64,000 nt of DNA from Bacteroidales bacterium (GTDB lineage Bacteria > Bacteroidota > Bacteroidia > Bacteroidales > CAIWKO01). The notes under the pieces are model-generated. The model was given only the letters and a program-made list of their open reading frames with translations. It was not told where the DNA came from and searched no databases. The position numbers and the translations under genes were made by a program. Location: NCBI GenBank assembly GCA_023228145.1, contig JALOBU010000002.1, positions 134,349 through 198,348 on the forward strand. Direction: 5' to 3'. Within the stretch, counting starts at the first letter, position 1; each line of letters begins with the position of its first letter. Positions 1 through 64,000 of the stretch are shown here, piece by piece.

Positions 1-306
1 GAGGTGACAGCAGCAAAAGTTTTGATTAGTTAAATTATTTCCTCATGTGTAAGCATATTGTTCTAAAATAACCCGGAGCAAACACAGTAGTTATACATTA
101 GATTGCTTACAAAAAAAATAATTTTATCACTTAACCCCAAATTCGTTATTTATAAATTTATTTCGAATGACCGTCATTAGAAAATTAATCATATAAGCAT
201 AAGTGAATCAGCATATTGTAATGACGAATCAACTAAGAAATGAACATCCAAAGTAAAAATGACATTTTCTTAAAAGTTAGATGTTTTATTCTACTTTTTT
301 GAAGTA

Positions 307-549
307 TTGGAATCTGGGTTTGATAATTATACTGTTACCGATGACCACCTGATGCATATTACCGGAATGGGAAAAGGAAAAAATGGAGCGAAATATTACC
401 TGGTGAAAAATTCGTGGGGAACAGAAAAAGGGGAAAAAGGCTATTGGTTTTTATCGGAGGATTTTGTAAAACTCAATACCATTGCCATACTGGTGCATAA
501 AAACGCCATTCCTGCCGGAATAAAAGCAAAACTTGGATTAGCTCAGTAA
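307..549 (+). pseudogene. C-terminal remnant of a papain-superfamily (C1, aminopeptidase-C-like) cysteine peptidase
   Basis: The 80-aa ORF keeps only the distal catalytic blocks (DDHLMHITG His block, YYLVKNSWG Asn/Trp block). The frame is closed upstream by TAA at 271-273. No N-terminal Cys block is present, and 1-306 is AT-rich and ORF-free. Confidence 0.55.
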
Positions 550-593
550 ATTTCTTACTAAAGAGAAATTTTAGTTAATAATTCTATTTCAGG

Positions 594-2432
594 TTAGTTC
601 CCTTGAAATTTATATAGCTCCGCTTTAAGCCCACTGATATAAATCTTAGCTTGATAAGGGTTCCAAATATATACTATTAACTTATCTTTTTTCCTGCTAC
701 GGATTTCAGGGGTTAAATATAGTTTGGTTAAAGTATTCCACTTGCCGGGGTTTAAGGTATCGGGCTTCATTGGAATAGCATAATATTTACAATTCGCTTT
801 TTTATGAATTGTAGATATAATAAGAAATGGAGGCTTTTGAATGTTGTTTGCCGGGCAATAGAAGCAGGTTGTTACTTTTAACCAGAAAAAATCACCATCT
901 AATTTTCTATAAGGTAAAGTGATATCGGGAGAAAATTCTTCAGCAGTATCAATAGTATAATAAAACCTGTTATGAACTGAACTATCTTTAGTGATTTTCT
1001 TTAAAGCTTTACTGCTGAATATTATTTTATCAAAAATGCAATATATTTCTTTTGGAAGCGCATTAAATTTGATTTGAACAGTATCTTCATTTATTCTTGA
1101 ATCGTGTGATAAAAGGCTTAAATCTTTTTCCGAAACATTTGTTTTGCCGAATGTTTTCCAATAATATTCTTTGGTCATTCTATCTCCTTTGAGTATTCCA
1201 TGATTAAATTGCCACAACTGAAATAAATTCAGCAGCAGGACAAACAGGAGTATAAAGACTGACATAATTTTTATCGCTTTACTTTTTACCGAAATCCAAT
1301 CCAGTAAAAAACCAAGAGAAAGCCCAAGGATAATATATAAAGATATAACAGCTCTTTGGCTATATCCATCAGCATACCACCAACAAGACCAGCTTGAAAT
1401 AATATAAACCGAAAGTACTAAGAAAGTAAGTGTCGAAAAAAATAAGCGTTTGTTTTTTTTATACATAAATGGGAATCCGAAAATTGATACAACGGCCAAA
1501 GGCGTGTATAAAAACCAACCTTTACGGTAACTAAATAAAAACTGCCGCAAATAAGGCTCATCAAAGTCAAACCCTTCACAAGGATCCTGATAACTGTAAA
1601 AAATCCATTGTCCCGATGTTATTTTCCAGTAAAGCATTTGCGGAAAAACTATTAAAAAAAATGACGGCATGAGCCATAATAAACGCTTCCAGTAAGTTTT
1701 AATATTGTCTTTTTTCCATAAAATCCATACTGCCACAAAAGTTATACATATTAATTCATTTGGCCTTGATATTGTTATTAATCCTAATAACAGCCCGGTA
1801 ATTACTGCATATTTTATCTTTTTGTTCTCATCCCATTTCATCACATACCATATCAGCATTGCGTTTAACATAAACAGGACATTATGCGGCATAAGTCCTG
1901 ATGATGATGAATACATAAGGTAATTGGTTCCAAAGACAAATAATAATATTACAAAAACAACAATTTTATCGCTTAAAAATTTTTTCAGAATTTTAAGAAA
2001 AAAATACAAGCCGATAAATGCATATATTGTTACACCGAAGCTTATAAAAGCCTGATAAGGCCATGTAAATCCATCTTGCGGGTATGCGAACAATCCGGCA
2101 TAAATATGTGCTAAAAGAAAAAAAGGCGCATAAAATAAAGAAAGCCCCATGGGGTATTTTAACACCCAAAAACCTTCCTGCCCCGGATATGCCTGATAAA
2201 AGGACTCTGTATTTCCGTATTTCTGGATAATTGTTTCAATCCATTTGAGGTCGGTTAAGCCTAAGTCATTGTAAATAAAAGTTGCCGGCAGATACAAATA
2301 ATACCCGAAAACATCCCAGCTTAACGAATCTGAATATGGCGTAAAAAGCCTAATTAACAATATTGCCAAACAAGCTATACAAAAAAACAAGTAAGGCATC
2401 CATGACTTTTTATCCCTCATAATATCATGCAA
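594..2432 (-). CDS. Polytopic membrane protein, GT-C-fold (GT39/ArnT/PMT_2-like) glycosyltransferase candidate
   Basis: 612-aa ORF. The N-terminal ~400 aa hold 10 or more hydrophobic helices and are followed by a ~200-aa soluble C-terminal domain. It is visibly AT-rich compared with core genes. The family assignment rests on architecture only. Confidence 0.4.
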   Translation of the reverse strand: MHDIMRDKKSWMPYLFFCIACLAILLIRLFTPYSDSLSWDVFGYYLYLPATFIYNDLGLTDLKWIETIIQKYGNTESFYQAYPGQEGFWVLKYPMGLSLFYAPFFLLAHIYAGLFAYPQDGFTWPYQAFISFGVTIYAFIGLYFFLKILKKFLSDKIVVFVILLFVFGTNYLMYSSSSGLMPHNVLFMLNAMLIWYVMKWDENKKIKYAVITGLLLGLITISRPNELICITFVAVWILWKKDNIKTYWKRLLWLMPSFFLIVFPQMLYWKITSGQWIFYSYQDPCEGFDFDEPYLRQFLFSYRKGWFLYTPLAVVSIFGFPFMYKKNKRLFFSTLTFLVLSVYIISSWSCWWYADGYSQRAVISLYIILGLSLGFLLDWISVKSKAIKIMSVFILLFVLLLNLFQLWQFNHGILKGDRMTKEYYWKTFGKTNVSEKDLSLLSHDSRINEDTVQIKFNALPKEIYCIFDKIIFSSKALKKITKDSSVHNRFYYTIDTAEEFSPDITLPYRKLDGDFFWLKVTTCFYCPANNIQKPPFLIISTIHKKANCKYYAIPMKPDTLNPGKWNTLTKLYLTPEIRSRKKDKLIVYIWNPYQAKIYISGLKAELYKFQGN

Positions 2433-2545
2433 TAAAACAGTACCTATTAGTGTTTTTTCATCACAAAGATTAAAAGTATCCTATAAAACCCTAATGTAAT
2501 AACTGAAAGTTCAAAAGCAAAAGACATACCCGTATCTCAATAAAA

Positions 2546-3067
2546 TCAATACATTTGCCTTACTTCTTTTTTGATATACTCAATAGCGTTGCTTACGGGC
2601 AGTTTGGCCTGCTGAGACGACATCTCAAATATCATCGAGCCGAGGTCGGCTGCTGTGGCTGTTTCGTTGAGTTTAAGCGCAGCAAGGTTCACCATCTTTG
2701 TCATCTCTTCCTTGGCGGTTCGTGTCAGTTCCCAGGCGGTGGAAGAAATATATATCTGTTGTGATAAATTGTGCTCAAATTCGTCACGAATGCTCTGCAC
2801 CAGGAGGGCCTGCAGTTCTTTGGCGCTCATATCGGATTTGGCAAGGCGTATGATGAGGCTTCCCGGCGAAATGCGTTCCAGGAGAAGAATAATGCGTTCG
2901 TATGCCTGCAGGCGCAAGGGTGTAATCACACCCTGATTGTTCAGCTTGATTTCGAGCATTTTTTTGCGGGTTCCGTTTTCCAGAAAAGCTTTTAATATGT
3001 AATAAGCCGTGATAAAAACCACCACCGAAGGCAGTATATATTTCAGTATGTCGAGAAAATCTTCCAT
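2546..3067 (-). CDS. Hypothetical protein with one N-terminal transmembrane helix
   Basis: 173-aa ORF with core-like GC content. It has an N-terminal hydrophobic segment (ILPSVVVFITAYYILKAF) followed by a helical soluble part. I recognised no motif. Confidence 0.55.
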   Translation of the reverse strand: MEDFLDILKYILPSVVVFITAYYILKAFLENGTRKKMLEIKLNNQGVITPLRLQAYERIILLLERISPGSLIIRLAKSDMSAKELQALLVQSIRDEFEHNLSQQIYISSTAWELTRTAKEEMTKMVNLAALKLNETATAADLGSMIFEMSSQQAKLPVSNAIEYIKKEVRQMY

Positions 3068-3226
3068 AATTAATTATTTATATGCAAAGATACTTTTAAT
3101 TTTTTTTTGAACACACATCATGGACAGTTTTTTAGCCAGAACAAGGGGTTATTGAAATAAAATCGGGATATGATTTTAAACCCAATTCCAATACTTTAAA
3201 AAAAGGCAGAATAAAACATCTAAAGC

Positions 3227-3362
3227 GCACGAATAACGTTGGCGGTATGACCAGTAAGGGATTGCGGAGCTACGTTCCTATCAACCGAGACGAAGGAATG
3301 ATGCGGGTGATGAGCTTCGCATACCACTGAAACCCTTATGGAATATACAAAATGTTACCAAC
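3227..3362. repeat. GC-rich structured element A (AAC...nested hairpins...GTT family)
   Basis: It starts GCACGAATAAC (3227-3237). Three nested helices are visible: 3242-3248/3321-3327, 3264-3271/3313-3320 and 3273-3279/3294-3300. It ends GTTACCAAC (3354-3362), which overlaps the TAA stop of the 177-aa gene. It shares GTAAGGG.TTGC and its end motifs with element B in inverted orientation. Confidence 0.6.
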
Positions 3363-3888
3363 TGGGCTTTGTTATTATTTCTTCATTTATCATTAATAAT
3401 GCACCTTTATAAGCAGTCTTAAATTTATCAAAAGAATTTACAACTTCTGACAAATCACTTAAGTTAAGTGATATATGAGCTTTCGAAATAAGATTGTTAT
3501 TTGTCTTTATATGCAAATGAGGTCCTTGCTTATATCGGCATTCATTTTCTAAAGGGTCTATATGTAATGACAATAATTCTTGATTCACATTGTCTTTATT
3601 TAACATCAATTTGAAGTAAGCTTTTTCTAATGTGAAATTTGAGCCATTATCTTTCCAAACCTCAAAATAAGAAGCATTATATCCCGTTTTCTGAGTTTTA
3701 AAAAACCAATCTTTATGATTCGTACTATGTGGATTAGAACCACCGAAAGCTCCAAAAACAATGAATCCTCTTGGAGATGTTCCAACTTTTGAAGAAACGG
3801 AGTTTCCATTTCTAGAAAGAGGTTGCATTAGTTTCCTAATTTCATTGCTTCTATGATGTATCTTCATATTTTCTAAAACAATAGGCAT
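3355..3888 (-). CDS. Hypothetical 177-aa protein, partner of the methyltransferase (candidate effector/nuclease, unassigned family)
   Basis: The ATG at 3888 lies 6 nt after the TAA of the upstream methyltransferase gene. It has the same AT-rich composition. I recognised no family. A His-containing segment LHIDPLENECRYKQGPHLHI is present. Confidence 0.7.
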   Translation of the reverse strand: MPIVLENMKIHHRSNEIRKLMQPLSRNGNSVSSKVGTSPRGFIVFGAFGGSNPHSTNHKDWFFKTQKTGYNASYFEVWKDNGSNFTLEKAYFKLMLNKDNVNQELLSLHIDPLENECRYKQGPHLHIKTNNNLISKAHISLNLSDLSEVVNSFDKFKTAYKGALLMINEEIITKPSW

Positions 3889-3894
3889 ATTATC

Positions 3895-6516
3895 TTAAAT
3901 GTTGAGAAAAGATTTTTCAGTTGAAGTTAAGTTATATAATTCTGCTACAGTCGAATCAATTTGTTTCTCTAAACCTAAAGACTCAAATTCATTACTAATA
4001 ATTCGCTTTTTGACAAGGTTTAAAACATCTTGAACAAGTTTTCTTTTATTCGTATCCTCCTGAAAAGGAGAAGGTATTGGCAATCCTTTAATATATGTTG
4101 GCTCAAGCATAGCAAAACCATTTTGGTATTTTGGAGCATGGGATATTAGATACCATAGACAAACTGTTGAATTTAAAATGCCTGTAAAATAATATAGTAG
4201 GTCAGTGTTGTCATATTCTTTTTTTAATACTAAAAATGGAGAGCGTGAGATTGCAAATTTTCCTTCAATATCAATATTGAATTTAGGTGTAAATATTAAA
4301 TGTGGCGTTAAAATCTTAGGGACTAACATAAATTTGGGCGATCTCGGTCTATTAGGCATCCACCATTTTATATTACCTTTTTTAACTTCATTTCTTTTTA
4401 ATAAATCAGATTCAAATTTTTTAAGATGTCTATATGTTTTAGGGTAATTATTCAGAAGTTCTTCCTCTGAAATCTTTGAGTCATTTATAAACGGGTAGAA
4501 AAAATATTCTTCAACTTCTTTCCTTGGTGAAAAGGAATTCATTTTTCTGTCTTCTAAGTATGGAACATAGATTGACTCTTCACCTTTGGGAATTTGATTT
4601 TTTGAAAGTGTAAATGCATCAACATGACCCGAGGCAAATCCTGTTCTAACATCAAAAAAATCTTTTATATTTGGATTTTTTGATATTTTGTTTTTAAGAC
4701 TTAATTCTGTTGGAGGTAATAAGAACCACTTGTTTCTATTAAAAAAATTATGATCTACCTCATAAACCGAAAAGTTATCATTTTCAACATAATCTTTTTT
4801 CAAAATATGATGTATAGCTTGTCCTGTATTATCTTGAATCTTTGAGATAATTGCATTGGATTTTATTATTGATTTTTTAAAAATCAATAATATGGGATAA
4901 ACTCCAGCTTCTTCAAATATTCTCTGTCTATTGTCAGAAAGATCTACAATACATTCTATCGAGCAAGTATCAAATAACTCTTTGCGTATACTCTGACAGC
5001 TATCTGTTGTAAGAAATGTATTTGGTAGGACAAAACAACCATAGCCACCTTCTTTTAGTGTTTGTATAGCAATTTTGACAAATGCTATGTACAGATCAGT
5101 TTTACCAAAACTCAACTCGCCAAGAAATTCCTTCAATGATTTTCTTGTAATTGCATCTAGGGAGTTGTATTTAATATATGGAGGATTTGATATAATAATA
5201 TCTACACTTTCTTCATATTTTGACTCCTTGAAAAATGCAAGAGAATCATCATTTACTATTTGTATTTTATCTTTTGGCAATTCGCCATATGACACTAAAT
5301 GTAATAATGATAATGAAAGATTTGCAGCATTACATGCTGTTTTGTTCTTATCGACAGCAATGATATTCTTGAATATATTATTATCTAAACCTTCTTTATG
5401 GTTAGTTTCAATTTGTCTTTCAAGAAAAGTTCTAATAAAAATTCCTGAACCAACCGCAGGCTCTAAAATTGTTAAATTCTTCGAATAAATATCTTTAATG
5501 TTGAATTCAAGATATTTAGTAAAAAATCTAGCAATAAACTGTGGCGTATAATAACTCCCTGAATTTTTATTGAATTTTTCTTCAGGGATAGGAGAAAAGA
5601 AACTTAATTGTTCAGTTTCTTTTATTTCCAATATTGAAACATATTTCTCATAAAGTCTGCTTAAAGCATGTTTGGAAATAATTGAGAAATCATATTCATA
5701 ATGGGAATACTTATTTTGGTAAAAGTCTTGAAATAATTGATATAGTGTTCTAGAATTAAGTTTATCGAATACTTTTAAAATATTAAAATCAATCAAATCA
5801 TTTGGAATATCTTTTATTTTATATTGTTCAAGAAAATTAAGAATAAGATTTGAATATTTTTCAATTTTTTGAGATTCAAGAATCCTATTTAAATTATTTT
5901 TATTGAAAGCTCCTGGTGATAAATTATAATTGTAATCTTCAATAGCTCTGAGAAAAATAATTGAATTAAAAAAAGATGATAATTGTTCATTGTTAACAGT
6001 GTTGTCTAATTCTGACGAAATTATTCGTTTCCAAAATGAAATTGTGTCTATAATGGTATCATCAAGAGTTTTATAAATAGGTTTTATTCGTCTCTCCTGA
6101 AGTAACTCTGAATAAGTACTACTTTTTAAATTTATTTCATCTTCGTTACTTCCAAAATGTATAAGATTATTTTCTCCTAATCTGTTATGGGTTCCACAAG
6201 CATTAAGACGATCTATTGATATATGTAAATCAACAAGATTATTATAAGAGACACTAAAAAGATTTAACTTTTCTATTTCAGTCAGTTTAGTGAATAAATA
6301 TTTTGATTGTATAAATGAAATTACCGCAGAATTTTCAAGACCATGTTCAACAAATAAATGTCCAGTTGTAATACTATTTTTATTTTTATCTTCAATAATA
6401 TCACTCGGATACCAGCCTAAATAATTTGAAAAATTTTCAAGTTCTTTGATTAAGCCTTTATCTCCATTCCAAGGTGAAATTAGTTTTCTTAATATGTTTG
6501 TATTAAAAGAGTCCAT
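3895..6516 (-). CDS. N6-adenine DNA methyltransferase, Eco57I/type IIG-like architecture with unassigned N-terminal domain
   Basis: 873 aa. Motifs are GSYYTPQFIARF (aa 320-331), ILEPAVGSGIF (SAM motif I, aa 350-360) and IIISNPPY (motif IV, aa 441-447, NPPY at nt 5176-5187). FDVRTGFASG (aa 621-630) marks a TaqI_C-like target-recognition part. Residues 1-315 are unassigned. Confidence 0.8.
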   Translation of the reverse strand: MDSFNTNILRKLISPWNGDKGLIKELENFSNYLGWYPSDIIEDKNKNSITTGHLFVEHGLENSAVISFIQSKYLFTKLTEIEKLNLFSVSYNNLVDLHISIDRLNACGTHNRLGENNLIHFGSNEDEINLKSSTYSELLQERRIKPIYKTLDDTIIDTISFWKRIISSELDNTVNNEQLSSFFNSIIFLRAIEDYNYNLSPGAFNKNNLNRILESQKIEKYSNLILNFLEQYKIKDIPNDLIDFNILKVFDKLNSRTLYQLFQDFYQNKYSHYEYDFSIISKHALSRLYEKYVSILEIKETEQLSFFSPIPEEKFNKNSGSYYTPQFIARFFTKYLEFNIKDIYSKNLTILEPAVGSGIFIRTFLERQIETNHKEGLDNNIFKNIIAVDKNKTACNAANLSLSLLHLVSYGELPKDKIQIVNDDSLAFFKESKYEESVDIIISNPPYIKYNSLDAITRKSLKEFLGELSFGKTDLYIAFVKIAIQTLKEGGYGCFVLPNTFLTTDSCQSIRKELFDTCSIECIVDLSDNRQRIFEEAGVYPILLIFKKSIIKSNAIISKIQDNTGQAIHHILKKDYVENDNFSVYEVDHNFFNRNKWFLLPPTELSLKNKISKNPNIKDFFDVRTGFASGHVDAFTLSKNQIPKGEESIYVPYLEDRKMNSFSPRKEVEEYFFYPFINDSKISEEELLNNYPKTYRHLKKFESDLLKRNEVKKGNIKWWMPNRPRSPKFMLVPKILTPHLIFTPKFNIDIEGKFAISRSPFLVLKKEYDNTDLLYYFTGILNSTVCLWYLISHAPKYQNGFAMLEPTYIKGLPIPSPFQEDTNKRKLVQDVLNLVKKRIISNEFESLGLEKQIDSTVAELYNLTSTEKSFLNI

Positions 6517-6536
6517 TTAGTTTTTTTTATAAAACC

Positions 6537-6544
6537 CAAAGATA
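6537..6544 (-). promoter_or_regulatory. Bacteroidota -7 box (TAnnTTTG) for the methyltransferase operon
   Basis: Minus strand reads TATCTTTG, 21-28 nt upstream of the ATG at 6516. Confidence 0.4.
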
Positions 6545-6594
6545 ATCTAAATTTTATTCCTCCAATTTATCTGCGAATGCACTTTTTTTGCCTT

Positions 6595-6732
6595 GTTGGT
6601 AACGAACCGGTGTGGCAAGTCGGCGGCGGTGATAGAAGTACTTTCCTGTCCACCAAACCGACCGCTAAATAAAAGCACTGCACTGTCTGCAAACCCTTAC
6701 CCGCCGCTGCTTGCCACACAAAGTTATATGCA
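6595..6732. repeat. GC-rich structured element B (AAC...long hairpin...GTT family)
   Basis: GTTGGTAAC (6595-6603) is followed by a 10-bp stem 6610-6619/6710-6719 and a 7-bp stem 6623-6629/6701-6707 enclosing ~70 nt. It ends GTTATATGCA (6723-6732). Its reverse complement aligns with element A at the head (GCA..ATAAC), at GTAAGGG.TTGC and at the tail (GTTACCAAC). Confidence 0.65.
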
Positions 6733-6780
6733 TGTTATAAGTTTTTATGTCATTAATCGTATCAGAGAATTAAAATAATA

Positions 6781-6811
6781 AACAGGGGAGATTAATAATA
6801 AGTCCCCTGTT
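6781..6811 (-). terminator. Hairpin terminator downstream of the PLDc_N gene
   Basis: 9-bp stem AACAGGGGA/TCCCCTGTT with a 13-nt loop, followed by a T/A-rich tract on the minus strand, 20 nt after the stop at 6831. Confidence 0.5.
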
Positions 6812-6830
6812 CTATTAGTGAAAACAAAAG

Positions 6831-7049
6831 TCAATGTGCGACTTGTACTTTTTTCCGATTTACTTCTACTATATACTTAATGATGTAAATGAATGCACCT
6901 AAAAATGGAATAAACAGTACAAACAAAGACCACAATATTTTGTGTGCTTGTTTTTCTTCATGCTTAAATATAAACACAAAACTCAAAACAACTACTATTA
7001 ATAGTGTTATTAATAGTATTATTATTATTGCTGGATGAATTAGTACCAT
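6831..7049 (-). CDS. Small membrane protein with PLDc_N-type (phospholipase-D/nuclease N-terminal) motif
   Basis: 72 aa with two hydrophobic helices. ILWSLFVLFIPFLGAFIYII fits the W..v...P.lG...Y signature of PLDc_N. Confidence 0.6.
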   Translation of the reverse strand: MVLIHPAIIIILLITLLIVVVLSFVFIFKHEEKQAHKILWSLFVLFIPFLGAFIYIIKYIVEVNRKKVQVAH

Positions 7050-7056
7050 GATTTTA

Positions 7057-7809
7057 TTAATTTGAGTAAAAATTTGCTGTGCACATACATAAAAGTCCTT
7101 CCCAAATACAAGAAATTGTTACACCTGTACCGAACCAACCAGGATGAGCAGCTAAAATGGCTTTATAATCATGATTACACCAATACTCAGAGTCGGAATG
7201 GTTCAAATGAAAACCAACTGCTGTACCTTGATATTTATATTTAAGACCAAAATTTGGTAATAAATCGTGAACTAAACCTTGCATAACAAATTCATGAAGT
7301 AGAGTTGATAATATGATAAAATCGCTACAAATTTTTACAGGGGCATCTTCGAATTCAAATTTGTTGATATTTGTTTCCTGTCCCTCAAGAGTCACAAAAA
7401 AGTCTTTTGTTACGAAATTATATTTAACATCTGTAGAACAATCTTCGCCATATATTATATACGAATCGTTCGTCTTTATGATTTTATAAACTTTTTTATC
7501 TAAGAGATACTTGTCTGCGTTGACTATTAATTCACCATCGCCCGAAAATACCTGAAATGTAATATGATCATCCATTATTTCCAAAACATCAATTTCCTTA
7601 ATGTTTAAGGGTAAAAGGTATTCTGAAAACTTTGTCAATTTGTACTTATCATAGCCTTTCAAAATAAGGTTATCAAACAAATTGTCTTGTGGAGAAATAT
7701 TCTGAGAATTTGTCGTTGGTTGTGTAACTTCGGTCGATTTCTTACATGAATTAAAAGAAAATGCCACACAAATAATTAGCAATAAAACAATTAATTTTTT
7801 CATTTTCAT
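7057..7809 (-). CDS. Hypothetical lipoprotein with Cys-rich C-terminus
   Basis: 250 aa. It has a lipoprotein signal MKMKKLIVLLLIICVAFSFNSC. The C-terminal part is WCNHDYK...ISCIWEGLLCMCTANF. It is AT-rich and lies 7 nt upstream of the next gene. Confidence 0.7.
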   Translation of the reverse strand: MKMKKLIVLLLIICVAFSFNSCKKSTEVTQPTTNSQNISPQDNLFDNLILKGYDKYKLTKFSEYLLPLNIKEIDVLEIMDDHITFQVFSGDGELIVNADKYLLDKKVYKIIKTNDSYIIYGEDCSTDVKYNFVTKDFFVTLEGQETNINKFEFEDAPVKICSDFIILSTLLHEFVMQGLVHDLLPNFGLKYKYQGTAVGFHLNHSDSEYWCNHDYKAILAAHPGWFGTGVTISCIWEGLLCMCTANFYSN

Positions 7810-7825
7810 AAATATTTGAGTTTAA

Positions 7826-7833
7826 CAAAAGTA
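7826..7833 (-). promoter_or_regulatory. Bacteroidota -7 box (TAnnTTTG) for the lipoprotein/PLDc_N pair
   Basis: Minus strand reads TACTTTTG, 17-24 nt upstream of the ATG at 7809. Confidence 0.4.
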
Positions 7834-7962
7834 CATTTTTTCTAATCAGTCAGCAAATTTATTGTGCTGGTTACTCTATTTTTTCATGTCGATTTTCACT
7901 TGCACATTCTCGACTTCAGGTGGTCAGCCTGCAATAACCGGTCTTTGTTTTTTTTAAATAGT

Positions 7963-8028
7963 TGCATATAACGCCTGTGTTAGCGCATTGCGTTTATTTT
8001 TACTTTAGCTCTTCTGTAGCTGCAATCC
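7963..8028. repeat. Element C, truncated member of the A/B family
   Basis: TGCATATAAC (7963-7972) is the exact reverse complement of GTTATATGCA at the B end (6723-6732). GTAGCTGCAATCC (8016-8028) is close to the reverse complement of GGATTGCGGAGCTAC in A (3259-3273). I found no complete stem. Confidence 0.45.
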
Positions 8029-8200
8029 GTTTTTTGTGTTTTAAATTATTATTTAATAATGAATTGCTTTTTCTATTTTCCGTTTGTAATTAATTGTAAG
8101 CATTTGTAATCGTCTCAACAAATATAAAAAAAACTTATCAAATAAGTGTTTGTAATATATTTTTTTGTTTATCCTGCAATATATAGGCGGCCGGGTTTAA

Positions 8201-8372
8201 TCAGGAGGCTGTCTCAAAAGTCAATATTTGCCAGTATCTAACCTTAGTGTGCCTTAGTGTGTACTTGGTGTCCGCCGCGGCGGACTTTGTGGTTCAACTA
8301 CTTATATTTACCACGAAGTAACTCAAAGGGGTGCACAAAGGCGCACAAAGGACTTTTGAGACAGCCTCCTGA
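8201..8372. mobile_element. MITE-like palindromic element (172 bp)
   Basis: Perfect 22-bp terminal inverted repeats TCAGGAGGCTGTCTCAAAAGTC (8201-8222) and GACTTTTGAGACAGCCTCCTGA (8351-8372). There is a central 16-bp palindrome GTCCGCCGCGGCGGAC (8270-8285). Tandem decamers CCTTAGTGTG x2 are mirrored by GCACAAAGG x2. It has no coding capacity. Confidence 0.65.
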
Positions 8373-8448
8373 CTTGCACAAAAAAATAAAAAATCTCAGG
8401 CATGAGTATTTGCACAGAATTACTAATTTTGAGCAAAAATTATTTACT

Positions 8449-9651
8449 ATGAATTATTTATCCAACAGAATCAACAATTTATCCGAGTCGGAAACCCTTG
8501 CCATGACACAGAAAAGCCGCGAGCTCGCCGCACAGGGTTTCGATGTAATCAATCTCAGCATTGGCGAACCGGACTTCAATACGCCGGAATTTATAAAAAA
8601 TTCAGCCAAAGATGCCATTGACAAAAACTTTACCCACTACCCTCCCGTACCCGGCTATCCGGAATTGCGGCAGGCAATATGCAAAAAACTAAAACGCGAC
8701 AACAACCTTGAATACATCCCCGAGCAGATCGTTGTTTCCACAGGAGCCAAACATTCTATTGCCAATGTGATGCTGGCGCTGGTAAACCCCGGCGATGAAG
8801 TCATCGTGCCGGCGCCCTACTGGGTTTCCTACAAAGAAATAGTGAAACTTGCCGAAGGAAAAGCGGTTTATATCCAAGGCTCTATAGAAAGCAATTTTAA
8901 AGTCAGCCCGCAGCAAATAGAAGAAGCCATAACGGATAAAACCAAGGTGTTTATTTTCAGCAGCCCGTGCAACCCCACCGGCTCGGTTTATACCAAAGAA
9001 GAACTGCGCGCTTTTGCCTCTATATTTGCAAAGCATAAAAACATTTTTATCATCTCCGATGAAATCTATGAATATATCAATTTCCTCGGCAAGCACGAAA
9101 GCATCGCCCAGTTTCCCGAAATTAAAGACCAGGTCATCGTTGTAAACGGTGTTTCAAAAGGCTATGCCATGACGGGCTGGCGTATCGGGTACATTGCCGC
9201 TCCAAAACCCATTGCCAAGGCATGCAGCAAGCTTCAGGGGCAGGTTACTTCGGGAGCGTGCTCCATAGCGCAGAAAGCTTCTTTTACCGCTATTGACAGC
9301 GACCCGCAAAGCATACCTGAGTTCAAACTGATGCTCGATGCTTTCCGCGAAAGGCGCGACCTGCTGCTCAGCCTGCTGAAAGAAATTCCCGGCATAGGCA
9401 CCAACGTACCCGACGGGGCATTTTACGTTTTTATGGACGTAAAAAATTATTTCGGAAAATCCAACGGCACAACCACCATCAAAGGCAGCGACGACCTGAG
9501 CATGCACCTTCTTAACAACGCCCATATTGCCATGGTGCCCGGCACCGCCTTCGGCGACCCAAATTGCCTGCGGTTTTCTTACGCTACTTCCAAGGAAAAA
9601 ATAATTGAAGCCGTGAAGCGTTTAAAAGATGCGCTGGAAAAATTCAAATAA
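8449..9651 (+). CDS. aspC: Aspartate/aromatic aminotransferase, class I/II PLP enzyme
   Basis: I place the start at MNYLSNRINNLSESETLAM. Motifs are INLSIGEPDFNTP, SSPCNPTG and NGVSKGYAMTGWRIGY (PLP lysine). The ORF-track start at 8257 runs through the MITE and is rejected. Confidence 0.85.
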   Translation: MNYLSNRINNLSESETLAMTQKSRELAAQGFDVINLSIGEPDFNTPEFIKNSAKDAIDKNFTHYPPVPGYPELRQAICKKLKRDNNLEYIPEQIVVSTGAKHSIANVMLALVNPGDEVIVPAPYWVSYKEIVKLAEGKAVYIQGSIESNFKVSPQQIEEAITDKTKVFIFSSPCNPTGSVYTKEELRAFASIFAKHKNIFIISDEIYEYINFLGKHESIAQFPEIKDQVIVVNGVSKGYAMTGWRIGYIAAPKPIAKACSKLQGQVTSGACSIAQKASFTAIDSDPQSIPEFKLMLDAFRERRDLLLSLLKEIPGIGTNVPDGAFYVFMDVKNYFGKSNGTTTIKGSDDLSMHLLNNAHIAMVPGTAFGDPNCLRFSYATSKEKIIEAVKRLKDALEKFK

Positions 9652-9663
9652 AATAATTGAACA

Positions 9664-10317
9664 ATGTCTATCACTTTAACTTTTTTAATTTTTATCATTG
9701 TCACCATCAGTACTCTCAGCCTCGGATTGATACTGTTTATTCTGGGGCTCATACAGAAAAAAACCGGGCAATGGGTTGCAGGAGTTATCATGTTCATTTT
9801 GTCCATCATCATTGCTGTAATATGGTTTGTTGGAATAATCGTTAAAATACCTAAAAACTTTGAAAGCAAGGTAAAATATCATTCTGATGAGTATGAGCAA
9901 TACGACAACTACAACAATGACACAGAAAGTTATAATGACGAAGACAACTATATCGTTGACGATAAAAATAATTCTGACAAAATTTCTGGTTTTATTCAGG
10001 ATGTTGATAAAAGCCTTGTTTATATAAAAATAGTTCCCGAACCGGCGCTGAAAGATTACGGCATCAAACTTAACAAAATTGATACGTATTCATCAAAAGA
10101 TGGCAGCAGCAAAATGATTCCTTTGAATATTTCTTTCACAGATAAATTTAAAGGGGAATTGCAGTTGATACTTTATTCCTCCGGCAGGGAAGAACTTGGG
10201 AAAAGCTTGGTTCATATCGGCCAGGAAAAAAATACTACTTTTACTGTCAGATTTATTTTCGAGGATGAAGCCAATTTCTTAAAAACCGATTATGCACTTT
10301 TAAAATCAAGTGACTGA
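9664..10317 (+). CDS. Hypothetical membrane protein (2 TM, acidic N/D/Y-rich linker)
   Basis: 217-aa ORF. Its stop overlaps the next start (ATGA). It has two N-terminal hydrophobic helices and no recognised motif. Confidence 0.6.
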   Translation: MSITLTFLIFIIVTISTLSLGLILFILGLIQKKTGQWVAGVIMFILSIIIAVIWFVGIIVKIPKNFESKVKYHSDEYEQYDNYNNDTESYNDEDNYIVDDKNNSDKISGFIQDVDKSLVYIKIVPEPALKDYGIKLNKIDTYSSKDGSSKMIPLNISFTDKFKGELQLILYSSGREELGKSLVHIGQEKNTTFTVRFIFEDEANFLKTDYALLKSSD

Positions 10318-11333
10318 TGTTATCCCTAGACAGAAATTCTGCAGCAAAATTATTTCATGACTTTACGGGCATGAAAGCCCTGGTGATTGGAGATGTGATG
10401 CTCGATTCATACATCTGGGGCCATGTTGAACGAATTTCACCCGAAGCTCCTGTGCCTGTAGTAAGTGTCAGTAAGCGCGAAAACCGTCTGGGCGGGGCAG
10501 CCAATGTAGTGCTAAACCTGCAAGCCTTGGGGGCTGTACCCATCTTGTGTTCAGTTACAGGAAATGACTCCCGCTGTGATGATTTTTGCAAATTACTCGA
10601 ACAACATGATATTTCTCATGCAGGCATACTGAAAAATGAACAGCGCAGCACAACCACAAAATTCCGTATCATTGGCAATAACTATCAGATGCTGCGAGTG
10701 GACGAAGAAACCACACAAGTGCTTAATCAGGATGAAAGCCGTAACTTCTTCAACCTGATAGAACGCATTGTTTTGGCTGAAAATCCGCAGGTTATTATTT
10801 TTGAAGATTATGACAAAGGTGTTATAAACCATGCGCTGATACAATGGGTAGTTGAACTTGCCGAGAAAAAGAAAATTCCTTTGGTAGTTGACCCTAAAAA
10901 GAAAAATTTTTTACATTATAAACGTGTGAGCCTGTTTAAACCCAATTTTACAGAGCTTTGCGAAGGATTGAAGATAGAAAACGTACAGAAAACCCCCGAA
11001 AGCCTGCTAAGGATATGTTCTGCTTTTCAGTACCAGCATGACATTCCTAACATGATGCTCACTCTATCTGAAAAAGGAATGTTCATTTCTTCTGCTGACA
11101 AAATAGGTAAATACACTGGAGAAATGATACCCGCAAGAGTTCGCAATATTGCCGATGTTTCGGGTGCCGGCGATACCGTTATCTCCATTGCAGCCTTATG
11201 CACTGCTCTAAAACTTCCTCTTTACGATACAGCTTTCATAGCGAATATCGGCGGAGGACTAGTGTGTGAACACACAGGTGTTGTTCCTGTTAACAAAGAA
11301 AAACTTAAGGAAGAAGTTTTGTCATTGATGTAA
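10317..11333 (+). CDS. PfkB-family sugar kinase, RfaE domain-I-like (D-glycero-beta-D-manno-heptose-7-phosphate kinase)
   Basis: VIGDVMLDSYIWGHVERISPEAPVPVV, NRLGGAANV and C-terminal DVSGAGDT motifs, typical of RfaE/HldE kinase domains. Confidence 0.75.
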   Translation: MLSLDRNSAAKLFHDFTGMKALVIGDVMLDSYIWGHVERISPEAPVPVVSVSKRENRLGGAANVVLNLQALGAVPILCSVTGNDSRCDDFCKLLEQHDISHAGILKNEQRSTTTKFRIIGNNYQMLRVDEETTQVLNQDESRNFFNLIERIVLAENPQVIIFEDYDKGVINHALIQWVVELAEKKKIPLVVDPKKKNFLHYKRVSLFKPNFTELCEGLKIENVQKTPESLLRICSAFQYQHDIPNMMLTLSEKGMFISSADKIGKYTGEMIPARVRNIADVSGAGDTVISIAALCTALKLPLYDTAFIANIGGGLVCEHTGVVPVNKEKLKEEVLSLM

Positions 11334-11356
11334 CAAATGCTCTTCATTTTTTCAAA

Positions 11357-12067
11357 ATGAATGCTTCCCGTTTCAAAACAAAAAATGATGAAATAGCCGG
11401 CCTTTTCGACAGCATTGCGGGGCATTACGACTTTCTGAACCATTTCCTTTCTTTCGGCATTGATAAACTTTGGAGAAAAAAAATCATCCGAATGATAAGC
11501 AAGGAACATCCTGACAGCATACTGGACATTGCTACCGGAACTTCGGACCTTGCCATAGCTGCAGCTACAAAAATCCAGGGTGTGCAAATTACAGGGATAG
11601 ATATTTCGGAAAAAATGCTTGGCATTGCCAAAGAAAAAATTCGAGAAAAACACCTCGAAGACAGGATAACATTGCAAAAAAAATCTGCCGAAAGTATGGA
11701 TTTTGCAGACAACAACTTCGACAATGTGATGGTTGCATTTGGGGTACGAAATTTTGAAGACCTAAACAAAGGCCTTCAACAGATGCTGCGTGTGGTAAAA
11801 CCCGGAAGGAAAATTTTTATACTGGAGTTTTCAAAGCCACAGGGGTTCATAAAACCTTTTTTTAATTTTTACTTCCGATACCTGTTGCCTTTTATCGGGA
11901 AGTTAATATCAGGCAACAGCAATGCCTACCGATATCTTCACCGAAGTGCTATCAGTTTCCCTGACAGAAAATATTTCACGGATATACTCACTCAACAAGG
12001 GTTTACAAAGACATACTGCCACTATTTGAGCAGTGGGATTGCCACCATTTATGTCGGAATTAAGTAA
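11357..12067 (+). CDS. ubiE: Demethylmenaquinone/ubiquinone methyltransferase
   Basis: YDFLNHFLSFGIDKLWRKK, SAM motif ILDIATGTSDL and VAFGVRNF, characteristic of UbiE/MenG. Confidence 0.85.
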   Translation: MNASRFKTKNDEIAGLFDSIAGHYDFLNHFLSFGIDKLWRKKIIRMISKEHPDSILDIATGTSDLAIAAATKIQGVQITGIDISEKMLGIAKEKIREKHLEDRITLQKKSAESMDFADNNFDNVMVAFGVRNFEDLNKGLQQMLRVVKPGRKIFILEFSKPQGFIKPFFNFYFRYLLPFIGKLISGNSNAYRYLHRSAISFPDRKYFTDILTQQGFTKTYCHYLSSGIATIYVGIK

Positions 12068-12133
12068 AAAATAGTATAATTTTGCAATAGATTTTAATAT
12101 CGCACGTTATTTTAGGTTCAGAAAGCGTTTGTA

Positions 12134-12865
12134 TTGAAAACGATAATAAAATATTTTTCCCTCATCACATTTGTTTTTCTTCTTTGTGGTGGTTCATCTT
12201 TTGCACAGTACCGCGAGCACAGGTTTGTTGAAAACCTGCCCAAGTTCGATAAACGCCGTTATCATTTCGGCTTTTTGCTGGGGATGAACTATATGGATTT
12301 TGCTTTGAAAAGCGCCAAAGACCTATCACCTTACGATTCGCTCACAGCAATAACCACCAAGCCAGACTTTGGTTTTGACATCGGCATCGTTTCCAGTCTG
12401 ACACTCACCAAGTATCTCAGCCTGCGCTTTGTGCCCACACTTTCTTTTGGGAACCGTACCGTTGAATATACTTTCCTGCACAATGACTCCATCACATATA
12501 AACAAAGCAAACGCATCGAGTCAACTTTCATGTTTTTTCCTTTATACCTTAAATACCAGTCAAAACGCATAGGGAATTTCAGAGCTTACGTTATTGGCGG
12601 AGCCAAATACGCGATAGATATGGCATCGCAGGCAAAGAAAAAGAATAAGGAAGGCGAGGCCCCTATAAAACTCAGGCGCAGCGATGTACTTATTGATGTC
12701 GGCACCGGGCTTGATTTTTTCCTGCCCTACTTTAAATTCGGCATAGAACTTAAAATGTCTTATGGTCTACCCAACCTTCTCATCCCCGAAAACACCATCT
12801 ATACCAACAGCATTCGCCGCCTCGGTTCAAAACTATTCCAGCTCTCTCTTACTTTTGAAGGATAA
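12134..12865 (+). CDS. porT: Outer-membrane beta-barrel protein, PorT/SprT-like (T9SS-associated)
   Basis: TTG start, signal peptide ...SSFAQ, alternating beta-strand pattern, and C-terminal LSLTFEG. A position directly after ubiE is, as I recall, the arrangement in other Bacteroidota. Confidence 0.5.
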   Translation: MKTIIKYFSLITFVFLLCGGSSFAQYREHRFVENLPKFDKRRYHFGFLLGMNYMDFALKSAKDLSPYDSLTAITTKPDFGFDIGIVSSLTLTKYLSLRFVPTLSFGNRTVEYTFLHNDSITYKQSKRIESTFMFFPLYLKYQSKRIGNFRAYVIGGAKYAIDMASQAKKKNKEGEAPIKLRRSDVLIDVGTGLDFFLPYFKFGIELKMSYGLPNLLIPENTIYTNSIRRLGSKLFQLSLTFEG

Positions 12866-12881
12866 GTTTTTTCATACTGTT

Positions 12882-12927
12882 ATGAGCCGGAGTACGGCTT
12901 TAATCCGTACTCCGGCTCATCAGTTTT
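12882..12927 (+). terminator. Perfect 16-bp hairpin after porT-like gene
   Basis: ATGAGCCGGAGTACGG (12882-12897) pairs with CCGTACTCCGGCTCAT (12905-12920), followed by CAGTTTTG. Confidence 0.6.
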
Positions 12928-12980
12928 GAAGTTTCGCCTACATTGATTATTTTTGTCCTACTCATAAATACTTATTTATC

Positions 12981-15900
12981 ATGAAACGTATTACATTTTC
13001 CATTTTGCTCACTTTTGTATTTGCCGACTTTGCTTTAAATGCTCAGAATGAAATGAGGCTGCTGCGTTTTCCTGCGATACACGCCAACACCATTGTTTTC
13101 TCCTATGCCGGAGATTTATACTCGGTGGATAAAAAGGGAGGCACCGCCCGCAAACTTACCAGCGACATAGGTTACGAGATGTTTGCACGCTTTTCGCCCG
13201 ATGGCAATAACATAGCCTTTACAGCCCAATACGACGGCAACACCGAAATTTATACGATGCCCGCCGCCGGCGGACTGCCCGTTAGGCAGACATATACCGC
13301 CACACTCGGCAGGGATGACCTCTCCGACCGTATGGGCCCCAACAACATTGTCATGACATGGAAAGACAATCAAACCATTATTTTCAGATCAAGAATGAAG
13401 TCTTTCAACGATTTCAAAGGACAGCTGTTCAGCATAAATACAACAGATGGAAAAATGGAAGAATTGCCCTTGCCATGCGGAGGATTTTGCTCTTATGCTC
13501 CTGACAAAACCAAATTAGCATACAATCGTGTATTCCGCGAATTCAGAACCTGGAAATATTATAAAGGCGGCATGGCCGACGATATCTGGATATACGATTT
13601 TAAAGAAAAAACCACTGTAAATATTACCAATAACCCTGCTCAAGATATTTTCCCCATGTGGCATGGCGATATTATCTATTTCCTCTCCGACCGCGACCGT
13701 ATCATGAATCTTTTTAGCTATAATATTACTAGTAAAGAAACTAAAAAACTTACGGACTTTACCGAATTCGACATGAAATTCCCGTCCCTTGGCGACAGCT
13801 CTATTGTCTTTGAAAATGGAGGTTACATTTATATTTTTGACTTCAAAACACAAAAGTCAACAAAGGTAAATATTCAAATAGCCGACGACCTGAATACAGG
13901 CCGCAATGAGATGAAAGACGCCTTCAAAAACATTACCGGCTACGACATTTCCCCTGACGGTAAACGGCTTGTTTTCAACGGGCGCGGCGATGTGTTTTCT
14001 GTGCCTGCAAAAAGCGGTATCACACGTAACCTGACACAAAGTTCCGGAATTCATGACCGCAATGCCGCCTGGTCGCCCGATGGAAAATATATTGCTTACA
14101 TTTCGGATGCAAGCGGGGAAGATGAAATATATATTGTTGCACAGGACGGAACATCAGAACCTGTTAAACTCACTACGAAGTCCGATACATACAAATACCA
14201 GCCTATATGGTCGCCTGACAGTAAGAAATTACTTTGGTCTGATAACATGTTAAGACTGCAATATGTTGACATAGAGACAAAAAATGTAACGCAGGTTGAC
14301 AAAGCCACTGACGGAGAATTCAGGGAATTTGACTGGTCGCCCGACAGCAAATGGATTGCTTACGCCAGACCTGACAGAAGCAGTGAGATAAAAATCTACT
14401 TATACGAGCTGGCTTCTTCAAAAAAACATGCTGTTACCGATGGATGGTACGACTGCGGCGAGCCGGTTTTCAGCTCTGACGGGAAATACCTGTTTTTTGC
14501 TTCTTCACGCGACTTTAATCCTATTTACAGCTGGACGGAATGGAACCACGCATATACAAACATGAATAAAATTTATATGCTTACCCTTGCCAAAACAACG
14601 CCCTCCCCTTTTCAGCCAACTGATGATGAAGTGAAAATAAGCAGCGAAACTAAAGAAAGTGAATCCAAAGAAAATGACAGCAAAACAGTTGAAGTAAAAA
14701 TTGATATTGACGGCATCTCTGACCGGATTATTGCCTTTCCCGTAAGTGCGGGCAATTACTGGAATATCAGCAGTGCCGGCAATATGGTTTATTATTGCCG
14801 CACCACAACATCCGAGCCAAGCGCAGCACTTATAGCCTTTGACCTGAAAGAAAAAAAGGAAACCAACCTGGGGGCATACAGAAATTACATCCTATCTTAT
14901 GACAAAAAGAAAATAGTAATAAGCGATAAAGGAAAGTACGCAGTAATTGACCTGCCGAAATCAAAAATTGAAATAAAAGACTATGTGGACTTGTCGAACA
15001 TGAAGGTATGGATAAACCTTAAGGACGAATGGAAACAGATTTTCACAGAATCATGGCGGCAGATGCGAGATTTCTTTTACGACCCCGGTATGCATGGCTT
15101 GGACTGGAAAGCCATATACAAAAAATACGAGCCCCTTACAGTTTATGTAAACCACCGTGCCGACCTTACCTATATCATTGGGGAAATGATAGGAGAACTT
15201 AATGTGGGGCATGCTTATACAGGTGGAGGTGAAAAACCCGAGCCTGAGAAAATAAAAATTGGATTACTCGGCGCTGAAATAGTAAAAGACAATTCGGGAT
15301 ATTACCAGATTAATAAAATATTACACGGTGAAAACTGGAACGATAATACCCGTTCGCCACTGACCGAAGTCGGAGTGGATGTGAAGGAAGGTGATTTCAT
15401 TATTGCTGTTAACGGAAAATCTGTTTTAAATTCAAAAAACATTTATGAATTGCTGATCAATACTGCCGGACAACAGGTGGAACTCACGGTAAGCACTACT
15501 GCTTCGGCACAGGGTGCCCGCAAAGTTATCGTTATCCCCGTCGAAGACGAATCGGGCCTTTACTATTACAACTGGGTGCAAAACAACATAAAAAAGGTTA
15601 ACGAAGCCACAGACGGCAAAGTGGGATATATCCACATCCCCGACATGAGCGTTGGAGGGCTTAACGAATTTGTAAAACATTTTTATCCCCAGCTCAGCAA
15701 ACAAGCCCTGATTATTGACGACCGTGGCAACGGTGGCGGCAATGTTTCGCCTATGATCATCGAGCGCCTGAACCGCGAATTGGTGTATATGAAAATGTCG
15801 CGCAATACCAGGCAAAACACAGCAGGCATTGCTCAGCAGTATGGGCCAAAAATATGTTTGATCGACCAGTATTCTGCTTCTGATGGTGATTTATTTCCCT

Positions 15901-16223
15901 ATCAGTTCAAGGAATTAAAGATTGGAAAATTAGTTGGGCAGCGAACCTGGGGCGGTGTGGTTGGCATACGCGGCTCTTTACCATTGATTGACGGAGGATA
16001 TCTTAACAAACCTGAATTTGCCCATTACGATGCCGAAGGTAAAAAATGGATTATCGAAGGTTATGGAGTTGACCCGGATGTATTAATAATTAATGACCCT
16101 GCTAAAGAATATTCCGGTGAAGACGAACAGTTGAACAAAGCCATAGAGTTGATATTGGAAGAATTGAAAAAAACCGATACCAAACTGCCGCCAATACCGC
16201 CATTTCCGGATAAGACGAAATAA
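12981..16223 (+). CDS. Tricorn protease homologue (S41 peptidase with beta-propeller, PDZ and C-terminal peptidase domains)
   Basis: 1080 aa with a signal peptide. It has repeated WSPDG/FSPDG propeller motifs, a PDZ-like segment, and a catalytic region LIDQYSASDGDLF...TWGG. Confidence 0.85.
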   Translation: MKRITFSILLTFVFADFALNAQNEMRLLRFPAIHANTIVFSYAGDLYSVDKKGGTARKLTSDIGYEMFARFSPDGNNIAFTAQYDGNTEIYTMPAAGGLPVRQTYTATLGRDDLSDRMGPNNIVMTWKDNQTIIFRSRMKSFNDFKGQLFSINTTDGKMEELPLPCGGFCSYAPDKTKLAYNRVFREFRTWKYYKGGMADDIWIYDFKEKTTVNITNNPAQDIFPMWHGDIIYFLSDRDRIMNLFSYNITSKETKKLTDFTEFDMKFPSLGDSSIVFENGGYIYIFDFKTQKSTKVNIQIADDLNTGRNEMKDAFKNITGYDISPDGKRLVFNGRGDVFSVPAKSGITRNLTQSSGIHDRNAAWSPDGKYIAYISDASGEDEIYIVAQDGTSEPVKLTTKSDTYKYQPIWSPDSKKLLWSDNMLRLQYVDIETKNVTQVDKATDGEFREFDWSPDSKWIAYARPDRSSEIKIYLYELASSKKHAVTDGWYDCGEPVFSSDGKYLFFASSRDFNPIYSWTEWNHAYTNMNKIYMLTLAKTTPSPFQPTDDEVKISSETKESESKENDSKTVEVKIDIDGISDRIIAFPVSAGNYWNISSAGNMVYYCRTTTSEPSAALIAFDLKEKKETNLGAYRNYILSYDKKKIVISDKGKYAVIDLPKSKIEIKDYVDLSNMKVWINLKDEWKQIFTESWRQMRDFFYDPGMHGLDWKAIYKKYEPLTVYVNHRADLTYIIGEMIGELNVGHAYTGGGEKPEPEKIKIGLLGAEIVKDNSGYYQINKILHGENWNDNTRSPLTEVGVDVKEGDFIIAVNGKSVLNSKNIYELLINTAGQQVELTVSTTASAQGARKVIVIPVEDESGLYYYNWVQNNIKKVNEATDGKVGYIHIPDMSVGGLNEFVKHFYPQLSKQALIIDDRGNGGGNVSPMIIERLNRELVYMKMSRNTRQNTAGIAQQYGPKICLIDQYSASDGDLFPYQFKELKIGKLVGQRTWGGVVGIRGSLPLIDGGYLNKPEFAHYDAEGKKWIIEGYGVDPDVLIINDPAKEYSGEDEQLNKAIELILEELKKTDTKLPPIPPFPDKTK

Positions 16224-16264
16224 GTGAATAAAAAAAACTTTGAAATTTCAAAACGATATGCAAT

Positions 16265-16294
16265 AAAAAAGCCGGTCAAAAAGGCCGGCTTTTA
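16265..16294. terminator. Bidirectional hairpin between convergent tricorn and SOD genes
   Basis: AAAAGCCGG (16267-16275) pairs with CCGGCTTTT (16285-16293), with A/T tracts on both sides. Confidence 0.6.
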
Positions 16295-16404
16295 ATGAAA
16301 TAACATTTACGTTTATTCTTTTTTTTCTGTTCTGCAACTTCTACATTGTGCATTTATACTAAATGGCAAAAAAAGAAGGCATAACCCTACTATATAGTAA
16401 AAGT

Positions 16405-17136
16405 TCATTTTTTTATAGCTTTTTGATAGCGTTCTTCAACTGCTTTCCAGTTTAAGACATTCCAGAATGCATTGATGTAATCTGCACGCTTATTTTGATA
16501 TTTCAGGTAGTATGCATGCTCCCATACATCCATACCCAGGATTGGGATACCGTGTTTTTCAGTCACATCCATCAAGGGGTTATCCTGATTGGGAGTTGAA
16601 CTGATAAAAAGCCCGCCATTTTCATCAACACTAAGCCAGACCCAGCCGCTGCCAAAACGTGTCATTCCGGCATTGAAAAAATCTTCTTTAAATTTTTCCA
16701 TGCTTCCAAAGCGCTTTATTAAAAGGTCCTCAAAACCTTCTGACATTTTCGAGCCGCCCGGAGTCATTATGTCCCAGAAAAGTTCATGATTGAAATATCC
16801 ACCTCCGTTATTTCTAACTGCTGCAGGATACTTACTTACTTCAGCAAACACATCAATCAACTCTTTATTCTCGAGAGCTGTGCCGTTTATTGCTTTTAAA
16901 AAATTATCAAAATATGCTTTGTGGTGCCTTGAATAATGAATCTCCATTGTCATTTTATCAATATAGGGCTCCAGGGCATCGTAATCATAAGGCAAAGGTT
17001 TAAATTCATGATTTATTTTTTCAGTTGTATTCATAAGGGTATTTTTTTGTTGGTTAATACTATTTTTATTTGACTGTGCATGTGCCTGTACGGAAAAAAT
17101 CAACGCCAGACTTAATATAAATATACTTTTTTTCAT
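16405..17136 (-). CDS. sodB: Fe/Mn superoxide dismutase with N-terminal signal peptide
   Basis: LPYDYDALEPYID, HYSRHHKAY and DVWEHAYYLKYQNKRADY. These are preceded by the signal MKKSIFILSLALIFSVQAHA and a ~25-aa linker. Confidence 0.9.
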   Translation of the reverse strand: MKKSIFILSLALIFSVQAHAQSNKNSINQQKNTLMNTTEKINHEFKPLPYDYDALEPYIDKMTMEIHYSRHHKAYFDNFLKAINGTALENKELIDVFAEVSKYPAAVRNNGGGYFNHELFWDIMTPGGSKMSEGFEDLLIKRFGSMEKFKEDFFNAGMTRFGSGWVWLSVDENGGLFISSTPNQDNPLMDVTEKHGIPILGMDVWEHAYYLKYQNKRADYINAFWNVLNWKAVEERYQKAIKK

Positions 17137-17241
17137 TTAATTATTATTTAGACTTATTTCAAATAACAAATTGTATGCCAAAATAAAACCTGACATCATG
17201 TCACATGAATGTTTTTTTGAAATAAAATTCAATAGTTATTT

Positions 17242-18048
17242 TTAGGCAAAATCAACCCGGATGCTGTCATAAAATCCGGCTCCCAGTAATTTTTTTGCAC
17301 TGCCTTTTACCACAGCAATTTCGAGCATGCCTGAAGAACCAAATAAGGCCATAAGTTCTCCACCTGTTTCTTCCGAATAATTCCTGCTTATTTTGGTTAT
17401 CGTATGATTTCTGAAATAGATGGCAAAATTCCTTTTTCCCCTTACCTCTTCAAATTCATCCATACTGATATTTGTGATGGCGTTGCCGTATGAATCAATA
17501 TAGGCAACAATGCCACTGATGGAATCATTCTGGATGGCAGGCTTGAATTTGTTGACAAAAAACAATTTCTTTTTTTCAACTCCCAATTTATCCACAGGAG
17601 TGCCTGAAGCTATTTCGCATGCAATACCAGCGTAAATGGTATAGGCAGGAAAAATAAATGACTTCATTTTCGGCGGGGCAGAGATTTTTATAATCTTGTC
17701 AGGATTATTGTTACATAGCAGAGTGAATATGCCATTATTAAGTCCGACAAAATAATGCTTGTTATAACATACAATGGCATGATACACTTCAATTGTTTCG
17801 GGGTCATAATCATCATCCTCTTTGATTTCAATTTGAAAGTCAACACCCACAATATGAATACTACCATCAGGAAAATTTTTATAGGAATGCTCAAGCACGT
17901 ATGCAGCATGAGAGATGCTGAATTTTTCGATAGCATGTGAAATATCAACAATCATGGCTCCCGGCAAGCGGCTTATGATTAGGCCCTTAACAGCCGCTAT
18001 GTAATGGTCGGAAATACCCCAGTCCGTTGTTAAGGTTATGATTGCCAT
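17242..18048 (-). CDS. SAM hydrolase / SAM-dependent halogenase family protein (DUF62)
   Basis: N-terminal IITLTTDWGISDHYIAAVKG and DISH motifs, typical of the S-adenosyl-L-methionine hydroxide adenosyltransferase family. Confidence 0.75.
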   Translation of the reverse strand: MAIITLTTDWGISDHYIAAVKGLIISRLPGAMIVDISHAIEKFSISHAAYVLEHSYKNFPDGSIHIVGVDFQIEIKEDDDYDPETIEVYHAIVCYNKHYFVGLNNGIFTLLCNNNPDKIIKISAPPKMKSFIFPAYTIYAGIACEIASGTPVDKLGVEKKKLFFVNKFKPAIQNDSISGIVAYIDSYGNAITNISMDEFEEVRGKRNFAIYFRNHTITKISRNYSEETGGELMALFGSSGMLEIAVVKGSAKKLLGAGFYDSIRVDFA

Positions 18049-18137
18049 AAATGCAGATATTTGCCATCAAATTTACAAATTTTAAAAAGTACAACACAAT
18101 ATTTGTTATTTTTGTTTGAAAAAGAATTAGCTTTTTC

Positions 18138-19082
18138 ATGAATGAAAAAATAATACGTTTAGATTTCATAAATCCTTTGGATTTTTTTGGTATTAATGAC
18201 CAAAACATTGAGTTCATACGCGGCTATTTCCCAAAATTGAAAATCATTGCCCGTGATAATTTACTGAAAGTTTTGGGAGAACCTGCTGAAATTGAATCCT
18301 TCGAAGAAACTATTTCTATTCTGATAAAACACTATAATGCTAAAGGATTTATTAATACTGAAATCATCCAGCAGGTTTTAAATGCAGATGCCAATACTGA
18401 ACAACTTAGTGGTGAACCACAAAACGACATCATTATTCATGGTCAGAACGGCATTCTTATAAGAGCTAAAACACCCAACCAACGTGCTTTAATAGAAAGC
18501 TGCCGTAGCAACGACCTTATTTTTGCTGTTGGCCCTGCCGGTACAGGCAAGACGTATACCTCTGTAGCCCTTGCAGTAAGGGCATTACGCAACAAGGAAG
18601 TGAAGCGCATCATTCTGACAAGGCCTGCAGTGGAAGCTGGTGAAAATCTCGGCTTTTTACCTGGCGACCTTAAAGACAAACTCGACCCATATATGCAGCC
18701 TTTGTACGACGCACTATGGGATATGCTGCCCACACAAAAACTCAGAACATATATTGAAGAACGCATCATAGAAATAGCCCCACTGGCTTATATGCGGGGC
18801 AGAACCCTCGACAACGCATTTGTCATCCTTGATGAAGCCCAAAACTCCACCATAAACCAGATGAAAATGTTTCTGACACGCATGGGACGTACTGCAAAAT
18901 TTATTGTTACAGGCGACATCACACAGATAGACCTTCCAAAAAATCAGGCTTCGGGGTTGGTGAATGCCATCGAGATACTGAAAGGAATAAAAGGCATTGA
19001 TATCATTTATTTCAACAACGCCGATATCATACGTCACAAACTGATAACTGAAATAATAAACGCCTATAACAAAGAAAAATGA
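18138..19082 (+). CDS. phoH: PhoH-family ATPase
   Basis: Walker A GPAGTGKTY, GFLPGDLKDKLDPY and AFVILDEAQN. Confidence 0.9.
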   Translation: MNEKIIRLDFINPLDFFGINDQNIEFIRGYFPKLKIIARDNLLKVLGEPAEIESFEETISILIKHYNAKGFINTEIIQQVLNADANTEQLSGEPQNDIIIHGQNGILIRAKTPNQRALIESCRSNDLIFAVGPAGTGKTYTSVALAVRALRNKEVKRIILTRPAVEAGENLGFLPGDLKDKLDPYMQPLYDALWDMLPTQKLRTYIEERIIEIAPLAYMRGRTLDNAFVILDEAQNSTINQMKMFLTRMGRTAKFIVTGDITQIDLPKNQASGLVNAIEILKGIKGIDIIYFNNADIIRHKLITEIINAYNKEK

Positions 19083-19576
19083 AGAAGCTGGCTGTACTTT
19101 TTCTTGTATCGCTTTTTTGTGTTTCATGCAGCAAATACGAAAACGGCCCTTCCCTAACACATCACTCAGCAAAAAAAAAACTGACAGCAAAATGGCAGCT
19201 GTCGAGCATTTTGTTGAATGCCAATGATACGGCTTCTGATTATTTTTCCCAGAACCTTCAAATTTACCCTTTCAATATTTATGCAGACTGGGACAAAAAC
19301 TATTACATAGCCATTTCACATCCTGATGGCAATCTTATTGCAAAATCGGGTTTAATAATAAATAAGCAGGTAACACAACTGAATTTTGCGATGGAATCAA
19401 TGGAATTATACGAAACCCTGGCTTCTTCCCTATTTATGCATATTCCTTTTTTACAACAGGAAAATGACTGGGTGATAAAGCACCTGACAAAGAAAGAGCT
19501 GTGGATATACACAATTTCCGGAGGAGTTAAATCTGAGTTACACTTTGATATGATTAGCGATTATGCGGATTACTAA
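19079..19576 (+). CDS. Hypothetical lipoprotein
   Basis: 165 aa with lipobox [11 protein letters not shown]. The start overlaps the phoH stop (ATGA). Confidence 0.6.
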
Positions 19577-19592
19577 ACAAAATTTATATCCC

Positions 19593-20540
19593 ATGAACAA
19601 TGCAATTGTAAAAACATCATTTCAATTTCCCCGACAAAAAGGGTTTTATGAAGGAAAGGTAAGAGATGTTTATAATATTAACGACGAAATATTGCTGATG
19701 GTGGTCACTGACCGTATTTCGGCCTTTGACGTGGTGCTACCTAAAGGCATACCTTACAAAGGGCAGGTGCTGAATCAGATAGCAGCAAAATTTTTAGATG
19801 AAACCTTCGACATTGTCCCCAACTGGAAACTTGCCGTACCTGACCCCATGGTTACTGCCGGCATCAAATGCGAACCTTTTAAGGTTGAGATGGTCATTCG
19901 CGGATATTTATCTGGGCATGCCTGGCGTGAATACAAAGCCGGGAAACGCTCCCTGTGCGGCGAGCCCCTGCCCGAAGACATGAAAGAGAATGATAAATTT
20001 CCCCGGCCTATCATCACTCCCACCACTAAAGAAAGCATTGGGCATGATGAGGACATCTCAAAAGAAGATATAATCAGGCACGGACTGGTGTCTTCTGCTG
20101 ATTATGAAATGCTGGAGAAATACACCTATGATTTATTTAAACGAGGTACAGAGATTGCAGCAAAGATGGGTTTGATACTTGTTGACACTAAATACGAATT
20201 CGGCAAAAGGGACGGAAAGATATACTTGATCGACGAAATACACACACCTGATTCTTCGAGGTATTTTTACAAAGAAGGTTATGAAGAACGCCAGCGGGCC
20301 GGGCAGCCGCAAAAGCAACTCTCGAAGGAGTTTGTGAGAGAATGGCTCATGGATAATGGGTTTCAGGGCAAAGAAGGCCAGCAGGTTCCGGAGATGACCG
20401 AAGATATCGTGAACGGAATATCGGAGCGCTATATTGAACTTTATGAAAATATCACAGGGGAAAAATTTGTGAGAGCTGAAGTGGCAGATGTTCTGAACAG
20501 GGTAGAGAAAAACCTGAAGAGTTATTTGGAAAAATTTTAG
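19593..20540 (+). CDS. purC: Phosphoribosylaminoimidazole-succinocarboxamide (SAICAR) synthase
   Basis: [17 protein letters not shown] and LVDTKYEFG. The start is moved to MNNAIVK (ATG 19593) because the track start overlaps the upstream gene. Confidence 0.9.
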
Positions 20541-20691
20541 TTGCTGGATGGCCATTTGGCAGTAATAAGTTGTCAGCATTGCAATTAACTTGTTTGACGC
20601 TTGAAAAATGGCTTTAGATGACCATTTTTGCTAATTATACCTAAAATTTTAATTACAGAGAAAATAAAAGATATTTTACCACATAAATACC

Positions 20692-21210
20692 ATGAAAAAA
20701 GCGTTAATCATTTTATTGGCAATAGTTACTTCATTTGGGCTTGGTTTTGCGTTTAATAATATAATAACTAAAAAATCAAGCACTGAGGAGAGCATTAGAA
20801 AAGTAACAGGCATAGGAGGCATTTTCTTTAAATGTAAAGACCCTGAAAAAGTTAGAAACTGGTATCAAACCCATCTGGGATTTAATACCAACCCTTACGG
20901 AGCAATTTTTGAATGGCGACAGGGCAATGATAGCACTCAGAAAGGCTATACACAATGGAGTCCGTTTTCTGAAAAAACCAGTTATTTTGACAAAGATTTC
21001 ATGATAAATTACAGGGTAGAAAACTTAGAAACTCTTGTGATGGAATTAACAAAAAATGGTGTAAGCATTTTAGATACTATACAAACAGACGAGCTTGGGA
21101 AATTTGTTCACATTCTTGATATCGAAGGCAACAAAATTGAATTATGGGAACCCAATGATATTGCTTGTGAAAACTATGGAAAAGAAAATGGAATCCCGAC
21201 AATAAAATGA
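20692..21210 (+). CDS. VOC/glyoxalase-family protein with N-terminal membrane anchor or signal
   Basis: 172 aa. GIGGIFFKCKDPEKVRNWYQTHLGF ... DIEGNKIELWEP is typical of the glyoxalase/bleomycin-resistance fold. Confidence 0.65.
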   Translation: MKKALIILLAIVTSFGLGFAFNNIITKKSSTEESIRKVTGIGGIFFKCKDPEKVRNWYQTHLGFNTNPYGAIFEWRQGNDSTQKGYTQWSPFSEKTSYFDKDFMINYRVENLETLVMELTKNGVSILDTIQTDELGKFVHILDIEGNKIELWEPNDIACENYGKENGIPTIK

Positions 21211-21436
21211 ACAAATTATTGTCTTTAACGTCATTCCGGTATCTTCAAAAAAATTCAAAAAAAATTGCGCCGATTGACAAATGAAAAATATACAAACTGA
21301 TTTCATGTAATTACACTCATTATCAATGTTAAACATAAAACCAAGGCTCCTCTAAAATAAAAAACAATTACATTTATTTGAAAGAATTTGTATTTTTATA
21401 TATTCATAAACTTCACAAAATTTTCAACTTAAGAAA

Positions 21437-23644
21437 TTGAAAAACACATTACTGTTCATCGTTGTTTTGTTTTTCGGGACATTACACAGTAGTGCTCAAA
21501 GCAGCCTTCCAACCGGAAGCCTCGATTTTGCCGACCAATATAGTGGCTACGGCTGGGCTTACGACCCGGATGCTTTGATACTGCCCATTGATGTCCACAT
21601 TTACATTGACGGCAGGCTGTATGATATTGTGACGGCAAATGAAAACCGTCCCGATCTGGTTACCGGAGGCGTTACCCCGGACCCTTATCACGGGTTCAGC
21701 TTTAGCATAAGTGGCTTTGACCTGACAAGGGCACATGAAATTATTGTATTTGCTATTAATTACGGTGGCGGCCCCAACCCCGCCCTGACAAATTGCCCTG
21801 CACGAGTTGGTGTTATACCTCTTGGCGAAGCTGTCATCAGCAATGTTGCCGGACCTTCCAATATTACAATAACTACCACACAGCGGCTTGCCGGTGCCAT
21901 CGGCTCGCTGACATGGAACGGCAGAGAATTTATTGACAGTTATGACCATGGCAGAGAACTGCAATCCGCTACTTCATTCAACAACTGGGGCGAGTGCTTC
22001 AACCCTACGGAAGCCGGCTCAAACCAGGATGGTACCGGAAATACAAGCACCAGTTTTTTACAATATATCAGCACCACAGCTAATTACCTTGAGACACAAA
22101 CCCTGCCTGCTTTCTGGACACAGCCGGGCTTAATAGCACCCGGATGCGGCGCCGCCTTGAACACCATGCAGCGTTCATCACATTATTTTCATAAAAAAGT
22201 AACTATCGGAATGCCGGGCATGGCTCATGTGATTCAATACCTTACAGAGTTTGACATTCCCTATCCCGAAAGTTATACTTCCGGCACGTTTGAAGTTGTT
22301 ACTGCATATATGCCACCAGATATGTCGGTATTCTGGAATTACAATCCTGCCAATCAGCAACTCACGTCTTTGTCTGATGACCCCGTGGAACAAGAACTCC
22401 CTATAATTTTTTCTACAGTTGACCAGAACTATGCGATGGGAATATATACTCCAGACCTGCCGGACAACTCATTTCCGAATCATGGTTATGGGAGGTTCCG
22501 GTATCCTTCCTGCACAAAATGGAACTGTGTTTTCAGGGAAAGCCCTGTTACAGCCGGGACATATAAATACCGAAGTTATGTCATAGTTGGCTCCCTTCAA
22601 AATGTTCAAAACTCCATGACCCAGCTTTATAATTTTTTTACCATCACGGCAGATTTTTCTCCTGACACTGTTTGTGCAGGAGTATCTTTTACATTTACCA
22701 GCCTCAGCACCGGAGCAAACTCCGATACACGCTATCAGTGGGATATTTATGACAACGGCAGCATTGATGACAGTGCTTCAAACTTTACTTATATATTTGA
22801 TTCTCCTGGGACATACCCTGTCAGACTAACAGCTATAAACGGAGTTGCAGCCGCACATCAAAGCAGCATTGTAAAAAATGTTGTAGTTATTGCCCCACCT
22901 GATGCCGGCAACATTGCAGGTAGCACAAACGTTTGCGAAGGAAGTCATCAAATATACAGTATAGCTTCAATCCCCTATGCCACTTTGTACGAATGGTCGT
23001 TACCAACGGGCTGGGAAGGAAGCTCCGATTCATCAGCTATCACCATAACTGCCGGAGCTAATGGGGGCAATATTGGGGTTACAGTTTCTAATCCCTGGTG
23101 CAGCGGAGTACCTTCTTCCATAGATATCACTGTTAAACCGGCACCCCTTACTCCAGTCATTTCTTACGACCTTATTGTCCTATCCTCTGATGCTCTTTTA
23201 GGCAATCAATGGTATTATGAAAATGAAATTATTCCGGGGGCAATATTACCAGTACACACTCCGCTTTTATCAGGGCACTATTTTGTTATCGTAACTGGCA
23301 CAAACGGCTGCCCCTCGGACACATCAAATATCATATATGTCGGCTTATCGGGCATGAACGATTTTCCGACAAAAAATGACATTTACAATTTGTATCCCGT
23401 TCCCGCTGTTGAATACATTTACATTCAGAAAAACTCTGTAAACGATGATTTGAATACTGCCGTTTTAATTTATAATGCGCAAGGGCAACTGCTTTTAAAA
23501 CAGCAATTGCTAAAAAACCTCACACAAATTGATATTTCTAAATTTGCTGAAGGACTGTATTTCGTAAAATTTGAAACCTCTGATGAATTTGTAATAAAAA
23601 AGTTCATCAAACAATTAAGCCCGTCACATTTTAAGAAACACTGA
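21437..23644 (+). CDS. Secreted multidomain protein with PKD-like domain and T9SS (Por) C-terminal sorting domain
   Basis: TTG start with a good signal peptide. It has a PKD-like segment (FSPDTVCAGVSFTFTS...YPVRLTA) and a C-terminal segment LYPVPAVEYIYIQ...GLYFVKFETSDEFVIKKFIK. Confidence 0.75.
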   Translation: MKNTLLFIVVLFFGTLHSSAQSSLPTGSLDFADQYSGYGWAYDPDALILPIDVHIYIDGRLYDIVTANENRPDLVTGGVTPDPYHGFSFSISGFDLTRAHEIIVFAINYGGGPNPALTNCPARVGVIPLGEAVISNVAGPSNITITTTQRLAGAIGSLTWNGREFIDSYDHGRELQSATSFNNWGECFNPTEAGSNQDGTGNTSTSFLQYISTTANYLETQTLPAFWTQPGLIAPGCGAALNTMQRSSHYFHKKVTIGMPGMAHVIQYLTEFDIPYPESYTSGTFEVVTAYMPPDMSVFWNYNPANQQLTSLSDDPVEQELPIIFSTVDQNYAMGIYTPDLPDNSFPNHGYGRFRYPSCTKWNCVFRESPVTAGTYKYRSYVIVGSLQNVQNSMTQLYNFFTITADFSPDTVCAGVSFTFTSLSTGANSDTRYQWDIYDNGSIDDSASNFTYIFDSPGTYPVRLTAINGVAAAHQSSIVKNVVVIAPPDAGNIAGSTNVCEGSHQIYSIASIPYATLYEWSLPTGWEGSSDSSAITITAGANGGNIGVTVSNPWCSGVPSSIDITVKPAPLTPVISYDLIVLSSDALLGNQWYYENEIIPGAILPVHTPLLSGHYFVIVTGTNGCPSDTSNIIYVGLSGMNDFPTKNDIYNLYPVPAVEYIYIQKNSVNDDLNTAVLIYNAQGQLLLKQQLLKNLTQIDISKFAEGLYFVKFETSDEFVIKKFIKQLSPSHFKKH

Positions 23645-23664
23645 AACGATATTCAGTAAAAAAA

Positions 23665-24303
23665 TCATTCAAGGTACGGATTGTTCAATTTTTCATGCCC
23701 GATGGTGCTCACATTCATGTGGCCGGGATAAACGGTGTAATCGTCGCCAAGGGTGAGCAACTTATCCTTGATGTTTTTTATGAGTAAATCATAATTGCCC
23801 GTGGGAAGGTCGGTGCGGCCTATGCTTTCACGGAACAGAACATCACCTGTGAATACCATCTTCTGCTCATGATACACCAGGCAAACACTGCCTTCGGCAT
23901 GGCCCGGTGTGTAGAGCACATCAAACCTTTCCTTTCCTAAGAATATGGGTTCACCTTCGATAATAAAACCAACAGGAACCACAGGCCTTTCCAGATGAAA
24001 TCCAAATACCGAAGCATAACCCACCGAAGCACGCAAAAACTCTTTACCTGCAGGATGTATCCATGCACCAACACCGTATTTGTCTTCAATATGTGCAATG
24101 CCAAGGATATGGTCAATGTGGCAGTGTGTGATAAGCTGTTTTTCGATAGTTAAGCCGGAAAAATCAATAAAGTCATCAAAGCGTTTTTGTTCAGATTTAG
24201 TATAACAACCAGGGTCAACAACAACACAATTGTTATTATCATTGATAAGCACATACGTATTTACACCAAATCCATTGAATTCAAATGATTTAACAGTAAT
24301 CAT
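23665..24303 (-). CDS. MBL-fold metallo-hydrolase (glyoxalase II-like)
   Basis: THCHIDH metal motif, TPGHAEGS and GDVLF. Confidence 0.85.
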   Translation of the reverse strand: MITVKSFEFNGFGVNTYVLINDNNNCVVVDPGCYTKSEQKRFDDFIDFSGLTIEKQLITHCHIDHILGIAHIEDKYGVGAWIHPAGKEFLRASVGYASVFGFHLERPVVPVGFIIEGEPIFLGKERFDVLYTPGHAEGSVCLVYHEQKMVFTGDVLFRESIGRTDLPTGNYDLLIKNIKDKLLTLGDDYTVYPGHMNVSTIGHEKLNNPYLE

Positions 24304-24316
24304 AACATCTTATTGT

Positions 24317-25975
24317 TTATAAAAAAGCCGGGCATTCCACAGCTTTCATTTTCTTAAATTGAAGTGTTACAGTTTTTGGGTATTTTACCGTGTAACCCAT
24401 TTTCACAGTTTGCAGTTTTCCTGGGTCAATATTGAAATTCCATTTTAAAAATCCTGTTGCCAGATCATGTTGCGCAGCTGAAATCTGGTCAACGGTAACT
24501 TCAATTTCCTGGTTGTTGCTTACAGGCAGCTGATCCTGAATCTCCACAGTAATAGGTGCAGTGCGGTTATTCTTCACCGAAATTTCATACACATAGGTCG
24601 CTTTGCGTTTTGTGCCGATGAGTACTTTGCTGCTGTATTCTTTCAGTTTCACTCGGTCAACCTGTATTCGACTATCACGGCCTAGAGACACCTGCAGCGT
24701 ATCTGATATTTCGTTGGGGTTTAGGTAGGATTGCCCAACAAAGGTTCCATTGAGATAAATATTGGCGTTGCCTTCCACAAGGTTCAGTTCTTCCCAATCG
24801 CCGATACAAGCCAGCAGGAAAGCGCTTTTTTCTGCTGCAGGTACGCATACATAGCGGTAAGTGGCAGCAAGGGAATATTCGTCAACATCAACTATATATG
24901 GTTGCGCATCGGAAGAAAAAGTGTAGCGGTTTTTAATGGGGAAATAAAAGCTCATTTCGGGTACCTCTATCCGCTTATTTCTTACCTTCTGTTGCTGAAT
25001 ATTCTGGTCATCTCCTTTGGTTTGCTCAAAAACATACTGGTTTTCGTTGTTTACAGAATAATAGCCCGATTTATCTTTGTTATAAATGTTGGAGTAAGTA
25101 TTCAGGTACCATGTTTTCATCTCTGGAACATTGATGCTTTGCATAGGGTCTGCGGTAGACAAGATGACAGACACATGATCCCATTTGATTCCGCAATTAT
25201 TATAGGCTTTTGCCCTATAATTAAGTTTTATCGGTTTACTTATATCATCACATTTTAGGTCATAGTAAGGCATCCATCCTGCTTCTTTAACTACATAAGA
25301 AAACTCCAGAGTAGTGCTTTGAACATTCTCTGCCATAATCAGCACCAACACTTCTGATAATTGATTTTGAGATAAAACCTTAAGTTTCCCAGCTTTTATT
25401 TGAAGAGCAGTAAGTAAAGATTTTAATGACTCTTCATCTGCAGATAGGTCGGAGATTCGCTTGTTAATTTCGAAAATCTTTTGTTGATAATAATCGGCAG
25501 CCTTTTGCAGGTCTAGGAAATTCACCCCATTGTTGTCTCCGCCCAGTGAAATATTTTTCATCAGGACGTCCTTCTGAACGCTGAGGGCATTTTTTTCATC
25601 ACCAATCAGGTTGATCTTCTTTAGAAGTAGTTTAACAGAATCACTTACTATACTGAACTTTAACATTTCGCTTTCCACATTTTCGAAGGTTTTTCTATGT
25701 ACCACAGAAAGAACAGCCGATTTTTCGTCAGAGGTAATACGTATGCTTGAAACATCAATACCAGGTGCCAGTCCTTTGATTTCGACAAGGTTTCGGCCCG
25801 CAACAAGATTCACCGGGATTTTATATCTTAACTGGGCACCGTTAAGGTAGATGATAACATCATTAATTTCGGGTGTTGCTTTAATAACATTCTCTTTCTG
25901 GGCATACAAATCTGCCGACAAAAAGATACTAAAAAGTATCAGAACAATAAGTTTTTTCATAAGGTTTTTTTTCAA
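24317..25975 (-). CDS. DUF4140/DUF4139 (MuiA-like) family protein
   Basis: 552 aa with a signal peptide. The N-terminal V.IYLNGAQL...GLAPGIDVSSIRI pattern, a central coiled coil and a beta-rich C-terminal part fit TIGR02231-type proteins. Confidence 0.55.
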   Translation of the reverse strand: MKKNLMKKLIVLILFSIFLSADLYAQKENVIKATPEINDVIIYLNGAQLRYKIPVNLVAGRNLVEIKGLAPGIDVSSIRITSDEKSAVLSVVHRKTFENVESEMLKFSIVSDSVKLLLKKINLIGDEKNALSVQKDVLMKNISLGGDNNGVNFLDLQKAADYYQQKIFEINKRISDLSADEESLKSLLTALQIKAGKLKVLSQNQLSEVLVLIMAENVQSTTLEFSYVVKEAGWMPYYDLKCDDISKPIKLNYRAKAYNNCGIKWDHVSVILSTADPMQSINVPEMKTWYLNTYSNIYNKDKSGYYSVNNENQYVFEQTKGDDQNIQQQKVRNKRIEVPEMSFYFPIKNRYTFSSDAQPYIVDVDEYSLAATYRYVCVPAAEKSAFLLACIGDWEELNLVEGNANIYLNGTFVGQSYLNPNEISDTLQVSLGRDSRIQVDRVKLKEYSSKVLIGTKRKATYVYEISVKNNRTAPITVEIQDQLPVSNNQEIEVTVDQISAAQHDLATGFLKWNFNIDPGKLQTVKMGYTVKYPKTVTLQFKKMKAVECPAFL

Positions 25976-26139
25976 AATTAAATAATTAAGAGGATATAAA
26001 AAAAATTAAAAATATTGTCGTACAATAAAATCTCAATGACAATAATTAAAAAACTCAAGAAGTTCATTGGTAGTATATTTAAAAAAACTAATTTTGAGCG
26101 ACCAATTCAAAAAACCATTTTAATAACTTATCAAACCAT

Positions 26140-27102
26140 ATGAAAAAAATACTTATTGTTGGAGCTGTGGGCCAGATAGGATCTGAGCTGACAATGGAAC
26201 TCCGCAGGATTTATGGCAATGACAATGTTATTGCCAGTACACGCAAATCACCTCCCTCTGAAACGGTTGCCAAATCAGGCCCTTTCGAATATTTTGATGT
26301 ACTAAACAAACAGGCGCTTGCCGATGCATGCAAAAAATACAATGTTGATTGTATAGTAAATTTAGCTGCTATCCTTTCTGCTGTTGGAGAGCAAAATCCC
26401 CTTATGGCCTGGGATATAAACATGAACGGACTTTTCAACGTCCTTGAAATTTCCCGCGAAATGAAAATGAAGCAAGTGCTCGTTCCCAGTTCTATTGCAG
26501 TTTTTGGCCCGGGAACTCCGCTTGATTGCGCCCCTCAGGAAACCGTGCTGCACCCCTCCACAATGTATGGAATAACCAAAGTGGCAGGAGAACTTGTGGC
26601 AGATTATTATGTGAAAAAATATGGTCTCGATGTTCGCGGATTACGTTATCCGGGAATTATAAGCAACGAAACCTTGCCCGGCGGAGGAACTACCGACTAT
26701 GCAGTTGCCATCTATTACGATGCAGTAAAATACGGGAAATATACATGTTTTGTAAAAGAAGATACCCGCTTGCCGATGATGTATATGCCCGACTGCCTCA
26801 AAGCTACCGTCGACTTATTGCAGGCTGACTTCTCAAAACTGAAACATCACAGCGATTTTAATGTCGGCGCCATGAGCTTTTCCGTAAAAGAAATGGCAGA
26901 GAATATTAAAAAATACATGCCTGATTTCACCATAGAATATAAACCCGACTTCCGTCAGGCTATTGCCGACAGTTGGCCTGATGCAGTGGATGATACAGCA
27001 GCACGCGAGGAATGGGGGTGGAAACCAAGTTATGACCTTGATGCCATGACACAGGACATGCTTAAAGTAATCGGTGAAAAACATAAAAAAGGATTAATTT
27101 AA
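26140..27102 (+). CDS. tdh: L-threonine 3-dehydrogenase, NAD-dependent epimerase/dehydratase (SDR) type
   Basis: GAVGQIGSEL Rossmann motif and YGITK catalytic motif. It lies directly upstream of kbl. Confidence 0.8.
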   Translation: MKKILIVGAVGQIGSELTMELRRIYGNDNVIASTRKSPPSETVAKSGPFEYFDVLNKQALADACKKYNVDCIVNLAAILSAVGEQNPLMAWDINMNGLFNVLEISREMKMKQVLVPSSIAVFGPGTPLDCAPQETVLHPSTMYGITKVAGELVADYYVKKYGLDVRGLRYPGIISNETLPGGGTTDYAVAIYYDAVKYGKYTCFVKEDTRLPMMYMPDCLKATVDLLQADFSKLKHHSDFNVGAMSFSVKEMAENIKKYMPDFTIEYKPDFRQAIADSWPDAVDDTAAREEWGWKPSYDLDAMTQDMLKVIGEKHKKGLI

Positions 27103-27211
27103 AAGTACTTTAAGTGCGCTAAAGTTTTAAGTGCCTAAAGCTACAGAAGTAAAACCATTTAGGCACTCCACTCACTTCAAACAAAAATAAATATTAAAGG
27201 AGATATAAAAA

Positions 27212-28459
27212 ATGCAAACAAAAATCAAATCTTACCTGGCAGAAGAACTTCAAAAGCTTCAGGACCAGAAACTTTTTAAACACGAACGTATTATTGAAAG
27301 TCCTCAGGGCGCTGAAATTATCGTGAAAGGCAAAAAATGCCTGAACTTTTGCGCTAACAATTACCTTGGCCTTTCTTCCCACCCCGAACTAATTAAAGCT
27401 TCACACGAAGAGATTGACAGGCGTGGTTATGGTTTGTCGTCCGTACGTTTTATCTGCGGCACACAGGACATCCACAAAGAACTGGAACGCAAGGTTTCTG
27501 AATTCCTCGGCATGGAAGACACCATATTGTTTTCCTCATGTTTTGATGCTAATGGGGCTGTTTTTGAACCATTACTGGGTGAAGAAGATGCTATCATCAC
27601 TGATGCTCTGAATCATGCATCCATTATTGACGGCATCCGTCTTTGCAAAGCCCAGCGCTGGATATACAAACATGGCGACATGCGGGACGTTGAAGAAATT
27701 GACCCGGCTAACGATAAAATGGCTAAAGGTCTGGAACGCTGTCTGAAAGAAGCACGCGAAAAAGGCTGCCGTTTTATCATGATAGCGACTGACGGTTCAT
27801 TTTCTATGGACGGTGACATTGCCAAATTAGATGAGATTTGCAAGCTGGCAGAAAAATACGACGCCCTGGTAATGGTTGATGATAGCCACTCCACAGGGTT
27901 TCTCGGAAAAACCGGTCGCGGTACACACGAATACAGGGGTGTAATGGGCAAAGTAGATATCATCACCACCACTTTCGGAAAAGCTCTTGGAGGAGCATCC
28001 GGCGGTTGTATCTCATCAAGCAAAGAAATTATAAGCTGGATGCGCAACAAAGCACGCCCCTATCTTTTTTCCAATACCGTAGCGCCGGCTGTTGTCGGGG
28101 CAACTATAAAAGTAATGGATTTGCTGATGGGCAGTACAGCATTACGTGATAAACTGGAAAAGAATACTAAATATTTCCGCACAAAAATGACAGAAGCCGG
28201 TTTTGACATCGTCCCCGGCGACCACCCCATAGTTCCTATCATGTTCGGCAAATACCCCGACTGCTCTAAGCTGGCAGTTGACTTTGCCAATAAAATGCTG
28301 GATGAAGGTATTTACGTGATCGCTTTCTCCTTCCCTGTGGTAGCCAAAGGCAAAGACCGTATCCGTGTGCAAATCTCTGCCGGCCATGACATAGAACACC
28401 TTGATAAGGCTATATCTGCTTTCACTAAAGTGGGTAAAGAGCTTGAAATGATAAAGTAG
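27212..28459 (+). CDS. kbl: Glycine C-acetyltransferase (2-amino-3-ketobutyrate CoA ligase)
   Basis: NNYLGLS, DALNHASIIDG, MVDDSHSTG, TFGKALGGASGG (PLP lysine) and RPYLFSN. Confidence 0.9.
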   Translation: MQTKIKSYLAEELQKLQDQKLFKHERIIESPQGAEIIVKGKKCLNFCANNYLGLSSHPELIKASHEEIDRRGYGLSSVRFICGTQDIHKELERKVSEFLGMEDTILFSSCFDANGAVFEPLLGEEDAIITDALNHASIIDGIRLCKAQRWIYKHGDMRDVEEIDPANDKMAKGLERCLKEAREKGCRFIMIATDGSFSMDGDIAKLDEICKLAEKYDALVMVDDSHSTGFLGKTGRGTHEYRGVMGKVDIITTTFGKALGGASGGCISSSKEIISWMRNKARPYLFSNTVAPAVVGATIKVMDLLMGSTALRDKLEKNTKYFRTKMTEAGFDIVPGDHPIVPIMFGKYPDCSKLAVDFANKMLDEGIYVIAFSFPVVAKGKDRIRVQISAGHDIEHLDKAISAFTKVGKELEMIK

Positions 28460-28474
28460 GTTTTATAAAAAAAG

Positions 28475-28505
28475 AAAAGGGTGGCGAATGCCACCCTTTT
28501 TTTAT
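28475..28505 (+). terminator. Rho-independent terminator after kbl
   Basis: GGGTGGC (28479-28485), loop GAAT, GCCACCC (28490-28496), then a T-tract. Confidence 0.8.
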
Positions 28506-28548
28506 TTTGTTTCGACGAAAAATAATTTATAAATAGCTATAAAAAACT

Positions 28549-29451
28549 ATGTTCTCTGAACACATTGGAGAATTTGCCGCATTATTCACTGCCTGTTGCT
28601 GGACAGTTACCGCACTTGCCTTTGAATCTGCAAGCAACAAGGTAGGCTCTATTGCTGTGAACCTGCTTCGCCTTTTACTTGCATTGATATTTCTCAGCAT
28701 ATTTTCGTTTTTTATACGTGGCCAATTTTTACCCATTGATGCAAGCGCCAATACATGGTTGTGGCTTTCGCTTTCGGGATTGATAGGCTTTGTTATAGGC
28801 GATTTGTTTCTTTTTGAGTCTTATACCATCATCGGTTCAAGAATTTCCATGCTTATCATGGCGTTGGTACCACCCATGACAGCCTTGTTAAGCCTGTTGA
28901 TGCTGGGCGAAACACTGACGTTATTCAACATGCTGGGCATGTTACTAACATTAAGTGGTATTTTCATAGTGATTATCAATAAAGGTAATGGTAAAAAAGT
29001 ATTCTCGTTTGTACATTCATTCAAAGGAATTTTATTTGCATTTATCGGCGCTGTCGGGCAGGCAGTAGGCCTGGTATTCAGCAAATTGGGAATGGGAAAC
29101 TATAATGCTTTTGCCGCTACACAAATTCGCATAATTATCGGAATTATTGGCTTTGCAATAGTAATCACTGCCTGGAAAAAATGGAAAAATGTCGGCAATG
29201 CCATTCAAAATGTATCTGCGCTGAAACGCATAGGGCTGGGCTCCATATTCGGACCATTTTTAGGGGTATCGTTTTCATTATTTGCAATACAACATACACA
29301 TGCGGGAATAGCATCCACCATTATGGCTATTGTTCCTGTACTTATTATACCGGCTTCTGTCATTTTCCTGCATCAGAAAGTAAACTGGAGAGATGTTATT
29401 GGTGCTATATTAAGTGTTTGCGGAATTGCCTTATTCTTTATAAGCAAATAA
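28549..29451 (+). CDS. EamA/DMT-family transporter
   Basis: 300 aa with ~10 TM helices in two repeated halves. Confidence 0.75.
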   Translation: MFSEHIGEFAALFTACCWTVTALAFESASNKVGSIAVNLLRLLLALIFLSIFSFFIRGQFLPIDASANTWLWLSLSGLIGFVIGDLFLFESYTIIGSRISMLIMALVPPMTALLSLLMLGETLTLFNMLGMLLTLSGIFIVIINKGNGKKVFSFVHSFKGILFAFIGAVGQAVGLVFSKLGMGNYNAFAATQIRIIIGIIGFAIVITAWKKWKNVGNAIQNVSALKRIGLGSIFGPFLGVSFSLFAIQHTHAGIASTIMAIVPVLIIPASVIFLHQKVNWRDVIGAILSVCGIALFFISK

Positions 29452-29508
29452 ACATCATTTAAACAGAAAATCGCTTAGGCAAGAGAGCTAAAACCAGATA
29501 AAAATGTT

Positions 29509-29820
29509 TTATGCTTGTGCTGTTGGCCCACCAAAAGTAAAAGGCAAAACATCAACGGGAGAATTGTCGTCAATTTTTCCAAAATTTTCTTCAAACTTCA
29601 AGATATTGTCCTTAAGTGCGTTCAGTAATCGTTTGGCATGTTGAGGAGTTAAAATAATACGGGATTTAACTTTAGCTTTGGGTATGCCCGGCATAATTTT
29701 AACAAAATCAACTATAAACTCTGAATGCGAATGTGTAATAACAGCGAGGTTTGAATATATGCCTTCGGCAATATCATCGGTCAATTCGATATTCAGTTTT
29801 TGTTCTTTTGGATTTTCCAT
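29509..29820 (-). CDS. DUF3467-family protein
   Basis: 103 aa. YSNLAVITHSHSEFIVDF...ILTPQHAKRLLNAL. It sits directly downstream of rpoC, the arrangement I recall as usual in Bacteroidota. Confidence 0.7.
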   Translation of the reverse strand: MENPKEQKLNIELTDDIAEGIYSNLAVITHSHSEFIVDFVKIMPGIPKAKVKSRIILTPQHAKRLLNALKDNILKFEENFGKIDDNSPVDVLPFTFGGPTAQA

Positions 29821-29859
29821 AATAATATTTTATCAAAACCTCACTTCAATGAAGTTTTA

Positions 29860-32800
29860 TTAATTATCCTTTGCAGTTATAATATCTTCCTTCTCTTTTG
29901 AAGCCATCAATTGTTCGTATTCTTCCTTGGTGCTGACCACAATTTTATCATATTCGCGCAATCCTGTTCCAGCAGGTATCAAGTGTCCGACAATTACATT
30001 TTCTTTCAGCCCATTCAAGTCATCAGATTTGCCATATACGGAAGCATCAGTGAGAACCTTTGTAGTTTCCTGAAATGATGCGGCAGAAATCCAGCTCTTT
30101 GTTTGCAGCGAAGCACGGGTAATACCCTGAAGTATTTGGCGGGCTGTAGCCGGTCGGGCATCTTTTGCGACAATCAGTTTCATATCCTTGCGTTTCAGAA
30201 TGGAATTTTCATCTCTGAGTTTGCGCGCTGCAATAATCTGTCCCGGTTTATAAACACCGGCTTCATCGGCTTCTAAAATAATTTTCTTACCATAAATCCA
30301 GTCGTTTTCTTCCTGGAAATCGATTTTATTTACCAGTTCGCCTTCGAGAAAACGTGTATCCCCCGGGTCTTCAATCTCAACTTTGCGCATCATCTGGCGT
30401 ACTACAACTTCAAAATGCTTGTCATTAATTTTCACTCCCTGCAGGCGGTACACTTCCTGAATTTCATTTACAATATACTCCTGAACCTTTGTAGGTCCCT
30501 TAATAGCAAGGATATCAGAGGGAGTGATAGCTCCGTCAGAAAGCGGTGTCCCGGCTTTCACATAATCGTTTTCCTGTGCCAGTATCTGTTTTGTCGTTGG
30601 GATTAGGTAACTTTTTGTTTCTCCTGTTTTTGATGTAATGATTATTTCTTTGTTGCCACGTTTAAGTTTTTTACCAAACGACACTATACCATCAATTTCA
30701 GAAACAACAGCCGGTTCGGAAGGATTACGTGCTTCAAACAATTCAGTAACACGAGGCAAGCCACCGGTGATATCACCGGCTTTTCCAATGGCCCGCGGGA
30801 TTTTGCAAAGTATTTCACCTGCAATGATTTTTGCACCTTCATTAACTTTAATATGTGCACCAACAGGCATGTCGTACTGTTTTATAACTTCCTTAGTTTT
30901 TTCATGAAGAATTTTCAAGGAGGGGTTTTTCCCTTTATGACGCGTTTCGATAATTACTTTATCATGATACCCTGTTTGCTCATCAGATTCTTCTCTGTAT
31001 GTGAGATTTTCAACGATATCTTCATAAATCACTTTACCGGAAACTTCGGATATGATAAGTGCATTATAAGGGTCCCAGTCACAAACAATATCTCCTTTAT
31101 GTACCTTATCTCCATTTTTAAGAAACAGATAAGCGCCATAAGGTATCTGATTTGATGATAAAACTGTTTTTGTATTGGCATCAATAATTTTCATTTCAGC
31201 AGAACGGCCTATCACCACATCATAAGACTTGCCTTCATCATCTGTATATTTAACAGAACGAAGCTCGTCTATCTCAAGCACTCCATCATATTTAGCTTCA
31301 ATTTTTGACAAGGAAGCAATATTAACACCTGCAACACCACCCACATGGAAGGTACGAAGTGTCAGCTGTGTTCCCGGCTCCCCGATTGATTGCGCAGCTA
31401 TAACTCCAACGGCTTCCCCTTTCTGCACAAGGGTGCCTGTGGCAAGGTTACGTCCATAACATTTTGCACAAACCCCCTGGTGTGATTCACAGGTTAATAC
31501 AGAACGAATTTCAACGGAATCAATTGGCGATTCATCAATAAATCTGCTGATTTCCTCTGTAAGCTCTTCTCCGGCACCTATGATAAGTTTCCCGGTTTGA
31601 GGGTGATAAATGTCGTGTAGTGTCACACGACCAAGAATGCGGTCATATAATGTTTCAACAATTTCTTCATTCTTTTTCAATGATGTAATGGTCAGACCTC
31701 TAAGGGTTCCACAATCACTTTCGGAAATAATAACATCCTGTGTAACATCCACCAACCTTCTCGTCAGATAACCGGCATCAGCTGTTTTTAGAGCAGTATC
31801 GGCAAGCCCTTTACGAGCACCGTGAGTAGAAATAAAATATTCCAATACAGACAAACCTTCGCGAAAATTAGACAGAATAGGGTTTTCAATAATTTCGCCA
31901 CCGGTAGCACCTGATTTTTGGGGTTTAGCCATAAGTCCCCTCATGCCGCATAACTGTCGAATCTGTTCTTTGGAACCACGTGCACCTGAATCCAGCATCA
32001 TGTAAACAGGATTGAAGCCTTGCATATGATTTGTCAATTGGCTCATTAATGTTTGAGTAAGCCGCGAATTAGTGTGAGTCCATACGTCAATAATCTGGTT
32101 GTATCTCTCATTGTTTGTAATGAACCCCATATTGTAATTTCCCTTAATTTCATCAACATCTTTTTCGGCCTTCTTTATCATGTCGGGTTTTACCTCGGGA
32201 ACAACCAGATCCCCCAGATTAAAAGATAAACCGCCCTTAAATGCCATTGTAAAGCCCAATTCTTTAATATCATCAAGAAACCGGGCAGTACGTGCAGTTC
32301 CGGCAATTTTTAAAATATCACTTATAATATCACGAAGTGATTTTTTTGTAAGCAATTGGTTAATATATCCATATCCTTTTGGAACAACCTGATTGAACAA
32401 TACCCTTCCAACTGTAGTTTCAATTTTTTTATTCACAATTTTACCATCTTCCTTTACATCTACTTTAACGTTAATGTAAGCATGTAAATCAACCTTTTGC
32501 TCATTATATGCAATAATAACTTCTTCCGGACCATAGAAAGTTTTTCCTTCGCCTTTTACTTTATGCTCAGGGATACTCCTACGCCCTTTTGTTGTATAAT
32601 AAAGTCCAAGTACCATATCCTGTGAAGGTACTGTAACAGGAGCGCCATTGGCGGGGTTTAAAATATTATGGGAAGCCAACATAAGTATTTGTGCTTCAAG
32701 AACTGCAGCATTTCCTAAAGGTACATGGACGGCCATCTGGTCACCGTCAAAGTCAGCGTTAAATGCCGTACAAACAAGAGGATGAAGCTGTATAGCCTTA

Positions 32801-34167
32801 CCTTCAATCATTTTTGGTTGAAAGGCCTGAATACCAAGTCGGTGCAGCGTTGGAGCACGGTTCAGCAATACAGGATGCCCTTTCATTACATTTTCTAAAA
32901 TGTCCCAAACCACAGGGTCTTTTCTGTCAACTATTTTCTTTGCTGATTTTACCGTTTTAACAATACCTCTTTCGAGCATCTTACGGATAATGAATGGCTT
33001 AAACAATTCAGAAGCCATTTCCTTGGGAATTCCGCACTCATTAAGTTTAAGTTCTGGACCTACCACAATAACCGAACGACCAGAATAGTCAACACGTTTA
33101 CCCAAAAGGTTTTGACGAAAACGACCCTGTTTTCCTTTCAAACTATCGCTGAGCGACTTAAGCGCTCTGTTGGATTCTGTTTTAACCGCTTTTGCCTTTC
33201 TGGAATTATCAAACAGTGAGTCAACGGCTTCCTGTAGCATACGCTTTTCATTACGAAGAATGACGTCAGGGGCTTTAATTTCAATAAGCCTTTTCAGGCG
33301 GTTGTTTCGAATAATAACCCTGCGATACAAATCATTAAGATCAGAAGTAGCAAACCTTCCGCCGTCAAGAGGGACTAAAGGACGGAGTTCGGGTGGTATA
33401 ACGGGAACCACCTTGACAATCATCCATCCTGGATTATTTTCAATTCGGGTGTTTGCTTCACGAAATGCTTCAACCACCTGCAATCTTTTTAGTGCATCCT
33501 GCTTGCGCTGTTGTGAGGTTTCTTTGTTAGCTTTGTCTCTTAATGTATAGGAAAGTTCATCAAGATTAAGGCGTACAAGCAAATCGTAAACCGCCTCAGC
33601 GCCCATTTTAGCTATAAATTTATTGGGGTCATTATCGTCAAGATATTGATTTTCTTTCGGAAGATTTTCAATGATTTCAAAATACTCTTCTTCTGTCAGA
33701 AAATCAAGATAGTTCAGGTTTTCCTTAATACCCGGGTTGATAACAACGTAACGTTCGTAGTAAATTATCATCTCGAGCTTTTTCGATGGCAACCCAAGTA
33801 ATGCGCCTATTTTATTTGGTAAGGAACGGAAAAACCAGATATGAGCAACGGGCACAGTAAGTTGGATATGGCCAACACGCTCTCTTCTCACTTTTTTTTC
33901 TGTAACTTCCACACCGCATCTGTCACATACTATTCCCTTATATCTTATGCGTTTATACTTGCCGCAATGGCACTCCCAATCCTTTACCGGCCCGAAAATG
34001 CGTTCACAAAACAAGCCGTCTCTTTCGGGCTTATAAGTTCTGTAATTAATAGTTTCGGGTTTCAGCACTTCTCCGCTCGAACGCTCAAGTATATGTTCAG
34101 GCGATGCCAGGCTGATAGTAATTTTAGAAAAATTTCCTTTGGTATTTAATTCTTTTCTAAAAGCCAT
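29860..34167 (-). CDS. rpoC: DNA-directed RNA polymerase subunit beta-prime
   Basis: 1435 aa. Zn-finger CHCGKY...CDRCGVEV and catalytic [12 protein letters not shown]. Confidence 0.98.
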
Positions 34168-34209
34168 AATATTATATTTCTGATTCCATGATAAGGAACA
34201 ATTAAAAAA

Positions 34210-37200
34210 CTATTCTTCGAAAGTTATATTTAATCCCAAACCTCTCAGTTCATGTACTAACACATTGAAAGATTCCGGCACACCGGGTTTGGACATATTC
34301 TCACCTTTTACCAGCGATTCGTAAGCTCTGGCTCTTCCTGTAACATCATCGGATTTAATAGTAAGTATTTCCTGCAAGATGTTTGCAGCACCGAATGCTT
34401 CCAGTGCCCAAACTTCCATCTCTCCAAAACGTTGGCCTCCGAATTGTGCTTTACCTCCCAGTGGTTGTTGTGTAATAAGTGAATACGGACCAATAGAACG
34501 AGCATGCATTTTATCATCTACAAGGTGGTGTAATTTCATAATGTAAATCATGCCTACTGTTGCCGGCTGATGAAAACGCTCTCCTGTGCCGCCATCATAC
34601 AAATATATTTTTCCGTTTTCAGGCAGGCCAGCCTGTTTCATATACATATTAATGTCTTCCAGTGAGGCCCCATTAAATATAGGTGTTTCAAATGTCATTC
34701 CCAGCTTTTTACCGGCCCATCCAAGTACAGTTTCATAAATTTGACCAAGGTTCATACGTGAAGGTACACCAAGAGGGTTAAGAACCACATCAACAGGTGT
34801 CCCGTCATCAAGGAAAGGCATATCTTCATCACGAACGATACGTGCAACAATACCTTTGTTCCCGTGACGCCCGGCCATTTTATCACCCACTTTCAGTTTG
34901 CGTTTTTTTGCAATATATACTTTCGCCAGCTTCACAATTCCTGATGGCAGGTCATCTCCTACAGTTTCAATAAACTTATTCCTGTTATAAATACCAAGTA
35001 ATTCGCGGTATTTAATGGTATAATTATGCAACAGAAGCTTCACCTGTTCGTTTGTGTCTTTATCTGAAGTCCATTTTGTTGGGTTAATAACACTATAATC
35101 AAGTGCAAGCAACGATTTCTGAGTAAACTTGCCTTTTTTAGGGATGAGTTCAACTTTCAGATTATTATAAACTCCTTGAGATGTTTTGCCATCAAGAATT
35201 TTTAAAAGTTTTTCAACCAGTTTAACTTTTAGATTGTATGAAGATTTATTATACTGTTCTTCAAAATCCTTGAGTGTTTCTTTCTCTTTTGCCTTGTCTT
35301 TTTTATCACGGATAACACGTGAAAAAAGTTTTTTATCAATTACAACGCCCTTCATTGATGGTGGAGCTTTCAGAGAAGCATCTTTAACATCACCGGCTTT
35401 ATCACCGAAAATGGCTCTTAAGAGTTTCTCTTCCGGTGTAGGATCAGTTTCTCCTTTTGGGGTAATTTTGCCTATTAGAATATCGCCCTCATTAACTTCA
35501 GCCCCTATACGGATAATACCTTTTTCATCAAGATCTTTCGTAGCTTCCACACTGACATTAGGAATGTCGTTGGTAAGTTCTTCCATGCCACGTTTTGTTT
35601 CTCGAACTTCAAGAACAAACTCTTCAACATGGATGGAAGTAAAGATATCTTCACGAACAACTCTCTCTGAAATAACGATAGCATCTTCAAAATTATATCC
35701 TTTCCAGGGCATAAATGCCACTTTGAGATTACGTCCCAAGGCCAGTTCTCCTTTTTGTGTAGCATAACCTTCACAAAGGACATCTCCTTTTTTAACTTTT
35801 TGACCTTTGTGGACTATAGGTTTCAGGTTGACACAAGTATTCTGGTTTGTTTTAACAAACTTTGGCAGTGAGTAAGTTTTTACGTCTTCTTCAAAGCTTA
35901 CAAGTCGTTCTTTGTCTGAACGTTCGTATTCAATGACTATCTGAGTTGCATCCACAAATTTCACCACACCGTTGCCTTCTGCATTTATCAATACACGCGA
36001 ATCCTTAGCAACCTTGCCTTCAATCCCTGTTTGTACAATAGGAGCTTCAGGTACCATAAGGGGAACTGCCTGACGCATCATGTTTGAACCCATTAGAGCT
36101 CTGTTCGCGTCATCATGTTCTAGAAAGGGGATGAGGGATGCTGCAATAGATGCTATTTGATTGGGAGCAACATCAATAAGGTTGATATTTTCAGGCTCCA
36201 GAATAGGATAATCGGCCAGGTATCTTGCCTTTACCTGTTCCTGGGTAATTTTGCCTTTTTCATTGTATGGAGTGCTTGCCTGAGCAATAGTTTTATCTTC
36301 CTCTTCTTCAGCAGTAAGATATATGGGAGCTTCGTTTAATTTAACGACACCTTTTTCAACTATACTATAAGGTGTTTCAATAAAGCCCAGTTTGTTTACT
36401 TTAGCATAAATACATAAGGATGAAATAAGCCCGATATTGGGGCCTTCAGGTGTTTCAATAGTACATAAGCGGCCATAATGCGTGTAATGTACGTCACGAA
36501 CTTCAAACCCTGCTCTTTCTCTTGACAAACCTCCGGGACCCAAAGCAGAAACTCTTCTTTTATGTGTAAGTTCTGACAACGGGTTAGTCTGGTCCATAAA
36601 CTGTGAAAGCTGGTTCGTACCAAAAAACGTATTAATTACTGATGATAATGTTTTAGCATTAATCAGGTCAGCCGGAGTGAATACCTCATTGTCGCGAACA
36701 TTCATTCTTTCACGTATCGTGCGGGCCATACGTGCCAAGCCTACACCAAACTGTCCATACAATTGTTCTCCTACAGTACGAACTCTTCGATTACTAAGAT
36801 GGTCAATGTCGTCAACATCAGTTTTAAGATTCTGAAGTTCAACAAGATATTTTATTATTGAAATAATATCTTCTTTGGTAAGAACTTTTGTATCGATGTT
36901 GCTGGTAAAATTCAGTTTCTTATTAATCCTGTATCTACCAACATCACCAAGGTCATAACGCTTATCCGAAAAGAATAACTTATCAATGATTCCTCTGGCG
37001 GTATCTTCATCAGGTGGTTCGGCATTTCGTAAAAGGCGGTAAATAAATTCCACGGCTTCTTTTTCCGAATTGGCTGTATCTTTTTGAAGAGTGTTAAAAA
37101 TAATAGAATAATCCGTAGTATTTTCACCCTCACTATGCAACAATATTGCTTTAACGCCTGCATTAACAATAATGTCAATATGTTCATTCTCCAGCATTGT

Positions 37201-38019
37201 TTCCCTGTCAATAAGCACTTCGGTACGTTCGATAGAAACCACTTCCCCTGTGTCTTCATCCACAAAATCTTCAACCCATGTTCTGACAACCCTTGCCGCA
37301 AGCTTCCGTCCGATATTTTTTTTCAGTGTGGCCTTGTTAACCTTTATTTCCTCCGCCAGTTTGAAAATTTCCAGAATATCTTTATCGGATTCAAATCCGA
37401 TAGAACGTAATAAAGTAGTTACAGGCAATTTCTTTTTTCGGTCAATATAGGCATACATTACATTATTAATGTCGGTTGCAAACTCTATCCACGAGCCTTT
37501 AAAAGGAATAATACGTGCTGAATACAATGTTTGCCCGTTGGTATGCCTTGTTTTTCCAAAAAACACGCCGGGAGACCTGTGTAACTGAGATACAACGACT
37601 CTTTCTGCTCCATTGATGATGAAGGTACCTTTGGGAGTCATGTAGGGTATCATTCCGAGGTAAACATCCTGAATAATAGTTTCGAAATCTTCATGTTCCG
37701 GGTCGGTACAATACAGCTTCAGTTTTGCTTTAAGGGGCACACTAAAGGTAAGGCCTCTTTCAAGGCATTCTTCGATACCATATCTTGGAGGGTCAATAAA
37801 ATAATCAATAAATTCCAGAACAAAATTATTGCGTGCATCCGATATGGGAAAGTTTTCTGCGAAAACTTTAAATAAGCCCTCGTTTTGCCTGTTTTCAGGT
37901 GTTGTTTCTAATTGAAAAAAATCCTGAAACGACTTAACCTGAATATCGAGAAAATCCGGATATTCTGCATGGACTTTTGTGGATGCGAAATTGATTCGTT
38001 CAATTTTTTTTGAAGCCAA
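34210..38019 (-). CDS. rpoB: DNA-directed RNA polymerase subunit beta
   Basis: 1269 aa. N-terminal [26 protein letters not shown] and C-terminal [15 protein letters not shown]. It has an apparent TTG start at 38019. Confidence 0.98.
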
Positions 38020-38059
38020 AGTTGTAAGGTTTTAAGTTTAGAAAATATGAAATGAACGC

Positions 38060-38101
38060 TAAAAAATAACAATGCTCAGACACCTTAGGTTGGGTGTCTG
38101 A
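38060..38101 (-). terminator. Hairpin (partial terminator/attenuator) between rplL and rpoB
   Basis: 9-bp stem TCAGACACC (38076-38084) / GGTGTCTGA (38093-38101). On the minus strand it is followed by GCATTGTTATTTTTT. Confidence 0.55.
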
Positions 38102-38124
38102 ACAATCTTTAATCAATGTTTCCT

Positions 38125-38511
38125 TTACTTAATTTCAACTTCAGCGCCTGCCTCCTCTAACTGTGTTTTCAATGCGTTAGCTTCGTCTTTGCTTACACCT
38201 TCTTTTATAGCTTTTGGTGCTGCATCAACAAGTTCTTTTGCTTCTTTCAATCCCAGGCTGGTCATTTCCTTAACCAGTTTTACTACGCCTAATTTGGCCT
38301 GTCCGGCTGACTTTAAGATCACATCAAAACGTGATTTTTCTTCGGGTTCAGCGCCGCCGTCAGCAGCACTACCACCTGCTGCAGGTGCAGCCACCACTGC
38401 TGCTGCTGCGGGTTCTATTCCATATTCTTCTTTTAAAATTTTAGCTAATTCATTAACCTCTTTAACGGTAAGGTTAACTAACTGTTCTGCAAAAGCTTTT
38501 AAATCTGCCAT
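38125..38511 (-). CDS. rplL: 50S ribosomal protein L7/L12
   Basis: Ala-rich hinge, C-terminal LKEAKELVD...EAGAEVEIK. Confidence 0.97.
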
Positions 38512-38553
38512 TTTATTTAAGTTTTAAGTGTTCTACAATTAATTTTTAATGTT

Positions 38554-39081
38554 CTACTCAGGTTTTTCTGATAATGTTTTTACGATACCTGAAATCGTTT
38601 GTCCACCGGATTGCAATGCCCCAATAACATTTCTTACGGGTGATTGCAGTAATCCAATGATTTCTCCGATAAGCTCATTTTTAGATTTAAGGGCTACCAG
38701 CAAACTCAGCTGGTCGTTTCCTATATAGGTCGATTCCTCAATAAATGCTGCCTTTAAAACAGGTTTTTCCATTTTAAAGGTTTTTCTAAACTCGGCAATC
38801 AACTTAGCCGGCACATTAGCTGCTTCGCACACCATAATTGAAGTGCCGCCTTTAAGCACCGGATATAGTTCCTCAAAATCTCTCTCTGTTTTCTCCATCG
38901 CCTTTTTCAGCAATGTATTTTTTACAACCGTGAGCTTGATGTTGCGTTTAAAACATAAACGACGTAATTCGTTAGTTTTTTCAACATTCAAATCGGAAAT
39001 ATCAGTAATATAAAAGTTATTGGCAGCTTTAAGTTGCTGGCTCAAAACTTCAATAACCTGTTCTTTTTCATCTTTTTTCAT
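38554..39081 (-). CDS. rplJ: 50S ribosomal protein L10
   Basis: 175 aa, positioned between rplA and rplL, with an L10-like sequence. Confidence 0.93.
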   Translation of the reverse strand: MKKDEKEQVIEVLSQQLKAANNFYITDISDLNVEKTNELRRLCFKRNIKLTVVKNTLLKKAMEKTERDFEELYPVLKGGTSIMVCEAANVPAKLIAEFRKTFKMEKPVLKAAFIEESTYIGNDQLSLLVALKSKNELIGEIIGLLQSPVRNVIGALQSGGQTISGIVKTLSEKPE

Positions 39082-39110
39082 ATATTTCAGATTATTTCCT
39101 TATTAAATTA

Positions 39111-39803
39111 TTATATGATAGATTTCGTATCGATTTGTATGCCGGGACTCATAGTAGAAGACATGTAAACGCTTTTAATGTAAGTCCCTTTTGCAGAGGA
39201 CGGTTTCAAGCGGACAATGGTCTGGAGTATTTCCCTGGCATTGTCAGCAATTTTATTGCTCTCGAACGAAACCTTAGCAATACCTGCGTGGATAATTCCG
39301 TATTTATCAACTTTAAAATCAATTTTACCGGCTTTAATCTCTTTTACAGCCTTCCCGATATCCATAGTAACTGTGCCTGATTTTGGATTCGGCATTAGCC
39401 CCCTGGGCCCGAGTATTCGTCCCAGAGCACCAACTTTAGGCATGACACTAGGCATTGTAATGATAACATCAATATCTGTCCACCCTTCCTTTATCTTATT
39501 GATATACTCATCCAGTCCATAGTAATCCGCTCCGGCATTTTTTGCTTCTTCTTCCTTATCGGGAGTGCATAATACCAAAACACGAATAACCTTTCCTGTT
39601 CCATGAGGTAAGGTAACTATACCACGAACCATCTGGTCGGCTTTACGCGGGTCAACACCCAAACGTACGTCAATATCCACGGAGGAATCGAACTTGGTGT
39701 AACTTATTTTTCTCACCAGTTCAGCAGCTTCTTCCAATGAAACTGCTTTGTTCTTATCAACCAGCGCAAGCGATTCTTTTCTTTTCTTCGTTATTTTTGC
39801 CAT
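39111..39803 (-). CDS. rplA: 50S ribosomal protein L1
   Basis: [12 protein letters not shown] and [15 protein letters not shown]. Confidence 0.97.
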
Positions 39804-39828
39804 TTTTCAAAAGTTAAAAAGTTTACTC

Positions 39829-40272
39829 TTATAAAGCAAATGGTGGGTTTCCCTGAATAGATATTCCCATGCTGCGTGCAGTACCTGCTACCATTTTCAT
39901 TGCCGACTCAACCGTAAAAGCATTCATGTCAACCATTTTAGCTTCAGCAATTGACTTCACTTGTTCCCAGGTGATAGAGCTGATTTTATTCCTGTTGGGT
40001 TCGGCTGAACCTTTTTGTTTCTTCACAATTTCAAGAAGCTGTACTGCTACAGGAGGAGTTTTAATAATAAAATCAAAGGATTTGTCCTTGTAAACAGTGA
40101 TGATTGCAGGAATCAGTTTCCCTGCCATATCCTGTGTACGAGCATTGAACTGTTTGCAGAACTCCATAATATTTACACCTTTAGCTCCTAATGCAGGGCC
40201 TACAGGTGGTGATGGGTTGGCTGCGCCTCCTTTGATTTGCAGTTTAATAATTCCGCTTACTTCTTTAGCCAT
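39829..40272 (-). CDS. rplK: 50S ribosomal protein L11
   Basis: [20 protein letters not shown]. Confidence 0.97.
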
Positions 40273-40307
40273 TTTTCTTTATTTTATCAAAATAAAACAA
40301 TAGTACC

Positions 40308-40850
40308 TCATTCTTTTTCGACCTGCATAAAACTTAATTCGAGCGGTGTTTTTCTTCCGAATATCTTCACCATAACCTTCAATTTTTTCTTTTCTTCATT
40401 TACCTCTTCTATCACGCCGCTGAAACTGTTAAAAGGGCCGTCAATCACCCGTACTGATTCTCCTACAATAAAGGGTTCGCTGATTTCCTCTCCTTTTTCC
40501 GATAGTTCATCAACTTTTCCCAATATTCTGTTTACTTCCGACATGCGCATGGGTATGGGTTCGCCTTTGGAACCCAGGAAGCCTAATACCCCGGACACAT
40601 TCTTGATGACATGAACTACTTCGCCAACTAGGGCTGCTTCAATAAGCACATAACCAGGGAAAAAATTTCTTTCTTTACTGATTTTTTTTCCTTTTCTGAC
40701 CTGGTATACTTTTTCGGTTGGTATCAACACCTGTGTAACATAGTCTTTAAGATTTTGATGATTGATCTCACTTTCAATCAGTTCCTTAATCTTTTTTTCC
40801 TTGCCACTTATCGCTTTGACAACATACCATTTTTTAACTTGTTCACTCAT
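40308..40850 (-). CDS. nusG: Transcription termination/antitermination factor NusG
   Basis: NGN domain [17 protein letters not shown] domain [14 protein letters not shown]. Confidence 0.95.
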
Positions 40851-40914
40851 AAATCATTCGCTTCTGGGAGAATTTTCTGAATAATTGAAAGAACAACGAT
40901 ACTGATTAATAAAA

Positions 40915-41106
40915 CTAAAACAAGTGGTAAAACTGTTTTAGTAAAGTGCCTATTATTAAATCCATCAGATAAACCACCAAGGCGATTATTAGGGAAGCAA
41001 TGGAAACAACAATGGCACTGCTTTGTAACTCACGCCATGTAGGCCATGAGACTTTATGAACCAATTCGTCGTAACTTTCTTTAATATAATTTTTTATTTT
41101 TTTCAT
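40915..41106 (-). CDS. secE: Preprotein translocase subunit SecE
   Basis: 63 aa from ATG 41106 (MKKIKNYIKES...) with a single C-terminal TM helix. The track start at 41127 would overlap tRNA-Trp. Confidence 0.85.
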   Translation of the reverse strand: MKKIKNYIKESYDELVHKVSWPTWRELQSSAIVVSIASLIIALVVYLMDLIIGTLLKQFYHLF

Positions 41107-41124
41107 AATTTCAAGCTGATGTTG

Positions 41125-41197
41125 CACGGGTGGTAGGAGTCGAACCCACAGCCTACGGTTTTGGAGACCGCCACTCTACCAATTGAGCTACACCCGT
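41125..41197 (-). tRNA. trnW: tRNA-Trp (anticodon CCA)
   Basis: Cloverleaf folded by hand. Acceptor ACGGGTG/CACCCGT, anticodon loop CTCCAAA, T-loop TTCGACT. Confidence 0.92.
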
Positions 41198-41274
41198 TTA
41201 AATTCACATAACAAGCTTTGCATGACAATTCATGTTACCCTGAATTTTTCAGCATAACATATTGTTTTTTAATT

Positions 41275-42462
41275 TTAATCCAGAATTTCAATTACTTGCC
41301 CAGCTCCTACTGTTCTTCCTCCTTCACGAATAGCAAAGTGCAGATTGAGGTTCATGGCGATTTCCGAAATTAATTTCACTTCAATATCAAGGTTATCCCC
41401 GGGCAATACCATTTCCACACCGTTGATAAGATTAACTTCTCCGGTAACGTCAGTAGTTCTGAAATAAAACTGCGGGCGGTATTTGTTATGGAAAGGTGTA
41501 TGACGCCCTCCTTCTTCCTTTTTCAGAATATAAACTTTAGCCTTGAAATGTTTATGAGGTTTCACTGAACCGGGTTTTGCAACAACCATACCGCGGCAAA
41601 TCTGATCCTTATCAATACCTCTGAGCAACAGACCGGTATTGTCGCCGGCTTCACCCCTGTCAAGAATTTTGCGGAACATTTCCACACCTGTAACCACTGA
41701 TTTCATCTTTTCAGCACCAAGGCCGATGATTTCAACAGGGTCGCCTGAGTTGATAACTCCTGTTTCAACTCTTCCGGTTGCAACGGTACCGCGGCCGGTA
41801 ATAGAAAATACGTCTTCAACGGGCATAAGGAAATCCTTGTCTATTTCACGGGGAGGTAATGGTATATAACTGTCGCAAGCGTCCATAAGTTCCACAACTT
41901 TATCAACCCATTTAGGTTCCAGGTTTAATCCGCCTAATGCAGAGCCTCTGATAACGGGAGTATTTTCACCGTCAAATCCGTAGAATGTAAGCCTGTCTCT
42001 GATTTCCATTTCCACGATTTCCAAAAGTTCTTCGTCATCAACAAGGTCAACTTTGTTCATGAAAACAACAATCTTTGGAACACCAACCTGGCGTGCCAAC
42101 AGAATATGTTCATTGGTCTGAGGCATAGGGCCATCAGTAGCAGCAACAACAAGGATTGCGCCGTCCATCTGGGCAGCACCGGTAACCATGTTTTTAATAT
42201 AGTCGGCATGTCCGGGGCAGTCAACGTGAGCATAATGCCTGTTAGCTGTTGTATACTCAATATGAGAGGTATTAATGGTAATACCTCTTTCTTTTTCTTC
42301 AGGAGCATTGTCGATTGAATCAAATGATCTGAATTCTGACCAGCCTTTTTGCGACAGTACCAGAGTGATAGCTGCGGTTAAGGTAGTCTTACCATGGTCG
42401 ATGTGACCTATTGTCCCAATGTTCACGTGGGGTTTGGAACGATCGTACTTTTCTTTTGCCAT
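41275..42462 (-). CDS. tuf: Elongation factor Tu
   Basis: [17 protein letters not shown] and NKVD. 395 aa. Confidence 0.98.
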
Positions 42463-42523
42463 TTTAATTTAAGTTTGTTAGGTGATTATAATTTATTTTC
42501 TGATTGATTATTATTCTTTGTAG

Positions 42524-42595
42524 AGCCATTGACGAGAATTGAACTCGTGACCCCTTCCTTACCAAGGAAGTGCTCTACCCCTGAGCTACAACGGC
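42524..42595 (-). tRNA. trnT: tRNA-Thr (anticodon GGT)
   Basis: Acceptor GCCGTTG/CAATGGC, anticodon stem-loop CTTCC-TTGGTAA-GGAAG, T-loop TTCAATT. Confidence 0.92.
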
Positions 42596-42600
42596 TAGTC

Positions 42601-42676
42601 TGGAGCGGAAGACGGGGCTCGAACCCGTCACCTATAGCTTGGAAGGCTATCGCTCTACCAAATGAGCTACTTCCGC
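42601..42676 (-). tRNA. trnG: tRNA-Gly (anticodon TCC), CCA encoded
   Basis: Acceptor GCGGAAG/CTTCCGC, anticodon stem-loop ATAGC-CTTCCAA-GCTAT, T-loop TTCGAGC, 3-prime TCCA. Confidence 0.92.
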
Positions 42677-42698
42677 ATGTTGAAAAACAATTTAGTAT

Positions 42699-42783
42699 TG
42701 GTGGGGAGAGGAGGAATCGAACCTCCGAAGGCATTGCCAACAGATTTACAGTCTGCCCCATTTGACCGCTCTGGAATCTCCCC
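42699..42783 (-). tRNA. trnY: tRNA-Tyr (anticodon GTA), long variable arm, CCA encoded
   Basis: Acceptor GGGGAGA/TCTCCCC, anticodon loop CTGTAAA, variable arm TGGCAATGCCTTC, T-loop TTCGATT. Confidence 0.92.
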
Positions 42784-42804
42784 AAATACGCTTCAAAGAA
42801 CGTG

Positions 42805-42878
42805 AGCCGAAAGAGGGATTCGAACCCCCGACCCGCTGATTACAAATCAGCTGCTCTGGCCAACTGAGCTATTCCGGC
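42805..42878 (-). tRNA. trnT: tRNA-Thr (anticodon TGT)
   Basis: Acceptor GCCGGAA/TTTCGGC, anticodon stem-loop CTGAT-TTGTAAT... (loop TTTGTAA), T-loop TTCGAAT. Confidence 0.92.
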
Positions 42879-42919
42879 ATTTTCATGCTTGTTTTCTGTT
42901 GTAAATCAATAAAATACAT

Positions 42920-42950
42920 AAAAAAACAGACCTTTTACAAAAAAGGTCTG
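42920..42950 (-). terminator. Rho-independent terminator after hpf
   Basis: Minus strand reads CAGACCTTTT-TTGT-AAAAGGTCTG followed by TTTTTTT. Confidence 0.8.
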
Positions 42951-43004
42951 CAAATGTATAAACTTTTTACTTACTAACAAAGAAATATTTATATTTTTTT
43001 ATTA

Positions 43005-43304
43005 CTACATACCTCTTATTTTCTGTTTATGCTTCAACAGTTGCTTCCGAAGTGCTTCAACAGCAATATCTGTAGATTGTTCAAAGGTCTTTGATTGTTT
43101 CTTGGCAAACAAGTCATTGCCGGATATCATCAAACGAATTTCTGTGACTTTATTATCTTCCTTCTGATTTTTTTCAACCCTGAGAGTTACTTCCGACCCA
43201 ATGAGTCCGTCGAATAAGCCGGACAACTTATCAACTTTCTCCTGGATGTATTGCTCCAGTTTTTTGTCTGTTTTAAATTTTATTGATGTAATGCTAACTT
43301 TCAT
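43005..43304 (-). CDS. hpf: Ribosome hibernation promoting factor / RaiA family (short form)
   Basis: 99 aa. MKVSITSIKFKTDKKLEQYIQEKVDKL...DIAVEALRKQL. Confidence 0.85.
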   Translation of the reverse strand: MKVSITSIKFKTDKKLEQYIQEKVDKLSGLFDGLIGSEVTLRVEKNQKEDNKVTEIRLMISGNDLFAKKQSKTFEQSTDIAVEALRKQLLKHKQKIRGM

Positions 43305-43322
43305 AATGAACCTCCTTTTGTT

Positions 43323-44213
43323 TTATGCTTTTGGATGTGCTTGTTTATAAATAGTTTTTAATTTTTCTATGGTATTATGAGTATAAACCTGTGTGGCCGA
43401 GAGATTTGCATGACCTAAAATCTCTTTTATTGAATTCAGGTCGGCACCATGGTTGAGCATGTGGGTAGCAAAAGTATGCCTTAAAACATGCGGACTCTTT
43501 TTTTCCTGTAAAGTGATAATGCTTAAATAATGATTTACAATACGATAAATTAACTTCTGGTAAATTTTTTCTCCCTTATTGGTAACAAAAAGGAATTCTG
43601 AATTTATTTCTGCCCCGAAAGTTTTGTGTTTAATGCTGATGTATTTTTCGATGAGGGCTTTAAACCTGTTATTAAAAGGTATCAACCGCTCTTTGCTGCG
43701 TTTACCCATCACTTTCAATGTCAGGTTGTAAAGGCTCACATCCTTTTCTTTCAGGTTCACAAGTTCCGACAGGCGCATACCTGTAACATAAAACATTTCA
43801 ATAATTAATAGGTTACGCACTGTGGTGAAATCGTTAGGTTTATCAGAAAAACTCTCGTCGAGCAGGGTTTTCATCTTATCTTCCTCTATAAAAGCCGGCA
43901 AGCGTTTGGATGTTTTGGGAGATAATACCTTAAGCATGGGGTTTTCTTTGAGTTCTCCCTGCTTTTTCAGAAATTTATAAAACGAATTTAGCGATGCTTT
44001 TTTACGGTTCACCGAGCGTGGCAATATATTCCCTTCCATCATCTGCACGAACCATGAACGTATCATGATATGCGTAGCCATTGATGGGTTTTCAAGTTCG
44101 TAGTTTTGCTCAAGGTATGCTGCAAACTGCTCCAAATCATTTTTATAGCTAATTACTGTATGGGGGGAGTACCTTTTCTCGTACTGCAGGTAATGTAAAA
44201 AACGCTCAACCAT
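43323..44213 (-). CDS. xerC: Tyrosine site-specific recombinase, XerC/XerD-like
   Basis: Start at MVERFLHYLQYEKRYSPHTV. It has ...HVLRHTFATHML and LGHANLSATQVYTH (R-H-R-Y catalytic set). The conserved rpsU-xer-hpf context argues for a housekeeping role. Confidence 0.85.
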   Translation of the reverse strand: MVERFLHYLQYEKRYSPHTVISYKNDLEQFAAYLEQNYELENPSMATHIMIRSWFVQMMEGNILPRSVNRKKASLNSFYKFLKKQGELKENPMLKVLSPKTSKRLPAFIEEDKMKTLLDESFSDKPNDFTTVRNLLIIEMFYVTGMRLSELVNLKEKDVSLYNLTLKVMGKRSKERLIPFNNRFKALIEKYISIKHKTFGAEINSEFLFVTNKGEKIYQKLIYRIVNHYLSIITLQEKKSPHVLRHTFATHMLNHGADLNSIKEILGHANLSATQVYTHNTIEKLKTIYKQAHPKA

Positions 44214-44323
44214 CAAAAAAAAAATAATTCCTGTTTTTCTTAATAACAAACGTAAAAGTAACGAAATTATTTTGAAAAAGCAAGAATTATTCTTTCTTTT
44301 TGCAAAGGTAAACCGGCGCTGGG

Positions 44324-44518
44324 CTATTTATTCTTTTCCTCGTTGAGTTTCTGAATATATCTGGCCTTTATCAGCTCTTCCCTGCGCTTTATCGAAGGTT
44401 TTGTAAATTTCTGGCGTTCGCGTAATTCTTTTACCACGCCCGTTTTTTCAAATTTCCTTTTGTATTTTTTCAGGGCTTTGTCGATGTTTTCGCCTTCTTT
44501 TACCGGTACAATAATCAT
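44324..44518 (-). CDS. rpsU: 30S ribosomal protein S21
   Basis: 64 aa. ALKKYKRKFEKTGVVKELRERQKFTKPS. Confidence 0.95.
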   Translation of the reverse strand: MIIVPVKEGENIDKALKKYKRKFEKTGVVKELRERQKFTKPSIKRREELIKARYIQKLNEEKNK

Positions 44519-44580
44519 AAAAAATCTCTCTCTTTCTTTAGATGGTTTTTAAATATTTTAATTCCCCATATTTGGGAGTG

Positions 44581-44588
44581 CAAAAATA
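44581..44588 (-). promoter_or_regulatory. Candidate -7 box (TAnnTTTG) upstream of rpsU
   Basis: Minus strand reads TATTTTTG, ~63 nt upstream of the rpsU ATG. Confidence 0.3.
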
Positions 44589-44679
44589 GTAAATATTTTA
44601 TTATAAAAGAGTTTCGTGGATTTTTTTTTGATAAATAACACCACCTTTTGAATTTTTTGTCACATAGAACCGTCCCGGC

Positions 44680-44740
44680 TTTAACGTTGGGGCGTGTCGA
44701 AAAGGAACAGAACAGGTCCGTCTTCGACAAGTTGTTATAA
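44680..44740. repeat. Element E, short member of the AAC...hairpin...GTT family
   Basis: TAACGTTGG (44682-44690) is identical to 3234-3242 in element A. It has a 7-bp stem TGTCGAA (44695-44701) / TTCGACA (44723-44729). It ends AGTTGTTATAA. Confidence 0.45.
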
Positions 44741-44902
44741 AAATCATAGAAATAAATTTTTTTCTTAAAGAACAGCTGACTGGCTCAGGGTTTCATTATC
44801 ATACAGAGAATTAAAATTAATAATTGGAATCAATCCATTAAAACCTTACTTAAATCTTCACTTATTCAATTATTTCTAAATAGAATTAGTAATTTTGCAA
44901 TA

Positions 44903-45472
44903 ATGCACACCATCGAGCCATATTATAACTGGAGGCACCTGTACATCGCTTCGGAAGATGTGCGCTCACCATTTTATGGCAATACGTATAGCGAATTTGA
45001 ATTTCCTTATGCTGTGTACAATTACTTAATTCATCCGCAGTGGGATTGTTTTGGTTCCGCCACTTTATACATTAAATTATTATATACAGACTACCAGAAA
45101 AATTTTGTCATCCTTGAATTAATTGGCGAATGGAACGATTGCCTCTACAATGACATTAAATTCCTCAAAGAAAACGTGATTGATATTTTGCTTGGCAATG
45201 GTATCAACAAATTCATCCTGATAGGTGAAAACATTCTTAATTTTCATTTTTCTGATGATTTATATTACCAGGAATGGTTTGACGAACTGGAAGATGGGTG
45301 GATTGCCTGTGTGAATTTCAGGGAACACGTGGTGAAAGAATTTGAACACGGACACATTGATTATTATCTTGCTTTCGGAAAAAAACTCAACCAGATACTT
45401 TGGCGCAAATCAAACCCATGCCAGTTTTTCGAGCTTGTTTCAGAAATGATGACGAAACGATTGAATCCTTAA
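44903..45472 (+). CDS. Hypothetical protein
   Basis: 189-aa ORF with core-like composition. I recognised no motif. Confidence 0.55.
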   Translation: MHTIEPYYNWRHLYIASEDVRSPFYGNTYSEFEFPYAVYNYLIHPQWDCFGSATLYIKLLYTDYQKNFVILELIGEWNDCLYNDIKFLKENVIDILLGNGINKFILIGENILNFHFSDDLYYQEWFDELEDGWIACVNFREHVVKEFEHGHIDYYLAFGKKLNQILWRKSNPCQFFELVSEMMTKRLNP

Positions 45473-45477
45473 ATATA

Positions 45478-45747
45478 ATGGTACACGTTAACATTGAAGT
45501 TTTTGGGCTAGTTCAAAGAATCGGGTTTCGCTACAGTGCAATGGAGGCAGCATCCCAAATGAATATTACCGGTTTTGTAAAAAACATGACGGATGGTTCC
45601 GTTTACATTGAAGCCGAAGGTGAAGAAAAAAATATTGAATCATTTATTTCCTGGTGCCATCATGGCCCGCCATGGGCAAGGGTTGACAACATTATCGTGA
45701 AAAAAACAACCATGCAAGGGTTTAAGAGTTTTGAAATCAAACGATAA
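45478..45747 (+). CDS. acyP: Acylphosphatase
   Basis: From ATG 45478: VFGLVQRIGFRYSAMEAASQMNITGFVKN..DGSVYIEAEG (V.G.VQGVGFR signature). Confidence 0.85.
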   Translation: MVHVNIEVFGLVQRIGFRYSAMEAASQMNITGFVKNMTDGSVYIEAEGEEKNIESFISWCHHGPPWARVDNIIVKKTTMQGFKSFEIKR

Positions 45748-45776
45748 TTTTTCTTTTACTTTCTTCCGGAATTCTT

Positions 45777-46442
45777 CTATTTTTTTGCTCTTAGAAATTC
45801 TCTTTTCCCAAGTGGACCGGGCAATTTTTCAATTGTAAATCCGGCACTCTTCAATGCTCTTTTAACGTCACCTTTACAGGAATATGTTACCAAAATGCCA
45901 CCATCTTTCATTGCAATATATAACTTATTAAAAATCTCCGGTGTCCACATTTCAGGCTGAACATCGGGTGCAAATGCATCAAAATACACAAGGTCGTAAC
46001 CATTATCCTGAAGCTGTGTTTCTTCAATTTTTCTTTCAATTAATACAATTTCAAAATTACCTGAAAGTTGATTAATAACACCTGAAACCGATTGATGCAA
46101 TTCTGCAAACATCTTATGATGACCGGAACCGGTAATATCGGGGTAATTTAATTTCGACAAAATTTTCTCCTCAATTCTGTATGGCTCAACAGCAACGTAA
46201 TTTACTTTTTTCTCATCTTTTTCACATTCAATCAATGTGAGAAAAGCATTCAATCCTGTTCCATAACCTACTTCCAGAATGTTCAGGTGTTCCTTATTCC
46301 ATGATAAAAAACGATAACCTGCATCAATAAAAATATGCTTTGATTCGGCAATGGCTCCATTACGGGAATGATAACACTCATTCAGTTCAGGGATATGCAG
46401 TGTGTGCGACCCATCAGCTGTTATGATGATTTGACTTTTCAT
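45777..46442 (-). CDS. mnmD: tRNA mnm5s2U34 methyltransferase, MnmC C-terminal-less (MnmD/DUF752-like) SAM methyltransferase
   Basis: ADGSHTL...YHSRNGAIAESKHIFI, ILEVGYGTGLN and DAFAPDVQPEMWT. Confidence 0.65.
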   Translation of the reverse strand: MKSQIIITADGSHTLHIPELNECYHSRNGAIAESKHIFIDAGYRFLSWNKEHLNILEVGYGTGLNAFLTLIECEKDEKKVNYVAVEPYRIEEKILSKLNYPDITGSGHHKMFAELHQSVSGVINQLSGNFEIVLIERKIEETQLQDNGYDLVYFDAFAPDVQPEMWTPEIFNKLYIAMKDGGILVTYSCKGDVKRALKSAGFTIEKLPGPLGKREFLRAKK

Positions 46443-46444
46443 CG

Positions 46445-47737
46445 TCAGTCTTTATTAAATACCGGCAATATCTTATACACAGTGTCCGAAAACATAAAAC
46501 TTGTTTGCAGTATGGTTGATTGAAGATTCTTTTTTATCACATTGAAATAATCTCTTGAAAAATAAGCAAAACCCTGTGTGCCATCATAAGCCATGCATGT
46601 CGAATTAGGTGCTGCTACCCACTGGTCACAGATTCCCGAAGAATAGTCGTAGGTATAAACATTATTGCCATCACAAAAAATATACTGCCCCGGTTCAGTA
46701 ATTGCAACATCTGTAAAGATGCCTTCATTATGTGTATAAATATCCCAAAAAGTTTCTGTAGATGGAGAAACTAACCTAATTTTCCCTTGTCCGGAATTAT
46801 TAGTAAATAGCAGATAATAATCTGTGTCTGCCCTGAAAATCTTTTTTATTTCGTATGATAATAAAATACGTTTATAAACAACAAAAGAAGGCACATAATA
46901 CATCACGAAATGTTTTTCCATTCCGGTATAACTCCTTTCATAGGTTAATAAGAAATCTCCGTCAGGGAAAAATGTTACCGGATACTCAACATCATCGGTA
47001 ACTCTTGAAGCAATTATACTTCCGTACCTGTTGTATATTTGAAATTTTCCTTCATAAAACGAAACATACAATAAATCTTTATAAGTTTCTATAGTAACAA
47101 AATAAGGGAAAGGAGGGTTATTAATACATGGAACGTTCCAGTTCAATTGCCATTCATTCATTTCATACACATTCACATCGCCGAAAAATTTACCTGCAAT
47201 ATAAAACTGCTGTGCATCAGAACTAATGCAGGAATTCGTATAGTCAGAGATGAAAGCTGCCATCTGGCTTACATGATTCGCAGAATCAATTTTATGAACC
47301 CTAATGTTCTGATTGTTTTTTGTAACAACAAGAACATATTGCAATTCCTTTTCTGCTTCATGAATATATATTTTTAGAAATCTTTTTGTTTCATTTGTTC
47401 CGTCATAAGCTTTGAGGAGCAGGTAATAAACACCGGAAGGCAACATGATGTCATCAATTTCAATACAAGTATTTAATGAATAACAGCTATTATCAGGATA
47501 GAAAGCGCCTCCACTCAGTACCGTAACAAAATTAACATCCGTTACTGTAACACTTACATATTCCAGAGTTCTGTCATCACAAATTGCTGCCATTACATGA
47601 ATGTCATCAAACACATGAAAGCTTTGATTTTCATAAGGTATTGTTATAGTAATCTGCGGACTTATTGTATCGTTGTTCTTTTTGCAGGAATACAAAATGA
47701 AAATCACTAAAAAAAATGTATATTTAATTAAGTACAT
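46445..47737 (-). CDS. Hypothetical lipoprotein
   Basis: 430 aa with lipobox FILYSCKKN. It is aromatic and beta-rich, with no recognised motif. Confidence 0.6.
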   Translation of the reverse strand: MYLIKYTFFLVIFILYSCKKNNDTISPQITITIPYENQSFHVFDDIHVMAAICDDRTLEYVSVTVTDVNFVTVLSGGAFYPDNSCYSLNTCIEIDDIMLPSGVYYLLLKAYDGTNETKRFLKIYIHEAEKELQYVLVVTKNNQNIRVHKIDSANHVSQMAAFISDYTNSCISSDAQQFYIAGKFFGDVNVYEMNEWQLNWNVPCINNPPFPYFVTIETYKDLLYVSFYEGKFQIYNRYGSIIASRVTDDVEYPVTFFPDGDFLLTYERSYTGMEKHFVMYYVPSFVVYKRILLSYEIKKIFRADTDYYLLFTNNSGQGKIRLVSPSTETFWDIYTHNEGIFTDVAITEPGQYIFCDGNNVYTYDYSSGICDQWVAAPNSTCMAYDGTQGFAYFSRDYFNVIKKNLQSTILQTSFMFSDTVYKILPVFNKD

Positions 47738-47744
47738 GTTTTAT

Positions 47745-47788
47745 GAAACAAAAAACTGCCAAAGAGTGTCAATCTTATGGCAGTTTTA
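47745..47788 (-). terminator. Rho-independent terminator after sdhB
   Basis: 10-bp stem AAAACTGCCA (47752-47761) / TGGCAGTTTT (47779-47788), with a T-tract on the minus strand. Confidence 0.7.
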
Positions 47789-47823
47789 ATATTATATCCT
47801 TTACAAATTATTTATAGTTAAGA

Positions 47824-48597
47824 TTATGCGCCTGCATTTTTCATTTCATATTTCTGGGAGCATACCTTAGCTTTCATAAACTGCCTGTTCATAAGTGCAA
47901 TATTGGTTACTTTTATTTCCTTAGGGCATTCAGCCTCACAGGCATAAGTGTTGCTACAGTTACCAAAACCCAGCTTGTCCATTTCGGCAACCATTTTCTG
48001 TACACGTTCAGAAGCTTCAATTTTTCCCTGAGGTAAAAGTGCAAACTGCGAAACTTTAGCACCAACAAACAGCATCGCTGATGCATTGGCACAAGCTGCG
48101 ATACAGGCGCCACAACCTATGCATGCAGCAGCATCCATAGCCAACTCCGCTTTTGATTTGGGTATTGGGATAGCATTAGCATCAGGAATACCTCCTGTAT
48201 TCAAAGAAATATACCCCCCTGCCTGTATTATCAGGTCAAGAGCTGAGCGGTCAACCACAAGGTCTTTAACAATAGGAAATGGTTTGGCACGCCATGGTTC
48301 AATCACGATGGTGTCGCCGTCATTAAATGAACGCATGTGAAGCTGGCAGGTAGTGATACCGCGTTTGGGCCCATGAGGACGGCCATTAATATATAAGCTG
48401 CAGGTTCCACAAATACCTTCGCGACAGTCGTGGTCGAATGCCACGGGGTCGTTACCTTGTTCGATGATCTGCTGGTTAAGGGTGTCAAGCATTTCAAAAA
48501 ACGAACTGTCGGGGGAAACATTTGAAACTTTATAAACTTCAAATTTCCCTTTTGCTTTGGCATTTTTCTGACGCCAGATTTTTAAGGTTAGGTCCAT
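47824..48597 (-). CDS. sdhB: Succinate dehydrogenase/fumarate reductase iron-sulfur subunit
   Basis: Start at [10 protein letters not shown] (ATG 48597). Cys clusters [21 protein letters not shown] and [12 protein letters not shown]. Confidence 0.93.
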
Positions 48598-48618
48598 ATT
48601 ATAATTATTTTTCCAGCC

Positions 48619-48631
48619 AATGGCCAATGGC
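48619..48631. repeat. 13-bp direct repeat, copy 1 (AATGGCCAATGGC)
   Basis: Identical 13-mer at 49027-49039. The pair brackets the four-helix-bundle gene. Confidence 0.8.
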
Positions 48632-48651
48632 CATAAGCCACAATTATTAAT

Positions 48652-49017
48652 TTATTTATTTTCCAGTGATTTTATTAATGAATTAATCATTTTTGACAAC
48701 GAACTTATTTTTGCAAAAAGTTCTTCAGAATTCTCTTTAAAGTAGCCAATTTTATTTGAAATAATCAGCTCCGTTTCTAGTTCATATAATGACCCTCTTG
48801 CCTGTTTCAAGAATAACACATAAGATTTTGTGGATTTCCTACCCCATCCTTCTGCAATATTAACAGGGACTGATGCTGAAGCTCTCCTTATCTGTGATAC
48901 AAGCCCAAATCTTTCCTCTTCAGGAAATATCAATGATAGCCTATAGATATCAACCGTCAGCTCAATGCCCATTTTCCAAATTTCCAAATCCTTATATGAA
49001 TTTATCATTCCCATCAT
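48652..49017 (-). CDS. Four-helix-bundle protein (23S rRNA intervening-sequence protein / Avd family)
   Basis: 121 aa. YKDLEIWKMGIELTVDIYRL...FPEEERFGLVSQIRRASASVPVNIAEGWGR...FLKQARGSLYELETEL is the characteristic TIGR02436/PF05635 pattern. Confidence 0.8.
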   Translation of the reverse strand: MMGMINSYKDLEIWKMGIELTVDIYRLSLIFPEEERFGLVSQIRRASASVPVNIAEGWGRKSTKSYVLFLKQARGSLYELETELIISNKIGYFKENSEELFAKISSLSKMINSLIKSLENK

Positions 49018-49026
49018 TAATCATAT

Positions 49027-49039
49027 AATGGCCAATGGC
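49027..49039. repeat. 13-bp direct repeat, copy 2 (AATGGCCAATGGC)
   Basis: Identical to 48619-48631. Its last base abuts/overlaps the sdhA stop codon. Confidence 0.8.
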
Positions 49040-50976
49040 TATTTATAACTCCTCTGCGATGGCTTTGCTACCTCAAAAGTAAGCTCTTCTTTGTGCATTT
49101 CAGGATCCACGCTTTCGCCTTTATATTCCCAAGCAGAAACAAATGCAAAGTTCTCATCATCACGTTTTGCTTCGCCTTCTTCGGTCTGCATTTCTTCGCG
49201 GAAATGGCCCCCGCATGATTCTCTGCGTTGCAGTGCATCTCTCATAATCAGTTCGCCAAGTTCAATAAAATCAGCTACCCTGCTCGCCTTTTCGAACTCA
49301 GGATTAAACTCGTTCAACTCACCCGGGATAAACAGATCATTCCAAAACTCTTTTTTTATGTCAGGGATCATTGACAAACCTTTTTTTAGTCTTTCTTCGT
49401 TCCTGCCCATGCCACAATGCTCCCACATCATCTTCCCGAATTTTTTATGAATAGAATCGACAGATTGCTTGCCTTTAATATTTTTCAGTTTATCAAGCTG
49501 CTCTTTTATATCATTTTCAGCCTGAACAAATTCCGGGGCATCGGTAGGGATTCGTTTTGTATGAATCTCTGCAGACAAATAGTTACCAATGGTATAAGGC
49601 AAAATAAAATACCCGTCGGCAAGGCCCTGCATAAGCGCTGAAGCTCCGAGCCTGTTAGCACCGTGGTCCGAAAAATTACATTCACCTATAGCATAAAGGC
49701 CGGGGATAGTAGTCATTAATTCATAATCAACCCACAAGCCACCCATAGTATAGTGAACAGCGGGGTAAATCATCATCGGTGTTTCGTAAGGGTTTTCGTT
49801 AATAATCTGTTCATACATCTGGAACAGGTTCCCATAACGCTCCTCAATTACGTTTTTACCAAGCCTGGCAATAGAATCCTTAAAATCGAGATAAACCGCC
49901 AATCCTGAATGACTAACCCCAAACCCCGCATCGCAACGTTCTTTGGCTGCTCGAGAAGCAACGTCACGTGGCACTAAATTTCCAAAGGCAGGGTACCTTC
50001 TTTCAAGATAATAATCGCGGTCTTCTTCAGAAATATCTCCAGGTTTTAGCTCTTTTTTACGAAGCTTTTCCACATCTTCTTTCTTCTTAGGCACCCAGAT
50101 TCTTCCATCATTACGCAGACTTTCGCTCATCAGTGTTAGTTTCGACTGAAAATCGCCGTGGACGGGAATACAAGTTGGATGTATCTGGGTAAAACAGGCG
50201 TTGCTGAAAAAAGCGCCTTTTTTGTATGCACGCCATACCGGAGTAGCATTTGATCCCATAGCATTTGTGGAGAGGAAGTAAGCATTTCCATAACCCCCGG
50301 TAGCCAAAACCACGGCATGGCCGAAATATTTTTCGATTTCTCCGGTAACCAAATTCCTGACAATGATTCCTCGTGCTTTTCCTTCAACGAGCACCACGTC
50401 AAGCATATCACGGCGGTTAAAGAGTTCAACTTTACCTTTTTTTATCTGGCGGCTCAGAGCGCTGTATGCTCCCAAGAGTAATTGCTGGCCTGTCTGTCCC
50501 CGGGCATAAAATGTCCGCGACACTTGTGCTCCGCCAAACGAACGGTTATCCAGCAATCCACCATAGTCACGTGCAAAAGGAACCCCTTGGGCCACGCACT
50601 GATCGATAATGGCATTGCTTACTTCAGCCAGGCGATACACATTGGCTTCACGAGCCCTGTAATCTCCACCCTTTAAAGTATCGTAAAATAAACGGTACAC
50701 ACTATCTCCATCGTTCTGATAGTTTTTTGCGGCATTGATACCCCCCTGGGCAGCAATGCTGTGTGCCCGGCGAGGGCTGTCCTGATAACAAAATGCTTTC
50801 ACATTGTAGCCAAGCTCACCCAGAGAAGCTGCAGCTGAAGCCCCGGCAAGGCCGGTACCCACTACAATTATATCCAGCTTACGCTTGTTTGATGGGTTGA
50901 CAAGCTTACAGGTGGATTTGTAATTAGTCCATTTTTCGGCTAATGACCCTTCAGGTATTTTTGAATTTAATTTCAT
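49039..50976 (-). CDS. sdhA: Succinate dehydrogenase/fumarate reductase flavoprotein subunit
   Basis: FAD motif [24 protein letters not shown] (covalent FAD His) and HYTMGG. Confidence 0.95.
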
Positions 50977-51045
50977 GGATGCGTGGTGGTTTTATTTTTA
51001 TTTTATTGTTTACAATTTTTTATGTGTTTTAATAGTGCTTGAAAC

Positions 51046-51711
51046 TCAATTATAAATAAACATAAAGTAAATCGGAATAATAGAAAACCCAACGGAAATA
51101 ATCAATGCATAAGCAGTACTCACAACCTTAATGACTTTGTTATATTTATTATGGTTGAGGCCGAGAGTCTGAAAACCAGATAATATAGCATGGTTCAGGT
51201 GAAAACCGAGAAATATAAAAAAGGCTATATAAATAAACGAATATACTTTATTCTGAAATAGCAGGATTGCCATTTGATAAAAATCGTGTGTATCAACTCC
51301 TGCCGGAGGTTGTACCCAGCCCATCTTAATAAAAAAGAAATGCATGAAATGTAGAATCAGAAATATTAAAATGATGATTCCGGTATATATCATATATTTT
51401 GAAAAAAACTCTGTATGAGATTTGTTCACAACATGATAACGCACCGGGCGTGATGCCCAGTTTTTCAGGGTTACTATTACTCCTATCAAAATGTGTATAG
51501 CAAAGCCGCTAAAAAGTACATACTCAAAAATTTTAATTGCAATATTTGTTGTCATAAAATTAGATGCAACCTTAAACATCTCTCCGTTATCTCCGGCGAT
51601 AAGAAGGAGGTTTATAGTAAGATGTACCAGCAGGAATAACGCCAAAAAAAGCCCGAAGGCTCCCATCACGATTTTTTTTGTAATCGAAGAATACGATAAT
51701 AATTTGCTCAT
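51046..51711 (-). CDS. sdhC: Succinate dehydrogenase/fumarate reductase cytochrome b subunit (b558 type)
   Basis: 221 aa with five hydrophobic helices and conserved His residues, placed first in the sdh operon. Confidence 0.8.
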   Translation of the reverse strand: MSKLLSYSSITKKIVMGAFGLFLALFLLVHLTINLLLIAGDNGEMFKVASNFMTTNIAIKIFEYVLFSGFAIHILIGVIVTLKNWASRPVRYHVVNKSHTEFFSKYMIYTGIIILIFLILHFMHFFFIKMGWVQPPAGVDTHDFYQMAILLFQNKVYSFIYIAFFIFLGFHLNHAILSGFQTLGLNHNKYNKVIKVVSTAYALIISVGFSIIPIYFMFIYN

Positions 51712-51861
51712 AATTTTCAGCTTTGAAAAAAATTAAAAAAAACTGTACCTTTATAAAAAATATTTTTCTTTGTATTTATATTTCACAAAGATAATTTTTG
51801 ATATTACTTTTAGCAAATAAAATCTATCTTTTTTTTAACAACCGGTTAACAATATTTCAAA

Positions 51862-53169
51862 ATGCGTTATAAACCTATAAAACAGGATTTTTTTATCAGC
51901 AACCGTCAAAAACTGCTGAAGAAATTAAAGCCCAATTCATTGGCAATAATACTCTCTAATGATGAGTATCATAGAAACGGAGACCAATTCCATCCCTACC
52001 GACAGAATTCCGATTTATTTTACCTCACAGGACTTGATCAGGAAAAGTGTATCCTCTGCCTCTGCCCCGGACATCCGGTGGAAGCGATGCGTGAAATTGT
52101 TTTTACCTTGCAAACCAACGAAACCATGGTAACCTGGTACGGGCATAAATATAATCTGGAACAAGCCAGAGAAGTTTCCGGGGTCAAAACAGTCAAATGG
52201 CTTGATAGTTTTGAAGATACACTCAAAGACCTCGTGCTTCGCTCTGAAAATATTTACATCAATGTTTATGAGAACGCCCGCTTCTCCACGGAAGTTATCT
52301 CTAACGAACTGCGCTTTGCAAAGCGAATGAAAAAAGAATATCCCCTGCATAATTTTGAACGGCTCAACCCTCTTATTACTAAGTTGCGTTTATGTAAGGA
52401 GCCTGAAGAGGTTAAAATGATGCAACATGCATGTAATATTACCGAAAAAGCTTTCCGAAGAATTCTCGAAAGAATTCGTCCCGGTATGATGGAATATGAA
52501 GTGGAAGCTGAAATCGTCCATGAATTTATTCGCAATGGCGCCGACGGGCATTCTTTTTATCCTATTGTTGCCTCGGGTGTGAATGCTTGTGTATTGCACT
52601 ATATTAAAAATGATGAGAAAATTAAAGACGGTGATTTGGTGCTTATTGATTACGGCGCTGAATATGGAAATTATGCCGCAGATGTAACACGTACAATACC
52701 TGTAAACGGAAAATTTTCCAAAAGACAAAAAGACTGTTATAACGCGGTGCTGAGAGTGCACAAAAAAGCTGCTCAACTGATAGTTCCGGGTACCACCATC
52801 GAAAAAATAAATAAAGCCGTCACTCAACTTTTTGAAGCCGAGATGATTAAGCTTGGACTTTTTTCAGCCAAAGACGTAAAAAATCAGGACCCTGCCAACC
52901 CCCTGTATTTCAAATACTATATGCACGGAAATTCACATTTTATAGGACTGGATGTACATGATGTGGGGACGCGGCAGGTTATTCTAAAACCTGGCATGGT
53001 TCTCAGTTGTGAACCAGGGCTCTATATCAAAGAGGAAAGCATCGGTATCCGAATTGAAAATGATATCATGGTTGGCAGCAAAGGGCCAATAGACCTGACA
53101 AAAAATATTCCGATAGAAGCAGATGAAATTGAAACTTTAATGAAAAAAAATAAAACTTTAAAAAAATAA
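51862..53169 (+). CDS. pepP: Xaa-Pro aminopeptidase (M24B)
   Basis: N-terminal creatinase-like domain (FHPYRQNSDLFYLTG). Metal ligands are in LIDYGAEYGNYAADVTRT, HGNSHFIGLDVHD, EPGLY and IRIEND. Confidence 0.85.
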   Translation: MRYKPIKQDFFISNRQKLLKKLKPNSLAIILSNDEYHRNGDQFHPYRQNSDLFYLTGLDQEKCILCLCPGHPVEAMREIVFTLQTNETMVTWYGHKYNLEQAREVSGVKTVKWLDSFEDTLKDLVLRSENIYINVYENARFSTEVISNELRFAKRMKKEYPLHNFERLNPLITKLRLCKEPEEVKMMQHACNITEKAFRRILERIRPGMMEYEVEAEIVHEFIRNGADGHSFYPIVASGVNACVLHYIKNDEKIKDGDLVLIDYGAEYGNYAADVTRTIPVNGKFSKRQKDCYNAVLRVHKKAAQLIVPGTTIEKINKAVTQLFEAEMIKLGLFSAKDVKNQDPANPLYFKYYMHGNSHFIGLDVHDVGTRQVILKPGMVLSCEPGLYIKEESIGIRIENDIMVGSKGPIDLTKNIPIEADEIETLMKKNKTLKK

Positions 53170-53220
53170 CAACTTTATATCCATTAAATTAAAAAGCAAC
53201 ATTAACTAATATTTAAAACT

Positions 53221-54609
53221 ATGTTTCCAGTAAGCACTTATGTTGAAAGAAGACAAAAATTAAAAGCCATCCTGAAAAACGGCTTATATATTTTTACAGG
53301 GAATTCTGAACTGCCTATGAATTATCCCGCCAATGCTTATCACTTCAGGCAGGACAGCACGTTTCTGTATTTTTTCGGCATTGACGAACCTGGGCTGGCG
53401 GCTGTCATTGACATTGACAACGATAAGGAAATCATTTTCGGCAACGATGTGGACATCGAAGATGTGATATGGACAGGCCCCCTGCCACTGTTAAAAGACA
53501 AAGCACAAAAAGTAGGTATCAACGACACCAGGCCTTTTTCTGCATACACAGATTATATCAATGATGCAAAAAAGCAAAATCGTAGGATACATTTTTTACC
53601 GCCATACAACCCCAACACTAAAATACATATTAGTACCCTGCTGGGTATTCCAGTAGAAAAACTGAAAGAAAATGCTTCAATGGAGTTGACACATGCCGTT
53701 ATTACACTTCGTTCAATTAAAAGCGCTGAGGAAATAGCGGAAATTGAAAAAGGGATGGAGGTGGCTTATGATATGTTCCTGATGGGAATGAAACTGGCAA
53801 AGGAGGGCAGGTATGAATACGAAATTTCGGGCACCATGGAAGGCATTGCAATGGCTAATAACGGCAGCGTTTCCTTCCCTATCATACTTTCTGTACGCGG
53901 AGAAGTGTTGCATGGCCATGCTCATGGCAATATGATGAAAAATGGCGACCTGCTTCTCATAGACGCAGGCTTTGAAACCCCGTTACATTATGCTACTGAC
54001 CACACCCGTACCATTCCTGTCAGCGGAAAATTCACAAAAAAGCAAAAAGAAATTTATCAGATCGTGCTCAATGCACAACTTTCCGCTATAGAAGCTATAA
54101 AACCCGGAGTAAAATATCAGGACATACATCTTTTATCATGCAAAGTAATAGCTGATGGACTGAAAAAAACCGGCCTGATGAAAGGCGACACAGAAGAAGC
54201 GGTAAAACAAGGAGCACATGCTTTGTTTCTTCCTCATGGCCTCGGTCACATGATGGGGCTGGATGTACACGACATGGAAGATATCGGCCAGATTTATGTA
54301 GGGTATGATGATGAACTTCGCCCGATAGACCAGTTCGGTACGGCATATCTGCGTTTAGGCAGAAGGCTGCAGCCAGGCTTTGTACTGACAGTAGAACCGG
54401 GAATTTATTTTATTCCGGAATTATATAATCTCTGGAAATCTGAAAATAAATTCACAGAATTTATAAATTATGATAAGGTTAAAGAATATCTTGATTTTGG
54501 AGGTATTCGTATTGAAGACGATGTCCTAGTTACTGAAGCAGGTTATAAAATTCTGGGGAAACCCATACCGAAAAAAATTGCAGATATTGAAGAACTAATG
54601 AAAGATTAA
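53221..54609 (+). CDS. Xaa-Pro aminopeptidase/dipeptidase paralogue (M24B)
   Basis: YHFRQDSTFLYFFG, LIDAGFETPLHYATDHTRT, HGLGHMMGLDVHD, EPGIY and IRIEDD. Confidence 0.85.
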   Translation: MFPVSTYVERRQKLKAILKNGLYIFTGNSELPMNYPANAYHFRQDSTFLYFFGIDEPGLAAVIDIDNDKEIIFGNDVDIEDVIWTGPLPLLKDKAQKVGINDTRPFSAYTDYINDAKKQNRRIHFLPPYNPNTKIHISTLLGIPVEKLKENASMELTHAVITLRSIKSAEEIAEIEKGMEVAYDMFLMGMKLAKEGRYEYEISGTMEGIAMANNGSVSFPIILSVRGEVLHGHAHGNMMKNGDLLLIDAGFETPLHYATDHTRTIPVSGKFTKKQKEIYQIVLNAQLSAIEAIKPGVKYQDIHLLSCKVIADGLKKTGLMKGDTEEAVKQGAHALFLPHGLGHMMGLDVHDMEDIGQIYVGYDDELRPIDQFGTAYLRLGRRLQPGFVLTVEPGIYFIPELYNLWKSENKFTEFINYDKVKEYLDFGGIRIEDDVLVTEAGYKILGKPIPKKIADIEELMKD

Positions 54610-54614
54610 CTTTC

Positions 54615-55454
54615 TTATTCTTCATCACTTAGCATTGACTTTATGTTGCCCAAGTGAATAGCTTCGAATATTTTCTCTATCAACTCTTCATCAAGCATTT
54701 TTTCTTTTCCTGATCGTTTTCTGGATCTAAGAATTTCATTCCAGCGCTGGGGGTCAAAAATCGGCAGATTTTTTTGCTTTTTAATTTGGGACATCTGCTC
54801 CACTAATTTTTTACGCTCTGATAAGATTTCAATTACTTTTTCATCCAGATGGTCTGCTTTTCCCCTGAGCTTTTCAAGCTGAAGAACCGTACTGACGTCA
54901 GGAATAGCATTATTATTTTGAAAAAGAAATTGCAGAGAATCCGTTTTTAGCTTGTCAGCACATTCATCATATGGCGTTATGAAATGTCTCAAGCCTATTT
55001 TATTCATCAATCCTAAAAATCCGATTAAGTCCTCAATTAAAGATAAATCCGTGAATACTGCACAAGTATATTGCGGGTATTTAACTGTAAACTGAAAATA
55101 GTTTTTTAATTGATCAATCAATGAGGGGGTATACTGACCTGGATTTTGTATTTCAAAACTGACAACAATTTTTTTATTAGGTATTTTTATATCTATAAAC
55201 CTATCAAAATCCGTGTTCGAAACAATAATAAAGTCAAAATTGTTTTCAGAAAGTATTGTTTCTTTGGGGTTAAATATATTCCCTGTTATACACGAGTTTT
55301 TTGATATTATTGAAGAAATCAATTCAGAAGAATGATTAGATATAAACTCAGGTGAGAAAACGATGGCCAGATTGGAATGATTCTTTTTAATAAAAGAATC
55401 GGCTTTGTTCCATTCGAACGAATCATCAAACTGGAAAAAAAAATGAGGAAACAA
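54615..55454 (-). CDS. Two-domain protein: unassigned N-terminal ~190 aa + divergent chorismate-mutase type II-like C-terminal domain
   Basis: The C-terminus LEKLRGKADHLDEKVIEILSERKKLVEQMSQIKKQKNLPIFDPQRWNEIL resembles the LR..ID.lD..ll.Ll.eR..l...ia..K......i.dp.RE pattern of CM_2. Distal catalytic positions look non-canonical. Confidence 0.45.
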   Translation of the reverse strand: MFPHFFFQFDDSFEWNKADSFIKKNHSNLAIVFSPEFISNHSSELISSIISKNSCITGNIFNPKETILSENNFDFIIVSNTDFDRFIDIKIPNKKIVVSFEIQNPGQYTPSLIDQLKNYFQFTVKYPQYTCAVFTDLSLIEDLIGFLGLMNKIGLRHFITPYDECADKLKTDSLQFLFQNNNAIPDVSTVLQLEKLRGKADHLDEKVIEILSERKKLVEQMSQIKKQKNLPIFDPQRWNEILRSRKRSGKEKMLDEELIEKIFEAIHLGNIKSMLSDEE

Positions 55455-55486
55455 ATGTAATCTGTATGAATTAATAATAGTAAAAA

Positions 55487-57304
55487 CTATTTATTCTCAA
55501 CCTTCAGCAATCTTTCTTCTAATTCTGCATTCTTTTTCTTCAGTTCATCAATATAATTTTGTTGTTCTTTGACGGCTTCAATAAGCACAGGGATAAGCTC
55601 GATATAATCCATTGTTTTAATTTTCATGGATTGCTGAGGTTCTTTATTATCTCTCGTACAATTTGTAGAAAATATCTCCCTTTCTCTTACCATATCAGGA
55701 AAAACCAATTCAACCTCTTGTGAAATTACACCAAATTTATGTTGTTTATCAAAAGCATAAGCGGGGAATTCATCAACACGCATATCATATTCAACCCCTC
55801 TTATTTGTTTTAATTTCTCTATCGGATTGGATATTATTTTAATATTTTTTTTCAGTTTTAAATCAGAAGGTGCCGGCATATATCCCCAACTAGAATATAC
55901 CGCGCCATCAAAATATCCTGCCCAGCCAGAAATGTTAGTCTGAATGCCATGAACACCCCTTCCTGCAAAGTTTGAATTTGCCACACCTCTCACTCCTGCA
56001 CCATTTGATTGATTTCCATTATACTCGCCCTGTATGCAGTAAATGGCATTTGCCCCACTTGAATTTGATGACGCAAACACACCTCCTGAGTTACCGGTTA
56101 TCGTATTTGGCACATAAACACTTAAAGCCCAGGGGAAAGATGTGTTAGCCACAGCCGAAGTCAAATCTCCGGTCATAGTTGTTGTAGTAGCACCCCATGT
56201 CCACTCTCCGGCAGCAGATGCCCTGCCCCTTAAAACATTACCTGTATAAAAATCAATAGGGATTGCATCAGTAGTTCCTAACTTATTGCTCACGTCAGTA
56301 GTTAAACCTGTGTTCAAACTTGTAAGCCATGCTCCTTTTGTTGTAGTTATTGTACTTGCACAACCTGTAACATAAGAGGTACCATTATTGTTAAACTCAT
56401 GAGCCGTTACATTACATGTCGGGCCTGTAGGGCCTATGGGACCAACAGAACCTTGTGAACCGTTTGCCCCTGTTGCGCCTGTCGGGCCTATGGGGCCGAC
56501 TGGGCCTTGCGGGCCGGTAGCTCCGGTAGGGCCAGTTGCTCCATCAGGACCAGCGGGGCCTTGAGGACCAGTAGTTCCGTCAGGGCCGGTTGCTCCTGTT
56601 GGACCTATTGGGCCGGCAGGACCTTGCTGGCCAGTGGCTCCTGCAGGACCAGTTGCTCCAGTGGGACCAGCGGGGCCTTGAGGGCCGGTTGCTCCGTCAG
56701 AGCCAGTTGCCCCTGTTGGGCCTATTGGACCTGCAGAACCTTGTGGACCAGTAGCTCCAGCGGGGCCGGCAGGGCCTTGTGTCCCAGTTGCGCCTGTAGG
56801 ACCAGCAGGGCCTTGTGGACCCGTTGCTCCGGCGGGACCAGCAGGACCTTGTGCACCAGTTGCTCCAGCGGGACCGGCAGGACCTTGTGGGCCAGTAGCT
56901 CCAGCGGGGCCGGCAGGACCTTGTGCCCCAGTTGCACCTGCAGGGCCAGCAGGACCTTGTAAACCCTGTGGACCAGGAGGGCCAGTAGGACCAGTAACCC
57001 CTGTAACTCCATGAGAGTCACACAATGAAAACCAACTTGCTGCAAATAAATCATAATAAAAAACACATCTTAAATCCGTATCATAAACTAACAACCCATT
57101 AGCAGGATTTGGAATAGCTAACCTCATGGCTGTTGTAAGCCGGGGAATAAGAACCCCTTTATCCAAAGCGTCCACATCAAGGGCTGCCGACGGATGAGGA
57201 TTGGCCCCAGTGGCATTTATTCCAACATTATTTTGAGCAATTGCATATTTAACAAAAAAAATCAGAATAAATACTGCTAAAATAAGTTTATTATTTAATC
57301 TCAT
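55487..57304 (-). CDS. Collagen triple-helix-repeat protein with C-terminal S74 intramolecular-chaperone (tail-fibre/endosialidase chaperone) domain
   Basis: It has a signal peptide. The N-terminal module is [29 protein letters not shown]. There are ~66 uninterrupted G-X-Y triplets (aa 99-296). The C-terminal part is [29 protein letters not shown]...[16 protein letters not shown]...[18 protein letters not shown] plus a coiled coil. Confidence 0.8.
56417..57010 (-). repeat. In-frame 9-nt-periodic GC-rich tandem repeat encoding G-X-Y collagen triplets
   Basis: Recurring GGNCCNGCNGGNCCNRCNGGNGCNACN-type units with near-identical 27-54 nt blocks ([24 protein letters not shown]). Confidence 0.85.
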
Positions 57305-57315
57305 AACCTGTTAAT

Positions 57316-58620
57316 TTACTGTATTAATGTTACTACTCCTTTATAATTATACTCCATCCCTTCTTTATCGGTTAAAAATAATATCCATGCATAAACTCCT
57401 TCCGGACATATTTTATCTGAATTCCCGGTTCTTCCATCCCATGGTTTGTTTATATCATCCATTATATATACAAGATTCCCCCATCGGTTATATATAAACA
57501 TATTTAATTTAAGTTTATCAAGATTCATACCTATGGGGACAAAAAATTCATTCAACCCATCACCATTAGGTGTAAAAGCGCTAGGAAAATAAATTTCCCA
57601 ATTAACAACTTCCTCAACCAGACACCAGGGAGCGTAAAAATCGTCCGCTGAAATACTGTCAATATAAACTTTATGCTCATCTGTATTTATATTACCGCGC
57701 GGGGACATATCGCTCCATGTATGTTGCAGTGTGTTGTGCCTGATTGCTTTCATTTCTATTTCAACAATACCTGCGTTACAACTCTCATTAATGTCCTGTG
57801 GAGTGTATTTTAAAATTATTCCCACATCAGGTTTTGTTTGATAATAAACAGGGTTAATATACCAAAACCTGTCGGCAATATATTCATAACTCCTGTCCAA
57901 TTCATTCACTCCCGGAGGGAACGGCACATTCTGACATGGTGTTGGATATGTTCCAAAACGTATCATTCCATTATCGGGAGAGGCTGCAGTTTTTGTAACC
58001 ACAGTAACTTCCAGGTCGGCAGTATTATCAAAGCCACTACCAAAAGGCACTGTATAGCCATTTACTTCAGAACCAATATACCAATCCACAAGCCCGAGTC
58101 CTTCATTTGTATTAGTTTCACTAATAATGCATCCGCTTTTATACTGTATAGCTGAAGGAAACCGATTTAAAATCCTTATGTTGTTTGCATTCAGCAATAA
58201 TTGAGCATTAACGGTAAGTGTGTCGTTGATTTTACAATCAGCAACTTTTAATATTTTCTTATAATTATCCAAAATAAGATTTTCAAAGATAGTAGGATTT
58301 GTTCCCTCAATATATTGCTTGGAAGTTCCATTCAGAATAACATGACCAACTGTCCCAGCACCAATAGAAACCAGAACCTCATTGTTGGCAAGATTAACCC
58401 AATTTCGTTTTAAAATAATATTACCATCAAGATTTATTTTCCCGTCGATGGCGCCATAACTTTTATTAATGTAATCTCCTCCAATAACAAGGTACGCACC
58501 TTCTCTTATCACAATGTTGCCACCGTTGTTAACCAAGGTCTGGGAAAAAGTTGTATTATATAAACAGAAATAACACACAAACATGCAAAATAACCATATA
58601 AAAATGTGTTTTTTCATCAC
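57316..58620 (-). CDS. T9SS type-B (gliding-motility-associated CHU_C) C-terminal sorting-domain protein
   Basis: It has a signal peptide. The C-terminal ~90 aa read FPSAFTPNGDGLNEFFVP...FIYNRWGNLVYI...WDGR...GVYAWIL...YKGVVTLIQ. It ends 11 nt before the collagen-repeat gene. Confidence 0.8.
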   Translation of the reverse strand: MMKKHIFIWLFCMFVCYFCLYNTTFSQTLVNNGGNIVIREGAYLVIGGDYINKSYGAIDGKINLDGNIILKRNWVNLANNEVLVSIGAGTVGHVILNGTSKQYIEGTNPTIFENLILDNYKKILKVADCKINDTLTVNAQLLLNANNIRILNRFPSAIQYKSGCIISETNTNEGLGLVDWYIGSEVNGYTVPFGSGFDNTADLEVTVVTKTAASPDNGMIRFGTYPTPCQNVPFPPGVNELDRSYEYIADRFWYINPVYYQTKPDVGIILKYTPQDINESCNAGIVEIEMKAIRHNTLQHTWSDMSPRGNINTDEHKVYIDSISADDFYAPWCLVEEVVNWEIYFPSAFTPNGDGLNEFFVPIGMNLDKLKLNMFIYNRWGNLVYIMDDINKPWDGRTGNSDKICPEGVYAWILFLTDKEGMEYNYKGVVTLIQ

Positions 58621-58716
58621 TTAAATCTGACTATATAAATACATACGCAAATTTACCTAAAATATTTGTTGTTTATAAAAAAATTCATAATTTTTCTAAC
58701 AGCAATTCTGAATGTA

Positions 58717-59373
58717 CTAAATATTAACATTCTTAAGTTGTTCAACAGCCTTGGTGATATCATCACTTTTGAAAATTGCATTTCCAGCTACAACAATATC
58801 AGCGCCGGCTTTTACAACATTTTTTATATTATTTATATCGATGCCTCCGTCAACCTGTATTTTACAATCAGATTTCATATCTGTAATCAGTTTTTTTGCT
58901 TTTTCAATCTTTGCTAAAGTTTGCATAATAAACTTCTGCCCGCCAAAACCGGGGTTAACAGACATTATAAGCAGTAAATCAAGTTTTTGAATGATTTCAG
59001 CAAGCATGTTAACTGTAGTATGGGGATTAATGGCAAGGCCTGCTTTAATATTAAATGATTGGATATAATCAATGGAACGGTGAAGATGAACGGCTGATTC
59101 GAAATGTATAGTCAAATATGCTGGTTTATATTCCGCAAAACGGGCAATGTACCTATCGGGGTCCATAATCATTAGATGAATATCAAAGGGCTTACCAATG
59201 TAACCTTTTAAAGAATCAAGGACAGTAAATCCAAACGAAATATTAGGCACAAAAACACCATCCATAACATCTATATGGATAAAATCGGCTTCACTTCCGT
59301 TAATGATTTCAATTTGTTCTCTAAGATAGCCAAAATCAGCAGAAAGTATTGAAGGGGAAATTAAATGGCTCAT
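58717..59373 (-). CDS. rpe: Ribulose-phosphate 3-epimerase
   Basis: PSILSADF, HIDVMDGVFVPN, MSVNPGFGGQKF and VDGGI. Confidence 0.95.
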   Translation of the reverse strand: MSHLISPSILSADFGYLREQIEIINGSEADFIHIDVMDGVFVPNISFGFTVLDSLKGYIGKPFDIHLMIMDPDRYIARFAEYKPAYLTIHFESAVHLHRSIDYIQSFNIKAGLAINPHTTVNMLAEIIQKLDLLLIMSVNPGFGGQKFIMQTLAKIEKAKKLITDMKSDCKIQVDGGIDINNIKNVVKAGADIVVAGNAIFKSDDITKAVEQLKNVNI

Positions 59374-59415
59374 ATTTTATGCAAATTATTTTGCACAAAT
59401 ATAATAAAGGTTTGA

Positions 59416-60279
59416 CTAGCCAAGGTAAAATTTCAGGTTTTTACTTCGCGATGTAATTTTCAACCTGCGTATCGCCTTTTCTCGTATTTGTCTGACGCGT
59501 TCTCGTGTGAGGTCAAATTTAACTGCTATTTCATCCAGAGTTAAAGGTAAAGAATCGTTCAGTCCATAAGTAAATCGAAGAATATCCGCTTCCCTTGGTG
59601 TTAATGTTGTAAATGCTCTTTCAATTTCTTTTCGTAATGAATCAAGCAACAATTTTGTTTCCGGGTCAAACATTTCATCGCTTTTAAGCATATCTGTCAA
59701 AGTAGTATCTTCATCCGGGGCAATTGGAGCATCCATTGACAAATGTTTTCCGGCATTCTTTAAAGAATCTTTTATTTCTGTTTCAGAAAGATTCAGTATC
59801 TCAGCAATCTCATCCGCATTAGGCTCCCGCTGGTGCAACTGTTCAAAAGCATTGTATGTTTTATTTATCCTGTTCAAGGTTCCAATCTTGTTCAAGGGCA
59901 AACGTACTATCCTTGATTGTTCTGCAATAGCCTGAAGTATAGCTTGTCGAATCCACCATACCGCATAAGATATAAATTTAAACCCTTTTGTTTCGTCAAA
60001 ACGCTGTGCTGCTTTTATCAACCCAACATTGCCTTCGTTAATAAGGTCAGGAAGACCCAACCCCTGATTTTGGTATTGTTTTGCCACAGAAACAACAAAA
60101 CGAAGATTTGCTTTTGTTAATTTATGTAAAGCTTTTTGATCACCCAGCCTGATACGCTGTGCCAACACTACTTCTTCTTCGGCGGTAATCAAATCCACCT
60201 TACTTATTTCCTGAAGATACCTATCGAGAGAAGCTTCTTCGCGGTTGGTAACCTGTTTTGCTATTTTAAGTTGTCTCAT
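59416..60279 (-). CDS. rpoD: RNA polymerase primary sigma factor (sigma-70 family, Bacteroidota sigma-A type)
   Basis: 287 aa. Region 2 [35 protein letters not shown], region 4 [19 protein letters not shown]. Confidence 0.93.
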
Positions 60280-60426
60280 TTTACACGCTTATAGTAATTA
60301 TTACTTAAAGCTTTTAAACATCTACTAATAACGAACTGTTGATAGAAACAATTTGTTTTAGTATAAAAAATTCATCAAGAATTTTTAATAAGACAGCTAT
60401 TATTTTTGAAAGGTTGCTTAGGTTAC

Positions 60427-62556
60427 TTATTTCGTTTTGCCGTCGGGTTTAGGCAATAACACCTTTCTTGACAATTTCAGCTTCCCTGTTTTTTTATCAA
60501 CATCGATTAGTTTTACCTGAACTTCATCGCCAATTTTCAATACTTTTTCCACATCATCTGTTCTTGCCCAGTCAATTTCCGAAATATGCAACAATCCGTC
60601 TTTCCCCGGCAGAATTTCAATAAATGCGCCAAAAGGCTGGATGTTTCTCACTTTCCCTGTATAAATTTCTCCTATTTCCGGAACTGCAACTATCTTTTTA
60701 ATCCAGTTCACAGCTTTTTCTGAAGAATCTTTGCTCGTGGATACGATATCCACAATGCCAAATTCTCCTTCTTCTTCAATTACGATGGTTGTGCCTGTAA
60801 CACTTTGAATTTCCTGTATCACTTTTCCTCCGGGGCCTATTACGGCTCCGATAAATTCCTTAGGAATAGTCATTTTAACTATCCGCGGAACATGAGGCTT
60901 ATAGTCTTCCCTGGGTGTTGAAATAGCCTTCTCCATTTCACCAAGAATATGAATCCGGCCTTTGCGTGCCTGAGCCAATGCTTCTTTTAAAATTTCATAA
61001 GAAAGCCCTTCAATTTTAATATCCATCTGGCATGCAGTTATTCCATCACGTGTTCCTGTAACTTTAAAATCCATATCTCCCAAATGGTCTTCATCGCCAA
61101 GTATATCCGAAAGTACAGCATACCTTCCATCTGATTCGCTAATCAATCCCATGGCAATACCCGAAACTGGTTTACGTATTTTTACCCCGGCATCCATCAA
61201 AGCCATAGTTCCGGCACAAACAGTAGCCATAGAAGACGAGCCATTTGATTCAAGAATATCCGAAACAATACGCAGCGTATAAGGATTTTCTTCTCCCCAC
61301 GGGATCATGTTTTTTAATGCTCTGTGAGCAAGATTCCCATGGCCTATTTCTCTACGTCCTGTGCCTCTCAACATTTTAACTTCTCCTGTTGAAAATGGAG
61401 GAAAGTTATAATGCAACATGAACTTATTTTTCCCATCGAATATTACTCCGTCAATAATCTGTTCATCGAGCTTAGTTCCCAGAGTTACTGTTGTAAGCGA
61501 CTGTGTTTCCCCGCGTGTAAAGATTGAGGAACCGTGTGCGGCAGGCAAGTAATCTACTTCACACCATATAGGCCTTATTTCATCAAGGTTTCGGCCGTCA
61601 AGACGTTTTCTGTCATTTAATATCATATTTCTTACTGCTTCTTTTTCCACCTGGAAGAAATACCTTTCAACCATAGGAATTAATTCATCACGCTGTTCTT
61701 CAGGAAGCGTAGCAATATAATCTTCTTTAATTTTCTGAAAAGCTTCAGAACGTTCATGCTTTGCAGAAGCTTTGGATGCCACTTCATAAACCTTATTATA
61801 TGCAAATTGTGCGAGGCCGTTTTTTATATTGTCATCATTTTTCTCATGGCAATATTCGCGTTTTATCTTTGATTTTTCGACCATTTCTGCCAGCTCGAGC
61901 TGTGCTTTGCATTGTATTTTAATAGTTTCGTGAGCAAATTTCAGCGCTTCTACCAGATCGTCTTCAGATACTTCTTTCATTTCCCCTTCAACCATAACAA
62001 TATTGTCCATAGAGGCCGCTACCATGATATCAATATCTGAATCTGCCATCTGGCTGGTGCTGGGGTTTATTACCATTTGTCCGTTTATTCTTCCAACCCT
62101 GACCTCAGAGATAGGCCCGTTGAAGGGAATATCAGAAATAGTAAGTGCTGATGATGCTGCCAGACATGCCAGCGCATCGGGCATACATTCCTTATCGCCC
62201 GAAATCAGAGTTACCAGCACCTGGGTTTCTGCATGATAATCATCGGGGAATAAAGGCCGTAAAGCCCTGTCGATGAGTCTGGAAACAAGAATTTCATATT
62301 CTGAAGGACGAGCTTCACGTTTAAAAAAACCTCCCGGAAAACGCCCTGTGGCTGCATATTTTTCCTGGTAATCTACTGATAGAGGTAAAAAATCGGTATT
62401 CTCTGCGGCTTCTTTTTTTGAAACAACTGTTGCCAGCAACATAGTGTCACCCATTTTTACAACAACAGAGCCGTCAGATTGCTTGGCAAGCTTACCGGTT
62501 TCAATGTTTATTTTTCTGCCTTCCCCAATATCAAAAGATTTATTTATACAATTCAT
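60427..62556 (-). CDS. pnp: Polyribonucleotide nucleotidyltransferase (PNPase)
   Basis: 709 aa with two RNase PH domains, a KH domain ([16 protein letters not shown]) and an S1 domain ([15 protein letters not shown]). Confidence 0.97.
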
Positions 62557-62595
62557 AAAAAAAATTTATTATATTTAACAATAATGTCCTTTATT

Positions 62596-62628
62596 AATAA
62601 AAAAAGGCAATTCGCATTGCCTTTTTTT
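62596..62628 (-). terminator. Hairpin/terminator between rpsO and pnp
   Basis: GGCAAT (62606-62611), loop TCGC, ATTGCC (62616-62621), flanked by A- and T-tracts. A T-tract follows on the minus strand. Confidence 0.7.
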
Positions 62629-62643
62629 ACAGGTAGATTAAAT

Positions 62644-62913
62644 TTACTTCCTGATTTTTAATTCTTTGATGATGTTTCTGTATCTGCTGATATCTTTTTC
62701 TTTCAGATAATCAAGCAGGCGCCTTCTTTTCCCGACAAGCAATACCAATGACCTGCGGGTAAAATCATCTTTCTTATTTGTTTTTAAATGTTCTGTAAGG
62801 TGCTGTATTCTTTTTGTAAAAAGTGCTATCTGCCCTTCAGACGTACCGGTATCAAACTCCGATTTGCCGTGTTTCTTAAAAATATTTTTCTTTGTTTCGC
62901 TTGTAAGATACAT
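62644..62913 (-). CDS. rpsO: 30S ribosomal protein S15
   Basis: 89 aa. GSTEGQIALFTKRIQHLTEHLKTNKKD...RRLLDYL. Confidence 0.96.
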   Translation of the reverse strand: MYLTSETKKNIFKKHGKSEFDTGTSEGQIALFTKRIQHLTEHLKTNKKDDFTRRSLVLLVGKRRRLLDYLKEKDISRYRNIIKELKIRK

Positions 62914-62999
62914 TTCGATATGCTATTTATTAAAAATGGAGTGCAAAGTTACAAATAATATTTTAACAAAAAACAATTTTATAAAATTTTATATTTTAA

Positions 63000-64000
63000 T
63001 CACTGAAAATTCAGTTGGCTGGTGTAAGGCCCGTTTATAAGTTCGTATCTTGTTAAATGATGTAGATTATAAGAAATTGTTTTAATATAACGGCAGGAAA
63101 AAATTCCCAAGCCATTAGAAATATTTGTATAAACCGGACGTTCCTGAATTATGGATGTGGAAGGTTTATTCAAATCCATGTAAATACTCAGATCATCTCC
63201 TCCCACTGAAATAATAAAGTCCATTTTACCAATAAAACGCGTTATATCATTATCAACGGGGATAACAGATTGAAGTTTACTGAAAAAATCAACTCCTCTG
63301 TAAGTTGTACTAAGGTCTTCACCACCTGTCAGCTTTTCCGATTTAACAGAACTTAGCCTCAAGTCAATATATTTATATACAGTATCTGTCGGGGTATTAT
63401 TATTCACTTCTTTAAAATGAAACCTAATTAAGGGTTCAAAAATTCGCCCGTTTTTTGCAGATTTCCACTTGGCTTCATATTCTCCATAACTACCGTCTGT
63501 GGTAACTAAACCAATCAGGGGGTTAACGGGGTTATATGCCGGTTGACTAACAGAAAAATCAGAAATCAGGTTGGTAGCAGAAGTAACCACATTCCCTGAT
63601 ATGTTATTTTGAATATGCAGGCGGAATGAATCCTGTGAGTTCATGGCAGGATTGGGAACAAATTTATAAACTTCCTGTGTTGGATAATAAAAAATACCAG
63701 TATCTTTGTTTTGTATCCATGTGCGCTCAAGAAAATACGCTCTGATGACATTACCGTTTGACACTTGTTCAACCTTTACGGTTAAATCATCGCCATAGGA
63801 ACTAAGTGTCGGATCCTGAGCCATAAGTATTGCACTTTCTTCTCCAAGAAATGCTTTTGTAATTTTAATATATTGTGCTGTATCTGCCTGATTTAACAAT
63901 CCATAAACAATGGTAATTTCTTTGGGTTCGGCATTTATATCAAAATCTGTTTTGCACGAATAACAAAAAAATAATGATAAACTTATAATCAATAAAAATG
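63000..64000 (-). CDS. Hypothetical lipoprotein (5-prime end probably beyond window)
   Basis: The ORF is open to the window edge. It has lipobox-like LSLFFCYSCKTD. The track TTG start at 63992 is probably internal to the signal peptide. Confidence 0.55.
   Translation of the reverse strand, partial: FLLIISLSLFFCYSCKTDFDINAEPKEITIVYGLLNQADTAQYIKITKAFLGEESAILMAQDPTLSSYGDDLTVKVEQVSNGNVIRAYFLERTWIQNKDTGIFYYPTQEVYKFVPNPAMNSQDSFRLHIQNNISGNVVTSATNLISDFSVSQPAYNPVNPLIGLVTTDGSYGEYEAKWKSAKNGRIFEPLIRFHFKEVNNNTPTDTVYKYIDLRLSSVKSEKLTGGEDLSTTYRGVDFFSKLQSVIPVDNDITRFIGKMDFIISVGGDDLSIYMDLNKPSTSIIQERPVYTNISNGLGIFSCRYIKTISYNLHHLTRYELINGPYTSQLNFQ

Follow-up and report, generated by a model that had tools for sequence, protein, structure and literature searches.

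Known attC sites are imperfect inverted repeats of ~57-141 nt whose stems are kept by structure over sequence, and clusters of attC sites without an integrase are known as CALINs. Integrons are reported to be rare in Bacteroidota (PMC9024848), and in Vibrio chromosomal integrons the Toutatis system (tutA/tutB) joins a methyltransferase and a small protein in a two-gene defence cassette (10.1101/2024.07.02.601686). The locus described here lies in a 64,000-nt stretch of Bacteroidales DNA (the window) and, like Toutatis, has a methyltransferase and a small protein of no recognised family filling a single integron cassette; it differs in gene order, sizes and host phylum, and a sequence relationship is not expected. 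With type II restriction-modification (R-M) systems built on a gamma-class methyltransferase (M.BseCI, M.TaqI, CamA-like), the pair shares motif I, NPPY and a TaqI_C-like domain, a small adjoining co-transcribed gene, and occurrence as a mobile module in defence islands, but its methyltransferase carries an extra conserved 315-aa N-terminal region and its partner falls outside known endonuclease families and folds. Type IIG/IIL enzymes (Eco57I, MmeI, DrdV) and BREX PglX have in common with it an Eco57I-type domain (PF07669) and a comparable size. Unlike type IIG/IIL enzymes, the methyltransferase has no recognisable N-terminal PD-(D/E)XK domain and is accompanied by a separate conserved partner gene instead; unlike in BREX, the PglX and MAD2 models fall well short of their cutoffs and other BREX genes are absent.

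We judge it fairly probable that positions 3237-6602 form an integron-type mobile cassette carrying a two-gene, type II-like R-M module. The anatomy of the locus, the cassette rule, the replacement of cassettes from strain to strain, the co-occurrence of the two genes and the family of the methyltransferase are observed; that the pair is a restriction-modification system is probable, and we infer its defence function, the nuclease activity of the partner and the recombinase acting on these sites. The features of the array are these:

3235-3362, + strand (antisense to the ORFs): attC-like site A, recombination site of the methyltransferase cassette; covariance model score 81 bits.
3235-3237: crossover triplet AAC of A, read as G|TT on the ORF strand, with the cut between 3237 and 3236.
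3354-3362, + strand: GTTACCAAC, reverse complement of R'', which supplies the TAA stop codon of the partner gene.
3237-6602, - strand: cassette 2, the methyltransferase pair, 3366 nt; follows the box complementarity rule and is 90.7% identical to its relative in locus L001.
3355-3888, - strand: partner ORF, 177 aa, basic (pI 9.4), of no recognised family, putative restriction nuclease.
3895-6516, - strand: methyltransferase ORF, 873 aa, N6-adenine DNA methyltransferase.
6537-6544, - strand: TATCTTTG, a possible cassette-borne promoter.
6601-6731, + strand: attC-like site B, the attC of upstream cassette 1; covariance model score 94 bits, fold z -3.3.
6601-6603: crossover triplet AAC of B, where cassette 2 begins.
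6723-6731, + strand: GTTATATGC, reverse complement of the R'' of cassette 1.
6603-7971, - strand: cassette 1, 1369 nt, GC 29.6%, ending with attC B.
6831-7049: cassette 1 ORF, a 72-aa PLDc_N membrane protein.
7057-7809: cassette 1 ORF, a 250-aa lipoprotein-like protein.
7970-7992, - strand: head-of-array junction (attI-like), a conserved flank ending in GCGCTAACACAGGCG, then the crossover.

The two-cassette array (3237-7971) is flanked by genes for an aminotransferase and a DUF7935 protein. On the ORF strand, cassette 2 reads TTACCAAC..., methyltransferase, partner, GTTGGTAAC, attC A, ...CAACG. The original prediction had drawn attention to a perfect 9-bp inverted repeat, with GTTACCAAC at 3354-3362 overlapping the TAA stop and GTTGGTAAC at 6595-6603. 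The repeat is there, and it is the split R'/R'' core of the attC of cassette 2, with G|TTACCAAC at the 5' end and GTTGGTAAC opening the attC: the first 8 nt of the cassette (TTACCAAC) and its R'' box (GTTGGTAA) are reverse complements of each other. Cassette 1 starts with G|TTATATGCAAC (positions 7961-7972 read on the opposite strand), and between its 5' box GTTATATGC and its R'' GCATATAAC reverse complementarity is exact, so that both cassettes in the window satisfy the complementarity rule between 5' end and R''. About 0.5 copies of the exact 9-mer are expected by chance in the window and four are seen, two of them unrelated; the repeat alone is thus weak evidence, and its significance comes from the family-wide box rule. 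A transposon or invertible segment was considered for the inverted repeat and rejected, as the boxes vary by cassette and obey the attC rule.

The two GC-rich hairpins, A and B, do flank the pair from outside as first described, but not as homologous elements in inverted orientation. The covariance model places both on the + strand (match spans 3236-3363 for A and 6590-6732 for B) with zero reverse-strand matches in the window, and the + strand alignment has the landmarks ..AACG.., TCCTRTC and ACAnnnGTTA in common. Each hairpin resembles itself read both ways, which probably misled the earlier reader on orientation; the flanks are direct-orientation integron-type attC sites and not a transposon-like bracketing by inverted structured repeats. 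Site A folds at -39 kcal/mol (z -3.2), and homology with sister strain L029 stops at ..gaataac|g. A version of A with a deleted R' box, for which the model had aligned TTGGCGGTA to the box, was discarded after comparison with L029, which shows A to be canonical, its AAC lying at 3235-3237. Neither A nor B is a known RNA gene, since Rfam (E<=1, positions 1-14000) returned nothing on them and ARAGORN predicted neither a tRNA nor a tmRNA at these positions; a search for direct and inverted repeats brought up nothing inside the cassette but AT-rich noise.

The hairpins belong to a family of elements of 128-145 nt, with 132 copies in 100 loci by the covariance model, found in Bacteroidota among Prolixibacteraceae and other Marinilabiliales. 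Locus L001 holds 11 copies, all on one strand and each after at least one ORF. When a collection of genome contigs was scanned with a 20-mer from the R' end, 24 loci came up, mostly by chance, with true family members in L024, L005, L018 and L007 only; the species of the window itself was not among them. The stem covaries strongly (93.5% of cells paired, compensatory changes in 27 of 32 pairs, 0 of 500 shuffles as high), the ends AACG...TGTT are nearly invariant, a bulged T is conserved on one strand in 111 of the 132 copies, and the strand opposite the ORFs has an asymmetric spacer together with three G.T pairs that hardly vary. The 9-nt boxes are perfectly reverse-complementary in 30 of 40 adjacent element pairs, compared with 83 of 5000 random pairs (1.7%) and 4 of 111 same-element pairs, and the cassettes that obey the rule are mostly 470-900 nt long. 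The G|TT crossover recurs at junctions in the window, L029, L001 and L066. In L029 the flanks are 99% identical to those in the window, different genes lie between the same G|TT junctions, and the head-of-array junction at 7970-7992 is occupied by different cassettes.

These sites share with integron attC (sedentary chromosomal integrons, CALINs) the form of ~130-145-nt imperfect palindromes, the AAC...GTT core triplets, a variable loop and the G|TT crossover; their spacer and bulged base may correspond to the unpaired central spacer and extrahelical bases that make canonical attC sites strand-selective. The cassettes share the 5' end complementary to their own R'' and the stop codon inside R'', and the arrays share co-oriented cassettes mostly of 0.5-0.9 kb, attC near-identical within an array, and defence cargo. 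Such cargo in other cassettes of related arrays includes Dnd, nSTAND3 and a protein of 1091 aa with a methyltransferase domain of the Eco57I type. Unlike typical integron cassettes, some are large and multi-gene (3.4 kb here, and the 7-kb Dnd cassette in L144), and the host here belongs to Bacteroidota, a phylum in which integrons are reported to be rare.

The window array differs from complete integrons in having no integrase nearby: the sole tyrosine recombinase in the window is XerC-like and 35 kb off (310 bits with TIGR02224; 88 bits with TIGR02249, for which the cutoff is 265). It is a two-cassette array without an integrase, CALIN-like. In L066 and L144, by contrast with the window, a tyrosine recombinase directly heads the array, and in L066 the first G|TT junction follows ~95 nt past its stop codon. 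These two recombinases, located with an approximate IntI1 probe and then judged by NCBIfam and Pfam, are 56% identical to each other, IntI/Xer-like and co-oriented with the cassettes. They differ from known integron integrases in lacking the IntI-specific insertion, in scoring 201 and 189 bits with TIGR02249, below the cutoff of 265, and in an extra ~105-aa N-terminus; an adjacent intI with the IntI-specific domain, which marks a complete integron, was found neither in the window nor at these heads.

Within cassette 2, the ORF coordinates bear out exactly the two minus-strand genes of 873 and 177 aa, 6 nt apart, and a recount returns the same G+C values as first given (9/60 at 5761-5820, 31/60 at 8521-8580); the two ORFs have 27.8% GC against 38.2% across the window. 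TAnnTTTG is the -7 promoter consensus of Bacteroidota, known from Bacteroides promoters. By sequence inspection, TATCTTTG fits it 20 nt upstream of the methyltransferase ATG and is possibly a promoter carried by the cassette itself. The methyltransferase divides as follows:

Residues 1-315: family-specific N-terminal region, in which ~1-180 form a domain without a known counterpart and ~180-315 resemble the HsdM-N helical region.
Residues 316-551: N6_Mtase/Eco57I core, with motif I (EPAVGSG) at 352 and NPPY at 444, the latter as originally reported.
Residues 715-814: TaqI_C-like target-recognition domain.

It matches PF02384, PF07669 and PF12950 and the PADLOC model MTase_II (E 4e-40), and M.BseCI (7qw5, E 7e-27) and CamA align to residues 317-846. 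With catalytic motifs and a target-recognition domain, as expected of a type II R-M methyltransferase, its sequence supports a type II gamma-class m6A enzyme. The likeness to Eco57I/type IIG or BREX-PglX enzymes proposed earlier holds for the Eco57I-type core and for nothing beyond it: the BREX PglX model NF033452 reaches 56 bits where the cutoff is 500, and the MAD2 model 33 bits where it is 720. As also proposed, no nuclease domain is detectable in the methyltransferase (Pfam, PDB), and no other BREX genes accompany it in a cassette of two genes only. The N-terminal 315 aa match no Pfam family and no PDB entry; their domain has conserved residues (PSD39, H53, E57-H58-G59, D96-x-H98, R112), is by hhalign neither similar to the MmeI-like N-terminus in L002 nor related to the partner family, and in a homologue search returned only truncated 'N-6 DNA methylase' fragments that added nothing.

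The 177-aa partner belongs to a wholly unannotated family of 440 clusters at 50% identity, in which E76, H109, D111, K120, H124 and H138 are invariant; its conserved Glu/His/Asp cluster comprises E76, H109, D111, H124, H126 and H138. Searches gave zero matches in Pfam, NCBIfam, PHROGs and PDB sequences (the last including a 9-sequence profile), with no Pfam DUF1524 match, and tblastn against plasmids returned nothing. PADLOC gave a weak SspE match (E 1.1e-3, 15.6 bits) of residues 57-150 to the SspE C-terminal region, where proteins of the SspE/DUF1524 His-Me kind have their nuclease domain. An AlphaFold model on a 55-sequence alignment reached a pLDDT of 92.7, compared with only 67.7 for an earlier model on 9 sequences, and Foldseek with the better model against PDB and BFVD gave best E values of 0.01-0.02 at TM < 0.3, which is no match. 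The partner thus fits none of the recognised endonuclease families (PD-(D/E)XK, HNH, GIY-YIG, PLD, half-pipe) in the databases searched. The checks proposed with the original prediction, HMM searches (Pfam, PADLOC) and a predicted structure run through Foldseek, accordingly upheld its statement that the partner matches nothing recognised, neither a restriction endonuclease nor another family (Pfam, NCBIfam, PHROGs, PDB, Foldseek), while the methyltransferase is recognised and the partner model is confident. Because no nuclease family or fold is recognised despite that model, catalysis by the partner is a guess.

Co-occurrence across genomes was a further check of that kind: the partner follows an 873-901-aa methyltransferase in all 10 contexts examined, spanning 25-90% identity, and the two genes overlap by up to 8 nt or lie up to 6 nt apart. 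Neighbours in these contexts include AbiE, an MmeI-like enzyme, nSTAND3, toxin-antitoxin pairs, a Rep3 plasmid and a conjugative element. There is support for a module of two closely coupled genes that moves horizontally; of the wider proposal of a horizontally moved defence cassette with a non-standard effector, the mobile module stands and the defence role is a matter of inference.

Several other readings have to be weighed against an R-M cassette. It is highly improbable, and disfavoured here, that the hairpins are ordinary intergenic repeats (REP/BIME-like, MITEs, terminators) lying incidentally beside the pair. Such repeats would account for GC-rich hairpins at gene ends with no matching Rfam family and no integrase beside them in the window, but they explain neither the cassette-specific complementary boxes (30/40 pairs against 1.7% at random), nor replacement between strains exactly at G|TT, nor co-oriented arrays headed by a dedicated recombinase. 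A type IIG- or IIB-like system, with the nuclease in the N-terminal ~180 residues of the methyltransferase and the 177-aa protein serving as accessory subunit, be it an activator, a regulator or a factor for specificity or assembly, appears unlikely. The N-terminal domain is strongly conserved, contains acidic and histidine residues and is placed like the nuclease of type IIG enzymes, PADLOC REase_MTase_IIG matches over the methyltransferase and C-terminal part, and the partner has no nuclease signature; yet this domain has no Pfam or PDB match, no likeness by hhalign to the MmeI-like N-terminus and no evident D...(D/E)xK motif, and the core and C-terminal part alone match complete stand-alone methyltransferases (M.BseCI, CamA).

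Strict synteny with a methyltransferase that bears its own target-recognition domain, a basic pI, and neighbourhoods of defence islands and mobile elements all fit R-M best. They weigh against the pair being an epigenetic or addiction module, or a defence system whose partner is not a DNA endonuclease, for instance a protein that reads or erases m6A or a toxin restrained by the methyltransferase. We hold this quite improbable, even with an unmatched partner fold, a His/Asp/Glu cluster that equally suits a non-nuclease metalloenzyme, and an abundance of toxin-antitoxin-like cassettes in integron arrays (10.1101/2024.07.02.601686).

For an integron-type R-M cassette, we would expect a tyrosine recombinase acting in trans to cut the conserved G|TT of two sites, so that the cassette is excised as a circle and then reinserted; excision and reinsertion at G|TT would be the reason that the first 8 nt of cassette 2 complement its own R''. 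The 873-aa enzyme would methylate adenine N6 at a sequence read by its TaqI_C-like domain, and the translationally coupled 177-aa basic protein would cut unmethylated incoming DNA through its conserved Glu/His/Asp cluster acting as a metal site. The family-specific N-terminal domain of the methyltransferase may dock or control the partner, or could itself be the effector.

One observation sits outside a simple integron model. The relative of cassette 2, 90.7% identical box to box, lies within the large L001 array, and the attC body is 48% identical between the two, as between any two family members, a divergence that the model does not predict beside such cassette identity. Within one array attC bodies are near-identical (97% between the L001 copies at 8526 and 970). 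Swapping of attC bodies while the R boxes are kept would imply recombination at R'' too, or some other renewal of attC. We raise, tentatively and as a rather doubtful possibility, that the 177-aa family is a new-fold nuclease or effector that needs the N-terminally extended methyltransferase and travels in an undescribed integron-like system of Bacteroidota with swappable attC bodies, in which a dedicated recombinase would lack the hallmark domain of integron integrases and the cassette would keep its R boxes.

The pair offers a candidate for a new family of restriction nucleases that is concrete and can be cloned; the candidate family comprises about 440 clusters at 50% identity and goes strictly with a single methyltransferase architecture. 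Cassette arrays of integron type, little described in this bacterial group, exist in Marinilabiliales-type Bacteroidota and are loaded with defence systems; as the two array-head recombinases fail standard integron-integrase criteria, surveys that rely on integrases could count too few of these arrays. One gene pair with two different attC bodies and identical R boxes bears, finally, on how cassettes and their attC sites arise and are renewed.

The methyltransferase gene and its partner, separated by 6 nt, are as given in the original prediction, and the NPPY motif claimed for the methyltransferase is present at residue 444, with motif I (EPAVGSG) at residue 352. The G+C counts that marked the pair as AT-rich were also exact (9/60 in the methyltransferase gene, 31/60 in a nearby aminotransferase gene); G+C is 27.8% in the two ORFs, 38.2% over the window and 47-52% in the flanking elements. 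The 9-bp inverted repeat said to bracket the pair is there as well, as GTTACCAAC at 3354-3362, over the TAA stop codon of the partner, and GTTGGTAAC at 6595-6603. Two further exact copies of GTTACCAAC, at 22999-23007 (plus strand) and 60244-60252 (minus strand), lie in ordinary sequence, away from any attC-like element, and look like chance matches. The features of the region are as follows.

3237-6602, minus strand: cassette 2, read from 6602 to 3237 as TTACCAAC, methyltransferase, partner, GTTGGTAAC, attC A and a closing CAACG
3895-6516, minus strand: methyltransferase, 873 aa
3355-3888, minus strand: partner, 177 aa
3235-3362, plus strand: GC-rich hairpin element A
6603-7971, minus strand: cassette 1, read from 7971 to 6603 as G|TTATATGCAAC, the next two ORFs, GCATATAAC and attC B
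7057-7809, minus strand: 250-aa protein, without a family match, whose signal sequence (..SFNSC..) is lipoprotein-like
6831-7049, minus strand: 72-aa PLDc_N-type membrane protein
6601-6731, plus strand: GC-rich hairpin element B

Both elements fold as long hairpins (z about -3.2), as had been proposed, and neither has an Rfam or tRNA match. They are not, as was also proposed, homologous in inverted orientation: a covariance model trained on five copies matches both on the plus strand only (A, 81 bits; B, 94 bits), same-strand alignments agree, and the 11 copies that the model finds in L001, a related locus with a large cassette array, all lie on one strand, each directly downstream of at least one ORF. 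Such hairpins look like themselves in either orientation. L001 also holds a copy of the cassette, 90.7% identical to that of the window, with homology confined to 3343-6604, box to box, and with GC-rich elements at both ends that align on the same strand with A and B.

The organization of these arrays follows a simple rule. Read in the direction of its ORFs, every unit opens with G|TTnnnnnn, and the element after its ORFs begins with nnnnnnAAC, exactly reverse-complementary to it. Box sequences vary by cassette; those of L001 include TTACCGCCA, TTAGCAGCA, TTACCAAC, TTGGCAAC, TTAACGGC and TTAGCCATA. A metagenome scan with the conserved core of the element yielded 120 additional loci, and the rule was assessed on 132 model matches from 100 sources, comprising the window, five earlier loci and 94 of the new ones. 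A perfect 9-nt box match is found in 30/40 adjacent pairs, against 83/5000 random pairs and 4/111 for the two boxes of one element. The ends and boxes of cassette 2 follow this rule, and the 9-bp inverted repeat is therefore the split R'/R'' core of the attC that belongs to this cassette. Box-matching cassettes mostly measure 470-900 nt. Most of the ten pairs that fail are longer intervals (about 1.2-3.1 kb), which probably contain an overlooked element or an insertion.

Covariation in the stem is strong, with 93.5% of cells paired and 27/32 pairs changed on both sides; none of 500 shuffles scores as high, and the signal collapses in slid controls. Across the family, AACG...TGTT hardly varies, 111/132 copies share a conserved bulged T, and the strand antisense to the ORFs has three G.T pairs that are nearly invariant. 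In integrons, the recombining attC strand is the 'bottom' strand, to which this antisense strand corresponds. The circular-permutation signature is the product expected of excision and integration at the G|TT of a folded attC, and it is left unexplained if the elements are taken for terminators, REP elements or MITEs. We regard the cassette/attC reading as strongly supported and very probably correct.

Two further features lie within the L001 array. A ~300-nt repeat (2083-2382 and 14489-14788, 99% identical) starts exactly at two attC crossover points (..CCG|TTATGGTGCAGCG..), coincides with two cassettes that break the box rule, and may be a small mobile element targeting attC sites. An rve-family transposase of an IS element has been inserted at 11054-12235, and the neighbouring cassette has lost the match between its boxes.

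In a sister strain, L029, the flanks are 99% identical to those of the window and both junctions (...ACACAGGCG|TT and ...AAC(C)G|TTATTCGTGCGC) are shared. Between these junctions, in place of window 3238-7969 with both cassettes, positions 157-5435 of L029 carry a 970-aa CHU_C protein, a C_GCAxxG protein and a class V aminotransferase, with an attC-like site of their own at the end. No integrase was found in the neighbourhood of the window's array, which is thus CALIN-like, that is, a cluster of attC sites lacking an integrase. The sole tyrosine recombinase of the window (43323-44249, minus strand) is XerC-like (TIGR02224, 310 bits, just below cutoff), is 24-27% identical to the recombinases that head related arrays, and adjoins a Thr-Tyr-Gly-Thr and Trp tRNA cluster (tRNAs 41124-42878).

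Between the window and L001, the R boxes of the shared cassette are identical and the attC body (window 3236-3363, L001 8526-8667) is only 48% identical, no higher than between any two family members, which suggests that attC bodies are replaceable at the R'' box; one possible route is that the other strand occasionally recombines. Inside L001, the attCs of different cassettes are 97% identical. This pattern is like that of sedentary chromosomal integrons, whose attC sites are homogeneous in a host-specific way.

Recombinases head two related arrays. That of L066, a 380-aa tyrosine recombinase (Phage_int_SAM_4 and Phage_integrase domains), ends about 95 nt before 'cacaacG|TTATGCAC', where a cassette begins; the attC of this cassette opens with GTGCATAAC, and four more attC-like sites come after it. 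The recombinase heading L144 is 56% identical to that of L066. Both lie in the same orientation as their cassettes and have about 105 extra N-terminal residues. Against TIGR02249 (cutoff 265), they score 201 and 189 bits, respectively, in two stretches, with the displayed stretch ending at model position 178 in L066 and beginning at 239 in L144, and the L066 protein reaches 219.8 on the XerA/integron-integrase model (cutoff 220). BLASTP against IntI1, which served as a probe only, leaves gaps roughly at IntI1 residues 209-234 and 253-266, where the integron-integrase-specific insertion lies. The cassette system is integron-type, with an atypical recombinase. Integrons are reported to be rare in Bacteroidota (PMC9024848; PMC8618304), and a non-exhaustive literature search turned up no paper describing such arrays.

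Other gene content in the related loci includes a phosphorothioation-type defence system as cassette cargo, and a second group of tyrosine recombinases, ~300 aa long and each accompanied by an IS91-family Y2 transposase (Y2_Tnp plus Zn_Tnp_IS91), directly adjoining attC-like sites.

L144, 860-7425: first cassette after the head recombinase, a 7-kb four-gene block (DndC-like PAPS reductase, DndD-like ATPase, DndE-helicase fusion, Schlafen/AlbA_2 protein)
L089, 2-2028; L116, 878-2978; L154, 1187-3227: second-group recombinase with IS91 transposase

As for the cargo of cassette 2, N6_Mtase and the Eco57I methyltransferase domain are both matched by residues 316-551 of the larger protein, with a weak match to TaqI_C at 715-814, and residues 317-846 align with the complete stand-alone M.BseCI (E 7e-27) and with CamA; PglX, MAD2 and Alw26I-type models score far under their cutoffs. 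Residues 1-315 match nothing in families or the PDB and are well conserved in orthologues (PSD39, H53, E57-H58-G59, SYNNLVD96-x-H98, R112).

The partner, originally described as matching nothing recognizable, keeps that description. A word-indexed search found 8 clusters, and an exhaustive profile search found 440 (50% identity), all of 113-224 aa and mostly 170-205 aa, none with a Pfam domain or any name except 'hypothetical protein'. Y74, E76, L108, H109, D111, P112, K120, P123, H124 and H138 are invariant, and H126 nearly so. AlphaFold, with a 55-sequence alignment, predicts a mostly beta structure with a C-terminal beta-hairpin plus helices (pLDDT 92.7, pTM 0.88), for which Foldseek finds nothing in the PDB (best E 0.02, TM 0.23) or BFVD. 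A nuclease is hinted at only by a PADLOC match of 15.6 bits to the SspE C-terminal region.

The two genes do co-occur. A methyltransferase of 873-901 aa stands directly upstream of the partner in 10/10 contexts, at 90% to about 27% identity, the two ORFs overlapping by up to 8 nt or lying up to 6 nt apart; a frameshift affects one copy, which comes from a nanopore assembly. Nearby genes and elements include AbiE, an MmeI-like enzyme, nSTAND3, RelB/ParE, HepT/MNT, a Rep3 plasmid and a conjugative element, along with plain housekeeping genes, as expected for an autonomous mobile module. Among these contexts, only the window and L001 copies are flanked by attC sites, and in both the partner ORF has a PSW extension into the R'' box, which gives its stop codon.

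Synteny, context and conserved residues make restriction-modification, with the partner as a new nuclease, the best-supported mechanism, which we favour by a modest degree; the main rival would place the nuclease in the N-domain of the methyltransferase. Overall, the pair, which an integron-type cassette system carries, is somewhat more likely than not a type II-like restriction-modification module whose effector is unclassified.
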